Source: Halioglobus sp. (lineage in GTDB: Bacteria > Pseudomonadota > Gammaproteobacteria > Pseudomonadales > Halieaceae). Taken from it: a stretch of 64,000 nt of DNA. Every line of letters starts with the position of its first letter. Within the stretch, counting starts at the first letter, position 1. The notes below the pieces were generated by a model. The model searched no databases, was not told the origin of the DNA, and saw only the letters and a list, made by a program, of their open reading frames with translations. Both the position numbers and the translations under genes were made by a program. Below, in pieces: positions 1 through 64,000 of the stretch. The stretch is from contig CBDHGD010000002.1 in assembly GCA_965262875.1 (NCBI GenBank), positions 42,984 to 106,983 of the forward strand. The letters run 5' to 3'.

Positions 1-83
1 GGTGTGCAGATCAAAGTCAATAGAAGTGTTCCCGATACGGGATCATTGAGCAGTGATCTATCCGTTCACAGACCGACAATAAA

Positions 84-138
84 TTATATTGTATTAAAGT
101 ATACATAACTACTTCTAGTATTATTGACAAGTAATTAT
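84..138. repeat. 55-bp perfect direct repeat, copy 1 (just 3' of the parG-like gene)
   Basis: TTATATTGTATTAAAGTATACATAACTACTTCTAGTATTATTGACAAGTAATTAT read at 84-138 and base-for-base again at 1100-1154. Confidence 0.9.
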
Positions 139-437
139 CGGATGGGACCAGTAGGAGCTATCTCCGGCTTATTGTAGGCGGCGAACAGCAAGTTTATAGC
201 TTCGGCTAACATGTGTTCCATGGTGCGGTCTTGCTCGGCGGCCAGCAATTTGAGTTGATAGCGTACGGGGGGCGGATAATGTCCAGTGATGGCCTTGGTC
301 CCTGCCCTACTTGGCTGTGCCATATTGACAGGCATTTCTATGCTTGGGTTGGTTTTATCAGTGGTGCTGACTGATTTGGTGCGGGTGCTTCCAGCGGCTT
401 CGCTCATTGCTTCGTGAATATTAGGACGCTTAGACAT
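135..437 (-). CDS. small ribbon-helix-helix partition adaptor (ParG-like centromere-binding protein)
   Basis: 100 aa directly downstream of parA in the same operon. The N-terminus looks disordered; the C-terminus reads KAITGHYPPPVRYQLKLLAAEQDRTMEHMLAEAINLLF, a beta-strand plus two helices typical of RHH partners of small ParA ATPases. Confidence 0.5.
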   Translation of the reverse strand: MSKRPNIHEAMSEAAGSTRTKSVSTTDKTNPSIEMPVNMAQPSRAGTKAITGHYPPPVRYQLKLLAAEQDRTMEHMLAEAINLLFAAYNKPEIAPTGPIR

Positions 438-449
438 AGGGGCTTCTTT

Positions 450-1082
450 CTAATTTGTAGATAACTCTAATTGTATACAAATATACTTGTATAGGCTATT
501 CACTTCAAGCGCGGCTTTCCCGCACGGATCAGTCTCCGATGTTCCAAGCCCTTGTGCATAAGCATCCTGAAATGCAATTCGGTCGCCAATGGTCACTGGA
601 CAAACTGGCATTCCCTGCTGCTCAAGCCACTGTGCTGTTTCGGTATGACGGCTTCCAAATGGTTTGACTCGAGTCAGTACCGCCGCGCGTCTCTTGTTTC
701 CTGCTAAATTGATCAGGTCGTTTGTTGCGCGGATTGTCTTCAGGTCAATCACCGAAGGCTGAAGTGGTACTAGGACGAGATCGGCAACACGCGCTGCCGC
801 AAGGGCGGCCTGTTCCGTGCGTCCAGCTGTATCAATCAACAAAAGGTTAACGTTCATATCACGGGCGCGCTGAACGACTGCTTCTATCCGGGCAGGCTGT
901 GCGTCAATTACGATAGGCACATCTTCTTGACGTATATCGCTCCATTCGCAAGCACTTACCTGCGGATCGAGGTCGATGATGGCAACGGTCAAACCATCTG
1001 CGATGGCTGTGGTGGCTAGTGAGATGGCCAGCGTGGTCTTGCCAGTGCCGCCCTTTTGACAAATGAGGGCAATAGTATGCAT
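450..1082 (-). CDS. parA: ParA-family partition ATPase (small, type Ib-like)
   Basis: Deviant Walker A QKGGTGKTT near the N-terminus, DLDPQ motif, 210 aa. Confidence 0.9.
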   Translation of the reverse strand: MHTIALICQKGGTGKTTLAISLATTAIADGLTVAIIDLDPQVSACEWSDIRQEDVPIVIDAQPARIEAVVQRARDMNVNLLLIDTAGRTEQAALAAARVADLVLVPLQPSVIDLKTIRATNDLINLAGNKRRAAVLTRVKPFGSRHTETAQWLEQQGMPVCPVTIGDRIAFQDAYAQGLGTSETDPCGKAALEVNSLYKYICIQLELSTN

Positions 1083-1099
1083 AGCTATAAGTATCCTTT

Positions 1100-1154
1100 T
1101 TATATTGTATTAAAGTATACATAACTACTTCTAGTATTATTGACAAGTAATTAT
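1100..1154. repeat. 55-bp perfect direct repeat, copy 2 (upstream of parA, in the divergent intergenic region)
   Basis: Identical to 84-138. Sits 18 bp upstream of the parA start, so it probably holds the par promoter/operator or centromere. Confidence 0.9.
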
Positions 1155-1224
1155 TGTGACAAGAGAAAAATAAAGCGGAAAAATAAAGCGGTAGCTTTTA
1201 TATTTATTAAGTGGTACTATCTAT

Positions 1225-1539
1225 GTGATTAAAAAGCACACATATCGTTGTGCGTTAGGAGCTGAACCCTTGTCTGCAATACCCATCACCAGCCCAAAAG
1301 AAAGGCTGACACTCACCATTCCGCGCTCTTTGAAAAAACGGGTGGAATCTGCTGTTCCCGATCGCCAACGCTCTGCTTTTGCATCTAAAGCCTTGGAGGA
1401 GGCCCTGAAAGTCCTGGCTCGCAAGGAAGCGCTGAAAATGCTGGATGAGCTTCCCATGACTCCAACAGGCGGCGAGGATTCCATGGAAGTTCAGTGCCGC
1501 TATCGGGTGGGCTTTGACAAGCCCAAGAAAAGTGCATGA
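1225..1539 (+). CDS. RHH/CopG-type antitoxin (VapB-like)
   Basis: ERLTLTIPRSLKKRVESAV beta-strand/helix motif. Its stop overlaps the start of the PIN gene (ATGA at 1536). The true start may lie internal to the track ORF. Confidence 0.55.
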   Translation: MIKKHTYRCALGAEPLSAIPITSPKERLTLTIPRSLKKRVESAVPDRQRSAFASKALEEALKVLARKEALKMLDELPMTPTGGEDSMEVQCRYRVGFDKPKKSA

Positions 1540-1970
1540 GTTTGTTCGTTGTTGATGCCAGCGTTTTCAACAAGCTGTTCCTTGATGAGTCAGACAGGCC
1601 GCAGGCAATGGCGTTCTTCAGGCATGTCCTAACAGAAGGTTTGCCATTTGGAGCGCCAGAATACCTGAAGCTCGAAGCTTGTCAGAGCGCATTGCACTAC
1701 GGTCACGATTTTTCGGTACCGTTTGATCTACTCGAAAAATACACAGAGGGCGGTTTCCAGTGGATCGATATCGGCAAGCCGCATTGGCTCAAGGCTCAGG
1801 AAATCAGCCGCGATGGCAACCCAAAAGCGGGATATCCGACACTGCTCGACAGCCTTTACCACGCGACCGCAATTATTGAAGGCGGGACGTTTCTGACTGC
1901 CGATGCGAAACATGCGAAGAAAGCGGCAAAACATGGCCACCTCACGCTACTGGTTGATTGGGTGCCGTGA
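1536..1970 (+). CDS. vapC: PIN-domain toxin (VapC-like)
   Basis: N-terminal FVVDASV, then acidic residues in LKLE, LLDSLY and TAD at PIN-typical spacing. Translationally coupled to the upstream RHH gene. Confidence 0.75.
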   Translation: MSLFVVDASVFNKLFLDESDRPQAMAFFRHVLTEGLPFGAPEYLKLEACQSALHYGHDFSVPFDLLEKYTEGGFQWIDIGKPHWLKAQEISRDGNPKAGYPTLLDSLYHATAIIEGGTFLTADAKHAKKAAKHGHLTLLVDWVP

Positions 1971-2255
1971 AAGAAAAAGCAGGGTGTTCTGTGTCGATTT
2001 AAGGCTGGCTTATCCATAATCATTCAAACACTGCCGCTTCAATTGGTTTTTGACTGCGCTCAAAATCTGGTAATTCAACGCCCTTTTAGTCATAGAACCC
2101 TAATTGCTTCAGAAATTTTTTCAACTGTCCGCGGGGCTTCATCCAGCAACTGCCGTGCCCCTCAAATTGTATACATTTCGATAGCTCTGGAAGTGGCCCC
2201 TCAAAACTACTATCATAAGTCTTGGATCAAAACCCTTAAGGAGATATGATAGCCC

Positions 2256-2807
2256 ATGCCGCGCATTGGATACGCCCGCGTCAGTTCCACCAGTCAGAGC
2301 CTGGAAGTGCAACTTGAAAAACTGACCCGGGTTCAGTGTGACCGGATATATCAGGAAAAACGCAGCGGCCGGACTGCTGACCGCTCTGAATTTAAAAACT
2401 GTATGAACTACATTCGGGAGGGAGACACCCTGATCATCACGCGACTGGATCGTCTTGCCAGATCAGTGGTTCACCTGGCGCAGTTGGCCAAGCGGTTCCA
2501 AAGCGAAGGGATTGATCTGATCGTGCTGGACCAGATGATTGACACCAGCACTTCCACGGGGCGGCTGATGTTCAATATGCTTGCCGCGATATCCGAGTTT
2601 GAAAATGATCTGCGCACCGAACGCCAGGCTGAAGGGATTGCCAAAGCCAAAGAAAACGGGGTGAAGTTTGGGCGGCCACCCAAACTGACCGAAGTCAAGA
2701 AGCAGGAAATATATGCGCGGCGAGAGGCGGGGGCCACGATCGGTCAACTGGCGAAGGAATTCAGACTTGGGGAGGCGACAATCTATCGGGCCCTGAATGC
2801 AGTTTAG
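2256..2807 (+). CDS. serine recombinase (resolvase/invertase family)
   Basis: MPRIGYARVSSTSQ catalytic-Ser motif, ITRLDRLARS, C-terminal HTH (GATIGQLAKEFRLGEATIYRAL), 183 aa. Confidence 0.9.
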   Translation: MPRIGYARVSSTSQSLEVQLEKLTRVQCDRIYQEKRSGRTADRSEFKNCMNYIREGDTLIITRLDRLARSVVHLAQLAKRFQSEGIDLIVLDQMIDTSTSTGRLMFNMLAAISEFENDLRTERQAEGIAKAKENGVKFGRPPKLTEVKKQEIYARREAGATIGQLAKEFRLGEATIYRALNAV

Positions 2808-2916
2808 AGTGCTGCGTCTTCCATTTGCCCGGAAACCCGCTGGTTGGCAGTTTCTCGGGCCCGTTGGGATGGCAGGGCATCACATGCCCGAGAAACCGAT
2901 CAAAAGCAACACGCTC
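2808..2916. repeat. MITE/REP-like block, long version, containing palindromic units
   Basis: Shares both flanks (AGTGCTGCGTCTTCCATTTGCC ... GAAACCGATCAAAAGCAACACGCTC) with 4885-4962. Contains GGCAGTTTCTCGGGCCCGTTGGGATGGCAGGGCATCACATGCCCGAGAA. Confidence 0.7.
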
Positions 2917-3020
2917 CAGGCCTTGTTGTCGGGATATTTTAAAAACCCTTGAGTATCCACTCATTGGTTCCAACCCCCCGTCTTCAGACGGGAGTGCTTT
3001 AGCACGAAAGAATCGGTTAT

Positions 3021-3086
3021 AGTCTTATCCTCCCTAAAAATGAGCCGCCGTAAGGAATAAGGCTCATTTTTAGGGAGGATAAGACT
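3021..3086 (+). promoter_or_regulatory. 26-bp perfect stem hairpin sequestering the tnpA ribosome-binding site
   Basis: AGTCTTATCCTCCCTAAAAATGAGCC (3021-3046) pairs with GGCTCATTTTTAGGGAGGATAAGACT (3061-3086). The right arm holds GGAGGA and ends 1 nt before the ATG, as is known for IS200 translational control. Confidence 0.7.
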
Positions 3087-3503
3087 ATGCAATATGACAC
3101 TGGGAAACACTGCGTTTTCTACCATCGCTATCACATCGTTTGGACAACAAAATATCGCTACAAGGTTCTGCGTGGGGCGGTTCAATTGCGGGTGCGTGAC
3201 ATCATCAAACAAGTTTGCAGCGAGAAAGGCGTCGATATAATCACAGGCGTCCTTTCCAGCGACCACGTTCATATGTTTGTGTCCGTTCCGCCAAAACTGG
3301 CGATCAGTGACTTGGTGCGACTTATGAAAGGACGCTCATCCCACAAAGTCCAACGCGAGTTTACACACCTGAAGAAACGCTACTGGGGCTGTCACTTTTG
3401 GGGGCGTGGGTATTTTTCAACCACCAACGGTGTGATCACAGAAGACTTCGTACTTCAGTACCTGGAAAATCACATCCCTCATCCTACCGACGCCAGTCGG
3501 TAG
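3087..3503 (+). CDS. tnpA: IS200/IS605 Y1 (HUH) transposase TnpA
   Basis: 138 aa with YHIVWTTKYR, the HUH motif SDHVHMFV, and GRGYF near the C-terminus. Confidence 0.9.
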   Translation: MQYDTGKHCVFYHRYHIVWTTKYRYKVLRGAVQLRVRDIIKQVCSEKGVDIITGVLSSDHVHMFVSVPPKLAISDLVRLMKGRSSHKVQREFTHLKKRYWGCHFWGRGYFSTTNGVITEDFVLQYLENHIPHPTDASR

Positions 3504-3533
3504 TGGTTGAGTGGTATTCATTAGAGTGCTATT

Positions 3534-4655
3534 TTGCACATTATGACAGGAAAGCCACCAATAACATTGGGTGATAACACACCTGCGGATCGCAGCATCT
3601 ATGACACGGATCCTGCCCCCGAGGCCGATTTGTGGTTTTTGCCGGGGCCCGACGATGAGGAAGAATACAATCCCGCCGCCGCGCCTTTGCCTCATGCCAG
3701 CCAGAGGCCCCTTGTTGATCTGGCAGGGTGGGTTGCAGCAGAGGCAACACTTGCAGGACCACTGGCACAGGTCAGCGCCCGGCTCGGGGCGCTGGACGAA
3801 CGCCTGCGCCGCACCCCGGATGGTTGGCGGCTGCGGCTGGCGCTGATGGAAACCGCGGCCCTGAGCTGGCTTGCCCCTGATCGGATTTCGGTTGAACGAC
3901 TGTCGCTCTGGCATGCGCTGCGGCTTAGCGGTGTGCAGGATGACCATCAAGCTCTGGCGCATGCGGGATGGGCCGTGCGGCGGCTGTCGGGGGGCGTTTT
4001 GCCACACGTGACCTCGGTTGGTGAGATTGCGCAGTTTCTAGGACGGCAGGATCCCGCAGGCGGTGTCCACAGCATGATCCCCGGACAATCGGATGAGAAG
4101 ATCAGTGACCAGATCGCCAATTGGTGTGACCTCATGGGGCAGGCGCAGGTTTTGCACCCGATCAGCCGCGCCGCTTTCGGGTTGCACCTCTGGGGTCCGG
4201 TCGGGCTCACAGAACGATCCGTGTGGGCTGCACTGGAGGCCGCCGTGCTGGCCGCCCGATCGGCGGTGGCGGGTCAGAGCGGCGGGGCCCTGTTTCTGCC
4301 ACTGGCGCTGAGCGGGATCGCAGGTTTGCGGTCAGGTGGGCTACCGCTAGATCGTCTGCAACGGTTTTACCACGGGGCTGGTTCTGCAACGCTGGCCGCA
4401 CTCCGGCATCTCGATCAGTTGGAAGCCTGGCAGGCGCGGGCCGAAATCACCCTGGCACAGCAATCAGGCCGGACACCAAAACGGCTGACCGGGCTGTTGT
4501 GCAGTTGGCCGATGGTCTCGGCGCCGATGGCCGAAGCTGAAACCGGTACCAGCCGCGCCGCCGTACAGCGCAATCTCAACAGCATGGCGGAAACCGGCCT
4601 GATCAGGGAAATCACCGGACAGGGCAGGTACAGGATCTGGACGGCAAAGATATAA
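3534..4655 (+). CDS. conserved plasmid/ICE protein with C-terminal winged-HTH (DUF1403-like by recollection)
   Basis: RLRLALMETAAL...LWHALRL pattern and a C-terminal TSRAAVQRNLNSMAETGLIREITGQGRYRIW HTH. The start (TTG 3534 or ATG 3543) lies about 22 bp from the IS200 right end. Confidence 0.4.
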   Translation: MHIMTGKPPITLGDNTPADRSIYDTDPAPEADLWFLPGPDDEEEYNPAAAPLPHASQRPLVDLAGWVAAEATLAGPLAQVSARLGALDERLRRTPDGWRLRLALMETAALSWLAPDRISVERLSLWHALRLSGVQDDHQALAHAGWAVRRLSGGVLPHVTSVGEIAQFLGRQDPAGGVHSMIPGQSDEKISDQIANWCDLMGQAQVLHPISRAAFGLHLWGPVGLTERSVWAALEAAVLAARSAVAGQSGGALFLPLALSGIAGLRSGGLPLDRLQRFYHGAGSATLAALRHLDQLEAWQARAEITLAQQSGRTPKRLTGLLCSWPMVSAPMAEAETGTSRAAVQRNLNSMAETGLIREITGQGRYRIWTAKI

Positions 4656-4727
4656 ACCCGCCGTAGCAAATCCGCGATACGTTCAAGGACATGATAAAGT
4701 ACAAAAGGCAGGTTGACCGGGTGGTTT

Positions 4728-4823
4728 TCACAACATGTGCAATTGCTGCGGCTCCCTAAAAGACCCCCGCCGCCGTTTGCGGCTCTTCAGCGCCGGCCTG
4801 GAATAAAGCGCGTTGCACCGGCA
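4728..4823 (-). pseudogene. remnant of a second WGR-domain gene (3' end only)
   Basis: The reverse frame reads ...PALKSRKRRRGSFREPQQLHML* against the intact gene's LALEDRKRRRGYFMEPQQLPML* (6084-6368). An upstream in-frame TAG closes it. Confidence 0.45.
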
Positions 4824-4884
4824 CTAGAGTGTATTGCGTTTTATTGAACTCATTCAATGAAATGCACAGCTTCATTGCATTTTA

Positions 4885-4962
4885 AGTGCTGCGTCTTCCA
4901 TTTGCCCCGGCCAACCAGCGGGGCATCACATGCCCGGGAAACCGATCAAAAGCAACACGCTC
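4885..4962. repeat. MITE/REP-like block, short version
   Basis: Same flanks as 2808-2916, a single GGGCATCACATGCCC hairpin, TA dinucleotides at both borders. Confidence 0.7.
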
Positions 4963-5246
4963 TACGCTTTGCGGGTTTTTTTATGCTTATCATTCAACCT
5001 TTGCCCGGCGGTATCCAGTGCTTTCATACTATCGGAGTACAGCAGGCTTTCAGAGATTTTATCCTGGGCGGTGATCTCGTATTTTGCATAGAGGTCCATG
5101 GTCGTAATCATGTCGTCCAGTTGTTTGGACATCTGTTTTATTTTTTTGTCGTAAGTATCCGTCATCCGAACGATTTTGCGCATTTTGGCTGATTTGACAA
5201 CTCCAAATGTTTTTGACATGGAAAATCTCTGCGATACTTGGCCCAT
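4962..5246 (-). CDS. hypothetical small coiled-coil protein (AT-rich)
   Basis: ORF only; no motif recognised. A likelier start is MRKIV at 5183. Confidence 0.25.
   Translation of the reverse strand: MGQVSQRFSMSKTFGVVKSAKMRKIVRMTDTYDKKIKQMSKQLDDMITTMDLYAKYEITAQDKISESLLYSDSMKALDTAGQRLNDKHKKTRKA
5196..5218. repeat. orphan 23-bp copy of the ISNCY-type element right terminus
   Basis: GACAACTCCAAATGTTTTTGACA matches 14179-14201/2 exactly; no transposase lies next to it. Confidence 0.5.
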
Positions 5247-5318
5247 CTGGCAATCGGTTTTGAGTGGGAAGATGATGACGGTGAGGTTGCACTTTGATTG
5301 CTGCCTTCCGGGAAATCT

Positions 5319-5657
5319 TCAGGCCAGACTGTCAATCCAGCGCGACATCATCTGGGCTGACAGAAAGCATTCGCGCGGGACGCTTGTGTGTTTGCGCATG
5401 GCGAGCCGTTCGGCAAAGGCAACCTGCCTGGAGGTGGCCGGCCGTTCGGACGGCTTTGGCGTCTTTGCGGGCAGGGCGGCGTGATCGGTGATCCATTGTG
5501 AGAGCAGGGCGCGTGATTGCAGCGTATCCCAGGGCAGTACATGCGATGTGCGCAGGGCGATTTGACGGGCGTAGCGCATTTGTTTTTCGGTGGGCGGCAG
5601 GGGATATCCGTTTACCGGTGCGGATTCCGGGGCAGTGTTGTGTGTTTGAGCAGACAT
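5319..5657 (-). CDS. small protein made of two tandem ~35-aa repeats
   Basis: PTEKQMRYARQIALRTSHVLPWDTLQSRALLSQWI and ATSRQVAFAERLAMRKHTSVPRECFLSAQMMSRWI. Start set at ATG 5657, which is preceded by GGAG. Confidence 0.5.
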   Translation of the reverse strand: MSAQTHNTAPESAPVNGYPLPPTEKQMRYARQIALRTSHVLPWDTLQSRALLSQWITDHAALPAKTPKPSERPATSRQVAFAERLAMRKHTSVPRECFLSAQMMSRWIDSLA

Positions 5658-6083
5658 ATGAGACTCCGGGGGCAGCTTACGGGGTGGTTTCATCCATATA
5701 TCTCTAGCAGAATGTCTCGTAAAACACAATATATATGTGTATATTCAGGATAACACACTGCATCTTGTGTTGTTCTTCGGTTTTGAGCGACTTCAAAAAA
5801 CTGAACCAAACGCTTCCTGTTAAAGTCGACATGGATGTGGCCGCTGATCCGCCCTGCGTGACAGGTGAATGCAAATAGTGGCGAACGGGACCATTGGACG
5901 GGCTTCAGCACCGCGATATGGATGTGCTGTGCGTTCATGATCGCGATCGCCTGTGCGCGGCTTCCGTAATTTCGTCTATATGAGAGTACCGCAAAGCGGG
6001 GGGGAAACCCTCATAGATGGCCGCTATTATAACCTTATGGGCGGCGTTGGTTTATCGGTGTCGCTCTGGCTGATTGGTGCGGC

Positions 6084-6368
6084 TCACAACATCGGCAATT
6101 GCTGCGGTTCCATGAAATACCCCCGCCGCCGCTTGCGGTCCTCCAGCGCCAGCAAGGCATCCCCGGCCCCGGCATGGCTCTGATATAAATCCAGCCGCAC
6201 CTGTCCGGATGCGCCAATGCGCCCCCATTCCCGCCGCAGGGTCCATTCGCCAAACAGATTGGGCAACACCGCCATTGCGTAAAACCGGGCCAGATTTTTC
6301 TGGTGGTCGCGTTTTTCCAGATAGCTTTGCATCCATTGCAAATGCGGTTGTGATGCTGTGGTTGTCAA
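6084..6368 (-). CDS. WGR-domain protein
   Basis: ARFYAMAVLPNLFGEWTLRREWGRIGASGQ ... RKRRRGY is the WGR signature. Confidence 0.75.
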   Translation of the reverse strand: MTTTASQPHLQWMQSYLEKRDHQKNLARFYAMAVLPNLFGEWTLRREWGRIGASGQVRLDLYQSHAGAGDALLALEDRKRRRGYFMEPQQLPML

Positions 6369-6480
6369 GAATGTTTACGACCTTGTTTCCAACCGTTTTA
6401 TGCCAACGGCAGCGTCGTCAGAGGAAGAGAATTCTGTGTGTCAGGGGGTTATTTTTTCAAACCATAGGAGGATGTATCAC

Positions 6481-6924
6481 ATGACAACCAACCCATTAAA
6501 AACCGAGGCCCAAACAGATGCAGTGCAGATCAACGCGCCAAGCGAGATCGACTGGACGGCAATTGATGCCAATTGGCAAAAGCGACGTGACGCGGAGGCA
6601 GCGGCGGGCCAGCTGGAGCGGGTGGCCCTGCTTGAGGCACTGCGGGGCAAGGGCATTGTCGTTGTTGAAGCCCGGTATGACGGCTATGCGGACAGTGGCA
6701 ATGTCGGGGAGATCGACTTGAGCCCGGAGGATGCAGATCTGGATGATCTCGCGGGGCGCTTGCAGGATTTCATCTGGAGCACGGCCTATGGGTTGCATCC
6801 CGGCTTCGAGATCGATGACGGCGCGGAAGGCACATTCAGTTGGGATATAACAGCGGACCGTATCGACATTGATCACGCCAACTTTTACACAGAACGCGAC
6901 GAACATTGCCACGAGGATATATAA
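6481..6924 (+). CDS. conserved hypothetical acidic protein
   Basis: ATG 6481 preceded by AGGAGG; no motif I can name reliably. The track's longer N-terminus (6358) lacks an RBS. Confidence 0.5.
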   Translation: MTTNPLKTEAQTDAVQINAPSEIDWTAIDANWQKRRDAEAAAGQLERVALLEALRGKGIVVVEARYDGYADSGNVGEIDLSPEDADLDDLAGRLQDFIWSTAYGLHPGFEIDDGAEGTFSWDITADRIDIDHANFYTERDEHCHEDI

Positions 6925-6925
6925 G

Positions 6926-7408
6926 ATGGCCCATCCTGATCATCACGCCGAAAGCTCGGCACGCAAGTTTGGTGGCCAGCCCTCGGACTATCACGCGGTC
7001 CATGACTGGTTCGACGCGTCCAAGGCGCATCTTGCCTCTCCGCTGCACCGGGCATTGCGCCATCACAGTGCCGGGATATTCGAAGCCGAGCGTATATTCG
7101 GGCGCGCGATTGTAAACCATGACGGGCGCTCTGTGCCGGTGCGCTTCATCGCCGAGCAGCATGTACGCGAGGATTGCCGGCGGATCCCGTCCGTGGCCGA
7201 TTGGTTGCGGCATATTCCGGTGGAGCCCTGGATGGTCAACGGGGTGATCCTGCCGGATACAGAACCGGTGGGTGCTGATCCGGACGCCGACTGGCGCGCA
7301 GCGGTGGCAGCGGGCCAGACCACATTGGGCTTGCGGGACTGGCTTTGCCAGACTGCCCTGCGTCTTAATGAGGCGATGGATCGGGAGGACAGGCTTCCAG
7401 CCGCCTGA
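6926..7408 (+). CDS. conserved hypothetical protein (small family seen on conjugative elements), full-length copy
   Basis: MAHPDHHAESSARKFGGQPSDYHAVHDWFDASK...; the start sits right after the upstream stop. Its 3' 380 bp is duplicated at 32753-33133. Confidence 0.55.
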   Translation: MAHPDHHAESSARKFGGQPSDYHAVHDWFDASKAHLASPLHRALRHHSAGIFEAERIFGRAIVNHDGRSVPVRFIAEQHVREDCRRIPSVADWLRHIPVEPWMVNGVILPDTEPVGADPDADWRAAVAAGQTTLGLRDWLCQTALRLNEAMDREDRLPAA

Positions 7409-7424
7409 CCAATCGAAAGAGCGG
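7028..7424. repeat. ~397-bp direct repeat, copy 1
   Basis: Matches 32753-33149 with 4 substitutions I could see, all synonymous in the encoded protein. Confidence 0.9.
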
Positions 7425-7428
7425 ACTT

Positions 7429-7462
7429 CCCTCTCGCAGGCATAGAAATAAGCCTTGCCGGG
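7429..7462. repeat. palindromic unit (degenerate)
   Basis: CCTCTCGCAGGCATAGAAATAAGCCTTGCCGG fits the CTCTCG-hairpin-TGCCGG pattern of the family. Confidence 0.5.
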
Positions 7463-7701
7463 GCAAGGGAGCCGCTTTTGTTCTCTTCAGCACTTCATGC
7501 TTATTAAGGCGCGCGGGCAGTTTTTTACCAGAAACGGCTGGAAATGCGGGGAAAACTGGGGCAATATCGGGCATGGCAGTGGGGTGCTTTCTGTCCAGTG
7601 TATCGGATGGCTGTTATACCATATTCTTTACACTATATCAGATGGTTACGCTACCACTGCCAGCTCAGAATCACCAATCCGATGAATAATTCGGGTTAGG
7701 C

Positions 7702-8118
7702 ATGGGTGCGGATATGCATACTGCCAGTATATTCCCATCAATGGATCGTTTGAACGAAGCGTTGACGGACACGCAAAACCGTAAGGTTTTAGCGGTGCAT
7801 CCCAGCGGCCAAAATGAGGTTTGCTTAACTATGACTGCAGCTATGTTGCGCGCATCACGTCATCTGCGTTTGTTGATCACAGGCGCCGAAAAACGTACCG
7901 CGTTGAATCGTGCTCTACGTACACAAAATGTGGCACTGGCACCGATCAAAGCGTTGATGACAACCCATAACCCCATTCAAGTTCACTTTCATATTAGGAT
8001 AAACCATGTCTATTCATCCAATACTTCAAAGCGTTACCAGCAAGATTCAAAAGCGATCAGAAGCATTGCGTACGGCCTATCTAGATCGGATGGATCAAGC
8101 ACGCAAGGACGGCCCTAA
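7702..8118 (+). pseudogene. pgl: 6-phosphogluconolactonase, 5'-truncated remnant
   Basis: Homology starts abruptly at FGLGMGADMHTASIFP (the GMGxDGHTAS motif that normally sits mid-protein), right after an in-frame TAA at 7687. The N-terminal half is absent. Confidence 0.6.
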
Positions 8119-9814
8119 GCGTGCGCATTTGACATGTGGAAACCAAGCTCACGCCTATGCCCCGATGGGGAATGATCAGGATCGTTTGATCGAAGGTCAG
8201 GCGGGTAACATCGGAATTATTACTGCCTATAATGACATGTTGTCTGCCCATCAGCCGTTCAAGGAATACCCGGATCTGATCAAAGAAGCAGCGCGCAGGG
8301 TTGGTGCTACAGCGCAAGTAGCCGCAGGCGTGCCTGCTATGTGCGATGGAATTACCCAAGGCCAGACAGGCATGGAACTATCCCTATTCAGCCGCGATAC
8401 AATTGCAATGTCTGCCGCTATTGGGCTGGCACATAATGTTTTTGACAGCACCATCTATCTGGGTGTCTGCGACAAGATTGTTCCAGGGCTTGTGATTGCT
8501 GCCGCCACATTTGGTCACTTGCCTGCGGTGTTTCTGCCAGCGGGCCCAATGACCACAGGAGTTGCCAATGACGAAAAGGCCAAAGTGCGCCAGGGTTTTG
8601 CCGAAGGCAAAGTTGATCGCGCGGCTTTAATGGCCTCTGAAATGGCCAGCTATCACGGACCTGGGACGTGTACATTTTATGGCACGGCCAACACCAACCA
8701 AATGTTGATGGAATTCATGGGTCTTCATTTGCCTGGTTCTAGCTTCGTTAACCCTAACACGCCGCTTCGCGACGCGCTTACGCAGTTTGGTGCACGCCAA
8801 GCCTTGGCAATTTCAGATCTGGGATCGCAATATACTCCCGTTGCACAGATATTGGATGCGCGTGCCTACATCAATGGTATTGTTGGGTTGATGGCAACAG
8901 GTGGATCAACAAATCTGTTAATCCACCTGCTAGCAATGGCGCGCACCAGTGGTATCATTTTGGATTGGTCAGATTTTGCTGAAATTTCCCAAGCGGTGCC
9001 CCTGTTGGCACGCGTTTATCCAAACGGGTTGGCGGATGTAAATCATTTCCATGCCGCAGGTGGTTTGGGTTTGGTTATTTCGGAATTGTTGAATGCCAAA
9101 TTGTTGCACGATGATACGCAAACCATCATGGGCAAGGGGTTGACTGAATATACAAAGGACCCAAAGTTGGTAGATGGTGAACTGGATTGGGTTGCTGGGG
9201 TCAGTGAATCCTTGAACAGCAAGATCATCGCGACCTCAGCCACCCCGTTTCAAGCGTCTGGTGGCCTTTCCAATCTGAAAGGTAATCTTGGCAGTGCCGT
9301 GATGAAAGTGTCTGCTGTGGCTGAAGAGCGCCGTATCACCAAGGCGCCCGTTCGTGTGTTTTGTGATCAGCAATCTGTGCTGGATGCGTTTCGGGCCGAA
9401 GAATTCAAATCCGATGTGATTGTCGTTGTGCGCTATCAGGGGCCACGATCAAACGGGATGCCTGAACTGCACAATCTGACGCCTTGTTTGGCGGTGCTGC
9501 AAAGGCGAGGCATTAAGGTGGCCTTGGTCACCGATGGCCGTATGTCTGGCGCATCGGGTAAAGTGCCCGCTGCCATTCACGTGGCACCTGAGGCTTTGGA
9601 TAATGGACCAATTGCCTACTTGCGCGATGGTGATATCGTAACCGTGGATGCTGTTTTGGGTGTTTTAATGGTTGAGGACGATACTATTTTTGAGCGCGAG
9701 ATTAAACATCCAGATCTGAATAATAATAACATCGGCTTGGGCCGTGAATTATTTGAAACGTTTCGCAAAAATGTGGGGCCTGCAGAAACGGGCGCTTCGG
9801 TTTTTAATTTATAG
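8006..9814 (+). CDS. edd: phosphogluconate dehydratase (Entner-Doudoroff)
   Basis: 602 aa; [36 protein letters not shown] and [10 protein letters not shown] match Edd/IlvD-family signatures. Confidence 0.95.
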
Positions 9815-9820
9815 GAAAAT

Positions 9821-10474
9821 ATGATGAGTAAAATTACACCAATCGAAGCGAGTATTAGAACTTTAGAAATCTGCGAATTAGCACCAGTTATTCCTGTGCT
9901 GGTGGTTGATGACATATCAACAGCACAAGATTTGGGAATGGCGTTGGTTCGGGGCGGATTGCCTGTCCTAGAAGTTACTTTGCGCACGGAATGTGCATTG
10001 GATGCAATCGCCGCCATGGCCAATATCGAAGGTGGTATTGTTGGGGCAGGGACGTTAATCACGCCTCAAGACGTGGAAAATGCGGTGGCTGCTGGCGCAA
10101 CTTTTGGCGTATCACCTGGCGCAACGGATACTTTGATTAAGGCCTGCGAACAAGCTGGTTTGCCACTGCTGGTAGGTGCAACATCTGCAAGCGAGGCAAT
10201 GGCACTTTTGGAACGCGGATACACTGTACAAAAGTTTTTCCCAGCCGAGGCCGCAGGCGGAGCGCCGTTTTTAAAGTCAATCGCGTCACCACTACCCCAA
10301 ATTACTTTTTGCCCAACGGGTGGTATATCATTAAACAATGCAGCTGAATATTTGGTGTCTCCAAATGTAAAATGTGTTGGTGGGTCTTGGGTCGCGCAAA
10401 AAAATGCCATCAAGGATCGCGACTGGGCCGAAATTGAACGATTGGCCAGCGAAGCAGTTAAGGTATTGTCGTGA
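9821..10474 (+). CDS. eda: KDPG/KHG aldolase
   Basis: LPVLEVTLRTE, GAGT, KFFPAE and FCPTGGI motifs. Confidence 0.9.
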   Translation: MMSKITPIEASIRTLEICELAPVIPVLVVDDISTAQDLGMALVRGGLPVLEVTLRTECALDAIAAMANIEGGIVGAGTLITPQDVENAVAAGATFGVSPGATDTLIKACEQAGLPLLVGATSASEAMALLERGYTVQKFFPAEAAGGAPFLKSIASPLPQITFCPTGGISLNNAAEYLVSPNVKCVGGSWVAQKNAIKDRDWAEIERLASEAVKVLS

Positions 10475-10647
10475 GCAAAGACGTTCGTATTTTCTGGCAA
10501 ACCTTGCAGGATGATTGGGCACGTTTACGCTCCATTCATTTGCGCGATTTGTTTAAGATCGTCGCACTCATTTTGCCTCCCTTGGACCACCATGTCAGCG
10601 CAGGCTGTTGGTGCGACCGTTGTCAGAAAAAATTAGACGTAAGTTGA
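10471..10647 (+). pseudogene. pgi: possible glucose-6-phosphate isomerase N-terminal stub
   Basis: A GTG overlapping the eda stop, then W..L....W..L..IHLRDLF, which resembles a Pgi N-terminus for about 28 codons before it diverges and stops. 58 codons, below the track threshold. Confidence 0.4.
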
Positions 10648-10709
10648 ATGCCTGGTCAGGAGTGCTTTCCTGACCAGGATCAGTACCAAATTCGTGGAGA
10701 ATTCAGATG

Positions 10710-11720
10710 CTACGAAGTTCCGTATTTGGCATGTTTCCGCCTCTGGACTTCTCTGACGCGTTCGGTCGCTTCTTCCGACCCATCGTGGAAAGACCCAAAC
10801 CACTCATCCCAAGGCATTTCCGTTGTTCCGTAGTTACACTCAAAAAAGCGGTGGTGCAGTTGGTGGTGAAACTGGCCGGCCGCCATGAGTTTTTTGTCTT
10901 TCAAGAGAAGTTTCTCGAAGCCGGCGTGAGAAAACGCGGGCCCGAGGGCGTGAGAGTAGATATGAAACAGAAAGATCACTGGGTGACTTGGGACAACGAA
11001 ATGAATCAACACAGTCGTGAAGTAAAACAAGCTTTCACCGGGATGCATCGATAGCCCAGACCACGGTCCGACATTGATGTTTCTGTGGTGAACATAATGG
11101 ACGCGAGAGTAAAGCGGTGGCCAATGCAGCATACGGTGAATCCAGTAAAAATGCATAGATCGAAATGGCGAAATGAGAAACACGCTGAAGATGATCCAAT
11201 ACGGCGCATCGGAAAAAGAAAGTACAGGTGCGTATCCATTCGCCGCACCCCAAAAATAGAGCGCTTCCAACAATGTCCAAGCCGTGAGACCGCCTGCGAA
11301 ACTCCAGAACATGTTATCGCGAACCTGGTCTCTAAATGCATACATCCCGTTGTTCTTCATCATTGGGCGCGCATCGAATTTGAGCTTGTCTCCTTGGGCT
11401 GTAAAAGTGAACAAGAAAAGATGCAATGCGCCGGCGACGACCAATAGCAGGACGAGATTGCGGACATAGATGGTCGCAATCCAGTCAAAAGAGAGCGACT
11501 TCATTGTCTCCATGTCCGGCTGGAAATAGTTAAACACGATGAGTGAAAAGGACATGAATAGTGTTGCGGTGGATAGTGTGACCCAACGTTTCGTCAACCA
11601 GATGAACGCTGCTTTTGGTTTAGGTGGCCATGCCCAAACGGGCGAGTGACCGATGGGCAGCTTGGGATGGTATTTCCATTTTGTGCGCTTTGGCTTTTTG
11701 TTATCAGTGCTTGCAACCAT
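10710..11720 (-). CDS. fatty acid hydroxylase / sterol desaturase family membrane protein
   Basis: Histidine boxes HRMLH, HYVHHRN and HHQLHH, plus several hydrophobic segments. Confidence 0.8.
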   Translation of the reverse strand: MVASTDNKKPKRTKWKYHPKLPIGHSPVWAWPPKPKAAFIWLTKRWVTLSTATLFMSFSLIVFNYFQPDMETMKSLSFDWIATIYVRNLVLLLVVAGALHLFLFTFTAQGDKLKFDARPMMKNNGMYAFRDQVRDNMFWSFAGGLTAWTLLEALYFWGAANGYAPVLSFSDAPYWIIFSVFLISPFRSMHFYWIHRMLHWPPLYSRVHYVHHRNINVGPWSGLSMHPGESLFYFTTVLIHFVVPSHPVIFLFHIYSHALGPAFSHAGFEKLLLKDKKLMAAGQFHHQLHHRFFECNYGTTEMPWDEWFGSFHDGSEEATERVREVQRRKHAKYGTS

Positions 11721-11780
11721 ATTGCTTTCCTATCGTTTCGGTATGCAAGAGGCGTTTGCCCACTTTATCTGCAACCAGAC

Positions 11781-12620
11781 CTACGTGTGCAGAGGGCGCC
11801 TCTTGTCGATTGCTTCCAACAGCTTTTCATGTTCGCCCTCCAGCATCGCCGTCGACGCTGATGGGTCTGGGAATGAGCCCTCTTTGACTGCTTGCCGATA
11901 AGCCACTACCGCCTTTTTTCGCTCTTTGTTCAGCTTGTTGCGGATTGTTCTGACATCGCCGAACGCCCTTGCATGTCGCAGTGGGTTTTGATGTTCACCG
12001 CAAATATCTTCGGTGAACATCAAGATAATGTCACCGCCAGATCCGGATCCAATGGCGTGGGTGATGAGTGAGGTGTTGCGACTGATTGCGGTTACCGCTT
12101 CGGCCGCTACGCATTCCATTTCAACGGCGACCGCGCCAGCGTCCTCGAGCCGACGTACATCCTCAAATATCGTGATCGCTTCCTCCACGGTCTTGCCATA
12201 GGCGCGCAGACCACCGGTCGTGATGGATCGTCTCGGTACTAGGCCCACATGGCCCTCCACAGCAAATCCCTCTTTAGCCAACACCTCGACAACGTCCATT
12301 CTACGCAGGGTGTGAATCTGATCAGCCCCCGCTATTGCGACCCTAGCGGTCTCACGCAAAACGTCGTCTGTGGTCAGGAATTCGAAGCCGCCGAGAGCCG
12401 CCACAATATAAGTATTGGGTGCGACGGCCCGAGCTTTTTCTATGATTGAGCCAGAAACGCTTAACATATCAATGCCAGCCTCTGCGGCGGCTTCCGCCTC
12501 TTCCGGGTTCACAGCATGTAGTTGCGCGAGCGGGGTTCCAGCCGCCTTGGCCGCTCTGATGTCAGGAAGCGTCAAGTTTCGCGACTCATATCGGCGACCG
12601 TAGGTATAGATTTTTCTCAT
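11781..12620 (-). CDS. PanB-family (ketopantoate hydroxymethyltransferase-like) enzyme
   Basis: GHVGLVP...GG, LEDAGAVAVEMECV and AIGSGSGGD follow the PanB pattern GHLGLTPQ / LE.AGA..L.LECV / GIGAG. The N-terminal GDS motif is not conserved. Confidence 0.6.
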   Translation of the reverse strand: MRKIYTYGRRYESRNLTLPDIRAAKAAGTPLAQLHAVNPEEAEAAAEAGIDMLSVSGSIIEKARAVAPNTYIVAALGGFEFLTTDDVLRETARVAIAGADQIHTLRRMDVVEVLAKEGFAVEGHVGLVPRRSITTGGLRAYGKTVEEAITIFEDVRRLEDAGAVAVEMECVAAEAVTAISRNTSLITHAIGSGSGGDIILMFTEDICGEHQNPLRHARAFGDVRTIRNKLNKERKKAVVAYRQAVKEGSFPDPSASTAMLEGEHEKLLEAIDKRRPLHT

Positions 12621-12810
12621 TTATCGCTTTTCTGGGCCAAGATCACAGCCGCTGGAACCAATGGCATGCCCGAAGTTGCAGCGCAGTCAGCCCTAAACTG
12701 GTTGAAAAAATTGGGGCTATCCTATCTTCCCATAAAATGGTGGTGCAGAACCGCTCAGATGTCAACATCAAAATATTCGACTGTCGATAACATGGGATAT
12801 GACCGCTTTA

Positions 12811-14202
12811 TGTAACATTGCATCTGTCCGGTTTTAAGGTTCTCCGCAAGGAGAAGCAAAATGAACCAGACAGCAATATTACAGGAAGTAAGACAAATGA
12901 AGTTTTCAGAATACTATGGCCAAACCAAAGCGCGCAAATTGAGCCAGAGAGAGGCTGCGGGCCTTCTGGGGATGTCGGAGCGTAGTTTTCGACGATACGG
13001 TAAGCGCTTTGAGGCAGAAGGTGCTGACGGGCTGTTTGACCGCCGTCTTGCCAGGGTACCCCAGAACCGTGTTCCAGTTGATACGGTGAGTAAAATGCTG
13101 ACACTGTTTGATACCCGATATTGGGATTTCACCCCAAAGCATTTCCACGAGAAACTGGTATCAGAGCATGACTTCAATCACAGCTATAATTGGGTGCGTC
13201 TGACACTGCAAGCACGTGGCAGAGTGACGAAAGCATCACGGCGTGGGGCCCATCGCCGCAAGCGCGAGCGTCGCGCTCTTCCCGGGATGATGTTGCATCA
13301 AGCGCTGCCCGGCAGGGCCATGAAATGGCCTGAGAGGGGCGGGTCAAGCCATGAGTGGGTTCCGGGCAAATGGTGGGATCTGATCGTGACGATGGACGAT
13401 GCCACCAGCGATATCTACTCGGCGTTTTTTGTTGATGAAGAAGGGACGATGAGCAGTTTTGCGGGTGTGAGTGATGTTATTGTTTCAAAAGGTTTATTCT
13501 GTTCTCTCTATGCCGATAGAGGCAGCCACTACTGGCACACACCTGAGGCTGGCGGCAAAGTTGACAAGAGCAACCCGACCCAATTTGGGCGGGCTTTAAC
13601 CCAGCTTGGCATTGAATTGATACCGGCCTATTCGCCTGAGGCCCGCGGCCGCTCGGAACGCATGTTCGGGACGCTTCAAAACCGATTGCCTCAAGAACTG
13701 CGCTTAAACGGCATTACGACGATGGAAGAAGCCAATCGGTTTTTGATCGAAGAGTATCTGCCAGGCCATAATGAAAAATTTGCAATCAAGCCATCCGGTG
13801 ATGGATCAGCCTTTGTGCCGTTTGCTGGCGATCTGGCCAACGTTCTATGTGTGCAGGAAGAACGCGTGGTCGGAAAAGACAACACCGTTCGCTACAAAAA
13901 CCGGTGTCTTCAGATACCCGCAGATTGCCATCGGAACCACTACGTCAAAGCCCGTGTTCGGGTGCATGAATATCCAAACGGCCAGTTGGCGGTGTTCCAT
14001 GGCCCCAGAAAGCTTGCCATGTATGAACCCGATGGAACGGAGATTAAAGATGTTAAAGAACAGGCTGCGTGAACCGCTTCGACCAGCCGAACCACGGGTG
14101 AGGGTCTTGCTCGCCTACGGCTCCCAAAACCCTCACCCGTGGAAAACAGAAGCGGACAACTGCCATGGTACATAAACCGGACAACTCCAAATGTTTTTGA
14201 CA
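12811..14202 (+). mobile_element. ISNCY-type insertion sequence (rve/DDE transposase)
   Basis: Imperfect terminal inverted repeats: TGTAACATTGCATCTGTCCGGTTT on the left, and the complement of AAACCGGACAACTCCAAATGTTTTTGACA on the right. CGGACAACT is repeated subterminally. Confidence 0.7.
12861..14072 (+). CDS. ISNCY-family transposase (HTH + integrase-core)
   Basis: N-terminal HTH LSQREAAGLLGMSERSFRRY, then DLIVTMDDATS, YADRGSHY and SPEARGRSERMFGTLQNRL. Confidence 0.8.
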   Translation: MNQTAILQEVRQMKFSEYYGQTKARKLSQREAAGLLGMSERSFRRYGKRFEAEGADGLFDRRLARVPQNRVPVDTVSKMLTLFDTRYWDFTPKHFHEKLVSEHDFNHSYNWVRLTLQARGRVTKASRRGAHRRKRERRALPGMMLHQALPGRAMKWPERGGSSHEWVPGKWWDLIVTMDDATSDIYSAFFVDEEGTMSSFAGVSDVIVSKGLFCSLYADRGSHYWHTPEAGGKVDKSNPTQFGRALTQLGIELIPAYSPEARGRSERMFGTLQNRLPQELRLNGITTMEEANRFLIEEYLPGHNEKFAIKPSGDGSAFVPFAGDLANVLCVQEERVVGKDNTVRYKNRCLQIPADCHRNHYVKARVRVHEYPNGQLAVFHGPRKLAMYEPDGTEIKDVKEQAA

Positions 14203-14401
14203 CATCAAAATATTCGACTGTCAGATTTTGCAAAACCGCATGTTTTCAAGGCTGGATTACTTGTGGCTGCGGCGCGTTTTTTCTTTGCAACGGCAGCCTA
14301 AACGTAGGATTTGACACTCTGCGGAATAGACCCCGAATTGTTAATCTGTTACCAGCTTGAACTGTAATAATTTTTGGAATTAAAACGGGTAAGGATACGG
14401 C

Positions 14402-14776
14402 GTGAAAATATCTGCATCAGAGGCAGCAAAGAAGGTTGGAAAAAATGTTTCAACCATCACAAATGCCATAAAAAACGGCAAGTTACCGGCGAAAAAAAGG
14501 AAGGGCAAAACTGGCTGGGTTATCGAGACATCGGAACTGTTCAAGATATGGTCCGCTGTTTCAAACGACAGTGACGTTACTTCGACAACATCAGGAAGCG
14601 AAACCGATGTGTTGCAGGCGGAAATTAACCGGCTTCGTGAGATGCTCGACGAAACAAAAGCGGATCGTGATCGCTGGCGAGAGCAAGCAGAATGGACCAA
14701 GCCAGGGGGTTTTTGGCCCAAGAGGCTCAAAACTGCGAAAGGGGCCAAATTATATAACTGGTTGATAAAACGGTAG
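14402..14776 (+). CDS. HTH (excisionase/MerR-like) DNA-binding protein with coiled-coil tail
   Basis: ISASEAAKKVGKNVSTITNAIKNGKL HTH, GTG start, C-terminal LQAEINRLREMLDETKADRDRW. Confidence 0.4.
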   Translation: MKISASEAAKKVGKNVSTITNAIKNGKLPAKKRKGKTGWVIETSELFKIWSAVSNDSDVTSTTSGSETDVLQAEINRLREMLDETKADRDRWREQAEWTKPGGFWPKRLKTAKGAKLYNWLIKR

Positions 14777-14978
14777 TCACAAAGACGCTTTTGAAACAAA
14801 CTTGCAGTTTTCAAAAACTGTGGTTTCACAGGCTCACGCCTTTGCAAAATGTTTCAGCTGGCGGACGATCTTGGATCCATCAAGCGGGATTTTCTTGGCC
14901 GCGCGCATCAGTTAGGCCGAGACAGGCGGGTATGATGCTGTTATGGATGTCGGTAGAGTGACTTTGAAAGGTTCAACA

Positions 14979-15206
14979 ATGAGCACACTGACTTTTGATA
15001 AACTGTCCTTTGTGGACAAGCTGAAGGCTGGCGGGGTTTCGGATGAGCAAGCGCGTATCCATGCCGAGGCTTTGGAAGTGGCTTTGAATGAAACCGTCGC
15101 CACGAAAAGCGACTTGCGCGATCTTGAAATGCGTATGGTCAAATGGCTTATACCGCTTTTGCTTGGACAGGCTGCACTTGTCGCGGCTCTGGTGAAATTG
15201 CTTTAA
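14979..15206 (+). CDS. DUF1640-like coiled-coil protein with C-terminal membrane anchor
   Basis: FDKLSFVDKLKAGGVSDEQARIHAEAL...DLRDLEMRMVKWLIPLLLGQAALVAALVKLL. Paralogous architecture to 50151-50582. Confidence 0.5.
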   Translation: MSTLTFDKLSFVDKLKAGGVSDEQARIHAEALEVALNETVATKSDLRDLEMRMVKWLIPLLLGQAALVAALVKLL

Positions 15207-15643
15207 CCACGGCTAACCTGCTTAAAGCACTGACCCTTCACATCATCTTCGAAAAGCCAGTCCGCTCTCTGGTATCCGTCTGGAAACTTTGGTAAGGGTT
15301 CGCCACTGGAATTTTTTATATGGGTTTTCAATCCCCCAGATTGTGGGTTCCAGTGGGTTTGTTCTGTGTTTGGTGGTTGTCAAAGTCCACTGCTGAACAC
15401 GGAACAATACTCCCGAATATAAAATTTCAAACTGTGGCACCATGGTTACTTTGGAATCTAAAATGCGCTCAGATGCTTTTGTAAGGCGAAAATGTGTGTT
15501 TCAAGTGTAAAGGCACAGTTTTTTCTGGAGTGTGCCATGGCATTAAGTTTTTTTTGGGGGGGGCGAACTTGCTTACGTCAACATCTGAAAAGCGAATATG
15601 CCGACTTTCCAGTAACACAACCATTCATAAGGATATTGAGACA

Positions 15644-16762
15644 ATGAAAAACACCTTACTAACAACCACGGCCTTGGCCCTAACCAGCTTTGCGGGGACT
15701 GCAAGTGCAGTTGAAATTGCAGCAGGCGCTGTAAACCTCGAAATCAGCGGTTTTTTTAGAGCGACTGCTGCAATCTCCAATGTCGACCTCGGCGCGGGTT
15801 CTATTTATGACGGAAAAGACTACGATGGCTTTGACATTCTAACGAACTCTGAAATCCACTTCAAACCATCCATCACTTTGGACAATGGCATCAAAATTGG
15901 TGCAGACATCGAACTTGAAGGTAACACTTCTAGCGACCAAATCGACGAGTCAACAATCTTTGCTATTGGCGGCTTTGGTCGCGTAGAATTGGGATCAAAA
16001 GACTCTGCTGGTAAACTAATGCAAGTCGGTGCACCAGACGTGTCTATGGTTTATGCGAACTCTACATCTTTGGGAAGCTTTGTCCCTTTCTCTGGCCCAT
16101 CGACTTTCTTTGATTTTGCGGGTGATGCAGAACGTCTCACTTACTTTACGCCAGATTTCGGCGGTTTCAAAGTTGGCTTATCATATGCGCGTAATGCCAG
16201 CCAAGAGAGTGGCAAGGTAGACAACAACGAGGAGGCTGCAACTGATTTTATTGACCTTGGCATTACCTACAACGGCACAGTCGGGGAAGTAGGTATTGCC
16301 TTCTCTGCACGTTATGGAACCTCTGATGGCTTGAATATTTCTCAGGCTGATGCCGACGATTTAGCAGACGCTTTAAATGATGTTAATATTATATCTTTTG
16401 CTCGTGAGCTTAATCCGACAGTTGCGGGTGTTGGCCTTAAACTTGGCTTCGGCGACTTCTCAATCGGTGGTGGCTATGTAGAGGTTGACTCTGATATTGG
16501 TGGTCTCTCTAACGCTAAAACATACGATATTGGCGTAAGCTATGCGAATGGCCCAATGGGCTACTCATTGACATATGTCAAAGGTAAAAGCGTTGCCGAT
16601 CTAATAGAAAATACATCTATTGTTGCTGCTGCGACATACACATTGAATCCAAACTTTAAGGTTGGCGTATCCTTGGCATCTGTTGAAACAGATCTGGTTG
16701 GCGGCACTAATGGTGACATTGATGGGACTATTCTTGCTCTAAGCACTCAGTTTAACTTCTAG
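15644..16762 (+). CDS. outer-membrane porin
   Basis: Signal peptide MKNTLLTTTALALTSFAGTASA, alternating beta-strand pattern, terminal ...LSTQFNF. Start moved to ATG 15644. Confidence 0.8.
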   Translation: MKNTLLTTTALALTSFAGTASAVEIAAGAVNLEISGFFRATAAISNVDLGAGSIYDGKDYDGFDILTNSEIHFKPSITLDNGIKIGADIELEGNTSSDQIDESTIFAIGGFGRVELGSKDSAGKLMQVGAPDVSMVYANSTSLGSFVPFSGPSTFFDFAGDAERLTYFTPDFGGFKVGLSYARNASQESGKVDNNEEAATDFIDLGITYNGTVGEVGIAFSARYGTSDGLNISQADADDLADALNDVNIISFARELNPTVAGVGLKLGFGDFSIGGGYVEVDSDIGGLSNAKTYDIGVSYANGPMGYSLTYVKGKSVADLIENTSIVAAATYTLNPNFKVGVSLASVETDLVGGTNGDIDGTILALSTQFNF

Positions 16763-16788
16763 GTTAAACCGCTTATTGAAACTATTAA

Positions 16789-16816
16789 AAGGGAGGGCTT
16801 CGGTCTTCCCTTTTTC
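16789..16816 (+). terminator. rho-independent terminator after the porin gene
   Basis: AAGGGAGGGCTTCGGTCTTCCCTTTTTCC: a GC stem followed by a T-run. Confidence 0.6.
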
Positions 16817-16839
16817 CATGAAACTAAAAGAATAAACAA

Positions 16840-17664
16840 ATGAAATCAATCGTCTGGCTGGCCTCCTATCCGAAATCCGGCAACACTTGGCTGCGTGTGT
16901 TTCTGGCGAATTATGTGCGCAACAGCGCAGAACCCTGTCCCATCAATAAGATACACCATCTGGGGATAGGGGACTCCAGAGCCACGGCCTATAACATGGT
17001 CGCGAATGAGCCGTTTGATATCAACGATCCTATTCAAACCGTTAAATTACGGCGCGCCGTGCTACAGGCGATTGTGAACAACCGTGCAGATGTGAACTTT
17101 GTTAAAACCCACAATCAAAACGGCGTTGCTTTCGGGGTTCAATTGATCCCGCCCGAATTGACCCGATCCGCCATTTATATCTTGCGCAACCCTTTGGACA
17201 TGGTTGTGTCTTATGCCGATCACTATGGAGTTTCGATAGAGGATGCTGTCGTTGTCATCGGCCATAAGGACACAACGTTGCCAGGCGGGGATGAAAATGC
17301 CCATCAATTCCTCGGCAACTGGTCGAACCATGTGCTTGGCTGGACAAAGGCGCGGAAATTTCCGGTTTTGGCATTGCGCTATGAAGATATGCTGAAAGAC
17401 CCCTATGAAGCCTTTGATCAGGTTGTGCATCACATTGGTTTACCCATTGATCGCAAGCGACTTGAACGGGCGGTGCAGTTCTCGGATTTCAAAGCTTTAC
17501 GTCAACAGGAAAGCAAAACCCCTTTTATTGAAAAATCAGACAATCATGAACAGTTTTTCAGGTCTGGCAAATCAGGCCAATGGAAAACCGAACTTACAAG
17601 TGAACAGGTTGACAAGATTTTCAAGGCCCATGGCGGGGTCATGAAAAAATACGGGTATCTGTGA
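16840..17664 (+). CDS. sulfotransferase-domain protein 1
   Basis: PAPS-binding 5'-PSB motif YPKSGNTWLR and 3'-PB-like ILRNPLDMVVS. Confidence 0.8.
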   Translation: MKSIVWLASYPKSGNTWLRVFLANYVRNSAEPCPINKIHHLGIGDSRATAYNMVANEPFDINDPIQTVKLRRAVLQAIVNNRADVNFVKTHNQNGVAFGVQLIPPELTRSAIYILRNPLDMVVSYADHYGVSIEDAVVVIGHKDTTLPGGDENAHQFLGNWSNHVLGWTKARKFPVLALRYEDMLKDPYEAFDQVVHHIGLPIDRKRLERAVQFSDFKALRQQESKTPFIEKSDNHEQFFRSGKSGQWKTELTSEQVDKIFKAHGGVMKKYGYL

Positions 17665-18524
17665 TGCGTTCTTTGCGGCGTATTGTATGGATCGGATCCT
17701 TTCCCAAATCTGGCAACACATGGGTGCGGGCCTTTTTGGGCAACTATTTCCAGCCAACAGGAAAAAATCTGTCAATCAACGAGTTGTCTTCGATAACCAC
17801 ATCGGATGTGCGTCAAGACTGGTTCGATAAAGCAGCAGGGCGACCGTTCGTTGGAAAAAGCTTTGATGAGTGGCTTCTCCTGCGTCCAGACGTTCTAAAA
17901 CTGATTGCACAATCACAGCCCAATAACAGGTTTGTCAAAACACATTCGAAAATAGCCCGTATAGGGAATATTGATTTAATTATGCCCGAGGTCACGGCGG
18001 CGGCAATTTGCATCCTGCGCAATCCTTTTGATGTCGCTGTTTCTTTTGCGCGTCATGCAAGCATCCCGATTGACGTCTCGATTGACCGGATGTGTGACCC
18101 TCGCAATATGGTCGCAAGTCAGAACGGGGTTATAGAGGTTCTGGGGCGTTGGGACGATCATATTCAAAGCTGGACAACGGCCCCCGGATTACCCCGTCAT
18201 ATTATGCGTTATGAAGATATGGTGCATAATCCCGAAGGGGCATTTCAGGGATTGTTGCAGTTTTTACAAGTGCCTGTTCAGCACAAAAAAATGCGGCAGG
18301 CATTAGAAAAATCGTCTTTCAAGGTTCTTCAAGAACAGGAACGCAAAGACGGTTTTCTGGAAAAACCGCTTGGTATGGAAAAGTTCTTTGTTTCGGGGAA
18401 ATATGGCGAATGGATGAAGGCTTTGACCCCGGAGCAAGTGGCGCACATTCAGGATGAATTTGGGGCCACAATAGAAGCGTATTTCCCCGAAGTCGGGAAA
18501 GAGGCACAAGAGTTGCGCCATTAA
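17661..18524 (+). CDS. sulfotransferase-domain protein 2 (tandem paralog)
   Basis: FPKSGNTWVR and ILRNPFDVAVS. Its start overlaps the upstream stop (GTGATG). Confidence 0.8.
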   Translation: MMRSLRRIVWIGSFPKSGNTWVRAFLGNYFQPTGKNLSINELSSITTSDVRQDWFDKAAGRPFVGKSFDEWLLLRPDVLKLIAQSQPNNRFVKTHSKIARIGNIDLIMPEVTAAAICILRNPFDVAVSFARHASIPIDVSIDRMCDPRNMVASQNGVIEVLGRWDDHIQSWTTAPGLPRHIMRYEDMVHNPEGAFQGLLQFLQVPVQHKKMRQALEKSSFKVLQEQERKDGFLEKPLGMEKFFVSGKYGEWMKALTPEQVAHIQDEFGATIEAYFPEVGKEAQELRH

Positions 18525-18610
18525 ACCCGCCCGCATATGGAGTACCGCATAACTGGGATTTGAAAACAGTTTGAAAAAACGGGTGGGGATACTTGTGTCT
18601 AAAAATATTC

Positions 18611-18632
18611 GACCCTATTGTGAATCGGGTCT
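18611..18632 (+). promoter_or_regulatory. conserved motif GACCCTATTGTGAATCGGGTCT, site 1
   Basis: The core TTGTGAATCGGGTCT is identical at three sites, always in the same orientation relative to the downstream gene. This copy ends 32 nt before ATG 18665. Confidence 0.5.
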
Positions 18633-18664
18633 TTTAACCAAAACGACGCTCTCGGAGGAGATCA

Positions 18665-19624
18665 ATGAATAATTTTGCAGTACGCGTTTCGTTGATCGTC
18701 GACGAAGCAGAAGGCATTCGCTCTTTTCGGCTCGAAGCCGACAATGGCAAACAGCTTTCTGAATTTCGTGCAGGATCCCATATAGACGTAAAGGTCGGGC
18801 CCGACATCACGCGGCCGTACTCGCTTTGCGGTCCGCAAAACGATCCGGATCACTATCTCATCGCCGTGAAGAGGGAGCCTGAGTCTCGGGGCGGATCGGT
18901 GGCCATGTTCGACAAAGTTGTCGTCGGGAGCACATTGGAGATCAGCCACCCGAGGAACAACTTCGAGCTCGACGAAAAAGCTGGTCATACGGTTCTGTTG
19001 GCAGGTGGAATTGGGATTACGCCAATTATTTCAATGGCTGACAGACTAGGTGATCTGGGTCGATCCTTTGAACTGCACTATTTCACCCGGTCGCCAAAGG
19101 CGACTGCATTCCACGACCGTCTTTCCAAGGTCAACTACACTTCAAATATTCACTCCCATTATTCCTTGGACCCCGAGGACACGAAAACCTATTTGCAGAA
19201 GTTGCTTTGGAAGCGCCCAGAGGAAGGACAAATATATTTGTGTGGACCAAAGCCCTTCATGAGTTTGGTAGATGATGTGGCTGCTTCCACCTGGCCACCG
19301 GACTCGGTGAAAAGAGAGTACTTCACCGCAAACTCAGAATTTTTGGGAAGTGCACGTGACAGTTTTGAAGTCACGTTGGCGCGGAGTGGGGGAACATATT
19401 ACGTGCGGAGCGATGAGACGATTCTCGATGTTCTTTACGATAACGGGGTTAACGTGAACTACTCCTGCGAGCAAGGCGTTTGCGGCACCTGCCTCACGGG
19501 CGTTGTCGAGGGAATACCTGATCACAGAGACAATTTTCTGACCGAAAAACAAAAAGAGGTCAACGATCGGATGTGCATTTGTGTCTCTCGCGCAAAATCA
19601 GGCAAGTTGGTTCTGGATATCTGA
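18665..19624 (+). CDS. PDR/VanB-family oxidoreductase (flavin + NAD + 2Fe-2S)
   Basis: RPYSL flavin motif, LLAGGIGITP NAD motif, C-terminal CEQGVCGTC...C ferredoxin cluster. Confidence 0.85.
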   Translation: MNNFAVRVSLIVDEAEGIRSFRLEADNGKQLSEFRAGSHIDVKVGPDITRPYSLCGPQNDPDHYLIAVKREPESRGGSVAMFDKVVVGSTLEISHPRNNFELDEKAGHTVLLAGGIGITPIISMADRLGDLGRSFELHYFTRSPKATAFHDRLSKVNYTSNIHSHYSLDPEDTKTYLQKLLWKRPEEGQIYLCGPKPFMSLVDDVAASTWPPDSVKREYFTANSEFLGSARDSFEVTLARSGGTYYVRSDETILDVLYDNGVNVNYSCEQGVCGTCLTGVVEGIPDHRDNFLTEKQKEVNDRMCICVSRAKSGKLVLDI

Positions 19625-19672
19625 CAACAGCATCCTGACAATGCCGGCTCGGGCGTATACAGAGGGCGCGAT

Positions 19673-21322
19673 TCACCGCGCGGCTGCCTGCCGTGCGACC
19701 GATTGCAGCTGTTCAAATACCTCGAGGCGGGCCTTGTGGGTTTCCTGTGTTGCGCCTTCTTGTGGTTCGTAAATGGACGCAAATGAGGACATTCGTTCCA
19801 TTGCTTCGTGGACATCTGCGTGGATGCCGCAAGCAACGCTCGCCAGGATCGCTGAGCCTAAAAGCACAGGCTCTTCGGTGGCTGGTGCTGCGAGTTCGAT
19901 GCCAGACGCGTCTGCCAGGACTTGCCGGATAAAGTCGCTGCGGCCTGCACCCCCACTTATGACGATACGCTCGATTTTTATCCCAGCTTTCGCTTGCGCT
20001 TCAATGATCTGACGCAACCCGTAGCCTATACCGAAGAGACCTGCGACGTAGAGAGCAATGAGACTCTCCAAATCGCGCTCCATGCCCAACCCTGCGATAA
20101 CCGCGCGAGTGTGCGGATCGGCGTGCGGCGCGCGGTTTCCGAGAAAATCAGGGACGACATGAAGCCCAGCCGCAAGGTCGCAAGAGGTGCTTTTTGGATT
20201 GTCCAACAGTCGTTTTTCTGCCTGCTGTAAAAGCCACTCCGGCAGTGACTGGCCAACCTGCGCGGCTTGTGAGGCAGCATCCGAAGCAAAGGGGTGAAAC
20301 TCCAGAAGATGGTCAATCGCAGCGCCGGCGGCAGATTGACCGCCTTCGTTGAGCCAGAGACCTGGCACCATGGCCGAGTAATACGGCCCCCAAACACCTG
20401 GAACAAAGACCGGATTGGAAGTGGTCGTCATTGTGCAGGAGGACGTGCCGAAAACGTAGGCCAGATTTGCCTCCGCCCCACCGCCGCCCTGCGCTCCTAC
20501 GGAACCGATGCCGCCTGCGTGGGCATCGATCAGACCCGCCGCCACGGTCGTTCCCGCGGGAAGTCCGATATCTTCTGCGGCTTCTTGGGTCAGACCTTCG
20601 CCCAGTGGAGTGCCTGCTGCCACCACATTCGTACCGATCCGTTCGAAATTCTCAACCTCTAGCTCCTCGAGACCTACGGCCCTGAAGAACTCGCGATCCC
20701 AGCCGCCTTCATGAGCGAGGTATGTCCACTTGCACGTGACGGTGCAGATCGATCTGGAATCGTCCCCAGTTGAGCGCCAGGTCAAAAAGTCTGTCAGGTC
20801 CATGAAGCGCCAGGCCGTGGAAAAAACTTCTGGCCGGTTTTCCTTGAGCCACAACAGTTTTGGCACCTCCATCTCCGGAGAAATGCGGCCGCCAACATAG
20901 TCCAGTACCTTTTGGCCGCTTGCGTTGATACGCTCTGCCTGGTCTAGGGCGCGATGGTCCATCCAAAGCATAATATTGCGGTCAGGATGGCTCGGGTCTC
21001 CAACAGGTAAAGGCGCACCATTTTCGCCCAACACAACCAGCGAACAGGTTGCATCAAAGCCAATCCCGCGAATTTGCTCTGGCGAAACTCCTGCCATCGT
21101 AACTGCTGTGCGCACAGACGTGACGACGGCTTGCCAAATATCGGCGCTGGATTGTTCAACGACGTTCGCGCTCTCGCGAAAAACGGAGACAGGGTGGCTG
21201 CTGGCAGCCATCATCTGACCGTCCAATGTGAAGACGCCCGCTCGGGCACTGCCGGTTCCGACATCTATTCCCACCAAATACTCTTGGGTTTTCTCAGGCT
21301 CTACTGACACCGCTTCTCTCAC
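19673..21322 (-). CDS. FGGY-family carbohydrate (pentulose/ribulo-) kinase 1
   Basis: YLVGIDVGTGSARAGVF N-terminus, GLIDAHAGG, ISGGAGRS. Confidence 0.85.
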   Translation of the reverse strand: MREAVSVEPEKTQEYLVGIDVGTGSARAGVFTLDGQMMAASSHPVSVFRESANVVEQSSADIWQAVVTSVRTAVTMAGVSPEQIRGIGFDATCSLVVLGENGAPLPVGDPSHPDRNIMLWMDHRALDQAERINASGQKVLDYVGGRISPEMEVPKLLWLKENRPEVFSTAWRFMDLTDFLTWRSTGDDSRSICTVTCKWTYLAHEGGWDREFFRAVGLEELEVENFERIGTNVVAAGTPLGEGLTQEAAEDIGLPAGTTVAAGLIDAHAGGIGSVGAQGGGGAEANLAYVFGTSSCTMTTTSNPVFVPGVWGPYYSAMVPGLWLNEGGQSAAGAAIDHLLEFHPFASDAASQAAQVGQSLPEWLLQQAEKRLLDNPKSTSCDLAAGLHVVPDFLGNRAPHADPHTRAVIAGLGMERDLESLIALYVAGLFGIGYGLRQIIEAQAKAGIKIERIVISGGAGRSDFIRQVLADASGIELAAPATEEPVLLGSAILASVACGIHADVHEAMERMSSFASIYEPQEGATQETHKARLEVFEQLQSVARQAAAR

Positions 21323-21339
21323 TTTCTTGATAATGTGGC

Positions 21340-22068
21340 TCAGAGATCAACGCTATTGGGCAAGATCACCATGTCTCGGATCACAACGCCTCGTTGACGG
21401 CTTAGCATGAACAGAACAGCTTCAGCCACTTCGCGCGGTTGCATCAGTGAGCCATTGGCAAGCGCTTCTTCCATTTTCTTTTTGGGCCAGTCGTCCAACA
21501 GCGCTGTTACGACAGGCCCGGGCAAAACCGCACCCATGCGGATACCGTGCTCGGATACCTGCCGGCGGGTAGCGTGCAAGAACGCCTGAACCGCAAATTT
21601 CGACGCCGTATAGATTGGTTCCCAGAGGACAGGCACAACACCCGCAACGGAACTCGTAAAGACGATATCGCCCGTTTCTCGCTCGATCATTCGCGGCAGG
21701 ACGGCATGGACGCACCGAAAAGCCGCATTGATATTGAGATTTAGCATCTGGTCCCACTCATCGGGATCACCATCAGCGGCCGCTCCACCTACATAGGCCC
21801 CCGCGTTAGCATGAAAAATATCAAGCGGACCAACCAAGTCTTCTATGCGCGGCAGTATCGAAGAGACTTGCGCCCCGTCGAGAAGATTGACGTTCAATGA
21901 TTTTGCGTTAGGACCAAGCTCTTCACATACTTCATTCAGACGATCTTCAGCATGATCGATGAGTACAACTTGTGCCCCCTCTTCGATCAAAATCCGGGCG
22001 CATTCCCGCCCTATACCCGAGGCTGCGCCTGTAATCGCTGCCGTTTTGTTTTCCATCAACTTTGCCAT
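21340..22068 (-). CDS. short-chain dehydrogenase/reductase (polyol dehydrogenase-like)
   Basis: [10 protein letters not shown] cofactor motif and YTASKFAV catalytic YxxxK. Confidence 0.85.
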
Positions 22069-22292
22069 GTGTTGCCTCCCCTCCGTCCGTGTGTAAAACG
22101 TTCTTTATTGCTCATCTGGTACCGAACCCAATGGCTTTCGATGAACCATTCAAAGCGCTTCCTAGCCTTGACGATGGTGCAGTCGATATGGCCTTGATTT
22201 CATGGTGTGCGATTCCAATCCGCCTAATATCCATTAGGCGACGTTTGATATCTGTCGCTTCCAGTAAACTGCGACCCATCTCGACCAAGTTG

Positions 22293-23444
22293 CTAGTTGT
22301 GTGCAATTGCGACCCCTGTTTCAGGGTTGAAGAGATGGATGTTTGAGAGATCTACGCTTGTGGAAATGACGTCTCCGCTCACCACGGATACGTTGCCTGG
22401 GATGCTTGCCATGAATTCAGTGTGGGTCTTGGCCCCCAGGTCTTCGACATCGTCATGAACGCCGGCAAATTGTCTAGGTCGTACGGGCTTTGACTCAACG
22501 TGAAAGATGACATGATTTTCGCTTCCTAATCTTTCGACCAGATCTGCCTTAATCTCGATTTTTGCATTTTGAGTATCAGGATCGTTGTATCGAAAATCGG
22601 TTGGCCGAATACCGACGATCAGCTCTCTCTCTTGCAGCCCCGACAAGTCACGGTTTTGGGGTATCGGGAAACTAATATCCCCAACATTGATCGCGTTATT
22701 TTCGATTTTCCCATGTGCAAAGTTCATTTCCGGTGTTCCGATGAATCCGGCCACAAACAGATTGACCGGGCGCGCGAAGAGCTCTTCAGGACTGGCGATC
22801 TGTTGTATCTTCCCGTCGAGCATGACACAGACCCGGTGCCCGAGCGTCATGGCTTCAGTTTGGTCGTGGGTGACATACATGGTCGTTGTACCCAATTGCT
22901 CCCGAAGGCGTAAAAACTCTGTTCGCATATGAACACGCAGCTTCGTGTCCAAATTGGACAACGGCTCGTCCATCAGGAACGCCATTGGATTTCGGACCAA
23001 CGCCCTTCCGATGGCCACTCTTTGACGTTGACCGCCAGACAACTGCATGGGCTTTCGATCCAGAAACCCGCTCAAACCCAGAGTTTCCGCAGCTTTAGTA
23101 ATCCGGTTTTCGGCCTCTGCTCGGTCAACCTTGCGCAGCTTCATTCCGAAGCCCAGGTTCTCGCGCACGCTCATATAAGGAAAGAGAGCATAAGTCTGGA
23201 AGATCATCGACAAGTCGCGGTCTTTGGCCGCGACCTCGTTCACAACCTTGCCGTCAATCAATATATCGCCGCTTGTGATACTCTCGAGGCCGGCGACCAT
23301 TCGTAGCAATGTGGACTTGCCACATCCTGATGGGCCGACAAGAACCAGAAACTCTCCGTCCGAGACCTCCAGCGAGAAGTCTTTTAGGACGGTTGCGTAC
23401 TGCCCATAGGTCTTCGTTACGTTTTTTATTTGTATTCGAGCCAT
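22293..23444 (-). CDS. sugar ABC transporter ATP-binding protein (MalK/UgpC-like)
   Basis: GPSGCGKST, LSGGQRQRVAIGRAL, MDEPLSNLD. Start set at MARIQIKN to avoid overlapping the upstream permease. Confidence 0.9.
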   Translation of the reverse strand: MARIQIKNVTKTYGQYATVLKDFSLEVSDGEFLVLVGPSGCGKSTLLRMVAGLESITSGDILIDGKVVNEVAAKDRDLSMIFQTYALFPYMSVRENLGFGMKLRKVDRAEAENRITKAAETLGLSGFLDRKPMQLSGGQRQRVAIGRALVRNPMAFLMDEPLSNLDTKLRVHMRTEFLRLREQLGTTTMYVTHDQTEAMTLGHRVCVMLDGKIQQIASPEELFARPVNLFVAGFIGTPEMNFAHGKIENNAINVGDISFPIPQNRDLSGLQERELIVGIRPTDFRYNDPDTQNAKIEIKADLVERLGSENHVIFHVESKPVRPRQFAGVHDDVEDLGAKTHTEFMASIPGNVSVVSGDVISTSVDLSNIHLFNPETGVAIAHN

Positions 23445-23469
23445 GCCGAACCTCCTTCTTGGTTGGACG

Positions 23470-24264
23470 TTAGTCGACCGCTCCAAAGGTCAGTCCGCGT
23501 ATTAGGTTTTTTTGTGTGACGATCAGGAGAATTACGATCGGGGCCATCAGCACCGTGGCTGCAGCCATCAGAGGTCCAATTTGGAAATTTTGGAAGCCCA
23601 TAAAGGACAGGATTGCGACTGGGCCGGTCTTGACCGAACCTCCCGCCAAAGTGAACGCGAATGCGAGTTCATTCCACGAAAAGATAAACACCAATATGCA
23701 GGTTGCGGTCAAACCCGAACGAACCATGGGCAAGGCGACAAACCCAAGCGTGTACCAGGTCCCGGCACCTTCGATATATGCCGCTTCAAGGATGTCACGT
23801 GGTATTTCGCTAAAGAAGCTCCGCAACATGAAGAACGCAAGCGCGATGCTAACAATCACATGCATTATAATGAGCGCAGTGAGCGTATCGAGGAGCCCGA
23901 ACTTTCGAAACAGTAGGAAAAACGGCAGCATGACGACAAACGGCGGCAGCATCCGTGTGCTTAAGATCCAGCCTTCAAATAACTCCCGTCCGCGAAAATC
24001 GCGTGTAGCGCAGACAAAGGCTGCGGGTACCGCCAGCAACATGATCAATAACGTTGAGATTGCCCCAATTATCAAGGAATTTACAATGCCGGTCATGAAG
24101 TCTTCTTTTTGGAAGACCGCCGCAAAGTTATGCAGGCTCATCCCGAAAAAATTGTCGGTAACGGTAAGCGGCGATTTGAGCGCGACGCCTACGACGTACA
24201 CTATCGGAGCAAACCATATTGCACAAAAAACGATGAGAAAAATCGCTCTGGCGGAAAGCTTCAT
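23470..24264 (-). CDS. carbohydrate ABC transporter permease (MalG-like)
   Basis: Multi-pass membrane protein with an EAA-like loop (EAAYIEGAG). Start at MKLSARA, preceded by GAGG. Confidence 0.85.
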   Translation of the reverse strand: MKLSARAIFLIVFCAIWFAPIVYVVGVALKSPLTVTDNFFGMSLHNFAAVFQKEDFMTGIVNSLIIGAISTLLIMLLAVPAAFVCATRDFRGRELFEGWILSTRMLPPFVVMLPFFLLFRKFGLLDTLTALIIMHVIVSIALAFFMLRSFFSEIPRDILEAAYIEGAGTWYTLGFVALPMVRSGLTATCILVFIFSWNELAFAFTLAGGSVKTGPVAILSFMGFQNFQIGPLMAAATVLMAPIVILLIVTQKNLIRGLTFGAVD

Positions 24265-24278
24265 TTGAAATACCTCAC

Positions 24279-25160
24279 TCAATTGAACTTTCCGATCAAA
24301 CGCTTCAGAAATGGTTGTGTCCAAAGCAGAATGACAATCAGCAGCATCAAAGCGAGCGCAGAGGCCTCGCCAAAATTAAGGTTTTGGAAGGCAATTCTAT
24401 AGAGCAGCATATTGAGCGTTTCTGTCGCATTGCCTGGGCCTCCGCCAGTGATCACCCAGATCGTGTCGAAGGAGCGGAACAGGTCGATGCTTCGAAAGAG
24501 AACCACAACCAGAATGAGCGGCTTCAGCATGGGGATGACGACGTATCGGCATACGTCCCAGTAGCCTGCCCCCTCCATTTCCGCCGCTTCTATAGGATCT
24601 TTCGGAATTGCAGACAGGCCAGCCAAGAAGATAAGGATTACAAATGGTGTCCACTGCCATACGTCGACAGCAATGAGTGAAGGCAAGGCAAGTGCCGGTG
24701 ATGCGGTCCAGTTTTGCCCAGACAGCCCAATGGACTCCAAGATCGTGTTCAGAGCGCCACCGGCAGGATTTAGGATCAGTCGCCAGGCCAACGCAAGCGC
24801 CACAGGCGTGAGGCCAAATGGCAAGATCAAAATTGTCGTGAATAAGCGATGGCCGCGGATTGGATTCCAAAGCGCAAGGGCGACGATGGCCCCAAGGACC
24901 AGCTGGATGGTCAATGAGCATGCGACCAACGCAAAAGTTAGGAAAACTGACTTGAGAAACGCTGCGCGACCAATAACCTCGGCGTAGTTTTCAAACCCAA
25001 CATACCCCGTCTTGAAAGGATCAACCAAATCGAGCGCTTGACCGCTATTCCAAACGTTGGCGAGAAACGGATATAGCGTAAGCGCCAAAAGGTAGATCGT
25101 AATGGGCGTGAGCATTAGGCATCGCGCCCAAGCCTCGGAACTCAAGTTGAACTTCTTCAT
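24279..25160 (-). CDS. carbohydrate ABC transporter permease (MalF-like)
   Basis: EAAEMEGAGYWDV loop. Start moved to MKKFNL (ATG 25160); the track's 83-aa N-terminal extension looks non-coding. Confidence 0.85.
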   Translation of the reverse strand: MKKFNLSSEAWARCLMLTPITIYLLALTLYPFLANVWNSGQALDLVDPFKTGYVGFENYAEVIGRAAFLKSVFLTFALVACSLTIQLVLGAIVALALWNPIRGHRLFTTILILPFGLTPVALALAWRLILNPAGGALNTILESIGLSGQNWTASPALALPSLIAVDVWQWTPFVILIFLAGLSAIPKDPIEAAEMEGAGYWDVCRYVVIPMLKPLILVVVLFRSIDLFRSFDTIWVITGGGPGNATETLNMLLYRIAFQNLNFGEASALALMLLIVILLWTQPFLKRLIGKFN

Positions 25161-25444
25161 CCGATTGCCCCACTTCGATGCCCAATTGTTGCGCCGATCA
25201 CGTCGTCGGGAAGACCAAGCAGATGTTCTGAAAATAAGGCGACAACACTGCCGTTTAGCATGCCCGAGATTGCCCTGAGAGAGCACAGACCACGTGCGGC
25301 ACTGCTGATCGATAGATAAACGCAAAACCGTACCGTTGTATGATTGCTCAGAGAAATCTTCATGTCCTTTCTGGTGAGCCATGAAACCCACCGGCAGTAT
25401 GGAGGCCATTGTTACCTGAATACAATTGTTGCAGGCACAATACT

Positions 25445-25465
25445 AGACCCGATTCACAACAGGGG
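25445..25465 (-). promoter_or_regulatory. conserved motif, site 3 (CCCCTGTTGTGAATCGGGTCT on the gene strand)
   Basis: Lies within the 643-bp non-coding gap upstream of the permease genes; one mismatch to the 18-nt core. Confidence 0.4.
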
Positions 25466-25803
25466 AATTGCATGAATAGCACATTGGGTTTGCAGAAATG
25501 AGTATTGTCTGATTCAACAGTTCCAGAAGAGTAATCTGGAGGACATCATCTTGGAAAAACCACTATCATTTCAATCCCTTGTATCAACCTTCTCCCTGGT
25601 AGTGATGACTACTGAATCACTTCAAATTCCCCGTGTAAAGCACAAAGTGTCAAATCCTTGGGCCGTTGGTATTACATATGGTGTGGACCGCGCTTTTGTC
25701 AATCCAACGTAGCATTCGGATCCGATGAACCCAGTTTTCTTATCTTCTTGAATTTCCATCATGTTTTTCTATTGTCTCAAACCGAGAACAATCCTCATTG
25801 TAC

Positions 25804-27438
25804 TTAGGACGGCATAAATATCTTGCCAGCATTTTGCAGGGCACAATATGCCTCAAACCGTTTGTCATGAATCTCGCGCAAATCTCCGTCGACTGGGTGC
25901 ACAATGCTTCCAAACGAAGACATACTTCTCATTGCCGTTGGGACATCCGCGTGTATTGATCCAGCGACCGCGCCAAGAATGCCAGCTCCGAGCAAAACGG
26001 GTTGGGAAGCGCTTGGAACGGCTACTGGCAGTCCGGTCGCGTCTGCGATGATCTGGCGCACCACATCGCTAGAGCCAGCGCCACCCGAGATCACGATTGT
26101 GTCGGTGCTGACGCCATTTTGCGTTTGTGTCTCGATAATTTGCCGTAGCCCATAAGCCAGGCCGCAAAGACCAGCGATGTAGAGAGCCATAAGGTTCTCA
26201 AGATCACTTTCAAAACCAAGACCCGCGATAACCGCTCGCGACTTTGGATCGGCAAATGGCGAGCGGTTTCCATTGAAATCAGGAACGACGATGATTTGCC
26301 CGGCAAGTTCGACAAGTTTTGACGGTGCCCGACACTTCAAAGCACGTTCCGCAAGCCAGTCTGGAACCGAAAGGCCTGCCTGGTCCGCCAGATCCTTTAC
26401 CTCATCATACGCAGCGTGTTGGGTCAATAGATGTTCGATGGCAGAACCTGCTGACGACTGACCGCCTTCGTTCAGCCACAGGTCCGGCACCATACCCGAA
26501 TAATATGGACCCCAAACTCCAGGAACAAAATGTGGATCCTGCGAGACGCTCAGCGTACATCCAGACGTACCAAATACATACGAGAGCCGACTGGTCACTG
26601 ATCCGATTTTGTCCGGTGCTCCAAGCGAGCCAACACCTCCGGCGTGAGCGTCCACCAACCCAGTACCCACCGGCGTGCCGGCACGCAGTCCAAGGTCTTC
26701 GGCGGCTTGTTCACTTAGCCCGGCCCCCAATGGGGCTCCGGGTTCAATGATCTCAGTGCCGATACGTTCAAACCCTTCGTCGGCCAAGACACCCAAACCG
26801 ATAGCTCTGTAGAAACCGGGGTCCCACCTCTTCTCATAGGCATCGTAAGCCCATTTACACGCTGCCGTGCATGTGGACCGCGAAAGACTGCCGGTTGCGC
26901 GCCATGTCAAGAAATCGGTGAGGTCAAAGAACTGCCATACGGCCTCGAAGGTCGCCGGTCGGTTTTCCTTCAACCATAGAACTTTTGGCAACTGCAATTC
27001 TGGAGAAACCTTGCCGCCGACGTACTTTAGGAGCTCGTGCCTTGTTGCGTTGATTTTTTCGGCTTGCGGGACGGATCGAAGATCCATCCATACAATAATG
27101 TTTCTTTCATCTTCTTCGGAGGGGCCGACTGGTAGCGGTATACCTCCTTCGCCGACAGCCACGAGTGAACCCGTTCCAGTGAACCCCACTCCGGAAACCC
27201 TCTCAGGCTCAATGTGGATCTCATCCAGCGCTGTACGGGTGGCATCGCATAAAGCCTTCCAGATTTGTTGACTCGACTGCTCGACTATGGACCCGGATTC
27301 TCGATAGGTAACTATGTCGGACGTAGACATGGCGAGCATCTGTCCCGAGAAATCGAAGACACCCGCACGGGCACTTCCGGTTCCAACATCTATTCCCACC
27401 AAGTAGCTCATATCACTAATAACGTCTTTCAAAATCAA
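25804..27438 (-). CDS. FGGY-family carbohydrate kinase 2 (paralog)
   Basis: YLVGIDVGTGSARAGVF, GLVDAHAGG, ISGGAGSS; collinear with 19673-21322. Confidence 0.85.
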   Translation of the reverse strand: MILKDVISDMSYLVGIDVGTGSARAGVFDFSGQMLAMSTSDIVTYRESGSIVEQSSQQIWKALCDATRTALDEIHIEPERVSGVGFTGTGSLVAVGEGGIPLPVGPSEEDERNIIVWMDLRSVPQAEKINATRHELLKYVGGKVSPELQLPKVLWLKENRPATFEAVWQFFDLTDFLTWRATGSLSRSTCTAACKWAYDAYEKRWDPGFYRAIGLGVLADEGFERIGTEIIEPGAPLGAGLSEQAAEDLGLRAGTPVGTGLVDAHAGGVGSLGAPDKIGSVTSRLSYVFGTSGCTLSVSQDPHFVPGVWGPYYSGMVPDLWLNEGGQSSAGSAIEHLLTQHAAYDEVKDLADQAGLSVPDWLAERALKCRAPSKLVELAGQIIVVPDFNGNRSPFADPKSRAVIAGLGFESDLENLMALYIAGLCGLAYGLRQIIETQTQNGVSTDTIVISGGAGSSDVVRQIIADATGLPVAVPSASQPVLLGAGILGAVAGSIHADVPTAMRSMSSFGSIVHPVDGDLREIHDKRFEAYCALQNAGKIFMPS

Positions 27439-27446
27439 TCCACGAT

Positions 27447-28103
27447 TTAGCCATTCGCAAGAAGTGGTCCAAGCGCGCTCATGTGGCCAACGACGATTTC
27501 CGCGCCTGCAGCATATAGTTTTTCATCATGACCATTGTTGATGTGACTGCCACCACTAAAGCCAATAGCGCGCGTTCCGGCAGCGACTGCACCCTGAATT
27601 CCGGAAAGACTGTCATCAATCGTAACACATTCACTGGGGTCCACGCCGAATGCCTTTGCGGCAAATTGGAATAGATCGGGTGATGGTTTACCGTGTGTCA
27701 CATCTTCTGCACTAAAGACATTCTTGCCAAAGAAGCGAGCGAGGTTTGTCACAGCCAATGTGACAGCGAGGCGACTGTGGCCGGAGTTGGAAGTCACACA
27801 AATGGGTGTTTTTAAGTCTTCTAAGAACTCAACAACCCCATCGATAGCTTTTAAGTCGGTACGAAACAATTTCATCAATCGACGCTCGTGTTCACAGACA
27901 TAACCGTCTGGCAGAATAATGCCGAAAGCTTCCAACACTATGCGCGGGTTATCTTTGAGGCTTTTGCCGGCGAACGTCTCATTTGTTTCTTCTTCTGACA
28001 GTGTTAAACCGTGTTCGGATAGGATCTCGGAGGTTACTCTGGCGGACAGAATTTCGCTGTCTGCAAGAACCCCGTCACAATCAAAGAAGATCAATTTAGG
28101 CAT
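27447..28103 (-). CDS. HAD-superfamily hydrolase (phosphatase/phosphomutase-like)
   Basis: FFDCDGVLADSE (DxDxV) motif I, TSNS motif II, IDDS motif IV. Confidence 0.8.
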   Translation of the reverse strand: MPKLIFFDCDGVLADSEILSARVTSEILSEHGLTLSEEETNETFAGKSLKDNPRIVLEAFGIILPDGYVCEHERRLMKLFRTDLKAIDGVVEFLEDLKTPICVTSNSGHSRLAVTLAVTNLARFFGKNVFSAEDVTHGKPSPDLFQFAAKAFGVDPSECVTIDDSLSGIQGAVAAGTRAIGFSGGSHINNGHDEKLYAAGAEIVVGHMSALGPLLANG

Positions 28104-28194
28104 TCGATTTCACCGAGGTAACTTGGGCGACAGTTGTCTTGGCAGCCTCTTTCAATGAATTGGAGCAGACGGCCAAGAAAGAACAACTATCTAG

Positions 28195-29523
28195 TCAGCC
28201 ATTCATGATTTTGGTCACTTCGGCGTTTGCATTTTCCAATGCCACATCTACGTCACCTGAACTCGTCAATGCATTGACGAGTTCGACCGCAATAGCGTCA
28301 ACGACTTGCGGGAACTTTGGCTCTCCAAAAGGCACGCGTTCTGCTTGTACGCTGGCCAGGCTCTTTGATATCTCGGCTGAGCTGTTGCCAGGATAAAAGC
28401 CAACAAATTCCTCATCTGCCCAGACGGACGCGCGAGCCACTGGTGACCCGGTCGAAACGCCGACAGTCCTCGACACATCTTGAGACGTAGCCCATGCGGT
28501 GAACATCGCCGCCGCCTCCGGGTTGCTGGCATTTTTCGGAATACCATAGAGCCAGAACCAGTAGTTTGGCCCTGGCGCGTTCGCGCCCTGTCCTGGCCAA
28601 GCGAAGACATCGACCTTGTCAGTGATCACACTTTTTTCTTTGTCCAGCGCGACGCCAAGCAGACCGCTTGCATCAGTATACATCGCAGCATTGCCTTCCT
28701 TGAACAAGGTTGAGGCTTCGAGCCACGACATATTCGCGGTCCCTTGCGGACCGCTATTTCTCAGCAACTTGTTGATGTAGATGTCGGCAGCGCCTTTGGC
28801 TGCATCACTGTTGAGGACTGCCTTACCGTCCTTAAAGAAATCGCCACCATTGCTCAGCAGGAATCCTGTCCAAACCCAAATAATGTCGAGACCCCGGCGA
28901 CCGCGCCCAACCATTCCAGCCATCTCGCCATTGTTTAGAGCAGCTGCAGCGTCAATCATCTGGTCAAGCGAGTCCATGCTTCCAATACCCGCTGCATCGA
29001 AAACATCCTTGCGGTACATCACGATTTCACATTCCGTACTTACGGGCAGTGCGTAGAGCGAGCCGTTTAAGGAGCCAGAACCTCGTCCCGACGCAAAAAT
29101 ATCATCGATCTGGTACCAGTTGGGATCAACGATATTCGCATCAGCAAGGTATTCACCCATGGGGGCCAACCAATCTGCCGCCATGTACTGGCCAGCTTGG
29201 AGATTGCCGACCATCAACCCATCATAGTTCCGGGTGCCTGCCGACAATTCGACCGCTGCTTTCTGGAAATAGTTGTCTTCGGTAAACACGTCGAACGTAA
29301 CCTTCATTCCGGTCAGTTCTTCAAACTGAGGAACAAGCGGTTCAAGCGCACTTGTCCACCAATGATTGACCATTAACAAGCGCAATTCCGTGCCCTCATG
29401 GGCTCTCCAGTTCGCTCCTTGTGCCATGGCGCTTGACGCGAAGCCGACGCATCCCAAACCAAGTCCAGCAGCAAACTGTCTGCGGTTGAGGTGTATAAAT
29501 TTCTGTTTGTTGGAATTTATCAT
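28195..29523 (-). CDS. sugar ABC transporter periplasmic substrate-binding protein
   Basis: Signal peptide NRRQFAAGLGLGCVGFASSAMA, family-1 SBP length. Start set at ATG 29523, preceded by AAGGAA. Confidence 0.85.
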   Translation of the reverse strand: MINSNKQKFIHLNRRQFAAGLGLGCVGFASSAMAQGANWRAHEGTELRLLMVNHWWTSALEPLVPQFEELTGMKVTFDVFTEDNYFQKAAVELSAGTRNYDGLMVGNLQAGQYMAADWLAPMGEYLADANIVDPNWYQIDDIFASGRGSGSLNGSLYALPVSTECEIVMYRKDVFDAAGIGSMDSLDQMIDAAAALNNGEMAGMVGRGRRGLDIIWVWTGFLLSNGGDFFKDGKAVLNSDAAKGAADIYINKLLRNSGPQGTANMSWLEASTLFKEGNAAMYTDASGLLGVALDKEKSVITDKVDVFAWPGQGANAPGPNYWFWLYGIPKNASNPEAAAMFTAWATSQDVSRTVGVSTGSPVARASVWADEEFVGFYPGNSSAEISKSLASVQAERVPFGEPKFPQVVDAIAVELVNALTSSGDVDVALENANAEVTKIMNG

Positions 29524-29559
29524 GATGTTCCTTATCACTCACGTAAACGCCGAACCAGT

Positions 29560-29582
29560 AGACCCGATTCACAATAGAGTCT
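29560..29582 (-). promoter_or_regulatory. conserved motif, site 2 (AGACTCTATTGTGAATCGGGTCT on the gene strand)
   Basis: Ends 37 nt before the SBP ATG. An AT-rich TTTATTTTATAG lies just upstream on the gene strand. Confidence 0.5.
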
Positions 29583-29722
29583 ATAAAATAAATGCACCTC
29601 TGTCGAGACTTTTATCAGACAATTGTCGATAACATGGGATATGACCGCTTTATGGTAACTGCCCAGGTACCCTAAGGAATAATTCTCTTGCCTGAGGAAT
29701 CCCGATGTGATTCATTAAGATT

Positions 29723-30014
29723 ATGATTTTTTCAAACGCACCCAAAGGTTATGTTTCCGTTGAGGCTTATGAAGAGCTGAAGCAGAAGAATGCACAAACG
29801 ATAGCCCTGCTTGTGGCTCGCATTGAAGACCTTGAGCGTCGCCTCAGCTTGAACAGCAGCAACAGTAGCAAGCCGCCTTCAAGCGACGGCCTAAAGAAGC
29901 CCAAGGCTGAACCCAGAACCAAAAGTCTGCGGAGAAAATCCGGTAAAAAGTCAGGCGGGCAGAAAGGCCACAAGGGAAGCACCCTGTGCCAAACGGCAGA
30001 TCCCGATCATGTTG
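29723..30014 (+). pseudogene. IS66-family transposase, N-terminal 97 codons
   Basis: ...LNSSNSSKPPSSDGLKKP...GGQKGHKGSTL is typical of the IS66 TnpC N-terminus. The frame then runs into the inverted copy. Confidence 0.75.
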
Positions 30015-30467
30015 TTCCCCACAGTGGCCGCAAAGGCAGACATGTGCCCTGTGTTCCGTTGTCACCAGGGGTTGTGGCTCGGGCAGGTCAAACACCTGTC
30101 GTGCGGCGTAATCCTCTGCCATTGATGGCGACAGCGGTGTGCCACATTGCCCGCAGACAGAAGGAAAGTGATCTTCAACATGATCGGGATCTGCCGTTTG
30201 GCACAGGGTGCTTCCCTTGTGGCCTTTCTGCCCGCCTGACTTTTTACCGGATTTTCTCCGCAGACTTTTGGTTCTGGGTTCAGCCTTGGGCTTCTTTAGG
30301 CCGTCGCTTGAAGGCGGCTTGCTACTGTTGCTGCTGTTCAAGCTGAGGCGACGCTCAAGGTCTTCAATGCGAGCCACAAGCAGGGCTATCGTTTGTGCAT
30401 TCTTCTGCTTCAGCTCTTCATAAGCCTCAACGGAAACATAACCTTTGGGTGCGTTTGAAAAAATCAT
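30015..30467 (-). pseudogene. IS66-family transposase, N-terminal ~151 codons
   Basis: Same N-terminus, continuing through ...CGQCGTPL...RQVFDLPEPQPLVTTEHRAHVCLCGHCGE (zinc-finger region) up to the junction at 30015. Confidence 0.75.
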
Positions 30468-30535
30468 AATCTTAATGAATCACATCGGGATTCCTCAGGC
30501 AAGAGAATTATTCCTTAGGGTACCTGGGCAGTTAC

Positions 30536-30955
30536 TCCCGAAACAGATAAATTGCCAACGTAGGGAATATAAATTTGTCCCGCATCATTCACAACAACAG
30601 GAAGTTGCGAACTTCTACTGCCAGCAGTAGTAAACAATCCCTCTAACGAACTTTCCCAGATTCGTATTGTCAGACGATCCCCCACCCCTATACGTGTGCC
30701 ACCGGGATCACGTGAGCCACCAAGCGTTGAACCCATATTATAAGATAACGGGGCTCCCACCGCACGAACCACTGCTGGGGTCAGTGCTATCACCGAGAAA
30801 TTTCTGGTGGCGATATCTTCTGCCGTTGTATCCTCATTCAGGGTGATATCTACAGAATTTGGTCCTTGTCCAGGCAGGGATGCACAACCAGCAAGAAGAA
30901 CTAGAGCTGACACAATAGCGATAGAGCAACGGCCCAATTGCAATGGAATGCGCAA
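30536..30955 (-). pseudogene. polysaccharide export lipoprotein (Wza-like), 3'-truncated by the IS66 fragment
   Basis: Lipobox LLAGC, then IGVGDRLTIRIWE and VVNDAGQIYIPYVGNLSVSG (Poly_export motifs). The frame enters the IS end at 30535. Confidence 0.65.
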
Positions 30956-30960
30956 AAGTA

Positions 30961-32559
30961 TCAGAACTCCATATCCAGACTAACCCCGAGGCCCCAGGCC
31001 AGACGCGCGTCCAGGTAGAGGTTGTCTGTCAAGCGGGCGGTGACATAGGGTCCCGCCATCCAGCCTTTGCCTTCGGTGTTCTCCTTGGCCGCGCTGGAGG
31101 TCAGGCTGTCGTATTGCAGCAGGCCACCCACCAGCAGATCGGGCGAGACCAGATAGTCCGCGCCCAGATAGGCAATGGCAAAATCACCGTTGGAGCCGGC
31201 ACTGCCGTTGAACTTGTTGAGGCTGCCTTCAAACCAGACATCAAAGCGGCGGCTCTCGTGATACGCCGTCCCGCCTTTTGTCACTTGCAGATGATCGGCG
31301 GCGCGGGTGACCTGGTCCAGGCTGGTGGCAAATTTGTAAGTCCCCGAACCAAGGCTGAGGAAGTTAAACTCGAACGGTTTGAGTTTGGTAATCTCGCCGG
31401 TGGCAAAGCTCAGCTGTTCCGAGCCAACACCGCGTTGCAGCCGGTTGATGCGGCGCGACAGTTTCGGCTGGTTGGCCAGAATGAGGTTGGTCCGCGTGTG
31501 CATAAACCGGTTGATGCTCTCGACTGTTTTTTGAACAGAGACATCGGATGTCACGGTGATGGTCACGGTGTCGGTGGCTGTTTGCCCCCGTGCATCGGTG
31601 ACGGTCAGTTTAAACACCAGCGCGCCGTTATCAGTCTGCCGGGTCGGTGCGGTGAAGGTCGGGCTGGCGGCGGTCGCATCGCTCAGGGTGACAGTCGTGC
31701 CGTCAGTTTGCGTCCATGCGTAGGTCAGGGTGTCGTCTGCATCAATATCGGTGCCGCTGCCATCCAAGATCACAGTATCGCCCTCGTTCACGGTTTGATC
31801 AGTGCCGGCATTGGCGGTTGGCGCGTCATTCACATTGGTGACGGTGATATCGAAGGCTGGCAGGGAAGCGCTGAGGGTGCCGTCGGAGACCGCGATCACA
31901 ATCCCCGATGTGGTGCCGACATCATCATTGTCCGGTGTTCCGGTCAAGGCACCTGTTGTGGTGCTGAATGTGGCCCAGCTTGGCTGTTTCACAATCGTAT
32001 AGGTTAGGGTGTCGCCCGCGTCCGCATCGTTTCCGGTCGGGGTGAAACTGTAGGCTGCGTCCTGCGCCACGCTGGTTGCGGGCGTGCCGGAGATGGTTGG
32101 CGCGTCATTCACATTGGGGATGACCCCCACAGTGGGAACAACAAGATCTGGAAGGGGTACCGGGTTCCCCGATTGGTTCATGACGGCAAGGCTTATTTGC
32201 AGGTCGGGGCTACCATCTCTATGGCCTTCCGGCACAGTGATGGTAAGTTCCGACGTATTACTACCACTGTCGGTGATCCGTCCACCACCAGTCGGGCGTG
32301 ATCCAATCGTCCATTTGTAGGTGTAGGGCCCATCGAGGACGGGGAGAACCTCAACGGCGAGTGTCAGGCTCTGGCCCGCTTGGATCATCGGAGATCCATC
32401 TAGCGTGAAGGAAGCGGTGCGCGGCTGGTTGGATATCTCGGCACTGGCGGTGACTGCCGAGAGCGTCAGGGAAAGCAGGAGGGCGGTGCAGAGTAACACA
32501 GGAGCCATCCCCAATCCCCGTGCAGAAGAACCCGCGATGAGCCGTAAAAAACCGCTCAA
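30961..32559 (-). CDS. autotransporter-type adhesin with cadherin-like/PKD-like repeats
   Basis: Signal peptide; repeated NVNDAPT...DADAGDTLTY modules; C-terminal beta-rich segment ending ...SLDMEF. Confidence 0.7.
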   Translation of the reverse strand: MSGFLRLIAGSSARGLGMAPVLLCTALLLSLTLSAVTASAEISNQPRTASFTLDGSPMIQAGQSLTLAVEVLPVLDGPYTYKWTIGSRPTGGGRITDSGSNTSELTITVPEGHRDGSPDLQISLAVMNQSGNPVPLPDLVVPTVGVIPNVNDAPTISGTPATSVAQDAAYSFTPTGNDADAGDTLTYTIVKQPSWATFSTTTGALTGTPDNDDVGTTSGIVIAVSDGTLSASLPAFDITVTNVNDAPTANAGTDQTVNEGDTVILDGSGTDIDADDTLTYAWTQTDGTTVTLSDATAASPTFTAPTRQTDNGALVFKLTVTDARGQTATDTVTITVTSDVSVQKTVESINRFMHTRTNLILANQPKLSRRINRLQRGVGSEQLSFATGEITKLKPFEFNFLSLGSGTYKFATSLDQVTRAADHLQVTKGGTAYHESRRFDVWFEGSLNKFNGSAGSNGDFAIAYLGADYLVSPDLLVGGLLQYDSLTSSAAKENTEGKGWMAGPYVTARLTDNLYLDARLAWGLGVSLDMEF

Positions 32560-32752
32560 AGGTCTTGACTTATGTCTAGAATTGTGGGGGGGGGGTATTT
32601 CTATACATATCCAAAGCTTCCTTTTTGCGTCTTTCCCTAAGCTTTAGGTCAAAAATATCCGTTAGGCAACAAGCTAGGGTAATCAATTGAATGGTTTTTG
32701 GCTTGAAAATTGGAAGAAAACGTAACTGCCGGAGGCTTCCGCGTTGAATTCA

Positions 32753-33133
32753 CATCTTGCCTCTCCGCTGCACCGGGCATTGCGCCATCACAGTGCCGGG
32801 ATATTCGAAGCCGAGCGTATATTCGGGCGCGCGATTGTAAACCATGACGGGCGCTCTGTGCCGGTGCGCTTCATCGCCGAGCAGCATGTACGCGAGGATT
32901 GCCGGCGGATCCCGTCCGTGGCCGACTGGCTGCGGCATATTCCGGTGGAGCCCTGGATGGTCAACGGGGTGATCCTGCCGGATACAGAACCGGTGGGTGC
33001 TGATCCGGACGCCGACTGGCGCGCAGCTGTGGCAGCGGGCCAGACCACATTGGGCTTGCGGGACTGGCTTTGCCAGACTGCCCTGCGTCTTAATGAGGCG
33101 ATGGATCGGGAGGATAGGCTTCCAGCCGCCTGA
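32753..33133 (+). pseudogene. 5'-truncated duplicate of the 6926-7408 gene
   Basis: Encodes the last 126 residues identically; there is no upstream coding continuation. Confidence 0.8.
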
Positions 33134-33149
33134 CCAATCGAAAGAGCGG
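32753..33149. repeat. ~397-bp direct repeat, copy 2
   Basis: See 7028-7424. Confidence 0.9.
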
Positions 33150-33168
33150 GATCAACCCGCTCTTTTTC
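33143..33168. terminator. bidirectional hairpin terminator between convergent genes
   Basis: AGAGCGGG-ATCAA-CCCGCTCT followed by TTTTT. Confidence 0.6.
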
Positions 33169-33609
33169 CTAATCCTTTTTTGGCGGATCATCACGATTAA
33201 CAGACTTCGTTTGCCGTCTTTGCATTTGCGCCCGAACGTCCTCAACAATCTGTTTGGTAAAATTCGGGGGTAAAACACCATAGGCAATCTTATTCGGCTC
33301 ACGACGGTTTACAGGTCGCAAATCGCTTCCCGGCCAGATGAAGTAATTCACATCATTGGTAACCACCCATGAGCGCTCATGATCAAGGCCGAGGCTCTTT
33401 TTGATCTGCGGCGGTATCTCTATGGCACGGGTGCCTTCAACGGGTTGATGATGCGTTATAGGGGCGACAATCACGCGATTGTTTTTGGTCGCCAGAACAA
33501 TCGCGCAAGGTCTATCCTTACGCCCTTCCTCGGCACCTGTCCGGGCTTCTCTGTGCCACAAATAGGCGTAGTTAATTACCAACCCGCGCTTGGGAGTAGG
33601 AATATCCAC
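33169..33609 (-). CDS. putative toxin partner of the Phd/YefM antitoxin (PemK/MazF-like fold suspected)
   Basis: Start overlaps the antitoxin stop. GLVINYAYLW...GRKDRPCAIVLA resembles the G-x-hydrophobic...RP-x-hydrophobic-V pattern. The assignment is weak. Confidence 0.4.
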   Translation of the reverse strand: MDIPTPKRGLVINYAYLWHREARTGAEEGRKDRPCAIVLATKNNRVIVAPITHHQPVEGTRAIEIPPQIKKSLGLDHERSWVVTNDVNYFIWPGSDLRPVNRREPNKIAYGVLPPNFTKQIVEDVRAQMQRRQTKSVNRDDPPKKD

Positions 33610-33875
33610 TAGCGTTCAAGGACAGGGTGTTTTGTTGCTGTGATACCGCTCATTTCTCTGGCGGCATCATCAAGAGCCTGTTTCAAATCATCCGGCAAAT
33701 CTGCCGGGTGACAAGATACCCTGTCATCTATAGATTTGTACCGCTCATAATCCTCTGCGGAAATCAGAACAACGCTTTCGCGTCCATAGCTTGTTACCAT
33801 CACCGCTCCGCGTTGTGCTTGGGATTGGTAGCGGCCAAAATTCTTCTGCAATTCCGAGGCTGTTACTGTTGTCAT
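33609..33875 (-). CDS. Phd/YefM-family antitoxin
   Basis: TVTASELQKNFGRYQSQAQRGAVMVTSYGRESVVLISAEDYERY. Confidence 0.75.
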   Translation of the reverse strand: MTTVTASELQKNFGRYQSQAQRGAVMVTSYGRESVVLISAEDYERYKSIDDRVSCHPADLPDDLKQALDDAAREMSGITATKHPVLER

Positions 33876-34080
33876 AAAACCAGCTCCTTTTTCCGTATAT
33901 TACACAACTTACGGAAAAAAGCAAACGGTGTTGACTGTTATGTTGTGGCATGCGGGTTCCGACCCAGTCCCAAAATTTCGCGCCACCCAGCCTCAAAAAG
34001 TCAAAGAAAGCTTTGTTTCCAGGTGATCCCGTTCCCGAAGGGGGAAGGGGGTTTTAACCATCTATCACAAGGAAACACCT

Positions 34081-34461
34081 ATGAAACTTCTGACCAAAAC
34101 CCACCGTATGCAACTGCTCGCCAACGGGCGCACTATGGCGCAGGCGGATATTTCCGGAACCGTAAAACCGGTTGTTAAACTGTTCATGCCGGATGGCGGG
34201 GCCACGTGGCTGCTGGCCTGGTTGGAACCGGAGGATCCTGATATCGCTTTTGGACTCTGCGATTTGGGCCTAGGTTGCGCTGAACTCGGCACCGTCACCT
34301 TAAGCGAGATTGCCAACTTGCGTGGGGTCTTGGGTCTGCCGCTTCTCGGGCATGTAATACCCTTCCAGCCAATGGTCGAGCGTGATCGCTTTTTCAAGGC
34401 GGATCGCAGCCTGTCTGATTATGCCAAAGTGGCCCGTGACGCAGGCTATATTGCCGCCTGA
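34081..34461 (+). CDS. DUF2958-domain protein carrying an 11-codon palindromic-unit insertion
   Basis: PVVKLFMPDGGATWLL...AFGLCDLGLGCAELGTVTLSEI...GLP[LLGHVIPFQPM]VERDRFF. Confidence 0.75.
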   Translation: MKLLTKTHRMQLLANGRTMAQADISGTVKPVVKLFMPDGGATWLLAWLEPEDPDIAFGLCDLGLGCAELGTVTLSEIANLRGVLGLPLLGHVIPFQPMVERDRFFKADRSLSDYAKVARDAGYIAA

Positions 34462-34672
34462 CACAGACCACTAACACAGACACGGAGACATGGGCGCGGG
34501 GCTGGCATCAGCGGTCCCGCGTTCATCCACGCCAGATTGCAACCATCAGTCTTTTCCGGCCCCGTCATCGCTTCCCGACAACTGTCGCGCCCGGCTCCCT
34601 AAAGAAAAGAGCGGGGCTTTTGGTTTTTGTGATTCCAATGGGGGATCGAGAAACACAAAATGGAGAAACACG

Positions 34673-36079
34673 ATGACCACCCAAAATATGAACACCCTGC
34701 TGAGCGATTGCCGGATTGCCCTGAACAAGCTGACCCTGCATCCGCGCAACGTGCGGGCCGGCAGTATTACGGCCTATGCGGCGGCGGCGATCACACCGCT
34801 GGCGGCCAATATCGCCCTGCGCGGCTTGCTGCAACCGCTCGTGGTGCAAAAGCTTGAGGATGGCACTTACGGCGTTGTTGGCGGTGGCCGCCGTCTGGCC
34901 GCGCTCAAGACACTGGCGGAAGATAAAGCCGCCAAAGGCTTCGGGAAATCCATGAAAGTGGCCTGTCGGGAGATGTCCGGCGACGAGGTTGCGCTGTCCA
35001 CCGTGAGCTATTCGGAGAATGCGTTGCAACTGCCGATGGATGCGCTGGATCGCTATGAGGCGTTTGCCGCGATGCGCGATCAGGATGGTGCAAGCATTGA
35101 TCTGATCGCGCGCAGTTTTGCGATTACAGAACGGCAGGTGAGGGAAGCCCTGCGTCTGGGCAATATCCACGTCGATATCCGCGATGCGCACCGATCCGGT
35201 CAAATCAACCTTGAAGCCTTGCGGGCGTTCGATGCGCACCCGGATCCAGAGGTGCAGCTGGAAACCTTCACCGGTCTCGCACAGGAACACGGGGCTGTCA
35301 CATCCTGGCAGGTGCGCCAAGCGTTTCAAAACCGCTGGGTGCGGGTTGGCGATGCGGTTGGCGCGTTTGTGCGCGAAGCTTATATCGCCGCAGGGGGCGA
35401 GGTTCTGGCCGATCTGATCGAGGAGGACAGTATTCTGGCCGACAACAGCCTGATCACCAAACTGCTGGCCGAAGACCTTCAGGCGCGCGCGGAGGCAGAA
35501 CGGGCGCGGCTTGGCTTTGCCTGGGCGGAATATCGCACAGAAGCCCGCCGGGACAGTTTCAGCGATTACGGGCGGCTCTATCCTGAGGCGCTTGATCTCG
35601 ATGACGCCACGCAAGCCAGGGTGGATCAATTGACCGAAGAGTTGGATGCGATCAGTGCAGACTATGAAGCGTCCCCGGATGCCGAGGCCGAAGCCGCACT
35701 TGAGGCCCGTCACGCGGTGCTTGAGGCGGAGATCGATGCGTTGACGCAAGGCTACAGCGCAGGCGATCTGGGGCTTGGCGGTGTTATCGCGGTCTGGGAC
35801 CGGTGCGAGGTGAAGTTTTTTGGCGGCATGGTACGGCCGGAACAAATGCCGGATCGCAATACGGACGATCAGGTCGGGTCCGGGGACGGCACCACGGCCA
35901 ATACCGCACCGGACACAGCTGTCGGGCCAAAGCTGTCTGCCAAGCTAGCGGGCGATATGGCACATATCCGTACAAGGGCTGTGGGGCTGGCCCTGGCGTA
36001 ATCGCCCGAAGTGGCGGGCGATTACGCCTGCTATACGCTGATCCGTCAGGTTCTGGGGGATTGGAACTATAGCAATGCG
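34673..36079 (+). pseudogene. ParB/Srx-like N-terminal domain protein, 5' part (nonsense codon, then transposon interruption)
   Basis: LHPRNVR...GGGRRLAALKTL ParB box. An in-frame TAA at 35999-36001 is followed by 26 more open codons up to the insertion point. Confidence 0.7.
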
Positions 36080-36150
36080 CCCCTATGTAGCAAACGCACC
36101 AAAGGAGGCTAATAAATGACTCCACAATATGGGCAATCTGTGATCTTTTC

Positions 36151-37032
36151 ATGTTCATGTTCAATTTTTACAAGGCTTGTTTTTCTAAAGCGTTTTCTGG
36201 AAAATTCTGGATGGTTGAAAAGTGGACGGGTGGTTTATCTATACTTGCTCTCGTTTTTACACGGCTATTGCCAACGCCAGAGTGGATGGCGACAATGTTA
36301 GAAACAGACGGCCCACTATATTTTTTCTTGGTAATATTCGTCCTTACGGTTTTCTTGGGCTTAGTTGCCGCGCCTTATGCACTTTACAAAGAGCAGTTAG
36401 ACGCGCGTATTGAGAGCGAAGCGAAAAGAAAACCGACCCTTAATGTTTTTCTAAAAAATTCTACTTCTTCAGACGTTTTGCGTGGTGCTACTTCTCAAGC
36501 ACTTTCTGGGAGTAGACAAACTGTAATTACTAATTCAATTCCGAGTGTTTTAAGTGTTACCTGTAAAAATACAGGCGAAACCAAAGCATTAAACTGTGTC
36601 GCCAGAATAGTATCTGCAAAGCAAGTAGACGCAGAGCCAGACAGAGTTTTAGACATAACAGAATCTATAATCCTACCTTGGGATCAGTGTGATCCAGAAA
36701 AAAGCTTAACCAAAGATATGCCCCCAAGTGATATATCCAGAATTTGGATTGCCAGTATCAATGCCAGCGGCCACTTGTGGATTTTTAGGGAAACTGGGAA
36801 ACTTCCAGTGGAATACCAAAGGTTTTTCGGATCTGCTGGAAAATACGAAGTTATTATACAGATTGACTCAGACAACTGCCCACCAATCCAGACAATGATC
36901 CGCATGATTTCACGTGAATATGAAGGCACTGGGAGTGGTGTACATAAGGGCGAAGGGGAGATTTCTATTTTATCACAAGGCTCTCCACGCCTACCGCCCC
37001 CGGACTCAACCACTACCGACTGGCGTCGGTAG
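36151..37032 (+). CDS. hypothetical membrane protein (2 N-terminal TM helices + beta-rich domain); last 6 codons come from IS200
   Basis: LSILALVFTRLL and LYFFLVIFVLTVFLGLVAAPYAL hydrophobic helices; no motif recognised. The frame runs into the IS200 end at 37014. Confidence 0.45.
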   Translation: MFMFNFYKACFSKAFSGKFWMVEKWTGGLSILALVFTRLLPTPEWMATMLETDGPLYFFLVIFVLTVFLGLVAAPYALYKEQLDARIESEAKRKPTLNVFLKNSTSSDVLRGATSQALSGSRQTVITNSIPSVLSVTCKNTGETKALNCVARIVSAKQVDAEPDRVLDITESIILPWDQCDPEKSLTKDMPPSDISRIWIASINASGHLWIFRETGKLPVEYQRFFGSAGKYEVIIQIDSDNCPPIQTMIRMISREYEGTGSGVHKGEGEISILSQGSPRLPPPDSTTTDWRR

Positions 37033-37429
37033 GATGAGGGATGTGATTTTCCAGGTACTGAAGTACGAAGTCTTCTGTGATCACACCGTTGGTGGTTGAA
37101 AAATACCCACGCCCCCAAAAGTGACAGCCCCAGTAGCGTTTCTTCAGGTGTGTAAACTCGCGTTGGACTTTGTGGGATGAGCGTCCTTTCATAAGTCGCA
37201 CCAAGTCACTGATCGCCAGTTTTGGCGGAACGGACACAAACATATGAACGTGGTCGCTGGAAAGGACGCCTGTGATTATATCGACGCCTTTCTCGCTGCA
37301 AACTTGTTTGATGATGTCACGCACCCGCAATTGAACCGCCCCACGCAGAACCTTGTAGCGATATTTTGTTGTCCAAACGATGTGATAGCGATGGTAGAAA
37401 ACGCAGTGTTTCCCAGTGTCATATTGCAT
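37013..37429 (-). CDS. tnpA: IS200/IS605 Y1 transposase TnpA
   Basis: 138 aa, identical to 3087-3503. Confidence 0.9.
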   Translation of the reverse strand: MQYDTGKHCVFYHRYHIVWTTKYRYKVLRGAVQLRVRDIIKQVCSEKGVDIITGVLSSDHVHMFVSVPPKLAISDLVRLMKGRSSHKVQREFTHLKKRYWGCHFWGRGYFSTTNGVITEDFVLQYLENHIPHPTDASR

Positions 37430-37567
37430 AGTCTTATCCTCCCTAAAAATGAGCCTTATTCCTTACGGCGGCTCATTTTTAGGGAGGATAAGACTATAAC
37501 CGATTCTTTCGTGCTAAAGCACTCCCGTCTGAAGACGGGGGGTTGGAACCAATGAGTGGATACTCAA
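37014..37567 (-). mobile_element. IS200/IS605-family element, copy B (inverted relative to copy A)
   Basis: Identical to 2949-3512. Confidence 0.85.
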
Positions 37568-38321
37568 CCATAAAAGCCGCGCTAAACTTACCACGCGATA
37601 GCTTATTGCGAATATTTGCCTCTTTATCTCCGATTAATTCAGACAACTGGGCATATGTAAGGGCATGTCGTCCGTGCAGTTCTCGCGCGTTCTAAACGTC
37701 CAGTACAAAACGGCTTGGGTTATGGCGCACAAATTACGCGAGGCTTTAGGTGCCGAAGTTCAGAATACAGAGTTAAACGGTGAAGTTGAAATTGACGGGG
37801 CATATTTTGGTGGTCACATCAAACCCGCCAATGAAAAGGTAAACCGTGTTGATCGCCGTAAGAAAGAACACCAAACGGGCCTGAGACGCGTTGTAATCGC
37901 CCTGCGTGAGCGTAAGGGCCGTACACTGACCTTTATCCGCAAAAGCGAACAAGAGGGCGTAGAAATCGCAAATGAGGTTGTTGACCAAGACGCTATGATG
38001 TTTGCAGACGAAGCAACCCACTGGGACGCACTGGACGATACGTTTGAATGTGGCCGCATTAACCACAGTGAGCGTTATTCTGAAATGAATGGTAAGCACA
38101 CAAATTGGGTTGAAAGCTATTTCAGCCGCCTACGTCGCATGGTGCAAGGCCAGCACCACTTTGTATCGCCTAAGTACCTACACCAGTACGCAACACATGC
38201 TGCGTGGTGTGAAGATCATCGGTTGGAGGATAACAAGGTTTTGACGTTCCGCGCGTTGCGGAGTGCCTTGTTTTCGCCAGTTAGCGGCAACCTAAAGGGT
38301 TATTGGCAGAAGGTCACCTAA
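37568..38321 (+). pseudogene. IS1595-family (ISXO2-like) transposase, N-terminus lost and frameshifted
   Basis: SSVQFSRVLNVQYKTAWVMAHKLREAL...GEVEIDGAYFGG...NHSERY...NWVESYFSRLRR. The zinc-ribbon N-terminus is missing, with the IS200 abutting at 37567. There is a stop at 37635 and an apparent frameshift near 37650. Confidence 0.7.
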
Positions 38322-38384
38322 TAACCATCATTGAATATTTCAAATAATGAACTATATTAGTGGTACGCAGGAGAGTAAAAAACC

Positions 38385-38828
38385 ATGAAAAACAGTGAAA
38401 CTGTTGCAAACAAGTTTGTTGAGCTTGCTGCGCTAGCAGATGAGTCCCTTACACCTATGCAGATTCTAAAATTAACTTATATTGCTCATGGATGGATGCT
38501 TGGATTATACAAGAGACCTTTAATTAAAGATGAAGTTCAGGCTTGGCAGTATGGCCCTGTAATTTCTACTTTATACAACAAACTTCGAAACTATCGAAGT
38601 GCACCAGTCTTACGTATAGTCCCCTATGGAGACGAAACTCTCGATGAAAAGGAGGCCAATATAGTCAAACAAGTTTATGATAAATATGGCCATCTTAGCG
38701 GGCCAGCCCTATCAAGGCTAACACATGCAAAGGATACCCCTTGGGATTTGATTTACGAAAAGGGTAGTTTCGGCTTGGTCATATCAAATGACCTAATAGA
38801 AGATCATTACGCGAGCATGTCTAATTGA
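38385..38828 (+). CDS. Panacea/DUF4065-domain protein (SocA/PanA-like antitoxin)
   Basis: LTPMQILKLTYIAHGWMLGLYKRPLIKDEVQAWQYGPVISTLY matches the DUF4065 core (KL.KL.Y...G...w.yGPV). Confidence 0.75.
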   Translation: MKNSETVANKFVELAALADESLTPMQILKLTYIAHGWMLGLYKRPLIKDEVQAWQYGPVISTLYNKLRNYRSAPVLRIVPYGDETLDEKEANIVKQVYDKYGHLSGPALSRLTHAKDTPWDLIYEKGSFGLVISNDLIEDHYASMSN

Positions 38829-39217
38829 GTGAAGATGATGATATTAATAAGAAAATTCCAGATCAAACCCCTGATATGGATGCCGCAAGGGGTCGTCGAG
38901 ACAAGCGGGGTACCGCAGAATCCAAGCAACTCTCAAGTGGAAAATCTGCAAACGAAATAAAAACTGAGGCAGAGCAGGCAGAAGCTGATAGAACTGAAAA
39001 GTTCCGCAATCATTTTGAGTGTCTAGCTATAATAACGTTATACATTGTTTGGGTAAGTATTGTTATTGTTGGACTCACTTGGCTCTATCACCTAATTGCT
39101 CCGCCCTGCTGGCCCAGACTGCCAGATGAGCAGGTTGGTAATATTCAAGCAATTGTTACGGGTGGTATTATTGCTGGAATTGCTGGTGGACATATGAAAA
39201 AACGTTTAAACCAATAA
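38825..39217 (+). CDS. putative membrane toxin partner (2 C-terminal TM helices)
   Basis: TTG start overlapping the upstream stop. Charged N-terminal half, then LAIITLYIVWVSIVIVGLTWLYHLI and AIVTGGIIAGIAGG. The start codon is uncertain. Confidence 0.45.
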   Translation: MSEDDDINKKIPDQTPDMDAARGRRDKRGTAESKQLSSGKSANEIKTEAEQAEADRTEKFRNHFECLAIITLYIVWVSIVIVGLTWLYHLIAPPCWPRLPDEQVGNIQAIVTGGIIAGIAGGHMKKRLNQ

Positions 39218-39559
39218 CCACAACCCACCCTCACTAGCCCAAGCCCCACGCTTTACCCCACCTGACAAAGCCACATGCACTGACATGCGAAGCCCTTCAT
39301 GGCTAACACCTTTGGCTTTCCCAACATAAGCAACAACCTCTGGCCCCGCCTTAGGCCCATCACGCAATGCCTTTGCAATGTATCGGGATAACTCACCACG
39401 CTTAAACACGCGCGGCCTGTACTGCCTGATAAGCTGATTGTCTGGGTTATAGCCCTTTTGCAGTAGCAGGGCGTTGATATGCTCAAGCCCCGCCTGATCG
39501 CCTCGTATGGCTTCTAGGCGCATGTGCAATAACATACTTATAATGGAACTATCTTTCAT
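39206..39559 (-). CDS. hypothetical protein at the right end of the insertion
   Basis: ORF only; no motif recognised. Confidence 0.25.
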   Translation of the reverse strand: MKDSSIISMLLHMRLEAIRGDQAGLEHINALLLQKGYNPDNQLIRQYRPRVFKRGELSRYIAKALRDGPKAGPEVVAYVGKAKGVSHEGLRMSVHVALSGGVKRGAWASEGGLWLLV

Positions 39560-39627
39560 GGTGGTAATTTACTTGATTAACACCGCAAAAGCGTCAGGAA
39601 ACTTGGTGCGTTTGCTACATAAGGCCG

Positions 39628-40272
39628 TAGCAATGCGACCAGCCTGCGTGCAGATGTGGCCAGTCGGGGACCAGACGAGGTGAGTGGCTCGCTGGCGCAG
39701 ATCGAGGAGGTGTTAGCAACGCTGCGGGACGGGCTGGAGCTTGACTGGATCGAGATCGAGGGTGCGGACGGGTTTGCCACATTCCGGGCATTGCCTGAGG
39801 GATCCCGCGCGGATCTTCTGGCCTATGCGGTGGCGCAGACGCTGGAACCGAAGCTGGTCACGGAGTTGCGCGATCCGGTGCGCGAGACGGTCGAGATCGC
39901 GGTTCTGCCCAACCTGCGCGCTGTCTGGACGCTCGACGCGGCGTTCCTGAAGCGTCTGGCCAAATCAGACCTGCTGGAAATCCTGCGTGATATGGATATG
40001 CGCACCGAGGCGCAGACCTACCAAAAGGCGAAGAAGACAGGGCTTGTGAGCTATATGGTCAAGTTGTTTGCCGAACCCTTTGCCACGCTGACCGATCGCC
40101 AACGTCAGGCCGTCAACAGCTGGTGTCCGTCGGTGATGATGGCCGCGCTGCCAACGGAAACCCGCCGTTCCGAGCGTCAGGTGCAATTGCAACAATTCTC
40201 AACCCCGCTGGATCTGGCGTTTATCGTGGCCATGGCAGCGCGGATCACAAAGGCGGATGTGGTGCTGGACCC
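39628..40272 (+). pseudogene. ParB-like gene 3' part, running into a short N6-methylase-like N-terminal fragment
   Basis: The frame continues from the duplicated SNA codons. It ends with QFSTPLDLAFIVAMAARITKADVVLDP, which resembles the TP..LA.....D.VLEPSAG start of the methylase/helicase genes of conjugative elements. Confidence 0.6.
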
Positions 40273-41894
40273 GCGCCTTCATGGCGGGCGAAAAAGCCAT
40301 CCTGATTTTCTCGGATGCAGGTGGCACCGGACGCTCCTACCATGCGGCAGCTGGCGGGTCATCCACTGTGGGGTCATCCACTGCCTCGGCAGGGCTTGCT
40401 TGCAAGCGCCGTCGGACTGGCAGGGCCAAACTGGCCCGAGAAGTCGAGAGAGGGGCAGACGGGTCATCAGCCGGGGCCACAACCCCGAAACGGCGGCGGC
40501 ATTATCTCATGGAACCGGGCTGGCGGGCGGATGCGGCGATCCAGGGGCTGGGGCGCACCCATAGGGCGGCGCAGGTCTCGGCGCCGCATTTCCGGGTTTG
40601 CACGACGGATGTGCACGGCGAAAAACGCTTTACCTCGACCATTGCGCGGCGGCTCGATACATTAGGCGCGCTCACCAAAGGCCAGCGCGAAACTGCCTCG
40701 CAGGGCATGTTCCGGGCCAGTGACAATCTGGAAAGCCCGATTGCGCGGGCCTGCCTGCGCAGTCTCTACAGCGATATTGTGCGCGGCGAGGCCGTGAACC
40801 CACGGAACGGCGATACGCTGACCTATGAGACATTCTGCGACTGGACGGGATTGAGGCTGGTCACACGCGAGGGCGCGCTGTTGGAAGAACTGCCGCCAAT
40901 CCAGCGGTTTCTCAACCGGGTGCTGGCCTTGCCGATTGCGCTGCAGAATGCGGTGTTCTCTGCACTGATGGAAAAGATCAATCTGGCTTTAGCCCGCGCA
41001 CGCGATGCGGGGCGGCTGGATGTCGGGCTTGAAACCTTGCGCGGCGACCGGATTACGGCGGGCGCGGCACAGGAATTGCGCTGTTGCGAGACCACAGGAG
41101 CCATCACATCGCTGGTGCCGGTCAAGGTGGAACAGCGCCGGAGCTATCTTTCTGCGGCGGCGGTACTGGAGCAGCATCCATCGCTGACACCGATGCAGAA
41201 TACCGCCAGTGGCGCGGTGGCACTGGTCAGCCCGCGCCCGCGTCAGGTGTTTGACGAGGCGGGCGGGGTTGGCTTTGAACGGCGCATTATTCGTCCGACG
41301 GGCAGCGGGTTTATCGAAGAGCAGCAACTCACCCGCTCCAACTGGGAAGATGTGGACAGCGCGGCATTCCGTAAGCTCTGGGATGCGCAGGTGGCGGAGT
41401 TGCCCGAGATGGAAGTCACCGAGCTGCATCTGCTGACCGGGCTGATCCTGCCGATCTGGAAGCAGATCCCGGGGCAGAACACCCGGATTTACCGCGTGCA
41501 GCCCGAAAGCGGCCCGGCGTTGCTGGGGCGCGCACTTGATGCCGGTCAGGCGGCGGTTTTGCGCGGGCGGTTCATGGATCTGGCGGTGGCGACGCCGGAA
41601 GAGATGCTTGCCGTGGTGATTAGCACGGACCGGGCGGTGGAGCTCGGCGCGGGTCTCAGCCTGAAACAACGCCGTGTGGCGGGGTAAAAACGGCTGGAAC
41701 TGACAGGGGCAGGGACAGCAGAAATGGCCTGGCTGAAATCTTTGGGCTGCTTTACCGAAATCCACCAGTACCAGCTGCGGCTGTTTGTGCCGATGGATGA
41801 CCCGGCAGCCGATGACCCGGCAGCCGATGACCCGGTTTCCGATGAGAATGCGGCGCTGCGGATTGTGACCGAAATCGTGGCCCGGCAGGCTTGA
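40257..41894 (+). pseudogene. Strawberry-notch (Sno)-type helicase, C-terminal third only, with in-frame insertions and a premature TAA
   Basis: GEKAILIFSDAGGTGRSYHA ... RRRHYLMEPGWRADAAIQGLGRTHRAAQVSAPHF ... GEKRFTSTIARRLDTLGALTKGQR. An in-frame TAA lies at 41685-41687, followed by 69 more open codons. Confidence 0.75.
41796..41835 (+). repeat. 15-bp tandem repeat x2.7 (GATGACCCGGCAGCC)
   Basis: Read directly; encodes DDPAA DDPAA DDP. Confidence 0.85.
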
Positions 41895-41931
41895 GCCGGG
41901 TCATGGGTCGGGGCAGCACGGTCTTTTTTCT

Positions 41932-42210
41932 TCAGCAATCTCCTCTTCTGGCCGGACGCGCGGTCACGCCCGGCTCGACAGGGTCGATTATGACAACGGG
42001 ACTGGCCTCACCGCAGTGCCGGCAGTGTATTCCGGCCTGGAAACAGCCGATGGTGGTGGCGCTGCCAAGCTGTTTGATCAGGTCGGAAACGCGCAGGGTG
42101 GCACGGCGGCAGCAGGCAGTTTCTCGGGCCAGTTGGCCCTGTCAACCAGCGGGGCACTCCAGGCGCAGATCGCCACCAGGCAGGTCGCGGAGCTGTGTAT
42201 CGGGGGTCAT
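41932..42210 (-). pseudogene. small zinc-ribbon paralog P2, interrupted by a palindromic unit carrying an in-frame TGA
   Basis: MTPDTQLRDLPGGDLRLEC[PAG*QGQLARETA]CCRRATLRVSDLIKQLG...CRHCGE. Its start overlaps the P1 stop (ATGA). Confidence 0.4.
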
Positions 42211-42458
42211 TGATGCACCACCGTGTCAAGATGAATATCGAATTGTCTGGAGCCGTTGCATTTGCGGCACCGGATTCTGGCAATCACATCGCTGACTGCC
42301 GCGCCATGGCCAAGCCTGTGTATCAACTCCTGAACCGGAAATTTGGCGCTGTGTCCGCAATCGCGGCATTGGATCGCGAGGCTGTGGCTGGAAATCATTG
42401 TCAGCAGTGTGCCGTGTTTTATCATCTGCCTTCCGTGCCCTTTCTGCCGCGCATTCAA
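42207..42458 (-). CDS. small zinc-ribbon protein P1 (CxxC...CxxC)
   Basis: ...LAIQCRDCGHSAKFPVQELIHRLG...IRCRKCNG; paralog of 47164-47451. Confidence 0.5.
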   Translation of the reverse strand: MNARQKGHGRQMIKHGTLLTMISSHSLAIQCRDCGHSAKFPVQELIHRLGHGAAVSDVIARIRCRKCNGSRQFDIHLDTVVHQ

Positions 42459-42564
42459 AGAAAAAGAAATCTTCCCGGGAGTGTGTTTTCAACCGGTTTC
42501 AGGAGGCCAGAATGGCAAAGTCACAACAGAAATTCAACATCTATCAACATGTCACCGATACAAT

Positions 42565-42620
42565 CCTTGCAGAACTGGCCTTGCAGAACTGGCCTTGCAG
42601 AACTGGCCTTGCAGAACTGG
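42565..42620 (+). repeat. 14-bp tandem repeat x4 (CCTTGCAGAACTGG) inside ardC copy 1
   Basis: Read directly. The three extra copies add 42 bp, which stays in frame. Confidence 0.9.
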
Positions 42621-42713
42621 AGGCCGGCACCGTGCCGTGGCGCAAGCCCTGGAGTGGCGGTGGCGGTCTCTCGATACCGGTGCGCGCCACTGGCGAGAGT
42701 TATCGCGGCATTA

Positions 42714-42826
42714 GAGCGTGTTGCGCTTAATCGGTTCAGCTGTGGGTATGGCACGCGATAGGATACACCATATCTGTCAAGCATGTTGCGAAACGCTTGT
42801 TGAATTCAATTTGGCGCAACATGCTC
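42714..42826. mobile_element. 113-bp MITE with TA target duplication inside ardC copy 1
   Basis: TIRs GAGCGTGTTGCGC / GCGCAACATGCTC, flanked by TA on each side. Removing the element plus one TA restores GGC ATT AAT GTG (G-I-N-V), as in ArdC copy 2. Confidence 0.65.
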
Positions 42827-43802
42827 TAATGTGCTGATGCTGTGGTGTGCGGCGCAGATGCGGGGCACTGTATCGCCGATGTGGATGACCTATGTGCAGG
42901 CGCAAAAGCTTGGCGGGCAGGTGCGCAAGGGCGAGAAATCCGCAACAGTCGTAAAATTTGGCAAAATGGTGAAAGACGGCGAGACCGATCCGGTGACAGG
43001 GGCGGCAGGGGATGATCGCCGCATTCCCTATGCGCGCGCCTACCGCGTGTTCAACGTCGAGCAGATCGACGGGCTGGATGCAGACTGCATTGCGCCGCCG
43101 GAACCACCGCGTGATTTTGGTACAAAGAATGACCCGGTGCTGGATGCCTGGTTTGCCAGCCTGGGCGTGCCGATCAAGCACAGTCCGGAGCCACAGGCGT
43201 ATTATGCGCCGGCGCGGGATCGTATCCATATGCCGCCGGTCCAGACATTCGAAAGCCTGCATCGGTATTTTCATGTTTTAGCCCATGAACATGCTCACGC
43301 GACAAAGCATTCCAGTCGGCTCGACCGCCACCACAGCGGTAAAACCAGGGTGCAGCGTTACGCACAGGAAGAGATTGTCGCGGATCTCGCCGGGGTGATG
43401 GTTTGTGCGCGGCTCGGAATTACGCCCTCGTTTGATCAGAGCGCGGCCTACCTTCAGCACTGGGTTGATGTGTTGAAAACCGACCACCGGGCTATTGTCA
43501 AAGCCGCAAGCATGGCACAGGCCGCCGCTGACTGGATGTTTGATGCGGCTGGTGAGTGTCCACCCCGGATAGAAGAGATTGAACCGCCCCTTGTCGAACC
43601 CGCATGGCGGAGCCGTGGCAGGGGGTGCCAGGGATCAAGGTTGCCTGATCACAAAGAGTGCTGCCCCGGACGCAAGGCTTGAAAGCAAAAGAGTGCTTTT
43701 TGAATTTTTGTCCCTAATGGGGGCAAGAAAGAACCGACAGTCGTACAATCCAGAGATGGGTGGCGCCTGTCATCTCAACTCAAAACATAGGAGATTACAA
43801 AC

Positions 43803-44138
43803 ATGTATACCGGAACACTGACAAAAATGGATGCGGACGATGCTTTTGCTGGCGAGATTGCCTCGCTGGACTTCGACTTTAACTTCACCATGGTGCCAAA
43901 CGCATTCAAGGCGAATGACAAACATCCAGATTACGTTATCGAAGGCCGCTCCCCACGTGGACGCCTCGTGCGCATCGGATCGGGCTGGGCCGCCAAAAGC
44001 CGGGCTGGCAATGAATATTATTCGCTGGCGTTCAATCTGCCGGGTCAGGCCGCGGTGCGGGTGAACGCAGTGATCGACGACGACGCCAGCAAGGGCGAAT
44101 ATCGCATCATTCCGATGATCACTGCGGTCGCAGCCTGA
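43803..44138 (+). CDS. DUF736-family protein
   Basis: ...DKHPDYVIEG......IGSGWAAKSRAGNEYYSLAFNLP pattern typical of DUF736 on conjugative elements. Confidence 0.7.
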   Translation: MYTGTLTKMDADDAFAGEIASLDFDFNFTMVPNAFKANDKHPDYVIEGRSPRGRLVRIGSGWAAKSRAGNEYYSLAFNLPGQAAVRVNAVIDDDASKGEYRIIPMITAVAA

Positions 44139-44177
44139 CAGGATGGGCGGCGCGATGTGACCAGCGCCGCCCGTTAA

Positions 44178-44221
44178 AGTTGAACGACTTTTCTTTGAGA
44201 CCAAAATTAAGTCGTTCAACT
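44178..44221. repeat. short (internally deleted) copy of a MITE with GTTGAACGACTT termini
   Basis: AGTTGAACGACTT-N18-AAGTCGTTCAACT. Confidence 0.6.
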
Positions 44222-44323
44222 ATTTGAACACTCCATTCCCTGAGCAGCGTCCCGCTCGAAAGTGCGAGGACGCTTTTTTATGGGTGATCCCGATGGGGGA
44301 TTGTTGAATGAAAGGAAATCACC

Positions 44324-44737
44324 ATGTCGAAACCCGATAAAACCGTCCATATGAAACGCCTGGACGACAAGCGCTGCCGTGAGTTGCAAGTGTATTACGA
44401 TGCTGGCGGACAGAACGTCTGGAATGGTCGCCCAAAGCCGAAAGGCATTTATTTTGCATCCCACTGCTTTGAGCAGGCCGAAGGATCCACGACGCGCAGA
44501 TGGCAGAGCGGACCCGCTGCCTCGGCAGGGCTTGTTTACAAGCCCAAGAGAGGGAAGGGCGATGGCTATATTCTGGTTGTGCCGCTGGAACGCTACAGTG
44601 CCAAACAGCTGCGGCTTGTGCGGGGGCGTGTCGAAGCGAACGCTGCCATGATCCACGGTATTCTGGATCGCGGGGACCGGTTTGATGCCCTCGTTGCGAT
44701 CCTGCGCGGCACCATGGAAATCATTGCCGTCGCGTAA
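44324..44737 (+). CDS. hypothetical protein containing a palindromic unit in frame
   Basis: ORF preceded by GGAAATC. The unit GCTGCCTCGGCAGGGCTTGTTTACAAGCCCAAGAGAGGG lies at 44517-44555. Confidence 0.4.
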   Translation: MSKPDKTVHMKRLDDKRCRELQVYYDAGGQNVWNGRPKPKGIYFASHCFEQAEGSTTRRWQSGPAASAGLVYKPKRGKGDGYILVVPLERYSAKQLRLVRGRVEANAAMIHGILDRGDRFDALVAILRGTMEIIAVA

Positions 44738-44822
44738 TCTCCACCTTTGGCCGCCCGCGTGCCGGGGTTTTCTGATGCGCGGACTGCTCTCACCTTCAAA
44801 CTTGAAATCCAAGGAAAATATC

Positions 44823-45638
44823 ATGACCACTCCCGCTTTGGCTGAAAAACCTGCCACTTCTGAAAAACCACAACCTTTGCCCAAGGTCAGCTTCACATTC
44901 ATATCGGATCCCGGGCACAGCTGGTTGATCCTCTCCCCTGCCTGGCTCGATGCTGTTGGCCTGACGCTCGCAGATATATCGACCTGTAGCTATCAGTGCG
45001 CCGATGGCATTCTGGCACTCGAAGAAGATTGCGATGCACCTGCGTTTATCAAGGCCTTCGAGGCGCGTTTTGGCGCGTGTTGTGATCTGCTTGAAGCCCA
45101 TCATGACGTGACAGAAATCCGCAACTGGCCGTGTATATCACACGCCATCTCGGCATCTCCGTGTCGGGAGGTCCCTGCCGTAATCGCACGAGAGAACACC
45201 GCAGACCTCAAAATCGCATTAAGCGATCTGCACCGGCTGGAGCATTTATCGGAATCCATGTGTGGTGCCGATATCATGGAGTATCTCGAAGGTCCGATTG
45301 CTTTGCTCGATCAGGTTGCCGGTTGTGGCCGTACCGCCGACGTGATCACCTACGAGATCCAGCGCTTCCCGATGATTGCAGACGGCGAGGATGGCTATAC
45401 GCTGTTTGATGCGGTCGATCACGCAGGCCAGACCTGGGCGTTCATCGATGTCACGGTCACAAAACGGGTCAATGACTGCCTGGTGGACGAGGTCGCGAGT
45501 GTGGACTGCATCCCGCGTATTGATGCGTCCGACGCGGTGATGAAAGCTTTTGCCAGCGCATTTCCGATGGCCACAACCGAGGATCATCTGGATGCTGTGG
45601 CGCATTTAGGCCCAAACAGCGTGGCTGGCGCCGCATAA
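44823..45638 (+). CDS. conserved hypothetical protein
   Basis: ATG 44823; FISDPGHSWLILSPAWLDAVGL...LALEEDCDAPAF; the family is not recognised with confidence. Confidence 0.45.
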   Translation: MTTPALAEKPATSEKPQPLPKVSFTFISDPGHSWLILSPAWLDAVGLTLADISTCSYQCADGILALEEDCDAPAFIKAFEARFGACCDLLEAHHDVTEIRNWPCISHAISASPCREVPAVIARENTADLKIALSDLHRLEHLSESMCGADIMEYLEGPIALLDQVAGCGRTADVITYEIQRFPMIADGEDGYTLFDAVDHAGQTWAFIDVTVTKRVNDCLVDEVASVDCIPRIDASDAVMKAFASAFPMATTEDHLDAVAHLGPNSVAGAA

Positions 45639-45677
45639 CGCCTGCATGGAAACGAAGGGCATCGAAACTGCGGATAA

Positions 45678-45790
45678 AGTTGCGCGACTTTTCTTTGATA
45701 TCGTATCTCCTGCGCTTTTTCAGAGACCGCATATGCATCAGCTTGTGCATTCCGGGAAAGCGCGGGAGGCTAAACTTAAGTCGTTCAGCT
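45678..45790. repeat. full-length copy of the GTTGAACGACTT-type MITE
   Basis: Collinear with 55909-56083 except for the palindromic-unit insert present there. Confidence 0.6.
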
Positions 45791-45889
45791 CTGGCATGCC
45801 GCCGCAGGATCATCCTTCCATTTTGGCAACTGGATTGTTCTCTTGTGCGGGAACGGTCCTTTCGGGCTGACGGGTTTCCAGGGGCAGAC

Positions 45890-46104
45890 ATAGGTCGCCC
45901 TGCCCCGTAGGACTGACAGATACCGTAATGGGGCTTGGCCTCGCCGCAGTGCCGGCAGCGTATTCCAGCTTGAAAATAGCCAAGCGTGATGGCACTTCCA
46001 AGCTGTTTGATCAGGTCGGAAAACCGTTGGCCCTGTCAACCAGCGGGGTACTCAAGGCGTAGATCGCAATCAGGAAAGGCTCTGATCTGTGTATCGGGGG
46101 TCAT
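45890..46104 (-). pseudogene. zinc-ribbon paralog P3, same interruption as P2
   Basis: MTPDTQIRAFPDCDLRLEYPAG* ... SDLIKQLGSAITLGYFQAGIRCRHCGE. The end is uncertain. Confidence 0.3.
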
Positions 46105-46252
46105 TGTTTTGCCGCTCCGTGAGGGGTGTCGTTCAGGATGTGTGCAACATCAACATGGCACAAAAAACGCCGCAAGTAATGCTTACGGCGTTTTTCTAAA
46201 GTCACGGATGCACAGCTTCACTTGTTTTGTGTGGCTACGCGTTGCGTTTGCT

Positions 46253-46687
46253 CTAGGCAGCGAGTGCTTTTGAGTACATTTTTTTCGCTGATTCAGTGTT
46301 TTCTTCCAAAGCTTTTGCAGAAAGTTCAGCAAACTCGTTACCTTGAACCAGGAATTTTTCATAAGCTGCCGAGCAATTAGAAGCGGCCACTTTGTAAAAA
46401 TCAGCAACATCAGTTGTCTTTGTCAGTGCCTTTGCGCTGTCGAAAGCAGTTGCAAGATTTGACAGGTAGTTATCATATGCTTTTTTAGCTAATTCTTCAC
46501 CGCTTTTGATGACTGCTGCGTTGTAGTCGATCAGGTTTTCCGCGAATTTTACAGAAGTATCTGTAGATTGTGCGCATGTATCTTGAGCTTCAGTTTTTGT
46601 TGATGCCGGTGTTTCCGTTGCGTGTGATGCCGGTATTTCCGGTTTTGCTGCTGCCGGGGCTTCCGTTACTTGTACTGTCTTGGCCAT
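46253..46687 (-). CDS. phasin-family protein
   Basis: 144 aa, Ala/Lys/Glu-rich and helical; FAENLIDYNAAVIKSGEELAKKAYDNYLSNLATAFDSAKAL resembles alphaproteobacterial phasins. Start set at ATG 46687. Confidence 0.6.
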   Translation of the reverse strand: MAKTVQVTEAPAAAKPEIPASHATETPASTKTEAQDTCAQSTDTSVKFAENLIDYNAAVIKSGEELAKKAYDNYLSNLATAFDSAKALTKTTDVADFYKVAASNCSAAYEKFLVQGNEFAELSAKALEENTESAKKMYSKALAA

Positions 46688-46922
46688 TGTTTTTTCCTTT
46701 GTAAGATTTACCAGTTTGGAAGTGTGTATTCCCTGTTTCATGAGGCAATACAACCAATAAATTATGCGCCGCAATATTCATCTGTCAGCATCAATTTTTG
46801 GGCATAACCCCTGCGGTGAAAATTACTGATTCAAATCAGTGTCAGCGGTGTGTCTCTGCGGCTTCAAAGAAAAAGAAATCTTCGTGAAATTGCGTTTTGT
46901 TTTTGGGTTATTTTGCCACCAC

Positions 46923-47100
46923 CTCTCGACTTCTCGCACATGTGATGCGCCATTGGCCGGCAGGGCCAACGGGCTTTTCGACTTCTCGCGCATGTGATGC
47001 GCTGCCAGTCCAATAGGGTATGTGATGCCCTGCCATCCCAACGGGCCCGAGAGGCTGCCAGTCCAGCGGAGCATGAAATGCCCCGCTGGTTGGCAGGGTC
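46923..47100. repeat. array of four palindromic units
   Basis: GCACATGTGATGCGC, GCGCATGTGATGCGC, GGGTATGTGATGCCC and GGAGCATGAAATGCCCC, each with CTCTCG/TTCTCG leaders and TGCC...CCARYGG tails. Confidence 0.8.
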
Positions 47101-47163
47101 GGCTTGCCGTTTACCGGATCATGTGGCTACAGTCTCTGAATAGATCATAAGGGAAAAGCACAG

Positions 47164-47451
47164 ATGGCGTTTACGGGGCGGCGGCGCAAGACTGAGCGGA
47201 AGCGTACAGCGCATCCGGCGGTTCGAATTGAACCTGATGCCGCACTGCGGGTTGAGGGCCAGCGGCTGGAACATTTTTGTTACGCGACAACGCTCCGGAT
47301 CACCTGCGCCTGCGGGCATCAGGGTATTTTGCCTGTGAGCGCGCTCCGTGATCGCTATCCCCGTGGAACCCGGATTAGCGAAGTGCTTGGACATGTGCGT
47401 TGCTCACGCTGTCAGGGCAGTCGCATTCAATCGGTCAAGACGCTCGACTGA
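47164..47451 (+). CDS. small zinc-ribbon protein P4
   Basis: ...LRITCACGHQGILPVSALRDRY...VRCSRCQG. Confidence 0.45.
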   Translation: MAFTGRRRKTERKRTAHPAVRIEPDAALRVEGQRLEHFCYATTLRITCACGHQGILPVSALRDRYPRGTRISEVLGHVRCSRCQGSRIQSVKTLD

Positions 47452-47660
47452 CACAGCGGCGGCCTTTTTGAGGCCTGTTTTTTTCTTCAGCACTCACCTG
47501 ATCTGTCAGGTTCAGTGTCCCGCTCTGGACATATGCGGCAGAACAATTGCTATAAACCGAGAAAACCCGTGACAATTCAACTTTGTTGACACATGCCATT
47601 CAAAATGGGAGAGACCCCGAAGGGCTGTAAACCCGATGATTTCAACGAAGGTGTCAAAAC

Positions 47661-48227
47661 GTGTTTTTCAAGAGCAAAACAACTTCCGGCTCAAAGGCCG
47701 CAGAAACCCCCAAACCGGCAGCACCCAAAGCGTTGGTTGCGACAAGTCCCAAGCCAAATCATTTCAAGGCACCTGCCCGGAAGATCAAGCCGCCTGCCTC
47801 GGTTCTGTCGTCTGATCTGCACATTATCGGCACCGTAAAGACCATCGGAGATATTCAGGTTGATGGCACTGTCGAAGGCAATGTTCATGCGGACCTGCTG
47901 TGCATCGGAGAAAGTGGTGCCATAAAAGGTGAAGTGGTTGCGCGCGATCTTGTGGTAAACGGTCACATCGTTGGCAACGTGCGCAGTCTGAAAATACACC
48001 TGACCACAACCGCCCGTGTTCAGGGCGACATCATTCACAAGACCCTTGCAATCGAAAACGGTGCTTGCTTCGAAGGATCGGCCCAACATCAGGATGACCC
48101 TCTTATTCAAAAAGATCCCAAACCCAAGCCCAAAAGCCAGCCCGCGCCACGCGTGGAGGCTGGTAAAGGTCGTCAGGTTAAAGCCAGAAAAGCACCCAAT
48201 GCAAACCGCCCGAAATTGTCCGAATAA
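47661..48227 (+). CDS. bactofilin-family cytoskeletal protein
   Basis: Central beta-helix repeats: IIGTVKTIGDIQVDGTVEGNVHADLLCIGESGAIKGEVVARDLVVNGHIVGNV...VQGDIIHKTLAIENGACFEG. Pro/Lys-rich tails. GTG start. Confidence 0.8.
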   Translation: MFFKSKTTSGSKAAETPKPAAPKALVATSPKPNHFKAPARKIKPPASVLSSDLHIIGTVKTIGDIQVDGTVEGNVHADLLCIGESGAIKGEVVARDLVVNGHIVGNVRSLKIHLTTTARVQGDIIHKTLAIENGACFEGSAQHQDDPLIQKDPKPKPKSQPAPRVEAGKGRQVKARKAPNANRPKLSE

Positions 48228-48980
48228 GTCAACTTATGGCGCATAAAGTCACAAATACACCCCAAAAAGGCAGGGTTTGTCATATCCGTATTCGGGTTAT
48301 GCGGCTCTTTGAGGGGCTGAGCGCGACACGCTAACATACGGGGGTGCCGTCCGGTGTCGTCGCGTTTTCCAGCTCCTGGCCGAGGCCTATGCGGCCGCGT
48401 AGTGCCAGCCTGTCACCAGTCGCGCCGCCTGTCATGACTCGGGGAGGCGCGCCTGTTTTTCTTCAGCAATGGTTTGTTCTGTGAGGTCAGTCAAGCGACC
48501 CTCACGCATGGCCCCGGCAAGCCGGAACCACGCGAGACGGCCCCGCGCGGGTGCCGCGCAGGCAGGCCGCAGCGCGGCCAGGCGTCATCCCAGCCGATTG
48601 CCAACCACTCACCGCAGTCTTCAGGTGATCCGTTGTGCAATGGTTTCAAGCCTGCTGCCTGTCTGTCGCAGATAAAAACCAGCGTCAAGGATCACAAAAC
48701 TTTTACAGGGGAGCGTCAGGACTGCTCTGATACGGTGCCGTTCCCCACACCGGCCGCCTTGCAAACACAGCCCTGCTTGCAGGCGGGCAAGCAGGGCCGC
48801 GTCTTTCAGGCGACCTGTCTCCTTCGGGGCTTCAATGCATGTGCCAGGCGTCATCCCCTGAAAAACTTTTGCGCCCGGCAAGCCGGCGGCTGCGCCGTCC
48901 CTGACACTGGTTTTTCTCCACGCCTGCCCGTCAGCAGGCCACCGCAATCGGGCGGGTGGTAAATTAAGGAGTTAAACCCA

Positions 48981-49892
48981 ATGCTGACAGCTTATGACGA
49001 AATCGAACTTTTCGGCTTGACCGAAACTGCCGACGATCTGCCTATTCCCTGCGATGATACTTTGCGCGATGCGATCGTGCGGGAAACCTTTGAAAGCTTG
49101 TTTTCTGGCCTATCAGGAACGGGCTTGCATAAAGAAATTGAACCGCTGGCGCATGGGTTGGCAACGTTACTATACCGCCGCCGCAATGTGATCGAGGTAG
49201 AATTAACCAGGCACACAGACGCTTTGCAAGGCTTAATCCGTCTTAAAGACGGGAGCGAAATCACCACAACTGCAATTGGGGACGCCCAAACAAAAGCGGA
49301 AACAATGCGCGATTTACGCGATGCGCTTGACCTTATGGCAGAAACCGCCGCCCAATGCTACGAGTTGGAAACGGGCAACGCATACAATCCACCAAGCGGC
49401 GGGCGGGGTAAACGCAACGCCCATTTATCGGGCGCAATGTTTGAAGCTAAGGACTGGCTGGAAGCGCATGAGGCGCAACAAGCCGAACAATTCAAAATTG
49501 AAGGCGCACCGCTGGCCATTGCTGGTGATCGGGACTGGGTGGACATTGACGCAATCTGGGAGCGTCTCGACCGTATCCGCGACAGATTCCGTGAAAGCTA
49601 TAACAGCGACCTTATTTTGTATCACAAGGCCGACAAAAAAGGCGTGGATGCCATTGCGGCGGCATGGGCGCGTAATCGCAAAGTTGCACAAGTGACGTTT
49701 CAACCGAATTGGCGGGCCTTTGGGAAATCCGCAGGGTTCAAGGCGATAGACCAGATGCTGGACACGCCAAAGCCGCTTGGCGGCGTGGTGATCTTCGGCA
49801 GCGCAGGCATTGCGCTTAATCTGGCCGACAAGGCCGAGGCCAAAGGCATTAAGGCGATGCGGGTTAAACGGCCAGAGCAGAGCGACATCTGA
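48981..49892 (+). CDS. protein with C-terminal DUF2493 (SLOG-like) domain
   Basis: LAIAGDRDW...LILYHKADKKGVDAIAAAWARNRKVAQVTFQPNWRAFGKSAGFKAIDQML...VVIFGSAGI. Confidence 0.65.
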   Translation: MLTAYDEIELFGLTETADDLPIPCDDTLRDAIVRETFESLFSGLSGTGLHKEIEPLAHGLATLLYRRRNVIEVELTRHTDALQGLIRLKDGSEITTTAIGDAQTKAETMRDLRDALDLMAETAAQCYELETGNAYNPPSGGRGKRNAHLSGAMFEAKDWLEAHEAQQAEQFKIEGAPLAIAGDRDWVDIDAIWERLDRIRDRFRESYNSDLILYHKADKKGVDAIAAAWARNRKVAQVTFQPNWRAFGKSAGFKAIDQMLDTPKPLGGVVIFGSAGIALNLADKAEAKGIKAMRVKRPEQSDI

Positions 49893-50150
49893 AACAACGC
49901 CGCCTTGCATTTGTGCAGGGCGGCACCACGGATGGGGCAGGGCGAACGATGCGCAAAGGACACTTCTTACGAAGTGACTGTTAATCATGCTTGCCGCGCC
50001 AAGATGGGCTTGAACAGCCCTCTTGGCGCGGCAATTGGTGAAACACTGGCTGGTTGCATCAAGGATCAAGCGTCGAAGGCGGTGTGTGGCTGTCGGTTAG
50101 AACTGGAATACTCCAGAATAATCCTTTATATATAAATCAGGAGATCAAAC

Positions 50151-50582
50151 ATGGCACATGCCTTACAAATAGATACATTGGCTTTTTCTAAAAAGCTCAA
50201 AGAAGCGGGTGCGGATGATCGGTTGGCGGATGCCATTGTTGAAGGCCTCACCGCCGCTGATACCTCGGAACTTGCTACAAAGTCAGATGTTGCTAAAGTT
50301 GAAAGCGGCCTCAAGCAAGATATTCTCAAAGTCGAAAACAAGATCGATAAAGTTGAGAGCAAGATCGTCGAGGTGAAAGCTGAACTCAAGCAAGACATCG
50401 CCGAAGTCAAAGGCGAGTTGAAGGCTGATATTGCCGAGGTCAGAACCGAGATTGCCGACGTCAAATCCGATTTAACAACGCTTATTATGCAAAGCAGTAA
50501 CCGCACAATTTACATCATAGGCGGGCTGATTGGCTTGCTGTTCGCTATCGACAAGTTACTGCCGCTCGCAGGGCTTGAATAA
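50151..50582 (+). CDS. DUF1640-like coiled-coil membrane protein with internal 11-aa repeats
   Basis: FSKKLKEAGADDRLADAIVEGL...; repeated K.DIAEVK.EL heptad-like blocks; C-terminal TM IYIIGGLIGLLFAI. Confidence 0.55.
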   Translation: MAHALQIDTLAFSKKLKEAGADDRLADAIVEGLTAADTSELATKSDVAKVESGLKQDILKVENKIDKVESKIVEVKAELKQDIAEVKGELKADIAEVRTEIADVKSDLTTLIMQSSNRTIYIIGGLIGLLFAIDKLLPLAGLE

Positions 50583-50598
50583 GAGCCTGCCACAGAAA

Positions 50599-50622
50599 GC
50601 GGCCTTTCGAGGCCGTTTTTTT
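50599..50622 (+). terminator. rho-independent terminator
   Basis: GCGGCC-TTTCGA-GGCCG followed by TTTTTTT. Confidence 0.7.
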
Positions 50623-50904
50623 ATGTCCGGTGATTTTCGGGGGACTTGCCTTGTCTTTAGAATGCCGCCAAAAATGGCGGCGCGGCGCGGGTTACCCACA
50701 ACCCTTCGTCGTTCGATACTTGGGGTCTCTCGCCTACGGGCGCAAGGTCAGAACAAAATCTCCCATGGTCGATTGCGTTCTGACTGGATAACCCGCCCCG
50801 CCGATAGACGAGGCGTTCCTGACTGGATCGCCAGCTTCAGAAAGTGGCGCAGCCTTACAGCAAAAGACCAACCCGAAAGACGGTGTGGATACGATAGCAA
50901 GCGG

Positions 50905-51192
50905 CTATGCGTTCACCGCCGCTTTAAGGGCGGTGGCGGCACGAATGCTGACAGCCTTGTCAGCGTCCTTGCTGATCATCTCGCCGGTTGCCGGACTGCG
51001 TAACTCGCGGGCAGGGCGGTCACGGGTTTCAAACTTGGCAAGATCGGGCAGAGCCACAGCATCCCCTGCTGTCAGGCGTTTGCTGACAACTTTGGCAAGC
51101 GCATCCAGAACTTCGCTTGCCGTCTTCTGGGTGCATCCAGTTTCCTCTGCCAGATCTTTTATCAATGCGCTTTTGGGGATGGGTCGTGCCAT
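50905..51192 (-). CDS. HU-family DNA-binding protein
   Basis: ALIKDLAEETGCTQKTASEVLDAL...FETRDRPARELRSPATGE; 95 aa from ATG 51192. Confidence 0.85.
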   Translation of the reverse strand: MARPIPKSALIKDLAEETGCTQKTASEVLDALAKVVSKRLTAGDAVALPDLAKFETRDRPARELRSPATGEMISKDADKAVSIRAATALKAAVNA

Positions 51193-51557
51193 ATGGGGTT
51201 CCTTTGCGTGTGTTTCTGCTCGTGTGGCCTGAGCCACTTGCGGCAAACTATGCAGGGGATGGTACTGATTGCAAGTCTTGTTTGCTTGGGCCATACCGTT
51301 TGATCCGGGTGGGCGTTGTCGTCTTCTTTGCCAGGGTAAGCAGTCATGCCATCTGATCAATCCGGTGGCACTGTCTTTGCCTGCGGCGGCATAAACAATG
51401 TGGTTTATGTTGCTGGATCAGCGCAGACCTGCCTTGTTTCTTAAGATGGATCAATAAGCCTTGGCGCAGAGTGGACAAGGGTCTGCCCTATAGCAACGTA
51501 TGCTCATTCCAGAATCCTTGTGCTTATAGACAGGTCATCGCATACAGCGAGCGTGGT

Positions 51558-51599
51558 GCATTAAGGAGCCAATATGACGTCATATTGGCTCCTTAATGC
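51558..51599. repeat. 42-bp perfect palindrome
   Basis: GCATTAAGGAGCCAATATGAC|GTCATATTGGCTCCTTAATGC, centred on GACGTC. Each strand reads AAGGAG-N6-ATG. Confidence 0.9.
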
Positions 51600-51738
51600 T
51601 TAAGTGGAGCAGACCCTCTTCAAGTCAAAAATTCCCCTTGGCCAAGGCCAATTCCGCGCGGAAGACAATTTTTAACGTGACCCCTCGGCTCTCCCCAAGG
51701 CTTTTCAATTTCCCATCGAAACAAGGAAGGACCTTACG

Positions 51739-51963
51739 ATGACCCATAAATATTACAATGTTTGTATCGCCACCACAGGCAAAGACGACAAAACCTACTT
51801 CACCAAAGTCGGCGCGGCGTTTCCCGGCAAAGACGGCAGCAAAGCCATCATGAACATCAAACTCGATGCCCATTCCCTCAACGGCGAATACGTCCTCTTT
51901 GCCTCTCGGGCATGTAATGCCCTGTCGGCCAGCGGCACCCAAAACCAAAACCGGCAACGATGA
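51739..51963 (+). CDS. small hypothetical protein with a palindromic unit in its 3' part
   Basis: MTHKYYNVCIATTGKDDKTYFTKVGAAFPGKDGSKAIMNIKLDA...; unit at 51902-51935. Confidence 0.35.
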   Translation: MTHKYYNVCIATTGKDDKTYFTKVGAAFPGKDGSKAIMNIKLDAHSLNGEYVLFASRACNALSASGTQNQNRQR

Positions 51964-51990
51964 CGTCGTCGAATAACCCAACTCCCAACT

Positions 51991-52019
51991 GGGCGGCCCA
52001 AAGTGGCCGCCCTTTTTTC
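51991..52019 (+). terminator. rho-independent terminator
   Basis: GGGCGGCC-CAAAGT-GGCCGCCC followed by TTTTTTC. Confidence 0.7.
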
Positions 52020-52409
52020 TGTTGCAGCATTCTTACGGTGCTGTTGTCGTTGATCCGGTTGAGCGAAACGATAACAGTGTTTTAAAGCAACGGGTTGCTT
52101 TAACGGATCTCGACCGATCCTGTTTTTGTGGCCCTTGGGGTTCGGGCAAGCCGAACGCCACTTCGGGCTATTGGGGGCCTGTTCCGGCCCCCTTTCCAAA
52201 TTGTGGGGCTTCCCCATGCTCGCTTTAAAAATCAAAGATTTTGAAACCTGCGCGTGGGTCCAGTCCCGCGCTAAAGCGCGAATTTTGAAATTCCCCGCCC
52301 CTTTCTTTCATCGCATTCAGATTTTCAGAGCAGCGCCCTTACGGGCTTGTCTCAAAATATGAACCATTTGGGGAATAACCTCAAACACAGCGCAAAAGGA
52401 AACGTCAAA

Positions 52410-53285
52410 ATGGCAAAAGTTGATATGCACGCAGTAATTACAAACCAAGTAATAGCATTATTAGAAGCTGGCACAGTGCCTTGGGTTAAGCCTTGGAGTA
52501 TTGGCGGTTGCACATCCATGCCGCGTCGATCAACCGGGGCGTTTTATCAGGGCATTAATGTTTTAATCCTTTGGATGAAATGCACGGAAATGGGATATTC
52601 TTGCGACCAATGGTTAACCTATAAGCAAGCGGCAGCTCTGGGCGGCCAAGTCGTCAAAGGATCAAAGGCAACGCGGGTGGTTTATTACAACAAGACTATT
52701 GCTAAAGATGAAAACGACAAGGAAACAATCATTCCATTTCTGAAATCCTATAGCGTCTTTAACGCCAGTCAAATTGAAGGATTGCCGGCACAATACGACC
52801 TTGAGCCAGCAGAACCAGAGGTTTTTGAAAATGAAATCATTGAACAGGCTCAAAATTTTGTTGATGGGACAGGTGCAGAAATCAAACATGGGGGCAATCG
52901 TGCATTTTATGCGCGGAAACGAGACCAGGTGACCATGCCGGAGTTGAAACATTTTCACAGTTCAGAGGCGTATTTTCAAACATTGAATCACGAACTCATT
53001 CATTGGTCAGGTGCGAAAGCCCGGCTTGACCGGACCAAAGGCAAAAGGTTTGGTGATAATGCTTATGCCTTCGAAGAGCTGGTCGCTGATATGGGCGCGG
53101 CGTTTCTCTGTGCGCGTTTAAATATATCTCCGAACATGGAACAAACGGCGGCTTATATTCAAAGTTGGCTAAAAGTCTTGCGCGAAGATAAGAAGTTTAT
53201 TTTCCGCGCCGCGAGCCAGGCATCAAAGGCGGCTGAATACCTATTCGATCTAAATCCGCAACAAAATGAGCAGGAGGCCGCATAA
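52410..53285 (+). CDS. ardC: ArdC-type antirestriction protein, copy 2 (intact)
   Basis: LLEAGTVPWVKPW, YQGINVLILW, WLTYKQAAALGGQVVKGSK, zincin HELIHW. Start set at MAKVDMH. Confidence 0.85.
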   Translation: MAKVDMHAVITNQVIALLEAGTVPWVKPWSIGGCTSMPRRSTGAFYQGINVLILWMKCTEMGYSCDQWLTYKQAAALGGQVVKGSKATRVVYYNKTIAKDENDKETIIPFLKSYSVFNASQIEGLPAQYDLEPAEPEVFENEIIEQAQNFVDGTGAEIKHGGNRAFYARKRDQVTMPELKHFHSSEAYFQTLNHELIHWSGAKARLDRTKGKRFGDNAYAFEELVADMGAAFLCARLNISPNMEQTAAYIQSWLKVLREDKKFIFRAASQASKAAEYLFDLNPQQNEQEAA

Positions 53286-53482
53286 GCGCACCCTGCGCGG
53301 AACGCGGCGCGGATGGCGCTGGAAGGGTGCCTTTGGCATGGCCAGTTTGCCCTTTAAAAACACACAAAAACAACAGGTTAACACCCGTATTCTGCTTGTA
53401 AAAGCACCCCGAATATGGTAAAAATAACCAAATAAAACAACGCTTTAACCGAAGATATCTATGCAAATAGAAAGGGTCTGAA

Positions 53483-53962
53483 ATGTCAGAGAAACGCAAG
53501 AGGCTGCCAAGCCGACGCCCGTCCGAAGTGCGTAAAATCAAGATGCAGAATGGCCAGTCATTATATGTGACTTTGGGATATGACCCCATGGTTCCGGATG
53601 CGCCAAAAGAAGTGTTTTATGATCGCGGGTTTCGGGAGGGCGCAGAGTTGCAATTCATCGCCAACGATATGTGCATCATGATCTCTTTGCTGTTGCAGGC
53701 GGGGTATACAGCCAAGGATATTTCCAAGTCGCTTTCAAAAACCACTGTGGAAACGCCAACGGGTTTCTCGACTTCTCGCGCATCACATACCCGAGAAGCT
53801 GCCAACCCAACGGCTGAGGTGTCACAGCACGGCTCGATCGTAGGGTTGATCGTGGAGCAACTACAGATTGCCCCGTCATGGATGAAGGAAGCCGGGAACC
53901 GCACCGGCATCAATGCCGATGTACATAAAGCGATTACAGGAGGTCATCATGCAAGATTATAA
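53483..53962 (+). CDS. hypothetical protein (TSCPD-like N-terminal pattern, weak) with a palindromic unit in frame
   Basis: RLPSRRPSEVRKIKMQNGQSLYVTLGYD...EVFYDRGFREGAEL...MISLLLQAGY. Unit at 53764-53813. Confidence 0.35.
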   Translation: MSEKRKRLPSRRPSEVRKIKMQNGQSLYVTLGYDPMVPDAPKEVFYDRGFREGAELQFIANDMCIMISLLLQAGYTAKDISKSLSKTTVETPTGFSTSRASHTREAANPTAEVSQHGSIVGLIVEQLQIAPSWMKEAGNRTGINADVHKAITGGHHARL

Positions 53963-54542
53963 CGCAGTGTCAAAATGGCATTTCGAGAGCGAGATCGGCG
54001 AGAAGCGCGGCATGGTGTCCCTGGCCGAGCAGGACGGGATCACGGCGTTGCGTGTCAGGTTCGCCGATGGCGATACAGAGACCGCCACCATAGCATTGAC
54101 GCTGGCGCAAGCCGAGTTCCTGATCGATGCGTTGCCCGCAGCTTTGAACGTGGTGCGGGCGCGTCAGGAACGCCGGGCTTGGGAGGCGTCGCTGTATGAT
54201 CCCTTTGCCGATATTTGCGCGGATATTCCAGATAAAAACGGGGTGCCGCAAACCGGCCCGTCTCAGCCGGCCTCAAAGGCTGTGGCAAAAACACCAGCGC
54301 AAAAAGCATCCGCTGCGGGTGATGCCGAGGCAGTGGATGCGCCTGGCGGCATGGCAAAGCCGGACCTGCCAATCCCTGCGCGGCGCGGTGCGCCCTGGAC
54401 GGCGGCGGAAGAAAAGCAGCTGGCAGAGAGCCACGGCGCGGGGCAAAGCGTTGACGCGCTGGCGGATCAGTTTGACCGAAGTCCGTTCGCGATCACAAAG
54501 CGGCTGGAAAAACTCGGCCTCATTGAAGCGAAAGCCGCATAG
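53949..54542 (+). CDS. hypothetical protein with C-terminal Myb/SANT-like HTH
   Basis: APWTAAEEKQLAESHGAGQSVDALADQFDRSPFAITKRLEKLGL. Confidence 0.4.
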   Translation: MQDYNAVSKWHFESEIGEKRGMVSLAEQDGITALRVRFADGDTETATIALTLAQAEFLIDALPAALNVVRARQERRAWEASLYDPFADICADIPDKNGVPQTGPSQPASKAVAKTPAQKASAAGDAEAVDAPGGMAKPDLPIPARRGAPWTAAEEKQLAESHGAGQSVDALADQFDRSPFAITKRLEKLGLIEAKAA

Positions 54543-54571
54543 CCAGAAATCAAACTCCAGGAAATAGCAGG

Positions 54572-54602
54572 GCGCGGGATTGATCCTATCCCGCGCTTTT
54601 TT
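54572..54602 (+). terminator. rho-independent terminator
   Basis: GCGCGGGAT-TGATCCT-ATCCCGCGC followed by TTTTTT. Confidence 0.7.
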
Positions 54603-54926
54603 CATGCGCGGCGTCCAGTGCGGTTTTGCCGGACGTAAACGCATTGGGCCAGGTGACTGTCTTGCGTTGTTGTTTCAAAATATAGTTGACCTCAAGGGTC
54701 CAGTCAAAGGTATCTGCGGGTCTGCTGATACTGATGAAGGCCGGGCCTTTTTTGTCATGAGCAGAGTTTCATACGGGCTGAATTCGATTTCGTCTGTCAT
54801 AGGGTTGAACGCCTCAATTCCGGTCTCGTGTGCATTTTTCCCGGAATGCACAAGCTGTCATATGTGGTCTCTAAAAAGATTTATCACAGGCCTTCAAAAT
54901 GTCAAAGAAAAGTCGTTCAACTTTAC

Positions 54927-55508
54927 TCACTCCGGTTTTGTTTGAATTGATTTTCCAGGGTCGTTTGGCGTCGCCCCCTCTCTCGGGGATGTAATGCTTT
55001 TCCGGTGCAACGATATTTTTGGGGACCCGGCGTTTTGGCGTTCCCGCCTTTTTTTTGCGATTTTTACGCGCCGCTGCAATTTCACCTGGTAGAATGCGCG
55101 GTCATCGTTTGTAACCTCGCCAGCAGGTTCCATATTCAGGTTGTAGCGTTTGGGTATGGCACACATGGCGCTGATGTATTGTAAGGATCCCAGATACTGA
55201 CCGAGGATTGTGTTAAGCACTTTCTTCGCTTCGCTGCCTTCTTCGATGTTATAGCGTTTTTTCATATCCGCGTCGAAGCCTATGGCGGCGGGAAAGGCGT
55301 AGGGGCTTCGGAAGTAGACCGGCAGTTTCGCGTGGGTTTCGAGATTCAGAACCGCGCACAGACGGGTGCGTATATCGTCGATGAAACCCGGGTGGAACTT
55401 CATGTAGTGCAGCTTGTCGTCGTTTTTCGGATGTCTTGACGTCCTGGCCGTGTCGATGCCGGTTGTGTCGGTTTGTGTTTTTTGCGGCATTGTTTTTGCT
55501 TCATTCAT
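54927..55508 (-). CDS. ProQ/FinO-like RNA-binding protein (tentative)
   Basis: KLPVYFRSPYAFPAAIGFDADMKKRY...LGQYLGSLQYISAM...RYNLNMEPAGEVT resembles the FinO-domain pattern. Basic C-terminal tail. Confidence 0.45.
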   Translation of the reverse strand: MNEAKTMPQKTQTDTTGIDTARTSRHPKNDDKLHYMKFHPGFIDDIRTRLCAVLNLETHAKLPVYFRSPYAFPAAIGFDADMKKRYNIEEGSEAKKVLNTILGQYLGSLQYISAMCAIPKRYNLNMEPAGEVTNDDRAFYQVKLQRRVKIAKKRRERQNAGSPKISLHRKSITSPREGATPNDPGKSIQTKPE

Positions 55509-55783
55509 TGTTGATTGATCCGTTGGTACAATCTGTGGGCTGCCCTGAATGCAGGAAGGCTCTTTGCCGGGGTACCGATAGCTTCTCCGCTACGCGGGTT
55601 GCGACCCTTGCGGGCCCGGTACTGTTTCAGGTTGAAACTGCCGAAGCCTCGTAATTCCACCCGCCGTCCCTGTTCAAGCCCCGCGATAATCTCTTCAAAG
55701 ATGGTGGTGACCGCCCGTTTGGCATAGGCGTCTGTTAGCGCATATTCCAGGGCGATCTTTTCGATGATTTCACGGCGCGTCAT
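55505..55783 (-). CDS. IHF/HU-family DNA-binding protein (IHF-beta-like)
   Basis: MTRREIIEKIA...RVELRGFGSFNLKQYRARKGRNPRSGEAIGTPAKSLPAFRAA. Confidence 0.8.
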   Translation of the reverse strand: MTRREIIEKIALEYALTDAYAKRAVTTIFEEIIAGLEQGRRVELRGFGSFNLKQYRARKGRNPRSGEAIGTPAKSLPAFRAAHRLYQRINQQ

Positions 55784-55908
55784 GGCCTGTTTTCCAGTTT
55801 TGTGGATGGGTAAAGCCTCTCGAAATTGCCGATCGTCCCCGTTTGTAACAGGCTTACGTGACCGGATCAATCACACATCCAAAAGGCACACACATCCAAA
55901 AGGCTTTG

Positions 55909-56083
55909 ACCTGCACGACTTTTCTTTGATATCATATCTTATGTGCTTCGCTGGACTGACAGCCTCTCGGGCTGGTTGGCCCTGCCGGCCAATGGCGCAT
56001 TTCATGCGCGAGAAGTTCAGAGACCGCATATGCGTAGCTTGTGCATTCCGGGAAAGCACATGACCAAAATTAAGTCGTTCAGC
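55909..56083. repeat. GTTGAACGACTT-type MITE copy carrying a nested palindromic-unit insert (55950-56015)
   Basis: Collinear with 45678-45790 on both sides of the 66-bp insert. Confidence 0.6.
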
Positions 56084-56088
56084 AATAG

Positions 56089-56210
56089 TTGGCAGTTTCT
56101 CGGGCCCATCGGACTGACAGCGCATCACATGCGCCGCTGGACAGTCAGTTTCTCGGGCCCGTTGGGATGGCAGCGCATCACATGCGCGAGAAGTCGAGAG
56201 CCCGTTGGCG
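56089..56210. repeat. array of two palindromic units
   Basis: Two copies of GGCAGTTTCTCGGGCCC...CAGCGCATCACATGCGC. Confidence 0.8.
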
Positions 56211-56260
56211 CGGGATTACCCGGAAATCCATATCCGCTGATGCAACGGTTTCATCCGCGA

Positions 56261-56497
56261 TCACTTGTTGCGATCCTTGCCGGTACAATGGCGGTTGTGC
56301 TCTTCGAGCAATGTGGTGATGTCGAGGCGTTTTTGCTTTGCGGTTGTGATGAGCAGAAGCAGGGCGCGCAATTCCTGCGTGTCCATCGTGTTGAGCCAGT
56401 GCAAATCATTCTGGCTGATGCGGGCGTGGAGTCTTTGCATCATCGGCAGGTGGCCTTCACTGACGGGTCGTGTGGATTTCGGGTGTGGCTTTGGCAT
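56261..56497 (-). CDS. small hypothetical protein divergent from traA (possible relaxosome accessory factor)
   Basis: Call rests on position only (divergent from the relaxase across the oriT-like region). 78 aa from ATG 56497; no motif recognised. Confidence 0.3.
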   Translation of the reverse strand: MPKPHPKSTRPVSEGHLPMMQRLHARISQNDLHWLNTMDTQELRALLLLITTAKQKRLDITTLLEEHNRHCTGKDRNK

Positions 56498-57054
56498 GGA
56501 TCGGTTTCCAATTTCGGGGTCATGCCGCAAGGTGCCACAGTTTGCCGCTTTTGCCAATCCTGTAAAATCACATAAACTGCACGTTTCGCCAAAACTCGCC
56601 AGCCTTGCCAAAAGCGCATAGGCTGCCAAAACGTGAGCAGCTGAACGCCAGATTTTCGGCCTCATGCGGGTGCGGTTTTCGGGCTGGCTTGCGGCATCCC
56701 GATCCAGACGCAAATCCCGCCGCGTGATTTTGGCATCAAATTCGGGCCTCGGCGTGCGTTGTTTTCTGCCCCGAATTGACCACCCCATCAAGGTTGTTTC
56801 CGGGCTTGCCGCGCGTCCGGTTCTGCGCTTGCCATCCGCATGACCGTTCCACGGATTGCAAGGTTTTGAGTGCGCGCAAATCTGCCAATCTTCCTTGTTT
56901 TCTTAGCATTCCCGCGCCAGCGGGCAGGCTTTGACCAAATAGGTCGAAGCCTTTTCGAGCGATTGAGAAACGCCTCTGATGTTTCAAACTGTTGTCGGGT
57001 TTACCGGCAAATTCCAAGGGCGCATCTTTGGACAGGTTTGCGGGAAATGTGCCC

Positions 57055-57156
57055 GCGTTGCCCCAAAAGCCAATCCTATATGAAAAACGAAGTTTTTAGG
57101 AAGGCGCGTTGCCCCAAAAGCCAATCCTATATGAAAAACGAAGTTTTTAGGAAGGC
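57055..57156. repeat. 51-bp perfect tandem repeat x2 upstream of traA
   Basis: GCGTTGCCCCAAAAGCCAATCCTATATGAAAAACGAAGTTTTTAGGAAGGC twice, followed by a partial third GCGTT. Confidence 0.9.
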
Positions 57157-57164
57157 GCGTTTGT

Positions 57165-57186
57165 ACATTGAATTTGTATTCAATGT
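57165..57186. promoter_or_regulatory. 9-bp stem hairpin, candidate oriT inverted repeat
   Basis: ACATTGAAT-TTGT-ATTCAATGT, ending 22 nt before the relaxase ATG. Confidence 0.4.
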
Positions 57187-57208
57187 GAAAGCGGTGTATT
57201 TAGAGGCC

Positions 57209-60200
57209 ATGGCAGTCTATTATTTCAATCGCAGTTCACTAGGAAGAAAGTCAGGTGGAAACGCCGTGGCTGCAGCTGCCTATCGCCATGCGACGCGGAT
57301 GACCAATGGGCAGAGCGGGGAGACGAGAGACTATTCCGGCAAGAAGCCAGAGCTGGTTCACGCGGAGATTACCCTGCCCGCAGATGCGCCCGCCTGGGCG
57401 GCAATGCGCTATAGTGGAGAAGACGTTGATGCGGCGTCCATGCAGCTTTGGAATGATCTGGAACTTCGCGAGGATCAACACAACAGGCGCGCTACTGCGC
57501 AATTGGCAAACAGCTTCACCTGCGCGCTGCCGGCAGAACTGTCGCATAAACAAAACATCGTTTTGGTGCGGGATTTTGTGCAGACATCGCTGGTGGGTGG
57601 TGGTGCCGTGGCGGACTGGGTTATCCACGATAAAGGTGACGGAAACCCCCATGCGCATGTGATGACCACACAGCGCACATTGGGGGAAAACGGGCTGGAT
57701 CAGAAAATCCGCACCTACGTGGATCGGCGTCAGGACATCGTAAATCTGCGGTTTAACTGGGCCTGTGCCGCCAATACTGCGCTTGAAACGGCCGGGTTCG
57801 AGGCGCGGATTGATCATCGGCGGCTGGATGTGCAGGGCATTAAACTGGGAGCGATCAGCTTTAATGCGGAGATCGCCGCAAACATCGAACAGGGTGATGC
57901 CGCCTACCGTGTGAAGCAACGGGTGATTGAGGCGCGGCTGGAAAACGAGACTTACCTGATGGCGCATCCGGAGCACATGCTGACGGTTGTGGCGGCGTCC
58001 AATCCCTTGTTTACCAAGGCTGATCTGGAGCGCGGGTTTCAGCAGTATCTGCCGACCAGTGTGGGGATTGACGGCATCGAGGGGCTGATGGGCCTGGCGA
58101 TGGCCAGTGACGATCTGGTGCGTCTGGATCGCAAGTCATCGCGGGGTGAGGCGTTCATGACCACGCGGGCCGTGGTGGAGATGAACCGCCGGATGGAGCG
58201 CGATGCGCTCACGATGGCGCAAAGCCGGTTGGTTCTGGGGGCTGGCCATGGGTACGAGGCGTTGCCGGATACGCTGTCAAACGCGCAGCGTATGGCGGTG
58301 CGGTCGATGGTGTCGTCCCGGCGTCTGACCCTGGTGACGGGTTATGCAGGGGCGGGTAAAACCTTTGCGGTCAAAGCAGCCGCAAAGGTCTGGGCAGCGC
58401 GCGGGTTTGCGGTTCTGGGTGGTGCGATTTCGGGAAAGGCCGCACAGGAGTTGAGCGGCATCGAGGGGCAGGTTGCGACGCTGGCGCAATGGGAGGCCAA
58501 GTGGGATCGCGGCGCGCGGCCGGCACAGGGGCGGTTTATCTTTGTGATGGATGAGGCCGGCATGGTCGGCACGGCAATCTGGTCGCGGATGCAGGCGCGG
58601 ATTAAGGCGATGGGCGGCAAGCTGATTGCGGTGGGGGATGCCGCGCAGTTGGCGCCGATACAGGATACGGCGGCGTTCAAGCATCTGACGAAGCTGGTGG
58701 GCCAGGTGACCATCGGTGCGGTGCGCCGGCAGGAGGATGCGGGCGACCGGCGGGCCACGGAAATGCTGTCGCGGGGCGGGGCGCAGGCGGCTCTGGCGAT
58801 TGATCACTATGCGCGCAAAGGGGCCATCCGGTTCGAGAAGAACCTTGGGAAGGCAATTGATGCGCTGTCCAAAGCTTATTTCGAGCATGAGGGCATGGAC
58901 CGCATTGCGCTGACGCATCTCAATGCGGATGTGGACGCTCTGAATGCGGCCATCCGGATCGAGGCTCTGGCGCGGGGGGTGGTGGATCACAAATCGCAGG
59001 TTTCCTATGCGCGCTTTGTGCCGGGCGCAGGGGCTGAGCCTCTGGTTCTGGGCATCGGGGACCGGGTGCGCTTTACCCGCCCTTACCGGGAGGCTTCGGT
59101 GACCAAATCGTCGTTTGCTTCGGTTATCGCCGCCTCGGAAACGCAGCTGATTTTAAGTGTGGACGGTCAGAGCGGGGTTGTTGCAATTGATCCGCGCCGG
59201 TTTTTGCATTTTGACTACGGCTATGCGGCCACGGTGCATAAATCGCAAGGCATGACGGTGGCCAATAATGTCGAGGTTTTGGTCACGTCGCAGTTTGACG
59301 CGCATCTTCTGGATGTCGCTCTGAGCCGTCACAAACAAACGGTCCGGATGTGGGTGCCGCAGGACAGTGTTGAGGGTCTGGCTGACATCAAGGGAATGGT
59401 GCAGCGCTCCAGCCTGATCGATGTGGTGCAGGCGAATGACCCCCCTGTTTTGGGCCGGATGTCGCGGGATATATCAGATGTGGCGGTGGGTGCACGGGTG
59501 GACCGGATTGCGGCGGATGCCCAAGGGCACATGACCGTGCCGCAGGGTCATCTGCCGCAGGGTCATCTGCCGCAGGGTCATGTTCTGGTGACGGGGTTGG
59601 CTGGCGATGCGCATCTTACCCAACAGGGGATGCGCATGGCGGGGCTGCTGCGGGCCGGATATGAGCCGGGCCAGGCGGATCTGGCGGATGATCCGCGTGG
59701 CTACGCAACTGATCCCTTGAAAGTTGTCGATGATCTGCTGGCGGAACAGGGGGTGTTCAGGGCCGCTGATGTGGCGGCACGGCTTGGCGCGGTGGTGCGT
59801 GCGCCGGATCTGTTTATGCGGCTCTTTGCGCAGGCGATGTCGCATCCCGATCTTGTGATCCTCAGCGAAGAAGGTTTGCGCGGTGAAGGGCGGGTGTATT
59901 CCTCAAACGCCCAGATAGCGCAGGTGGCCGGATTGATGGATCGCGGTGTCACTCTGGCGGTCGGCCAGGGGTTCGGGGCGGTGGATCCGTCAGTGGTTGT
60001 GGCAGCCTGGCAAGCTGCGGGGCTGGATTCTGCGGTGTGCGCGGGGCTGGAGTATGCGCTGTGGCCCTCGCGCATTGCACTTCTGGAGGAGATCGGCACC
60101 CGCCAGAGCGTGCGCGTTACGCAGGTTTTGGCGGAAATTGCGCGGCAAACCGGCACCCGGGTGATTGTGGTCAGTGCGGATGCACGCGCCGCCACGCGGT

Positions 60201-63200
60201 TTGCGGCGGCTGCAACGGCGGCTGCAACCAGTGCGCCGGCAGCGACCGCACCGACGGTAACGACCGCACCGGCGGCAGGCATCGAGGGGCTGGGGCTTTA
60301 TGCCTTTGGCAACCGCTTGCGTCAGGGGTCTTTGTCTTTGCGCACGGGGGATATTCTGGTGGTACCGGAGGCGTCCGGGTTGCATGTGGATGATCTTGAC
60401 CTGCTGACGGGGTTTGCGGAGACGAGTGGTGCCAAGCTGGTGTTGCACTCCGATCCATCGCTGGACGCGACAGGGTCGGTGCTGCGGCATCTGGGCGCAC
60501 GGGTTGAGACATCGGTGCTGGGCGGGTTTGAGGCGATTGCACCGGATCTGCGCGGGTTGCTTGAAGGCGGCGCGGCGCTTGAGGCGGCTTACAAAGCACT
60601 TTGGAACAAGGATGTCTTCATTGGCTCGAGCAACGATGAACTACAGGTCGATGAATATGTAGCCAGTTTTATCGCTGACGAGGCCGTGGATAAGCTCGGT
60701 GTGGCCAGCGCGGCGCGGATGCGCGATGCGCTCAATCTCCGGATTGAAGCGGCATTGCAGGAGAAGGATGGGGTCTCGAAGGAGCAGATTTACCAGATTG
60801 AACGCTTTGAGGCCCCTGCGCTGGCCGTGCATGAAGGTACGGTTCTAAAGCTGTGTCGTGATAATGTAGAGCATGATCTGAACGCGGGTGCGCGCGGTGT
60901 GGTCCGTTCTGTCGATGAAACGGGTCAGGTGACGGTACGGTTCGTCAAAGGGCGTTTTGGGGCGCAGGATGTGACGTTTGCGCCCGGCGCGCAGGCCGCC
61001 GGACTGGACTATGGCACTGTGTTCAGTGCGCGCGAGGCGCGTGGGGTTAATACCGACAGCCTGCACGGATTTGCCGGGCGCGGGTTGCAACGTCCGGATC
61101 TGATTGCCATGCTTAATAATCCATGTGGCAAGTTCAGCCTGTCGCTGCCGGTTAATCCGGACGCTCAGGGTGAGGGGGCCGGGTTTTTAAGCCGGGCGCT
61201 GGCGCGGGAGGGACGTGCCTCGGTGCTGGATTACGGATTTGATCCCAAACGGGCACTGGCAGCCGCAGCGGAAGCCGTGCGTGCGCCTGTGCCCGCGCCT
61301 GTGCGCGCGCCTGCTTTGGAACTCAGTGCAGCCGATCTTGCGATCAGGGCCGATACAGCGGCGCATTTCAAGGCGCAGCCCGCGTTTATCGTTTCTGCGC
61401 TGGTGCGGGAAAACAGCCGGTTTGATCACGGGCAGTTGCAGCGCCATATTCAAAAGCTGTTTCCGGCGGAATATCTAGATATGGAAGATCCGGGCATGGA
61501 TCATCCGGGCATGGATCATCCGGCGTTTGACCATAAAGCCTTCACCGATCAGGTGCTGTCAGAGACGTTAAAGAGCGGTGCGCTGATTAAGGCAGGGTTC
61601 AGCAGTTTTGACGGGGCACCGCTTTACACCACGCGGGTGCAGGCGGAGATCGAGGCGCGGGGATTGGAACAGGGCAAGGCGCTGGCGCGGTCAAAGCTCA
61701 CGGGCATTGGTCAGGTCATTGACGGTCAGGGCATTGACAGTCAGGCCATTGACGGTGGGGATATGGCCGGTCTGCGCAGTGACGTGGCCCATGTTGCGGG
61801 GGCGGCGCGGTTGAGCCTTGCCACAGTTGATCCGGGGCCGCAGAAGGATGGGTTCTTGCAGCAAGCGGGTGCTGTCTGGCGGGCGCGGGGCTATCAGGTG
61901 ATTGCCACCGGCACCAGAGGGGTTTTTGCGGAGCAAGCGGCTGAGCGGCTTGGTGACACTGTTCAACATGCCTCATTGGCGGCGCTGGAAGCGCAATGGG
62001 CGATGGGGCGTCTGCCGGAAGAGAAGTTTGTCGTCTTTCTGGATCAGGCGGACCGGGTTCAAAGTCCGCAATGGATGCGGGTGCAGGGCCGCGTGGCCGA
62101 AATGGGTGGCAAGTTGATTGCGCTCAGGCATTCCAGTGGTCTTTCGCCGGTTGGCTCCGTCAGTCTTTACCGCCTGCTGGCGCGCGAGGTTGGTGTCGAG
62201 CAGCGCGATCGCATTGCGCATCAGGTTTTGGAAGACGAGCGGATTGCCACCGCTTACCTGGATGAGCCGGGCGCACCGGCGGCGCGTGCGCTTGATATTT
62301 ACCACAACAAAGGTGCTGTGCGCTTTGCCGGTCGGGCTGAAGGCGCGCAGGCGGCACTCGCGCGGTCTTATTGGGCCGGCGAGTATCAGCCATCGCCGGA
62401 ACAGAGCGGCGAGGTGCGGTTGGCGATGGCACATGCGCGGGTAATGGTCACAACGCTTGATGCGGCCATTCGGGCTGAAGGGCAGCGTCTCGGGCGCCTG
62501 GGCGCGGGGGAGACCTGTTGGGGACGGCAGATCAACATTGGCGAGGTTCTGGAAGCCAGGAGCGACATTGCCCTGGCAGGTGTCACGGCGGGCGGGCGCG
62601 GGCGTGTGGTGAAATTGGGGCCGGAAAGCATTGAGCTGGAAATACCGGGACACCGTGACACCGTCGAGATTTACACCAGCGCGCGTCTGGCGCAGTTCAG
62701 CTCGAGCATTGCCACAACCATCCATGATGCGGAGGTCCGTATGGTGGATCGCGGCTATCTCTATGCCAGCCGGGGCATGGATCAGGAGATGTTCCGCGCC
62801 GGTATGACGCGGCACCGACAATCGCTTGAGCTGCATGTGCCCGAGACCGCGTTTCGGGATTACGAAGCCCTGCAAAAAGCCGTGCAGCGCAATACGGATC
62901 TGGAGATGCTGGATGATGTCAGCAGCGGTGTCAGCAGCGGTGTCAGCTCCGAGGACAGATCGCGGGATATGGTCATCGCGCCAGACATCAGTGCGCGGGC
63001 AGACCGCAGCGGTGCGGCCCTGTGGTCGGGTGGTGAGTTTGGTTTTGATGCACATCTGCAAGCCACGGCGGGGCGCATCGCGGGGCTGTTGTCGATTGAT
63101 TATAGGCCGGGCGCGCCGGTGCTGGGGAACGATCCACGCGGTTATGCCAGCGACCCTTTGAAACTGGTGGATGATCTTCTGGCGGAGCGCTCGGTCATCA

Positions 63201-64000
63201 GGGCGTCCGATGTGGCACGCCGCTTGGGCGGCGTGGTGCGCGATCCTGACAGTTTTGTGCGGCTCTTTGCCGAAGCGATGGCGCATCCCGATCTGGTGGT
63301 GCTCAGCGAAGAAGGTTTGCGCGGCGAAGGGCGGGTTTATGCGACGCTGGCCCATATCAGGCGCGAGCTTGATTTGGTGGACAAGGTGTCTGCCCTTGCG
63401 CTGGCGCAAAGCGACCCGAACGCGGGCAGCGACCCGAACGCGGGCAGCGACATACATCCGGCGCGCGGGCGGGTCGCGGCGGCGGCCCGCACAGACCACG
63501 GGCCGATGTCACCGGATCAGGAACGGGCGTTGCGTCATGCGACCTCGCCTGCGCGTTTTGCGATGATTTCCGGCATTGCCGGCTCGGGCAAATCCTCTGT
63601 ACTGAAAGGGGTGCGCGAGGTCTACGAGCGCGAAGGCTGGACTGTTGTTGGCGCGGCCCTGGCCGGCAAAGCGGCGCAGGGATTGCAGGCGGCGTCGGGT
63701 ATTCAGAGCACTACGCTGGCCGCACTTGGTTTTGCCGCCGCGCAGGAGCGCATCACCCTTGGTCCCAAAAGCCTGTTGGTTGTTGATGAGGCGGGTATGC
63801 TGAATGCGGATCATTTCGGGATGGTGCTGGAGTTGGTGGAGCGCACCGGGGCCAGTCTGCGCCTCGTTGGCGATCCACGCCAGTTGCAACCGCGAGGGCC
63901 GGGGGCGATGTGGCGGGCGTTTGCCGACCGGATTGGCACCGTTGATCTCACAACCGTCTGGCGTCAGCACGATCCGCTGGATCGAGAGGCCACATGTAAT
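57209..64000 (+). CDS. traA: giant MobA/MobL (MOBQ) relaxase-helicase, TraA-like, 3'-incomplete in the window
   Basis: I translated this frame by hand from ATG 57209 to 64000 and met no stop. N-terminus MAVYYFNRSSLGRKSGGNAVAAAAYRH; His motif HDKGDGNPHAHVM. Walker A GYAGAGKT at 58340, Walker B MDEAGM at 58547, VHKSQGMT at 59234. A second intact Walker A, GIAGSGKS, at 63572. The ORF is absent from the supplied track. Confidence 0.9.
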   Translation, partial: MAVYYFNRSSLGRKSGGNAVAAAAYRHATRMTNGQSGETRDYSGKKPELVHAEITLPADAPAWAAMRYSGEDVDAASMQLWNDLELREDQHNRRATAQLANSFTCALPAELSHKQNIVLVRDFVQTSLVGGGAVADWVIHDKGDGNPHAHVMTTQRTLGENGLDQKIRTYVDRRQDIVNLRFNWACAANTALETAGFEARIDHRRLDVQGIKLGAISFNAEIAANIEQGDAAYRVKQRVIEARLENETYLMAHPEHMLTVVAASNPLFTKADLERGFQQYLPTSVGIDGIEGLMGLAMASDDLVRLDRKSSRGEAFMTTRAVVEMNRRMERDALTMAQSRLVLGAGHGYEALPDTLSNAQRMAVRSMVSSRRLTLVTGYAGAGKTFAVKAAAKVWAARGFAVLGGAISGKAAQELSGIEGQVATLAQWEAKWDRGARPAQGRFIFVMDEAGMVGTAIWSRMQARIKAMGGKLIAVGDAAQLAPIQDTAAFKHLTKLVGQVTIGAVRRQEDAGDRRATEMLSRGGAQAALAIDHYARKGAIRFEKNLGKAIDALSKAYFEHEGMDRIALTHLNADVDALNAAIRIEALARGVVDHKSQVSYARFVPGAGAEPLVLGIGDRVRFTRPYREASVTKSSFASVIAASETQLILSVDGQSGVVAIDPRRFLHFDYGYAATVHKSQGMTVANNVEVLVTSQFDAHLLDVALSRHKQTVRMWVPQDSVEGLADIKGMVQRSSLIDVVQANDPPVLGRMSRDISDVAVGARVDRIAADAQGHMTVPQGHLPQGHLPQGHVLVTGLAGDAHLTQQGMRMAGLLRAGYEPGQADLADDPRGYATDPLKVVDDLLAEQGVFRAADVAARLGAVVRAPDLFMRLFAQAMSHPDLVILSEEGLRGEGRVYSSNAQIAQVAGLMDRGVTLAVGQGFGAVDPSVVVAAWQAAGLDSAVCAGLEYALWPSRIALLEEIGTRQSVRVTQVLAEIARQTGTRVIVVSADARAATRFAAAATAAATSAPAATAPTVTTAPAAGIEGLGLYAFGNRLRQGSLSLRTGDILVVPEASGLHVDDLDLLTGFAETSGAKLVLHSDPSLDATGSVLRHLGARVETSVLGGFEAIAPDLRGLLEGGAALEAAYKALWNKDVFIGSSNDELQVDEYVASFIADEAVDKLGVASAARMRDALNLRIEAALQEKDGVSKEQIYQIERFEAPALAVHEGTVLKLCRDNVEHDLNAGARGVVRSVDETGQVTVRFVKGRFGAQDVTFAPGAQAAGLDYGTVFSAREARGVNTDSLHGFAGRGLQRPDLIAMLNNPCGKFSLSLPVNPDAQGEGAGFLSRALAREGRASVLDYGFDPKRALAAAAEAVRAPVPAPVRAPALELSAADLAIRADTAAHFKAQPAFIVSALVRENSRFDHGQLQRHIQKLFPAEYLDMEDPGMDHPGMDHPAFDHKAFTDQVLSETLKSGALIKAGFSSFDGAPLYTTRVQAEIEARGLEQGKALARSKLTGIGQVIDGQGIDSQAIDGGDMAGLRSDVAHVAGAARLSLATVDPGPQKDGFLQQAGAVWRARGYQVIATGTRGVFAEQAAERLGDTVQHASLAALEAQWAMGRLPEEKFVVFLDQADRVQSPQWMRVQGRVAEMGGKLIALRHSSGLSPVGSVSLYRLLAREVGVEQRDRIAHQVLEDERIATAYLDEPGAPAARALDIYHNKGAVRFAGRAEGAQAALARSYWAGEYQPSPEQSGEVRLAMAHARVMVTTLDAAIRAEGQRLGRLGAGETCWGRQINIGEVLEARSDIALAGVTAGGRGRVVKLGPESIELEIPGHRDTVEIYTSARLAQFSSSIATTIHDAEVRMVDRGYLYASRGMDQEMFRAGMTRHRQSLELHVPETAFRDYEALQKAVQRNTDLEMLDDVSSGVSSGVSSEDRSRDMVIAPDISARADRSGAALWSGGEFGFDAHLQATAGRIAGLLSIDYRPGAPVLGNDPRGYASDPLKLVDDLLAERSVIRASDVARRLGGVVRDPDSFVRLFAEAMAHPDLVVLSEEGLRGEGRVYATLAHIRRELDLVDKVSALALAQSDPNAGSDPNAGSDIHPARGRVAAAARTDHGPMSPDQERALRHATSPARFAMISGIAGSGKSSVLKGVREVYEREGWTVVGAALAGKAAQGLQAASGIQSTTLAALGFAAAQERITLGPKSLLVVDEAGMLNADHFGMVLELVERTGASLRLVGDPRQLQPRGPGAMWRAFADRIGTVDLTTVWRQHDPLDREATCN

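Follow-up and report, generated by a model that had tools for sequence, protein, structure and literature searches.

Results

A DUF2958 gene with 11 additional codons

The DNA analysed here, a stretch of 64,000 nucleotides from a Halioglobus sp. contig (the window), is on sequence grounds a plasmid or ICE-like backbone. It carries genes for a ParB-like protein, a DUF2958 protein, two ArdC proteins, HU and ProQ/FinO, as well as the remnant of a strawberry-notch helicase gene and many insertion sequences. Searches of a plasmid database with the DUF2958 region, in both near and distant modes, returned no close relative, and the weak backbone matches (~72–76%) were to plasmids of Rhodobacterales and Methylobacterium. 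The DUF2958 gene and the copies of a short repeat that occur in and around it are listed in Table 1.

Table 1. Position of the DUF2958 gene and of the repeat copies in the window.
Feature	Position	Strand	Details
DUF2958 gene hosting the insert	34081–34461	+	126 aa; ORF list, Pfam PF11171, E 3e-35
Solo unit, 33 nt	34342–34374	+	Encodes LLGHVIPFQPM, residues 88–98; missing from empty alleles L002, L003 and L004
Degenerate 6-3-6 hairpin GGGCAT-GTA-ATACCC	34348–34362	+	From sequence; C.A mismatch in stem
Second solo unit, 34 nt, GCCTCTCGGGCATGTAATGCCCTGTCGGCCAGCG	51901–51934	+	Boundaries ±2 nt; 3′ end of 74-aa ORF 51739–51963
Intergenic array (leader, hairpin, linker, hairpin, linker, trailer, etc.)	46923–47108		From repeat comparison
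Second intergenic array, in opposite orientation to the one at 46.9 kb	55944–56200		53-nt tandem pair at 56093 and 56146
Inverted dimer	2848–2899	−	Terminal inverted repeats TTTCTCGGGC...GCCCGAGAAA
Partial copy of the inverted-dimer element	4894–4945	−	30-nt flank common with the 2848–2899 copy
Unit with hairpin variant GGGCCA-NNN-TGGCCC	40396–40447	−	From repeat comparison
Family unit in a 39-nt indel	42117–42166	+	Between paralogous segments 41998–42212 and 45931–46106
Minimal leader-hairpin-trailer copy CTTCTCGCGCATCACATACCCGAGAAG	53768–53813		From sequence

The 126-aa product of the DUF2958 gene matches the family profile with 121 bits against a gathering cut-off of 21 (Pfam). Since its residues 3–124 fill only profile positions 1–110 of 111, the protein exceeds the Pfam model by about 12 residues. 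A homology search returned 7945 homologues, the nearest of which, apart from an identical entry, have 115 aa, i.e. 126 minus 11. In alignments of 24 and 109 sequences the peptide LLGHVIPFQPM is missing from all aligned orthologues except P0002, and it falls between the near-invariant residues G85-L86-P87 and E100-R101-D102. In a DNA alignment, the sequence ...TTGCCG/GTCGAGCG... of the empty allele L002 faces ...CTGCCG, then the 33-nt sequence CTTCTCGGGCATGTAATACCCTTCCAGCCAATG and then GTCGAGCG... in the window; the insertion bond is the junction of the Pro87 codon (CCG) with the Val codon (GTC) in the GLP/VERD segment. This comparison of empty and occupied alleles shows no target duplication at the site. 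The unit is composed of a leader CTTCTC(G), a hairpin and a linker TTCCAGCCAATG, and its borders are ambiguous by 1 nt (a shared G).

An earlier note on this DNA had located a 33-nt palindromic unit between the GLP and VERD codons and had stated that the frame is kept on both sides. Its coordinates and sequence were exact, and precisely these 11 codons are missing in more than 100 orthologues, with P0002 as the only exception; the pattern expected of an ancestral sequence, in which unrelated orthologues carry the same residues outside the repeat family, was not found. Identical copies of the 126-aa protein are encoded on three contigs, and a variant differing at one residue is encoded on a contig from another sample (L055). 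As the insert recurs on independent contigs of different samples, and L001 carries a related allele (see below), it is not an assembly artefact.

The description of the insert as a canonical palindromic unit, also made in the earlier note, could be upheld in part. The insert is a member of the repeat family and resembles the copy at 51902–51934 as claimed (84% match over 51901–51931), but its own stem is mismatched (GGGCAT/ATACCC) and its predicted DNA fold (−0.9 kcal/mol, z = +0.36) is no better than that of shuffled sequence. The DUF2958 copy is a palindromic unit by ancestry, not by present structure, and looks decaying.

Predicted effect on the protein

An AlphaFold model of the 126-aa DUF2958 protein, based on 109 sequences, reached a mean pLDDT of 88 and a pTM of 0.82. 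Residues 85–92 have pLDDT values below 50, and the blocks 81–90 and 91–100 average 51 and 62, compared with ~89–98 for the others. In the model, the insert region forms a coil that links a short helix to the VERD strand. Mapped onto the predicted structure in this way, as the earlier note had asked, the insert lies in a low-confidence loop and is compatible, as far as the model goes, with a tolerated surface loop. The insert also separates the GLP and ERD motifs, which are the best conserved in the family, and the function of DUF2958 may be impaired. Searches of the PDB with the DUF2958 protein, by sequence and by fold, gave no match, and a literature search on DUF2958 returned nothing on its function.

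A family of short hairpin-bearing repeats

The 18-mer CTCGGGCATGTAATRCCC has 9 matches with at most 3 mismatches in the 64-kb window, compared with 0.15 expected, and 9–10 copies of the repeat are present overall. They form a real, small, non-coding and hairpin-bearing family which resembles REP, BIME and REPIN elements. Each unit has about 33–36 nt and comprises a leader CTTCTCG, a 15-nt hairpin of 6-3-6 design (G[G/C/A]GCAT-NNN-ATGC[C/G/T]C) and a linker of ~14 nt (CTGYCRGNCAAYGG or CTGCCAGYCCAAYGG), the linker being present in both orientations. Four arrangements were seen, namely solo copies, inverted dimers, a minimal form with leader, hairpin and trailer, and arrays. The 52-nt dimer at 2848–2899 has a predicted DNA fold of −15.7 kcal/mol (z −4.6). 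The unit at 40396–40447 sits in a 342-nt junction, where L004 instead has ~3.3 kb of the strawberry-notch gene, and L017 carries 77 nt of array that are missing in L015.

Among 46 unique units, collected in a screen that demanded at least 5 of 6 paired positions, the stems GGGCAT/ATGCCC (18 units), GCGCAT/ATGCGC (12), GGGCCA/TGGCCC (4) and GAGCAT/ATGCTC (2) were found. Most stem variants are doubly compensated, which argues that the hairpin itself is the conserved feature. When one genome per species was scanned for the pattern, the units proved to be concentrated on contigs of two MAG assemblies, which bear tens of copies and share segments of 91–99% identity with the window. These MAGs are labelled Candidatus Poriferihabitaceae, a sponge-symbiont family, and Pseudohongiella; since the backbone genes resemble those of Rhodobacterales plasmids, we do not vouch for the binning. 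A search of Rfam with the whole window gave no match, and a literature search for REP, REPIN or MITE families in Roseobacter or Rhodobacterales returned nothing relevant. The repeat family, and DUF2958 as its host gene, thus appear to be undescribed in the literature that we searched.

Three alleles at one bond of the DUF2958 gene

The orthologue P0002, encoded at locus L001 of another metagenome, has 23 extra residues at the identical bond. Its insert of 69 nt consists of the 33-nt unit seen in the window and a second unit of 36 nt (CTTCTCGGGCCAGTTTGGCCCTGACAGCCCAATGGG), which is nested after CTTCTCGG. Together with the empty alleles, the window and L001 therefore define a series of 0, 33 and 69 nt at one site, and all three alleles are open reading frames. 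The 33-nt unit of L001 has a perfect hairpin, with ATGCCC where the window has ATACCC.

The shared 33 nt are identical at 32 of 33 positions between the window and L001, compared with 79% in the gene flanks (binomial p about 0.004), and this comparison is free of the bias of an exact-pattern search that affects the identities in IS5 genes described below. L001 has a higher identity with the empty allele L002 (86.5%) than with the window, and the window is nearer to the empty alleles L003 and L004 (81%). Both units have derived traits in common, namely the length of 33 nt and TTCC in place of TGCC in the linker, which argues that the two copies stem from one event. A single old insertion followed by drift would not predict a unit so much better conserved than its flanks. 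The pattern would fit a young insertion that very short conversion tracts carried into diverged backgrounds, and the DUF2958 alleles are visibly mosaic in the DNA comparison. It would likewise fit a precise loss of the unit in other lineages, or constraint on the DNA of the unit.

A polymorphic sister copy

The solo unit at 51901–51934 shifts the frame of the 74-aa ORF at its 3′ end and changes the tail from ...FAPKTKTGNDDVVE to ...FASRACNALSASGTQNQNRQR. It is missing in L007, L014 and L024, whose flanks are 98–99% identical, and present in L011, which shows a recent gain or loss of the unit at this position. The comparison of empty and occupied sites revealed no target duplication. As this copy is frameshifting, preservation of the frame is not built into the element. 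With or without the unit, the 74-aa ORF was assigned to no family by Pfam; a DUF736-like appearance of this ORF is an unconfirmed impression.

Units inside transposon genes

A metagenome scan for the subfamily with a GTAAT loop identified 25 loci. At 18 of these, and at the genome locus L022, the unit occupies one site in a transposase gene of the IS5 family (19 loci in all). Here it has 34 nt, is antisense to the gene (CCTCTGGCTGGCAGGGCATTACATGCCCGAGAAG) and lies between ...QVQRKGY and RN.PLS..., where it shifts the frame. The protein rebuilt without the unit has 335 aa, which is the length of hundreds of uninterrupted relatives that are up to 97% identical. The empty site, GGCTAC/CGCAAC, is found in L052–L054, and the interrupted IS5 gene of L045 is closest to the uninterrupted one of L052. 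In the IS5 copy P0249 a secondary indel (...RKGYPLAGRALHDREAQKPMSVKDRRRND...) has brought the gene in frame, with the same outcome as in DUF2958.

Other types of insertion sequences are affected as well. Removal of 34 nt restores the OrfB of an IS3 element in L048 (RRGNCH/DNAVAESFF; rve plus rve_2) and the Orf2 of an IS66 element in L030 (KRLEDQ/LFTWP). L044 and L046 are also IS3 elements with units, two in the case of L046, and L037 has ~70 nt of family sequence within an IS110-type gene, which by eye resemble an inverted dimer. The units have the sense orientation in DUF2958, the 74-aa ORF and IS3, whereas those in IS5 and IS66 are antisense. Among the five defined gene insertions, those in the 74-aa ORF, IS5, IS3 and IS66 have 34 nt and are frameshifting. 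Since only the unit in DUF2958 is in frame, the in-frame state is an exception and not a property of the family.

The IS5 genes that bear a unit have omega values of 0.05–0.2 at dS 0.7–1.7 on both sides of the frameshifting unit. The low omega and the closeness of L045 to the uninterrupted L052 are suggestive and similar to the pattern in DUF2958. We initially regarded the unit as hyper-conserved in IS5 genes. However, the identities of 34/34 are partly a product of the exact-pattern search, and we have withdrawn them as strong evidence; in a protein-based search the tails encoded by the unit vary (PLVGRALH, PLAGRVLH, PLAGRALY, PLADRALHAGE). Pairs of codons that might support a ribosomal hop were noted by eye (TAC...TAC in IS5, CAC...CAT in IS3), but would arise by chance in roughly 1 in 6 cases.

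Discussion

Relation to known repeat elements

Our analysis revealed an insert which belongs among the small palindromic repeats that occasionally become coding, and such events are already known. Rickettsia palindromic elements (RPEs) have about 100–150 bp and typically lie in frame inside genes (PMC10969869; PMC3733652; Ogata et al. 2000 as summarised there). The unit in DUF2958 resembles them in being a short palindromic repeat inside a protein gene, with the frame kept and the extra peptide predicted in a loop. However, RPEs are found on Rickettsia chromosomes, whereas the units described here have 33–36 nt and reside on plasmids and insertion sequences of marine or sponge-associated bacteria. 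Moreover, four of the five gene insertions are frameshifting and RPEs are mostly in frame, so that the two are set apart by size and frame. The comparison with RPEs drawn in the earlier note therefore holds as an analogy for the in-frame insertion in DUF2958, and not as membership.

With REP, BIME and REPIN elements the units share the organisation as a many-copy hairpin of 20–40 nt, compensatory stem changes, mosaic arrays, inverted dimers with linkers and a mostly intergenic location; REP-type repeats that lie within genes are on record for several bacteria (PMC3733652). REPs associated with RAYTs carry a GTAG or CGTC tag at the hairpin end (PMC3733652), whereas both tags are absent from our 46 unique units, which begin with CTTCTCG, and no RAYT-like gene flanked by units was seen in the window, whose only Y1 gene is of the IS200 type. 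Furthermore, REP/REPIN-RAYT systems are chromosomal and vertically inherited, whereas the present units are plasmid-borne and shared between replicons. MITEs such as Correia/NEMIS, ERIC and RUP are likewise non-autonomous, and the 52-nt dimer with its terminal inverted repeats is reminiscent of them; copies of ERIC and others of the MITE class are found inside genes, with fusions of open reading frames (PMC10969869). However, MITEs usually have 70–300 bp, and our units show no target-site duplication and, as monomers of 33–34 nt, no terminal inverted repeats.

Derivatives of IS200/IS605 elements are based on hairpins and insert seamlessly and without duplication, as do the units, and their precise excision would explain the patchy presence (PMC5027513). 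They insert 3′ of a fixed target of 4–5 nt, whereas our sites have no shared motif and the ends of the resident IS200 are unrelated. Mobile inserts that are skipped by translational bypass, of the type of phage T4 gene 60 (bioRxiv 10.1101/2022.08.31.505936) and the 'byps' of yeast mitochondria (PMC5009743), are also short hairpin inserts in coding sequence whose host genes are under purifying selection even if the frame is shifted. Here, in contrast, units are found in sense as well as antisense orientation and have closely related alleles without interruption, and the low omega in IS5 is the one indirect signal of bypass. The element works like a REP or BIME unit, and it departs from RPEs in size and in the frame of most gene copies, from RAYT-type REPs in the tag, from MITEs in the target duplication and from IS200-type derivatives in the fixed target.

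Origin of the insert and alternative explanations

We consider it likely, with a probability of about 80%, that a solo monomer of the hairpin repeat family was inserted into the plasmid DUF2958 gene with the frame kept and is now translated as LLGHVIPFQPM. The unit entered the Pro87/Val bond of GLP/VERD without duplicating its target, and because its length is a multiple of three and the segment can accommodate a loop, the gene stayed open and the insert is translated. The unit may have been mobilised in trans, as folded single-stranded DNA, by an enzyme that recognises the hairpin. A HUH/Y1 transposase of the RAYT or IS200 type would be the leading candidate, since peel-and-paste transposition is seamless, causes no duplication and allows precise excision (PMC5027513). 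The five defined sites (GCC^GGTC, TGC^GGTA, CAC^GATA, TTT^GCAC and ACAA^CTGA) show no target-site duplication beyond the 1-nt ambiguity when empty and occupied alleles are compared. A by-eye alignment of both strands of these sites gave no convincing shared target motif, which counts against this candidate, since mobilisation of the IS200 type predicts one. The missing GTAG or CGTC tag likewise speaks against it. No enzyme tied to the repeat family was found. The window contains two copies of a Y1_Tnp gene, which speaks for this enzyme class, but they belong to a two-copy IS200-type element with its own ends. We rejected this resident IS200/IS605 element as the mobiliser, as its ends and its TTGAG target are unlike the units and its second copy does not adjoin a unit.

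The frame in DUF2958 may have been kept by selection or by chance. Selection on DUF2958 function would have retained only frame-preserving versions, and both occupied alleles (33 and 69 nt) are indeed in frame, compared with 34 nt in the four other insertions, and the IS5 copy P0249 has come into frame through its secondary indel; against this, two in-frame alleles would arise by chance in about 1 in 9 cases. The mismatch in the stem would mark the DUF2958 copy as decaying and probably immobile.

The main rival to transposition is a replication or repair accident, such as template switching or filler DNA at a break, that copied a unit from the plasmid arrays without a dedicated enzyme. Such a templated patch would leave no target duplication and no common target motif, as observed at the five sites, and would also account for solo copies without the right-hand trailer GCCCGAGAA of the dimer form and for the microhomology of 1 base (G) at most junctions; arrays that could have served as template lie 12–22 kb away on the same replicon. 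However, random template switches are expected to give ragged lengths, whereas the units in five genes have a near-constant length of 33–36 nt and an identical architecture of leader, hairpin and linker, and the compensated stem variants imply that the hairpin is recognised. We therefore regard this origin as unlikely. That the 11 residues are ancestral to the DUF2958 lineage and were lost elsewhere, or that they arose in assembly, is extremely improbable: only the sharing of the insert by two alleles speaks for it, and it is contradicted by the more than 100 orthologues without exactly these codons, including the closest ones with 79–86% identity, by the membership of the DNA in a dispersed repeat family and by its presence on independent contigs.

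Alternatively, the unit might be a selected DNA or RNA signal, such as an inverted repeat bound by a protein, a switch that is excised seamlessly or an element that stimulates ribosomal bypass or frameshifting. A role of this kind would account for why the unit is more conserved than its DUF2958 host gene, why its distribution is at odds with the gene trees of DUF2958 and IS5 and why both halves of the IS5 gene retain a low omega despite the frameshift; moreover, the 6-3-6 inverted repeat resembles the binding site of a dimeric protein. We nevertheless consider such a signal very unlikely, since units lie in both orientations relative to their host genes and uninterrupted IS5 copies with 97% identity are common, so that the unit is dispensable. 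In addition, the tails encoded by the IS5 units vary and their DNA identity is partly a search product, the hairpin in the window is mismatched, and every site shows a linker variant of its own, consistent with a single insertion at each site and subsequent hitch-hiking. A broader version, in which the ~34-nt unit would be a seamlessly excisable or ribosomally bypassed cassette that acts as a reversible switch and prefers genes of mobile elements, would cover the IS5, IS3 and IS66 transposon genes, the DNA within the IS110-type gene and the plasmid backbone genes. It would explain the tree-discordant presence, the identity of 97% in the unit versus 79% in the flanks of DUF2958 and the omega near 0.1 in IS5, and we rate it as quite unlikely.

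Implications

Insertion of a mobile hairpin unit, which we favour, makes the locus a clear case from nature in which a very small repeat adds a peptide loop to a conserved protein, with a three-step series of 0, 33 and 69 nt at a single phosphodiester bond. DUF2958 is widespread on conjugative plasmids and integrative elements. The locus also defines an apparently undescribed family on plasmid-like contigs of two MAGs and in insertion sequences of marine Rhodobacterales. The seamless insertions, and their polymorphism among near-identical plasmids, make the family tractable for asking what mobilises REP-like units that have no GTAG tag. Furthermore, the units matter for annotation, as they create spurious frameshifts and altered C-termini, as seen in the 74-aa ORF and in the split IS5 and IS3 genes. 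Finally, their recurrence inside transposase genes raises the question of whether they dampen other mobile elements or switch them reversibly.

Family units in transposon genes

In marine metagenomes and metagenome-assembled genomes, IS5-, IS3- and IS66-family transposon genes are interrupted by a family unit of ~34 nt (see table). The insertions at these loci shift the reading frame, and no target duplication accompanies them. Uninterrupted IS5 relatives are up to 97% identical to the unit-bearing ones, and omega is ~0.05-0.2 in both halves of the interrupted IS5 genes. One IS5 family protein, P0249 from a JGI metagenome, has had its unit brought in-frame by a secondary indel (...RKGYPLAGRALHDREAQKPMSVKDRRRND...). 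This protein is a second example of a family unit turned coding sequence.

Table. Repeats and IS200/IS605-type copies in the window, and transposon genes carrying family sequence at other loci
Feature	Length	Position or locus	Remarks
Direct repeat, perfect	55 nt	84-138 and 1100-1154	AT-rich; 1 kb apart, near window start
Direct repeat	300 nt	7015-7314 and 32740-33039	97% identical; 25.7 kb apart, upstream of DUF2958
Inverted repeat, perfect	360 nt	29655-30014 and 30176-30535	161-nt spacer
Tandem repeat CCTTGCAGAACTGG	14 nt	42565-42620	four copies
Second palindromic repeat, AGTTGAACGACTT...AAGTCGTTCAACT		44175-44221, 45768-45792, 54900-54925, 56062-56086	unrelated to the family
IS200/IS605-type element	564 nt	2949-3512 and 37004-37567	two identical copies, mutually inverted
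Unit-bearing IS5 genes		L022, L027-L029, L031-L036, L038-L040, L043, L045, L047, L049-L051
Unit-bearing IS3 genes		L048, L008, L044, L046
Unit-bearing IS66 gene		L030
IS110-type gene		L037	~70 nt of family sequence inside

Indels involving repeats, and a tandem repeat

Two paralogous segments of the window (41998-42212 and 45931-46106), for which no convincing ORF was found, are ~85% identical; a 39-nt indel distinguishes them and falls inside a family unit (42110-42148). A 77-nt block of family units on the related contig L017 (1045-1121) is missing from L015, a relative at 94-96% identity, which indicates growth or shrinkage of the array by whole units. The first-listed copy of the second palindromic repeat represents a 47-nt indel relative to L004, a related locus with an empty DUF2958 allele. 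The 14-nt tandem repeat has related 28-mers at 7329 and 33054.

The IS200/IS605-type element

The TnpA of this element comprises 138 aa and matches Y1_Tnp with an E-value of 2e-40. Each copy follows a TTGAG and terminates with GGTTGAG. Despite a dimer of the family lying 50 nt from the first copy, the ends of the element are unrelated to family units.

Structural differences from L004

Downstream of DUF2958, a ParB-like gene appears to be split by ~3.5 kb of inserted DNA (36078-39628), within which one IS200 copy is located; the matching segments on either side are L004 5057-6761 (window 34374-36078) and L004 6753-7264 (window 39628-40139). Where L004 (7264-10628) has ~3.3 kb belonging to the strawberry-notch helicase gene, the window instead has 342 nt (40139-40481), and this replacement contains a family unit (40396-40447). 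The family repeats may serve as markers of deletion or rearrangement junctions.

Follow-up and report, generated by a model that had tools for sequence, protein, structure and literature searches.

A probable degenerate transporter insertion sequence of the IS1595 family, with putative PanAT toxin–antitoxin cargo, in a pseudogenized parB-like gene

Insertion sequences of the IS1595 family are characterized by an 8-bp target site duplication (TSD), a zinc finger and a DDE transposase, with the Zn ribbon present in all subgroups except IS1016 (PMC8101967). The concept of the transporter insertion sequence (tIS), with ISNha5 as an example, has been defined previously (PMC11891212). Among PanA–PanT (PanAT) toxin–antitoxin (TA) pairs, the experimentally validated transmembrane (TM) PanT toxins depolarize membranes and combine a charged N-terminal region with a C-terminal TM segment; PanAT pairs beside transposases were also noted in that work (Kurata et al., 2022, PMC8832971). 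TA pairs have likewise been described in transposons of the Tn3 family (Lima-Mendez et al., 2020, PMC7157771), and transposon-borne TA pairs are thus already known.

The window (the whole 64-kb stretch of DNA analyzed here) contains a 3550-bp transposon-like element at 36078–39627 that is very probably a degenerate, non-autonomous copy of an IS1595-family tIS, with PanAT cargo, in a pseudogenized parB-like gene (Table 1). A DDE domain, an 8-bp TSD and short inverted repeats (IRs) at the exact boundaries place the element in the IS1595 family, and its IS-type ends, single transposase and five non-transposase ORFs between the IRs correspond to a tIS; these data support its assignment as an IS1595-family tIS of which this copy is defective. 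With ISNha5-type tIS (ISfinder; Siguier et al., 2009, as cited in PMC11891212 and PMC8101967) it shares the DDE_Tnp_IS1595 domain, the Zn ribbon in intact copies, the 8-bp TSD, short IRs, a length above 3 kb and passengers that include small putative DNA-binding regulators; unlike them, the window copy is truncated, with an IS200 nested inside it. The preliminary description of this DNA, an IS1595-type element with passenger genes splitting a parB-like gene, is borne out by the agreement of domains, IRs, TSD, empty site and intact sister elements, and the gene content that it listed was recovered with Pfam (Y1_Tnp, 1.7e-40; DDE_Tnp_IS1595, 3.5e-37; SocA_Panacea, 3.3e-20).

By inverted-repeat search, the terminal repeats span 25 nt and match at 23 of 25 positions (92% complementary). 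They had been described as 19 bp long; TATGTAGCAAACGCACCAA is present at 36084–36102, with its reverse complement at 39603–39621, but the repeat extends to 25 nt. Likewise, the reported 10-bp direct repeat TAGCAATGCG does occur at 36070–36079 and 39628–39637, but it overstates the duplication: the true TSD is 8 bp, because, of the 37 sister elements in other genomes that could be tested, 34 have perfect 8-bp TSDs immediately beside the same CGGnn… ends (CGGnnTTATGTAGCAA..). The extra CG of the 10-bp repeat belongs to the left IR, as its two outermost bases, and matches the right-hand target only by coincidence. The family end consensus CGGnnTTATGTAGCAA was derived from 39 elements of 2.0–4.8 kb, and every sister copy is delimited by these IRs. 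Recurrence of the repeats at other copies, a test by which the preliminary description could have failed, was thus observed at the ends of dozens of copies, with the TSD rule as corrected here. Compared with the consensus CGGnnTT, the right end (CGGCCTT) conforms, while the left end (CGCCCCT) differs at positions 3 and 6 (C for G and C for T), both near-invariant in other family members. Within the 64-kb window, a 20-nt IR pattern allowing up to three mismatches has only two sites, the two element ends, against a chance expectation of 0.01 matches; none of 100 shuffles reached two. The insert is also AT-rich relative to its surroundings, as first described, with 45.2% GC compared with 61.6% in the 4-kb flanks. 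The ends may further correspond to those of the ISNha5 subgroup (ISfinder; CGGnnTT, ~3.4–7.9 kb, passenger genes), a putative likeness drawn through the end consensus.

Table 1. Coordinates of the element, its components and its surroundings in the window
Feature	Position	Strand	Description
Second IS200 copy	2949..3512	+	100% identical to nested copy; opposite orientation
parB-like gene, 5' part	34673..36077	+	Pfam ParB_N; in-frame TAA at 35999-36001
Left TSD copy	36070..36077	.	TAGCAATG, 8 bp; rule from 34/37 sister elements; single copy in L004 empty site
Left terminal inverted repeat	36078..36102	+	CGCCCCTATGTAGCAAACGCACCAA; repeat search, 25 nt, 92%
Left-slot ORF	36151..37032	+	293 aa; N-terminal TM module; native sequence to 37003
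Nested IS200	37004..37567	-	564 bp; tnpA 37013-37429 (-); perfect 28-nt hairpin 37428-37497; no TSD
DUF6471 remnant	37568..37660	-	~28 central codons; 3' end cut by IS200, 5' end by deletion
Truncated IS1595-family transposase	37661..38321	+	ORF 37665-38321, 218 aa; DDE domain alone remains
Panacea-domain (PanA/SocA-like) putative antitoxin	38385..38828	+	147 aa, intact; PF13274
PanT-like putative membrane toxin	38825..39217	+	130 aa; 4-bp overlap with panA
Terminal accessory ORF	39206..39559	-	117 aa; conserved chassis gene
Right terminal inverted repeat	39603..39627	-	Reverse complement CGGCCTTATGTAGCAAACGCACCAA = perfect match to family consensus
Right TSD copy	39628..39635	.	TAGCAATG, 8 bp
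parB-like gene, 3' part	39636..40139	+	Cut short ~40139 by ~0.55-kb deletion; fused to Strawberry-notch-like gene remnants

In the transposase, the DDE domain (PF12762) is matched over profile positions 2–152 of 153, and the protein reaches 135.6 bits with the NCBIfam model transpos_IS1595 (cut-off 75). The ORF aligns at 87% identity to residues 103–319 of the nearest intact transposase (P0121, 320 aa), which contains both Zn_ribbon_IS1595 (PF12760) and the DDE domain, as do the transposases of sister loci L125 and L126. A tblastn search of plasmids with P0121 recovered no Nitrobacter match at E ≤ 1e-40. The Zn ribbon is present at the level of the lineage and absent from the window copy through a mapped secondary deletion of ~470 bp; its absence reflects truncation of an IS1595 member, not membership of another family. 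Relative to sister locus L001, this deletion (junction ~37660/37661, TATGTAA/GGGCATG) took transposase codons 1–~102 (the Zn-ribbon/DNA-binding part), the divergent promoter region and the first 28 DUF6471 codons. The transposase had been called decapitated; it is truncated, but by this separate deletion and not by the IS200.

Limits of the nested IS200 were set by comparison with the identical second copy in the window, and the flanks of the two copies share no duplication. Its tnpA product matches Y1_Tnp (PF01797) and the NCBIfam model transpos_IS200 (NF033573; 1.7e-41; 141 bits, cut-off 55). The Y1 (HUH) transposase, the perfect subterminal hairpin and the lack of both IRs and TSD are those of IS200/IS605 elements; the copy is, however, shorter than the classical ~700-bp IS200, and represents a secondary insertion rather than a part of the tIS. 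Given the identical second copy, this IS200 has recently been active in the replicon. Its insertion between the left ORF and DUF6471 clipped the 3' ends of both, and the last 29 nt of the left-slot ORF are now read from IS200.

PanA scores 73.5 bits with SocA_Panacea, against a gathering cut-off of 25.7. Its partner returned no match in Pfam, PADLOC or NCBIfam; within it, 45% of the first 60 aa are charged, a TM segment occupies aa 66–84, and the C-terminal half is hydrophobic, a layout matching that described for validated TM PanT toxins (PMC8832971). Fourteen homologs of the partner occur in Rhodobacterales, and every one examined lies directly 3' of a 147-aa Panacea gene. This includes loci L124, L125 and L126; in the latter two the pair, with its 4-bp overlap, directly follows an intact tnp. 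A Panacea-domain antitoxin and a conserved two-gene arrangement are thus both found, as in PanAT systems. SocAB, a type VI TA system, was considered and rejected: the NCBIfam SocA_antitoxin score of PanA (86.4 bits) falls well short of the equivalog threshold (190 bits), and its partner, a small TM protein, is not SocB-like, so the pair is not filed as SocAB. Both genes are intact and under purifying selection (pN/pS 0.19–0.28 for PanA and 0.22–0.28 for the PanT-like protein). Judged by its domain, gene layout and conservation, and by what has been published on PanAT, this bicistronic cargo probably acts as a TA pair. It was likened by layout to the published PanAT pairs with TM toxins, with which it shares the upstream overlapping Panacea gene, the charged-N/TM-C partner and a transposase neighbor; the window pair differs in lying inside IS-type IRs, in a defined cargo slot. 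The Tn3-family TA transposons similarly place a TA pair beside transposition genes, plausibly for addiction or stabilization, but they combine a Tn3 DDE transposase with a resolvase, whereas the window element has an IS1595 DDE transposase, no res site or resolvase, a much smaller size and another TA type. Such cargo had been expected to be noteworthy; the Panacea TA pair itself stands, but with the PanAT and Tn3 precedents its presence on a transposon is not exceptional.

Outside the window, homologs of the parB-like gene are continuous across the insertion junction, with 99% protein identity and 84% DNA identity. The uninterrupted protein P0001 (667 aa), 99% identical to the parB-like product, reads through the junction, and the DNA of L004 has one TAGCAATG and aligns across the junction without a gap; the search for an empty site, named beforehand as a possible refutation, was thus answered by both. 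The identical insertion was found independently in the metagenome contig L124. The in-frame TAA lies upstream of the insert, at a position where P0001 has Q (CAA) and the L004 DNA also has CAA, and a 442-aa truncated product (P0241) falls in the same 90% cluster as the parB-like protein. The 3' part is collinear with L004 6753–7264, with L004 7265–7815 missing; identity to P0001 stops after …NSWCPSVM, and the adjacent Strawberry-notch (Sno)-like gene is gutted. The host parB-like gene is therefore a pseudogene with three independent lesions.

These lesions bear on the idea of a functional, reversible interrupter, in which regulated, precise excision would restore parB as a developmental or phase-variation switch. 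Both IRs are present, and in silico removal of the element and one TSD copy rejoins the frame exactly (…GDWNYSNA/TSLRADVAS…), as the preliminary description had claimed. However, any TSD-generating insertion gives this result trivially, and excision would not revive the gene because the independent nonsense codon and the 3' deletion would remain; the local frame is restored, but the gene is not rescued. The transposase also lacks its first ~102 codons and promoter region, and two near-invariant positions at the end of the left IR are altered. With three independent lesions in parB, the insertion has therefore no switch-like role, and we consider such a switch highly improbable and effectively refuted. 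Still less credible, to the point of being virtually excluded, is an origin of the 3.55-kb segment as a genomic islet gained by homologous or illegitimate recombination, with the short repeats coincidental. Foreign base composition and mosaic internal ancestry would fit such an islet, but the IRs and the 8-bp duplication fall exactly at the composition break and where homologs are continuous, and identical end architecture recurs at dozens of unrelated loci; the L004 empty site and the ends and TSDs shared with sister elements refute it.

A transposed tIS copy that later decayed would account for the locus as follows. An intact ancestor, laid out as IRL, left TM-protein gene, divergent DUF6471, Zn-ribbon plus DDE transposase, PanA–PanT, terminal 117-aa gene and IRR, transposed into the parB-like gene of an ArdC/Strawberry-notch region on a Rhodobacterales plasmid or ICE, duplicating 8 bp (TAGCAATG). 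The element then underwent the ~470-bp internal deletion and the entry of the replicon-active IS200, the IS200 coming either before or after the deletion and the parB nonsense codon arising earlier or later than either. With the start of its transposase lost, the element is a stranded and fairly ordinary mobile-element relic, probably no longer self-mobile and at best mobilized in trans by an intact relative. It would then be a large, cargo-carrying MITE that is defective in cis and spreads PanAT while a relative supplies transposase (and DUF6471). Both IRs are kept, the right one being perfect, and the family does yield internally deleted, TSD-flanked derivatives of 202 bp (L044), 996 bp (L067) and ~2.1 kb (L106). 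Yet no second copy of the IRs occurs in the 64-kb window, and the left IR carries C at positions 3 and 6, in place of near-invariant G and of T, respectively; mobility of this kind seems unlikely. The Panacea antitoxin would bind and neutralize a small membrane-depolarizing toxin, and PanAT activity would favor retention of the element and of its carrier replicon. That the pair is instead primarily anti-phage (abortive infection) defense cargo, rather than an addiction or stabilization module, seems fairly unlikely. The slot 3' of tnp differs among sister elements and, besides Panacea, contains RelE, Peptidase_M78/ImmA, XRE HTH and DUF3800 genes, in keeping with defense, and TA networks including Panacea have been linked to phage defense in related work (PMC10440598). 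However, some of the slot genes, one for a ParA-like ATPase among them, are not defense genes, none of the element's ORFs is recognized by a PADLOC model, and the published TM-type PanT proteins were characterized as TA toxins and not assayed as defense (PMC8832971).

The passenger genes had been treated as a single class. The Panacea pair is indeed cargo, but the left ORF slot, DUF6471 and the terminal 117-aa ORF belong to the conserved chassis and are not free cargo. The left-slot ORF, which has a strong hydrophobic segment at aa 56–74, returned no match in Pfam, PADLOC or NCBIfam; its homologs form ~100 representative clusters, mostly of 280–300 aa, and in L127 one is flanked by the family IRL on one side and DUF6471 on the other. 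The DUF6471 remnant has 79% aa identity to residues 29–56 of the L001 DUF6471 protein, and the intact homolog belongs to PF20075. Of 38 elements, 32 have a homolog of the terminal ORF, in every case adjoining the tnp-distal IR. The window copy has 80% aa identity to that of L001 (dN/dS 0.21) and no match in Pfam or PDB; it is predicted to have a helix plus a winged-helix-like pattern.

The element group is widespread in Alphaproteobacteria, with a conserved gene chassis and a variable cargo slot. We tentatively propose, at somewhat less than even confidence, that the window element is a plasmid-borne stray from an undescribed tIS group spread across Alphaproteobacteria, with a fixed chassis, an exchangeable TA/defense slot and a programmed preference for comM. 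The searchable literature yielded no description of the PanAT cargo, the conserved chassis (left TM protein/DUF6471/terminal ORF) or the comM insertions. If correct, comM targeting by a one-transposase IS, perhaps via small accessory DNA-binding proteins, would be convergent with that of Tn7-like Tn6022/CAST. Relatives of the window element share an insertion locus in comM with Tn6022/AbaR and other Tn7-like comM elements (PMC11014353) at the family level only; the latter rely on TnsABC with TniQ/TnsF or crRNA targeting, in contrast to the single IS1595 transposase and small accessory proteins of the present group. The copy in the window lies outside comM. Of 119 loci, 20 are insertions in comM with clean TSDs, all at one or the other of two exact positions: site A within the Walker-B codons (LFLDELP/EF) and site B ~25 codons past Walker A. 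Upstream of comM, at a distance of ~70 bp, is a third conserved site.

The chassis of the proposed group comprises the left membrane-protein slot, the divergent DUF6471 gene, the transposase and the terminal winged-helix-like gene. Its exchangeable slot, just downstream of tnp, would collect PanAT, RelE, ImmA/M78-XRE and DUF3800.

The junction sequences in the preliminary description of this insert proved exact in sequence and position, as did its AT-richness (45.2% GC versus 61.6% in the adjacent 4 kb). The 10-bp direct repeat noted there is real as a string, but the meaningful target-site duplication (TSD) is the 8-bp TAGCAATG, because sister elements show 8-bp duplications; a 10-bp TSD is ruled out by the ends and duplications of those elements. 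The extra CG represents the first two bases of the left inverted repeat (IR), coincidentally matched by the target on the right side. Similarly, the 19-bp IR is present, but repeat finding extends it to 25 nt, with 23 of 25 positions complementary. When a 20-nt version (up to three mismatches) was searched across the window, it matched only the two element ends (0.01 matches expected by chance; two or more in 0 of 100 shuffles), and no further family IR was found within the 64 kb beyond those two ends.

In silico excision of the element with one repeat copy rejoins the parB-like frame (...GDWNYSNA-TSLRADVAS...), as proposed; such exact restoration is the automatic outcome of any insertion that generates a TSD. 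Querying with the rejoined protein returned 253 ParB-family homologs, the best of which (P0001; 667 aa, 99% identical) reads ...GDWNYSNAT-CLRADVASRGPDEV... uninterrupted across the junction; P0242 is a further 99% identical homolog. Empty-site DNA is provided by locus L004, which encodes an 87% identical homolog and aligns ungapped over the junction at 84% DNA identity, with one TAGCAATG. The anticipated empty site is therefore continuous in both protein (P0001) and DNA (L004), and the anticipated copies with the same ends exist as sister elements with matching ends and 8-bp TSDs. The same insertion also occurs, at 99.95–100% identity, in a 2.1-kb metagenome contig (L124). Querying the PLSDB plasmids with the element and its flanks (megablast and blastn) recovered nothing but remote IS200 relatives, neither an empty site nor a second copy being present, and Rfam returned no match over window positions 35500-40200.

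The interrupted gene carries an in-frame TAA where P0001 and L004 have CAA (Gln), a nonsense mutation independent of the insertion, and its 3′ end is lost as well. The TAA lies inside a perfect 14-nt palindrome, which is imperfect in L004. Compared with L004, the window lacks ~0.55 kb, reaching from the parB 3′ end into the start of the downstream Strawberry-notch-like gene, and ~2.6 kb of the latter; this methylase/helicase gene is gutted, includes a ~100-bp patch inverted relative to L004, and survives as an ORF with the Helicase_C_4 part only. The L004 neighborhood is intact (DUF2958, ParB, Sno-like methylase/helicase, ArdC, DUF736), a gene set typical of the anti-restriction or leading region in conjugative plasmids and ICEs of Alphaproteobacteria. 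In the window this locus is in decay, and the insertion does not serve a regulatory function. For the window, the main yield of these data is a corrected annotation: one nested dead element in a parB-like pseudogene, on a decaying plasmid or ICE backbone, accounts for four "hypothetical" genes, the truncated transposase, and an IS200, and nothing acts as a switch.

Features of the window element, its surroundings, and its sister elements (window coordinates unless a locus is named)
Feature	Position	Size	Remarks
Element	36078-39627	3550 bp	IS1595-family, inside parB-like gene
TSD copies	36070-36077; 39628-39635	8 bp	TAGCAATG
Left and right IR	36078-36102; 39603-39627	25 nt	
In-frame TAA of parB-like gene	35999-36001		
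Palindrome around TAA	35995-36008 / 36015-36028	14 nt	
Left ORF	start 36151	293 aa	
Short ORF in other frame	start 36116	61 aa	
Nested IS200	37004-37567		perfect 28-nt hairpin, no TSD
Second IS200 copy	2949-3512	564 bp	100% identical, opposite orientation
Junction of ~470-bp deletion	~37660/37661		between ...TATGTAA and GGGCATG...
panA	38385-38828		4-bp overlap with 130-aa ORF
130-aa ORF	38825-39217	130 aa	45% charged over first 60 residues; strongly hydrophobic at aa 66-84
Gutted Strawberry-notch-like gene	40139-41805		
Surviving Strawberry-notch-like ORF	40257-41687		
Inverted patch	40371-40468	~100 bp	
Left ORF, family		220-345 aa	17 elements, one minus-strand family; others, including window, plus-strand with N-terminal TM module and variable C-terminus
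DUF6471 gene (PF20075), family		68-130 aa	divergent from transposase
Terminal ORF, family		117-170 aa	minus strand; in 32/38 elements (alignment A1)
GST-comM intergenic insertions	L001 4958-7940; L125 2642-5863; L126 190-3793		closest intact relatives
MITE-like derivatives	L044 2663-2864; L067 6028-7023; L106 289-2369	202 bp; 996 bp; ~2.1 kb	
comM site A	L034, L091, L105, L109, L111, L120, L078, L089, L117		
comM site B	L029, L031, L035, L060, L080, L088, L122, L008, L011, L056, L059, L119		

Pfam and NCBIfam searches bore out the proposed gene content, identifying an IS200 Y1 transposase (1.7e-40), an IS1595-type DDE domain in a 218-aa ORF (3.5e-37), and a Panacea/SocA-like domain (3.3e-20); three ORFs had no family match in either database, and PADLOC found no match for the uncharacterised ORFs. 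Among intact transposases, P0121 (320 aa, 87% identical) is the closest; it has Zn_ribbon_IS1595 and DDE_Tnp_IS1595 domains and resides in a 2983-bp element (L001-L003) whose ends are CGGCCTTATGTAGCAAACGCACCAA ... TTGGTGCGCTTGCTACATAAGTCCG and which is flanked by the 8-bp duplication GGAATTTA. An 8-bp TSD, an N-terminal zinc finger, and a DDE_Tnp_IS1595 domain are criteria of the IS1595 family (PMC8101967); IS-like elements that also bear passenger genes are known as transporter IS (tIS), of which ISNha5, in the IS1595 family, is a named example (PMC11891212). Domains, ends, TSD, and intact relatives all indicate that the original interpretation, an IS1595-type element with passenger genes, was essentially right. 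The CGGnnTT end motif and the size above 3 kb presumably agree with the ISfinder entry for the ISNha5 subgroup; a tblastn search for a plasmid match from Nitrobacter, the ISNha5 host, returned none. The window object is of an ordinary kind: its IS family and tIS category are known, its toxin–antitoxin (TA) pair falls in a known superfamily, and its target is a pseudogene.

Scanning one genome per species with the IR pattern YTATGTAGCAARCGCACCAA identified at least 119 stretches, almost all in Alphaproteobacteria (Sphingomonadales, Rhodobacterales, Hyphomicrobiales, Caulobacterales, Rhodospirillales, and others). Within these loci, 39 elements of 2.0-4.8 kb could be delimited, along with derivatives reduced by internal deletion to 202 and 996 bp; sister-element ends read CGGnnTTATGTAGCAA[A/G]CGCACCAA, and the 8-bp duplication is perfect in 34 of 37 testable cases. 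Three MITE-like derivatives (L044, L067, L106) retain both IRs and 8-bp TSDs (with one mismatch in L067); therefore, non-autonomous copies of the family do get mobilised. A relative on a Limimaricola variabilis plasmid (L129; NZ_CP139696.1, 3001-4387), adjoining an IS30 transposase and repB, appears in RefSeq only as "IS1595 family transposase" and "hypothetical protein"; the composite unit goes unrecognised by current annotation.

Full-size elements share one plan (transposase on the plus strand): left IR, left ORF, divergent DUF6471 gene, transposase, variable slot, terminal ORF, and right IR. The unit does carry cargo, as first described, but given this common plan three of the supposed passenger genes are conserved chassis. 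Slot contents at or above the Pfam gathering score include RelE (L072), Peptidase_M78/ImmA (L091), an XRE-type HTH (L096), a ParA-like ATPase (L077), DUF3800 (L006), and Panacea (window, L080); BLAST places a Panacea homolog in the L058 slot, too. The window's left ORF belongs to a family of ~100 representative clusters, and its L127 homolog sits between a family left IR and a DUF6471 gene. The terminal-ORF profile (A1) had no significant match among PDB sequences (best E-value 0.1, to coiled coils), single-sequence AlphaFold prediction for the 117-aa ORF gave a pLDDT of 46, too low to be of use, and no literature mention of DUF6471 was found.

Plus-strand left-slot proteins (e.g., L015, L030, L060, L075, L088, L092, L096, L111, and L001 5036-5707) lack overall BLAST similarity; their common layout comprises two N-terminal hydrophobic helices, an AP[YF]-x-[ILW]-[WYK] motif, a coiled segment, and unrelated C-terminal domains. 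Some representative-search matches to the window protein cover residues ~4-100 only. Within window positions 36101-36160, the ATG of the short ORF, which differs in frame from the left ORF, is preceded at a distance of 8 nt by a strong Shine-Dalgarno-like AAAGGAGG; at the corresponding point L001 reads ...ATGACTC, which is similar. The short ORF may be a leader, or its ATG may be the frameshifted true start of the left-slot gene.

Comparison of flanks, with elements oriented by their transposases, revealed three locus groups with common flanks. Restoring the empty sites (/ marks the insertion) gave ...GVLFLDELPEF/...LRQPLETG... for site A, with the break in the Walker-B codons LFLDELP/EF, and ...PPGAGKS...LPPLSPAEA/LEVSM... 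for site B, ~25 codons after Walker A; this internal position rules out the comM start codon as site B. The restored ORFs are of the ComM/YifB type, with ChlI, Mg_chelatase, and Mg_chelatase_C domains (E-values 5e-92 and 1e-94). An element end abuts comM in 20 (17%) of the 119 IR-bearing loci listed, from a total of at least 119, and always at site A (8) or site B (12). Outside comM, the TSDs only weakly favor a symmetric pattern, NRNNNNYN (position 2 a purine in 24/25, position 7 a pyrimidine in 20/25), with which the window's TAGCAATG agrees. The window's closest intact relatives share one orthologous GST-comM intergenic site, ~70 bp upstream of comM (TSD G[GCA][ACT]ATTTA), with differing cargo: L001 carries a 62-aa HTH-like ORF, L125 and L126 the Panacea pair. 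Such differences at one site imply either in-place cargo exchange or repeated hits on the site.

The comM insertions occur in both orientations, in hosts from several alphaproteobacterial orders, and in the transposase tree the inserted elements are interspersed with those that occupy other sites; orientation and scatter together rule out a single inherited event. The preference may reflect programmed targeting, perhaps through accessory proteins, or it may reflect selection on insertions. comM is a well-known attachment site of the Tn7-like Tn6022/AbaR elements (TniQ/TnsF) and of some CRISPR-guided transposons (PMC11014353), and a literature search linking comM and IS1595 found, judged by titles and abstracts, nothing on such targeting. 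That this widespread tIS group, with its fixed chassis, cargo slot, and exact comM sites, is both programmed and new seems to us a real possibility, but one that falls somewhat short of probable. If programmed, the targeting would offer a simple, experimentally tractable system for target choice by a single-transposase IS, as well as another case of mobile elements disabling competence. The family is large and structurally uniform, with a cargo slot and striking repeat insertions at two exact comM positions, and public annotation misses the unit.

The cargo of the window copy comprises panA, encoding a putative Panacea-domain antitoxin, and the overlapping 130-aa ORF. Verified PanT toxins with a charged-then-hydrophobic layout act by depolarising the membrane, their cognate PanA neutralises them, and many PanAT loci adjoin transposase genes (Kurata et al., PMC8832971); the window 130-aa protein has exactly the same layout. 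PanA is excluded as a SocA equivalog (86 bits vs a cut-off of 190), and PADLOC returned nothing for the pair. None of the 14 homologs of the 130-aa protein is annotated, and in all readable contexts (L124; L125, Aliiroseovarius; L126, a Rhodobacteraceae MAG) a 147-aa Panacea gene immediately precedes them. The L125 and L126 pairs come straight after an intact 320-aa transposase, and the elements that enclose them have the ends of the family and 8-bp TSDs. In pairwise comparisons, both genes gave pN/pS values of 0.19-0.28 (synonymous sites saturated). The conserved pairing inside intact elements and the low pN/pS mark PanAT as a maintained, bona fide cargo module; its TA activity is a prediction. 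TA cargo had been singled out as notable, and a putative TA pair is indeed present, but such cargo on transposons has already been described (PMC7157771; PMC8832971). What the window adds is a clean, fully delimited PanA-PanT pair as cargo inside the IRs of an IS-sized element, in support of an earlier proposal in the literature that Panacea TA pairs are shuffled partly by transposons. The window's transposase and terminal ORF are closest to those of L001 (87% and 80% amino acid identity), an element that has no PanAT. In contrast, the window PanAT shares 67-71% identity with the pairs in L125 and L126, although the transposases of those two elements reach only 61-65% identity to the window's. 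The element is therefore a mosaic.

The transposase described as "decapitated" did lose its start: compared with L001, the window lacks ~470 bp, which took with it transposase codons 1-~102, DUF6471 codons 1-28, and the intergenic region from which the two genes diverge; of the transposase, the catalytic domain alone is left. The nested IS200 is ruled out as the cause, as it lies ~100 bp away and the lost segment is a separate deletion. What the IS200 did truncate, at their 3′ ends, are the left ORF and DUF6471. The left IR reads CGCCCCT, versus CGGnnTT in nearly all relatives. Transposase deletion, IS200, and deviant left IR together mark the copy as in all likelihood non-autonomous; mobilisation in trans by an intact relative is conceivable but less likely than not. 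The limits of the IS200 were set by its identical second copy; the flanks of the two have no obvious common target tetranucleotide. That identity points to recent IS200 activity in this replicon.

Follow-up and report, generated by a model that had tools for sequence, protein, structure and literature searches.

The window, the whole 64-kb stretch of DNA analysed here, is a segment of a roseobacter conjugative plasmid, and it raises the question of what the short palindromic units are that recur along it, and how they have spread. Their core, GSGCATNNNATGCSC (GSGCAT-N3-ATGCSC), is found seven times compared with 0.08 expected, and since none of 100 dinucleotide shuffles reached seven, a chance origin of the core palindromes is ruled out. 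About 14 sites across the window are units or compound arrays, in agreement with a sequence-only reading that had counted a two-part unit at least 14 times. An HMM built from canonical units gives nine strong matches in the window (E ≤ 1e-3) and about 12 partial modules at the sites listed in that reading. A repeat search pairs the arrays as direct and inverted repeats of 28–62 nt with 79–96% identity, and the inverse pair at 2836–2850 and 4909–4923, stated correctly in that reading, shares 13 nt. The family is confirmed as genuine, dispersed, present in both orientations and mosaic with shuffled modules. No Rfam family reaches its gathering score anywhere in the window, the segment 46700–47300 gives no Rfam hit even at E ≤ 1, and no tRNA was found.

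Anatomy and distribution of the units

Read on one strand, the unit consists of CTTCTCG, a hairpin of 5–6 bp and CTGYCAG..CAAYGG. On the presumed active strand it is 34 nt long and reads C[GA]YTGSCWGRCAG (13 nt), a stem with a 3-nt loop (13 nt) and CGAGAAGS (8 nt), with one hairpin per unit; the modules of the arrays are written E, H and L, where L is the tail. The search pattern fixes 20 of the 34 positions, and the apparent conservation of the unit is therefore partly imposed by the search. For the comparison of stems, units were chosen by the E and L anchors alone, and these carry the stem types GGCAT/ATGCC, CGCAT/ATGCG, GGCCA/TGGCC, GCGATGC/GCATCGC and TGGTTTG/CAAACCA. The pairing of the hairpin is conserved and its sequence is not, while the single-stranded flanks are conserved in sequence. 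In alignment A5, 96% of the cells pair, both sides change in three pairs (compensatory), and the covariation score is 0.27 vs 0.054 in shuffled alignments (0 of 500 shuffles as high). The hairpin is, as judged from the aligned stems, a structural feature of the unit. Every unit has CTCG at the hairpin foot on one strand and (A/G)CAG at that of the opposite strand, and a GT[AG]G or CGTC tag at the foot is absent in all of them. In every copy CTGYCAG.. follows directly after the hairpin with no T run, so the unit is not an intrinsic terminator.

The array at 46923–47100 (plus strand) reads EE-H-L'-(GGCCAACGG)-EE-H-L-H-L-E'-L-H-L', with four GCAT/ATGC-type hairpins and HMM matches at 46930, 46982 (E = 5.7e-11), 47017 (6e-7), 47055 and 47071, and lies between a promoter-like repeat (46858–46898) and a gene for 95 aa (47164–47451). 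The array at 56089–56210 (minus strand) has two units with GCGCATCACATGCGC hairpins together with E and L' modules, and is matched by the HMM at 56106 (3.6e-7) and 56159 (1.9e-11). By reading and HMM, a compound L'-E-H(GGGCTGGTTGGCCC)-L-H(GCGCATTTCATGCGC)-E' is located at 55944–56022 (plus strand), and it folds into a three-hairpin junction (-18.7 kcal/mol, z = -2.2). A 60-nt compound (L' E .. L' H E') at 2836–2899 (minus strand; HMM 2861–2894, E = 9.8e-12) has inserted into one end of a MITE of IS630 type that directly follows a resolvase gene, and the uninterrupted MITE counterpart (..GCCCGGAAACCGATCAAAAGC..) is found in locus L001 at 19833–19946. A second copy of this MITE end carries, at the identical position, a different insertion of about 28 nt (L + H; 4908–4939, minus strand; HMM 4921–4939, E = 0.005). 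The four arrays had been described at 46923–47100, 55950–56015, 56089–56210 and 2846–2893, and on reading the sequence they are as described.

The canonical singleton of 34 nt, CCTCTCGGGCATGTAATGCCCTGTCGGCCAGCGG, lies at exactly 51902–51935 (plus strand), as had been given, at the 3' end of a 74-aa ORF (51739–51963) whose C-terminus is altered. At 53761–53813 (plus strand) a compound EE-H-E' stands directly 5' of the L motif CTGCCAACCCAACGG. A singleton with two stem mismatches (34342–34375, plus strand; E = 2.5e-7) is located in the 311-nt gap between an ORF at 33627–34178 and a ParB-like gene at 34490–36001; ORFs of at least 100 aa, which are not gene-caller calls, overlap it at 34081–34461 (plus) and 34065–34397 (minus). 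The two-unit compound at 40381–40458 (minus strand; HMM 40409–40443, E = 5.9e-8), with hairpins GGCTTGCTTGCAAGC and GGGCCAAACTGGCCC, is inside the remnant of a strawberry-notch helicase gene (Pfam Helicase_C_4 on 40257–41687), and is also present in the homologue in L013. A unit with a GGGCCAGTTGGCCC hairpin (42113–42154, plus strand; E = 0.013) has a paralogous segment at 45931–46106 in which 39 nt are missing, and the paralogue of its part 42132–42154 is an L tail alone, GTTGGCCCTGTCAACCAGCGGGG, at 46026–46048 (plus strand).

Some of the singletons listed earlier are weaker: the one at 46024–46048 is this L tail alone and the one at 7429–7462 (plus strand) is a doubtful degenerate member, with an E-like motif, an imperfect hairpin and no HMM match. 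The latter is located exactly at the end of the homology of two DUF6915 gene copies, the match to 33105–33150 stopping at 7424. Two further listed sites have recognisable flanks with differing hairpin sequences. The diverged unit at 44517–44555 (minus strand) has an L'-like CTGCCTCGGCAG, the hairpin GGGCTTGTTTACAAGCCC (GGGCTTG/CAAGCCC) and an E' AAGAGAGG, a layout equal to the first half of 40381–40458. The other, at 13302–13340 (minus strand), has the hairpin GGCCATGAAATGGCC (GGCCAT/ATGGCC) and lies in frame within a 403-aa HTH transposase-like ORF (12861–14072), whose copies in L002 and L006 are 98–99% identical across it.

Filled and empty sites in plasmids and transposase genes

The relatives of the window are MOBP/MPF_T plasmids with backbones that are 89–99% identical and differ by whole units. 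The units are clustered in a block resembling a leading region, with two ArdC genes, ProQ/FinO, two HU genes and DUF2493. The unit at 51902–51935 is present in the window, L007, L018 and L037 and precisely absent in L010, L027 and L049, the flanks being otherwise about 98% identical. A 45-nt insertion at 53761 is missing from L037 and L055, and the L motif is kept in the empty site. One whole 36-nt unit of the 46923–47100 array is missing in L009, L014 and L052, extra units are found in L030 and L038, where the arrays adjoin a rep-like gene, and the homology of relatives to this array begins at 46927, 47071 or 47078. In place of the block 55887–56200 there are 22–23 nt in L018, L037 and L055; at the 56089–56210 array L046 has one additional 28-nt H-L block, and L018 has a 54-nt version between copies of a 14-nt direct repeat. 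Modules such as a RelE gene are located between direct units in L049, and units, which make up 5.5% of the sequence, contain 10 of the 32 breakpoints of homology (p = 6e-6). Such filled and empty sites among near-identical plasmids support the view that the units behave as mobile DNA and have moved recently.

Further copies are present in 52 genome stretches, mostly from Rhodobacteraceae, and in 54 metagenome contigs, and chromosomal ISs of many genera carry them. A search of PLSDB with the array gave no match and one with single units only two plasmids of cultured strains, both with variant units; a literature search for unit sequences returned unrelated primers only. Seven families of transposase genes are interrupted by, or contain, the 34-nt unit (IS5, IS3, IS66, IS256, IS110, IS200 and one unassigned rve type), and singletons elsewhere sit within transposase ORFs. 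This excess could be an ascertainment effect, as ISs are multicopy and travel between genomes. In an Amylibacter MAG (contigs of 0.57–0.92 Mb) the five matches to the pattern, which was the GSGCAT type only, are all within one IS66. The concern, raised earlier, that the unit might be a piece of a single longer IS or MITE already catalogued is ruled out by its insertion inside ISs and the IS630-type MITE end.

Removal of exactly 34 nt mends the ORF in five of the seven families, with no target duplication. With a caret for the junction, the mended products read ..QRKGY^RN.. in IS5, ..YHRYH^IVW.. in two lineages of IS200, ..GNCH^DNAVAES.. and ..RFI^EEH.. in IS3, and ..RNGY^RPR.. in IS256. Pfam identifies the repaired proteins of IS3 (rve), IS256 (Transposase_mut) and IS110 (Transposase_20), and L079 as an rve-type transposase. 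IS66 was assigned on the uninterrupted ORF of L022, which reads through the unit; here the unit is in frame and removal of 34 nt breaks the frame, so secondary changes are needed.

The IS5 genes offer pairs of alleles: the empty L115 is 97.9% identical to the filled L061 and the empty L116 98.3% to the filled L068, and the two filled copies are 18.5% apart with an identical 34-nt insert. Lineage-specific SNPs are kept within 6–10 nt of the junction, and the filled lineages are interspersed with 116 proteins that have no interruption. Lineages about 18% apart that each have filled and empty alleles of about 98% identity imply that the unit was gained, or precisely lost, more than once at a single codon junction. 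Both gene halves remain open in diverged filled copies, and the IS5 junction has neither a conserved slippery site nor conserved matching take-off and landing codons. An ancient single insertion, bridged by read-through, frameshifting or ribosome hopping, is needless, as uninterrupted alleles of about 98% identity abound. The in-frame ATG of the hairpin (MPEK..) was also considered as a portable start codon; since the unit inserts behind base one of the codon next to TAY, the ATG comes to stand in frame, and is thus not independent evidence for a function.

Insertion signature and mode of movement

Among 23 independent contexts the left flank ends in ATC^ in nine (1/64 expected, p = 4e-11), in TC^ in 13 and in C^ in 19, and the right flank shows no consensus. 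There are no terminal inverted repeats, and the empty sites are seamless, with filled and empty alleles differing by exactly 34 nt. These data show integration as an exact 34-nt block with no duplication of the target, a preference for sites 3' of (S)GYTAYC, and repeated gain, or precise loss, at a single site. No target rule across subfamilies was derived beyond ..RTC^. Exact length, lack of a target duplication and a short conserved 5' flank are the signature expected of a Y1/HUH enzyme. An unoccupied target site, CATCGCTATC^AC, is located inside the tnpA gene of one IS200 of the window (3123–3134, plus strand) and a second in that of the other (about 37382–37393, minus strand), and in the related IS200 of L105 a 34-nt unit follows the identical CATCGCTATC.

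We consider it somewhat probable, at roughly 0.55, that the units are copies, in part nested and rearranged, of a 34-nt non-autonomous element that would transpose as single-stranded DNA by an HUH/Y1 mechanism. In IS200/IS605 elements and in REPs, what is recognised is a hairpin with a guide tetranucleotide at its 5' foot, and IS200/IS605 elements insert 3' of a short target (PMC6006769). By analogy with IS200/IS605 ends and REP/RAYT, the unit would move on single-stranded DNA by a 'peel and paste' activity of HUH/Y1 type supplied in trans, and CAG, which is invariant at the hairpin's 5' foot, might be the guide for the ..TC^ target. On the plasmid of the window new copies may land beside or inside old ones to give the arrays, and recombination between copies could shuffle plasmid modules; outside these plasmids the copies would mostly be passengers in insertion sequences that are carried between genomes. 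Several observations speak against this. The single hairpin of the unit would have to serve both cleavages of an IS200/IS605-like scheme, the proposed guide finds no pairing partner in AAGS, the four bases that end the unit, and the polymorphic unit at 51902 has the flank ..G(T/C)GC^ in the window and not ATC^. Several array polymorphisms are bounded by direct repeats of 6–14 nt that resemble E and L modules, and could be explained by slippage or recombination rather than transposition. In the window and every retrieved locus the Y1/HUH genes are ordinary IS200 copies only; phmmer with a Y1 transposase as query, run on every ORF in about 0.5 Mb of loci, gave only IS200-type genes and no RAYT, and a crude HUH-motif regex on the ORFs of the window, L001 and L007 only IS200. 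We propose tentatively, with the odds leaning against it, that the element is a single-hairpin, site-specific ssDNA transposon of 34 nt in conjugative plasmids of marine Rhodobacteraceae, repeatedly disabling the transposase genes of many IS families at (S)GYTAYC as a hyperparasite or silencer, with a putative HUH driver and possibly coupled to the stage of conjugation at which the DNA is single-stranded.

A source of the activity closer at hand would be the TnpA of the two IS200 copies of the window (3087–3503, plus strand, and 37013–37429, minus strand; both PF01797, E = 1.7e-40), which had been pointed out as Y1 transposase genes of IS200/IS605 type. This TnpA is an HUH enzyme of the Y1 class, the units insert with a Y1-type signature, and one copy, starting at 2949, is 33 bp from the 2808–2916 block as had been stated. 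However, the end hairpins of these copies (CCCGTC/GACGGG and CCGAC/GTCGG) are unrelated to the unit, as are those of the IS200 ends in L019 and L105, both ends of the window's IS200 carry TTGAGT and not ATC, and related tnpA genes are themselves interrupted by the unit. The family is also not associated with this IS200: some 95 kb surrounding five further copies identical to it contain no units. Of the idea of mobilisation in trans the Y1/HUH-type signature stands, and the TnpA of the window is a most improbable agent. Units might instead spread, and arrays grow, with no dedicated transposase, by replication slippage, by template switching at hairpins, by repair at microhomologies or by gene conversion among copies. 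Such processes would fit arrays that differ by whole tandem units, the chimeric flanks at L011 and L016, and the module-like direct repeats, namely the 14-nt GCCCGCTGGCGCGG at L018 5512, GGTTTC at 2836–2899, and the L-like CGCCAACGG / CTGCCAACCCAACGG at 53761. They are nevertheless unlikely, because an exact 34-nt block is identical in unrelated genes without donor homology, a one-sided conserved ATC^ flank is unexpected under slippage, and the IS5 SNPs 6–10 nt from the junction were not co-converted.

There are three further readings. As pseudo-oriT or nic sites the units would be cut and rejoined on the transferred strand by the plasmid's own MOBP-type relaxase, itself an HUH enzyme. Their concentration in the leading-region-like block of a MOBP/MPF_T group and their oriT-like build, in which a conserved tail comes after the hairpin, would suit this, and the tail start CCTG^CCA presumably resembles the nick region ATCCTG^C(CA) of RP4 and T-DNA borders. 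The insertion boundaries, however, are 13 nt past the hairpin and not at CTG^CC, copies occur in chromosomal ISs of many genera, and the window has no relaxase gene, so we regard this as quite unlikely. Little probability is likewise given to selected, immobile cis-elements such as leader RNA hairpins bound by ProQ/FinO, mRNA stabilisers, iterons or operators. Arrays do lie between promoter-like repeats and start codons (e.g. 46858–47164) and beside the rep-like gene in L030 and L038, a ProQ/FinO gene is present at 54927–55508, and the stem covariation would fit a structure that is selected or recognised. Against this, units occur in both orientations relative to genes, break frames within seven transposase families, differ in presence among near-identical plasmids, have no T run and match no Rfam family at E ≤ 1; a secondary function beside mobility could exist. 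Site-specific recombination sites (attC-like, res, Xer/dif-like) that exchange plasmid gene modules would account for homology breakpoints at units, the resolvase gene abutting 2836–2899 and the RelE gene between direct units in L049. We think this very improbable, as Pfam on about 50 ORFs of the window (those outside 14380–25409) revealed neither an integron integrase nor any other tyrosine recombinase, units lie in either orientation and also within ORFs, they have no RYYYAAC/GTTRRRY core sites and are below the size range of attC, and stem covariation speaks against a sequence-specific dimer site.

Comparison with known elements and significance

REPs are 21–65 nt long, non-autonomous, defined by GT[AG]G (or CGTC) at the 5' foot of a hairpin with conserved foot bases, occur as single copies, inverted pairs and mosaic clusters, and are presumed to be processed on single-stranded DNA by Y1 HUH enzymes (PMC6006769, PMC3733652); RAYTs hardly ever occur on plasmids (PMC5581495). 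The units resemble REP, BIME and REPIN sequences in size, as short many-copy hairpins with a conserved foot, in their single, paired and mosaic arrangement, and in being non-autonomous with presumed Y1 HUH processing, but they have no GT[AG]G/CGTC tag and a stem of just 5–6 bp. They are mostly intragenic and on plasmids and ISs, whereas REPs are extragenic and chromosomal and number tens to hundreds per chromosome; units of the GSGCAT-type pattern are few on chromosomal contigs of Mb size, and in the loci examined (about 0.5 Mb) no RAYT gene flanks a unit. The mosaic layout and mobile-DNA behaviour of the proposed REP/BIME/RIME likeness are thus retained, and a canonical REP is not supported. 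The units are like IS200/IS605 elements and PATE-type MITEs in that they have no inverted terminal repeats, duplicate no target, are gained and lost seamlessly, insert 3' of a specific short sequence on one strand, and have a hairpin with a guide tetranucleotide, in the units a putative one, at its foot. They differ in having one hairpin in 34 nt instead of separate LE and RE hairpins, and no cognate Y1 tnpA with a unit-type hairpin was found, the available IS200 copies having other hairpins and another target.

Rickettsia palindromic elements are also alphaproteobacterial palindromic repeats inside protein-coding genes, inserted in frame and about 100–150 nt long, whereas the unit has 34 nt and breaks the frame except where it is secondarily restored (IS66). 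Neisseria NIME/dRS3, E. coli BIME and Sinorhizobium RIME consist of mosaic palindromic modules and linkers in both orientations and are rearrangement hot spots; the unit arrays are likened to them by layout. Those families lie between genes on chromosomes, and they are not known for precise insertions of 34 nt into coding sequence. Integron attC sites have R''/R' core sites (RYYYAAC...GTTRRRY), a length of 57–141 nt, uniform orientation and IntI nearby, in contrast to units of 34 nt that lie in both orientations and inside ORFs, with no integrase among the scanned ORFs. Readings of the units as integron attC, terminator, iteron or Xer/res sites are rejected from their anatomy and context.

If the proposed mechanism holds, it would extend the 'hairpin plus guide' transposition of REP and IS200 type to a one-hairpin element of 34 nt, whose habitat would be mobile DNA (plasmid leading regions and insertion sequences) and not the chromosome. 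A ssDNA transposon of 34 nt would be among the smallest mobile elements known, and the unit with its TATC flank is a precise, testable substrate for finding the enzyme. The units would be mobile elements that parasitise and inactivate other mobile elements, would contribute to the shuffling of modules among roseobacter plasmids, and may give a simple explanation for many of the 'frameshifted transposase' pseudogenes in assemblies of marine Rhodobacteraceae.

A modular hairpin unit in the window

The arrays at 2.8, 47 and 56 kb are interlinked by direct and inverted repeats of 28–62 nt with 79–96% identity, as seen in a repeat search, and the 64-kb window has 7 copies of the palindromic core GSGCATNNNATGCSC, where dinucleotide shuffles lead one to expect 0.08. 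Reading of all quoted sites gives three modules, namely E with the sequence (CTCTCGA)CTTCTCG, H which is a short hairpin, and L with the sequence CTGYCRNYCMAVYGG, and the canonical unit is E-H-L with a length of 34–36 nt; E' and L' denote E and L on the complementary strand. The sequence-only reading had described four hairpins in the array at 46923–47100 and a clean example at 51902–51935; both agree with the sequence when reread, the latter exactly. An HMM built from canonical units gave 9 strong and about 12 partial matches across the window, each on or close to a site listed in that reading; two of the listed sites, 7429 and 46024, are weak. The repeat family is confirmed, and the interpretation first given to it is partly supported.

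When the E and L anchors were the sole criterion for choosing units, the intervening segment formed a perfect 5–7 bp stem in nearly every unit, with varying sequence (GGCAT/ATGCC, CGCAT/ATGCG, GGCCA/TGGCC, GGCATGC/GCATGCC, GCGATGC/GCATCGC and TGGTTTG/CAAACCA). In a 17-sequence alignment 96% of the cells are paired and three pairs are changed on both sides, while slid registers bring the pairing down to 26–47%; covariation scores 0.27, compared with 0.054 in shuffles, and 0 of 500 shuffles scored as high. The stem is weak as single-stranded DNA (-6 to -7 kcal/mol), and compound forms fold into multi-hairpin junctions. Since the pairing is kept, the stem sequence is variable and the flanking single strands are conserved in sequence, the comparison argues for recognition of the unit as a folded single strand and not as a double-stranded dimer site.

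Plasmid setting and polymorphism

By Pfam scans the window encodes ParA, a PIN toxin, a resolvase, two identical IS200 copies, Entner-Doudoroff and sugar-uptake genes, and fragments of IS66 and IS1595. The block at about 40–57 kb holds a strawberry-notch remnant, two ArdC, DUF2493/YAcAr, two HU, ProQ/FinO and a TSCPD gene, a predicted content typical of the leading regions of conjugative plasmids. A giant ORF (56870–64000, more than 2377 aa, 62–64% G+C, strong GC skew) continues past the window end, and its 2283-aa relative in the related plasmid L007 has no Pfam domain on record. No tRNA genes or Rfam families were found in the window. A circular 83-kb metagenomic contig (ERZ26693861 ctg136711) and small contigs from the bins of two GTDB MAGs are close relatives, with window 46.9–57 kb common to them at 89–99% identity.

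Among related plasmids the units are polymorphic insertions. On near-identical backbones four relatives have the 34-nt unit at 51902 and three are cleanly without it; the 45-nt compound at 53761 is absent from two relatives, the block 55887–56200 from three, and in the array 46923–47100 relatives differ by whole 36-nt units. At 2836–2899 a 60-nt compound lies inside the end of an IS630-type MITE that is uninterrupted in the compared locus L001. Homology breakpoints fall in units in 10 of 32 cases, with units making up 5.5% of the sequence (p=6e-6). L001 has two insertions of its own that related contigs are without (19833–19946 and 20035–20117); the former, of 112 nt, has inverted ends AGAGYGTRTTGC together with a duplicated TA, like IS630-type MITEs, and an end of this MITE is duplicated in the window (2808–2925, 4890–4971) around IS200 and a 373-aa HTH_13 gene.

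Several other repeats are found in the region. Upstream of the DUF2493/YAcAr gene, and following a 32-nt imperfect inverted repeat (48749–48818), lies a 44-nt stretch (48863–48906) that more than 100 roseobacter plasmids of PLSDB share with 100% identity. The single one of these plasmids inspected, Ruegeria pSD25, is typed MOBP/MPF_T. The stretch is possibly an oriT or else a conserved leader, and 48749–48906 has no Rfam match. Direct repeats of 32 nt (TTTTTTCTTCAGCA..) at 47479–47510 and 48455–48486 flank a bactofilin gene module that is absent in L007, and with further copies at 41924–41955 and 2101–2132 they are a second family at module boundaries, unrelated to the 34-nt unit. Operator-like repeats with AAGTCGTTCA in both orientations (44175–44223, 45675–45792, 54899–54925, 56062–56086) and a 41-nt promoter-like repeat (6412, 42449, 46858) are recurrent upstream of leading-region genes. 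An IS66 N-terminal (DUF6444) fragment forms a perfect 360-nt inverted duplication (29655–30014 and 30176–30535, arms 161 nt apart), 57054–57155 is an exact 51-nt tandem duplication, and 42565–42620 has a 14-nt unit four times in tandem. L005, a compared 21-kb circular contig (ERZ26693861 ctg127489), encodes a Rep_3 replicase, a type II Cas9-Cas1-Cas2 locus and several toxin-antitoxin pairs.

Exact insertion into transposase genes

A wider scan with the exact pattern TCTCGSGCATNNNATGCSCTGYC did return further copies, in 52 stretches of the species-representative genome collection, mostly from Rhodobacteraceae (Amylibacter, Aliiroseovarius, Planktomarina, Silicimonas, Sinisalibacter) plus mis-binned plasmid contigs, and in 54 metagenome contigs. 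Among cultured strains, Roseobacter litoralis and Parasedimentitalea marina have plasmids with variant units. Beyond the plasmid group each unit stands alone, and nearly all lie within transposase genes, assigned by Pfam to IS5 (DDE_Tnp_1), IS3 (at least 3 different positions), IS66, IS256, IS110, IS200 and an rve-type transposase of no assigned family.

The unit boundaries were set by comparison with intact homologues. Exact removal of 34 nt restores ..QRKGY|RN.. in IS5 (the bar marks the insertion junction), ..YHRYH|IVW.. in two lineages of IS200, ..GNCH|DNAVAES.. and ..RFI|EEH.. in IS3 and ..RNGY|RPR.. in IS256, with no target duplication. On the complementary L'-H-E' strand the unit consists of 13 + 13 + 8 nt, with the left flank CGTTATC|, CGCTATC|, GGCTAYC| or GGATATC|. 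Across 23 independent contexts the left flank is ATC| in 9 (p=4e-11), TC| in 13 (p=1e-10) and C| in 19 (p=4e-8), and there is no right-flank consensus. In IS5, IS200 and IS256 genes (e.g. at loci L100, L019, L105, L107) the ATG of the hairpin 3'-arm is in frame with the downstream gene part (ATGCCCGAGAAG, giving MPEK in gene-sense L'-H-E' orientation, with GGCAGGG 6–7 nt upstream); it is probably a side effect of insertion one base into the codon that comes next after TAY, and truncated products from it are conceivable.

With the repaired IS5 transposase as query, a protein search gave 777 matches, and the best 120 are almost all 335-aa and uninterrupted, with filled lineages (with unit) interleaved with empty ones. 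The empty L115 and filled L061 show 97.9% nucleotide identity and the empty L116 and filled L068 98.3%, whereas L061 and L068 are 18.5% divergent, yet with an identical 34-nt insert, and lineage-specific SNPs are kept 6–10 nt from the junction. From these near-identical pairs, the distance between filled lineages and the retained SNPs, the alleles indicate that the unit was gained, or seamlessly lost, independently at least twice at one phosphodiester bond, with flanks not co-converted. The same pattern is found in IS200 when L019 is compared with L050, and L105 with the window's own IS200, which retains the empty target CATCGCTATC|AC.

Probable mobilisation and relation to known elements

Trans-mobilisation by an HUH enzyme appears the likeliest mechanism, with a probability of roughly 0.55, because the unit is an exact block with no duplication, no inverted termini, a short target on the 5' side only, seamless alleles and a hairpin with a CAG foot that is known by its shape alone, the CAG at the 5' foot being invariant. 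The same properties are found at IS200/IS605 ends and REPs, where Y1 HUH enzymes act on single-stranded DNA (PMC6006769). At the foot, the tetranucleotide (A/G)CAG is complementary, position by position, to TGTC (4/4) and TATC (3/4), the commonest targets, and might serve as the guide for the target. The enzyme would move the unit in trans on single-stranded DNA, and arrays would arise from new units landing beside or inside older copies, as suggested at 46975–47044 by a 36-nt unit between E and H of an older one, with recombination between copies adding further rearrangement. Several array differences are flanked by module-like direct repeats and could come from slippage. Mobilisation by an HUH enzyme has difficulties of its own, in that one hairpin would have to serve both ends and, in the window itself, the unit at 51902 is flanked by ..GYGC|, and no Y1/HUH gene beyond IS200 was found in the window and the compared loci. 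IS200, whose TnpA had been proposed as the mobiliser, seems unlikely in this role: its two copies (2949–3512 and 37004–37567, 100% identical, from TTGAGT to GGTTGAGT) have TTGAGT at both ends and end hairpins unrelated to that of the unit, at least five more contigs from the same metagenome carry identical copies, with no unit in about 95 kb around five of these copies, and IS200 tnpA genes are themselves interrupted by the unit.

The REP/BIME-like reading holds for how the unit works but not for membership, as the unit has no GT[AG]G or CGTC tag, is neither extragenic nor chromosomal, and was found with no RAYT partner; RAYTs are almost never plasmid-borne (PMC5581495). IS200/IS605-derived miniature elements likewise work alike but have two hairpins where the unit has one, Rickettsia RPEs resemble it only in their intragenic location, and a literature search by sequence gave nothing relevant. 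The unit is a variant that does not match either REP/BIME or IS200/IS605-derived elements as defined, though working alike.

The excess in transposase genes may be one of ascertainment, an IS-borne unit being copied, carried between genomes and hence sampled far more often, and a disrupted IS with a unit is still movable by intact siblings; it may also be that mobile or single-stranded DNA is truly targeted. IS66 genes translate the unit as part of an open frame, and two lineages do so in two different frames. Of these lineages, one has five identical copies in one MAG, so that its IS66 is adapted to the passenger and still multiplying.
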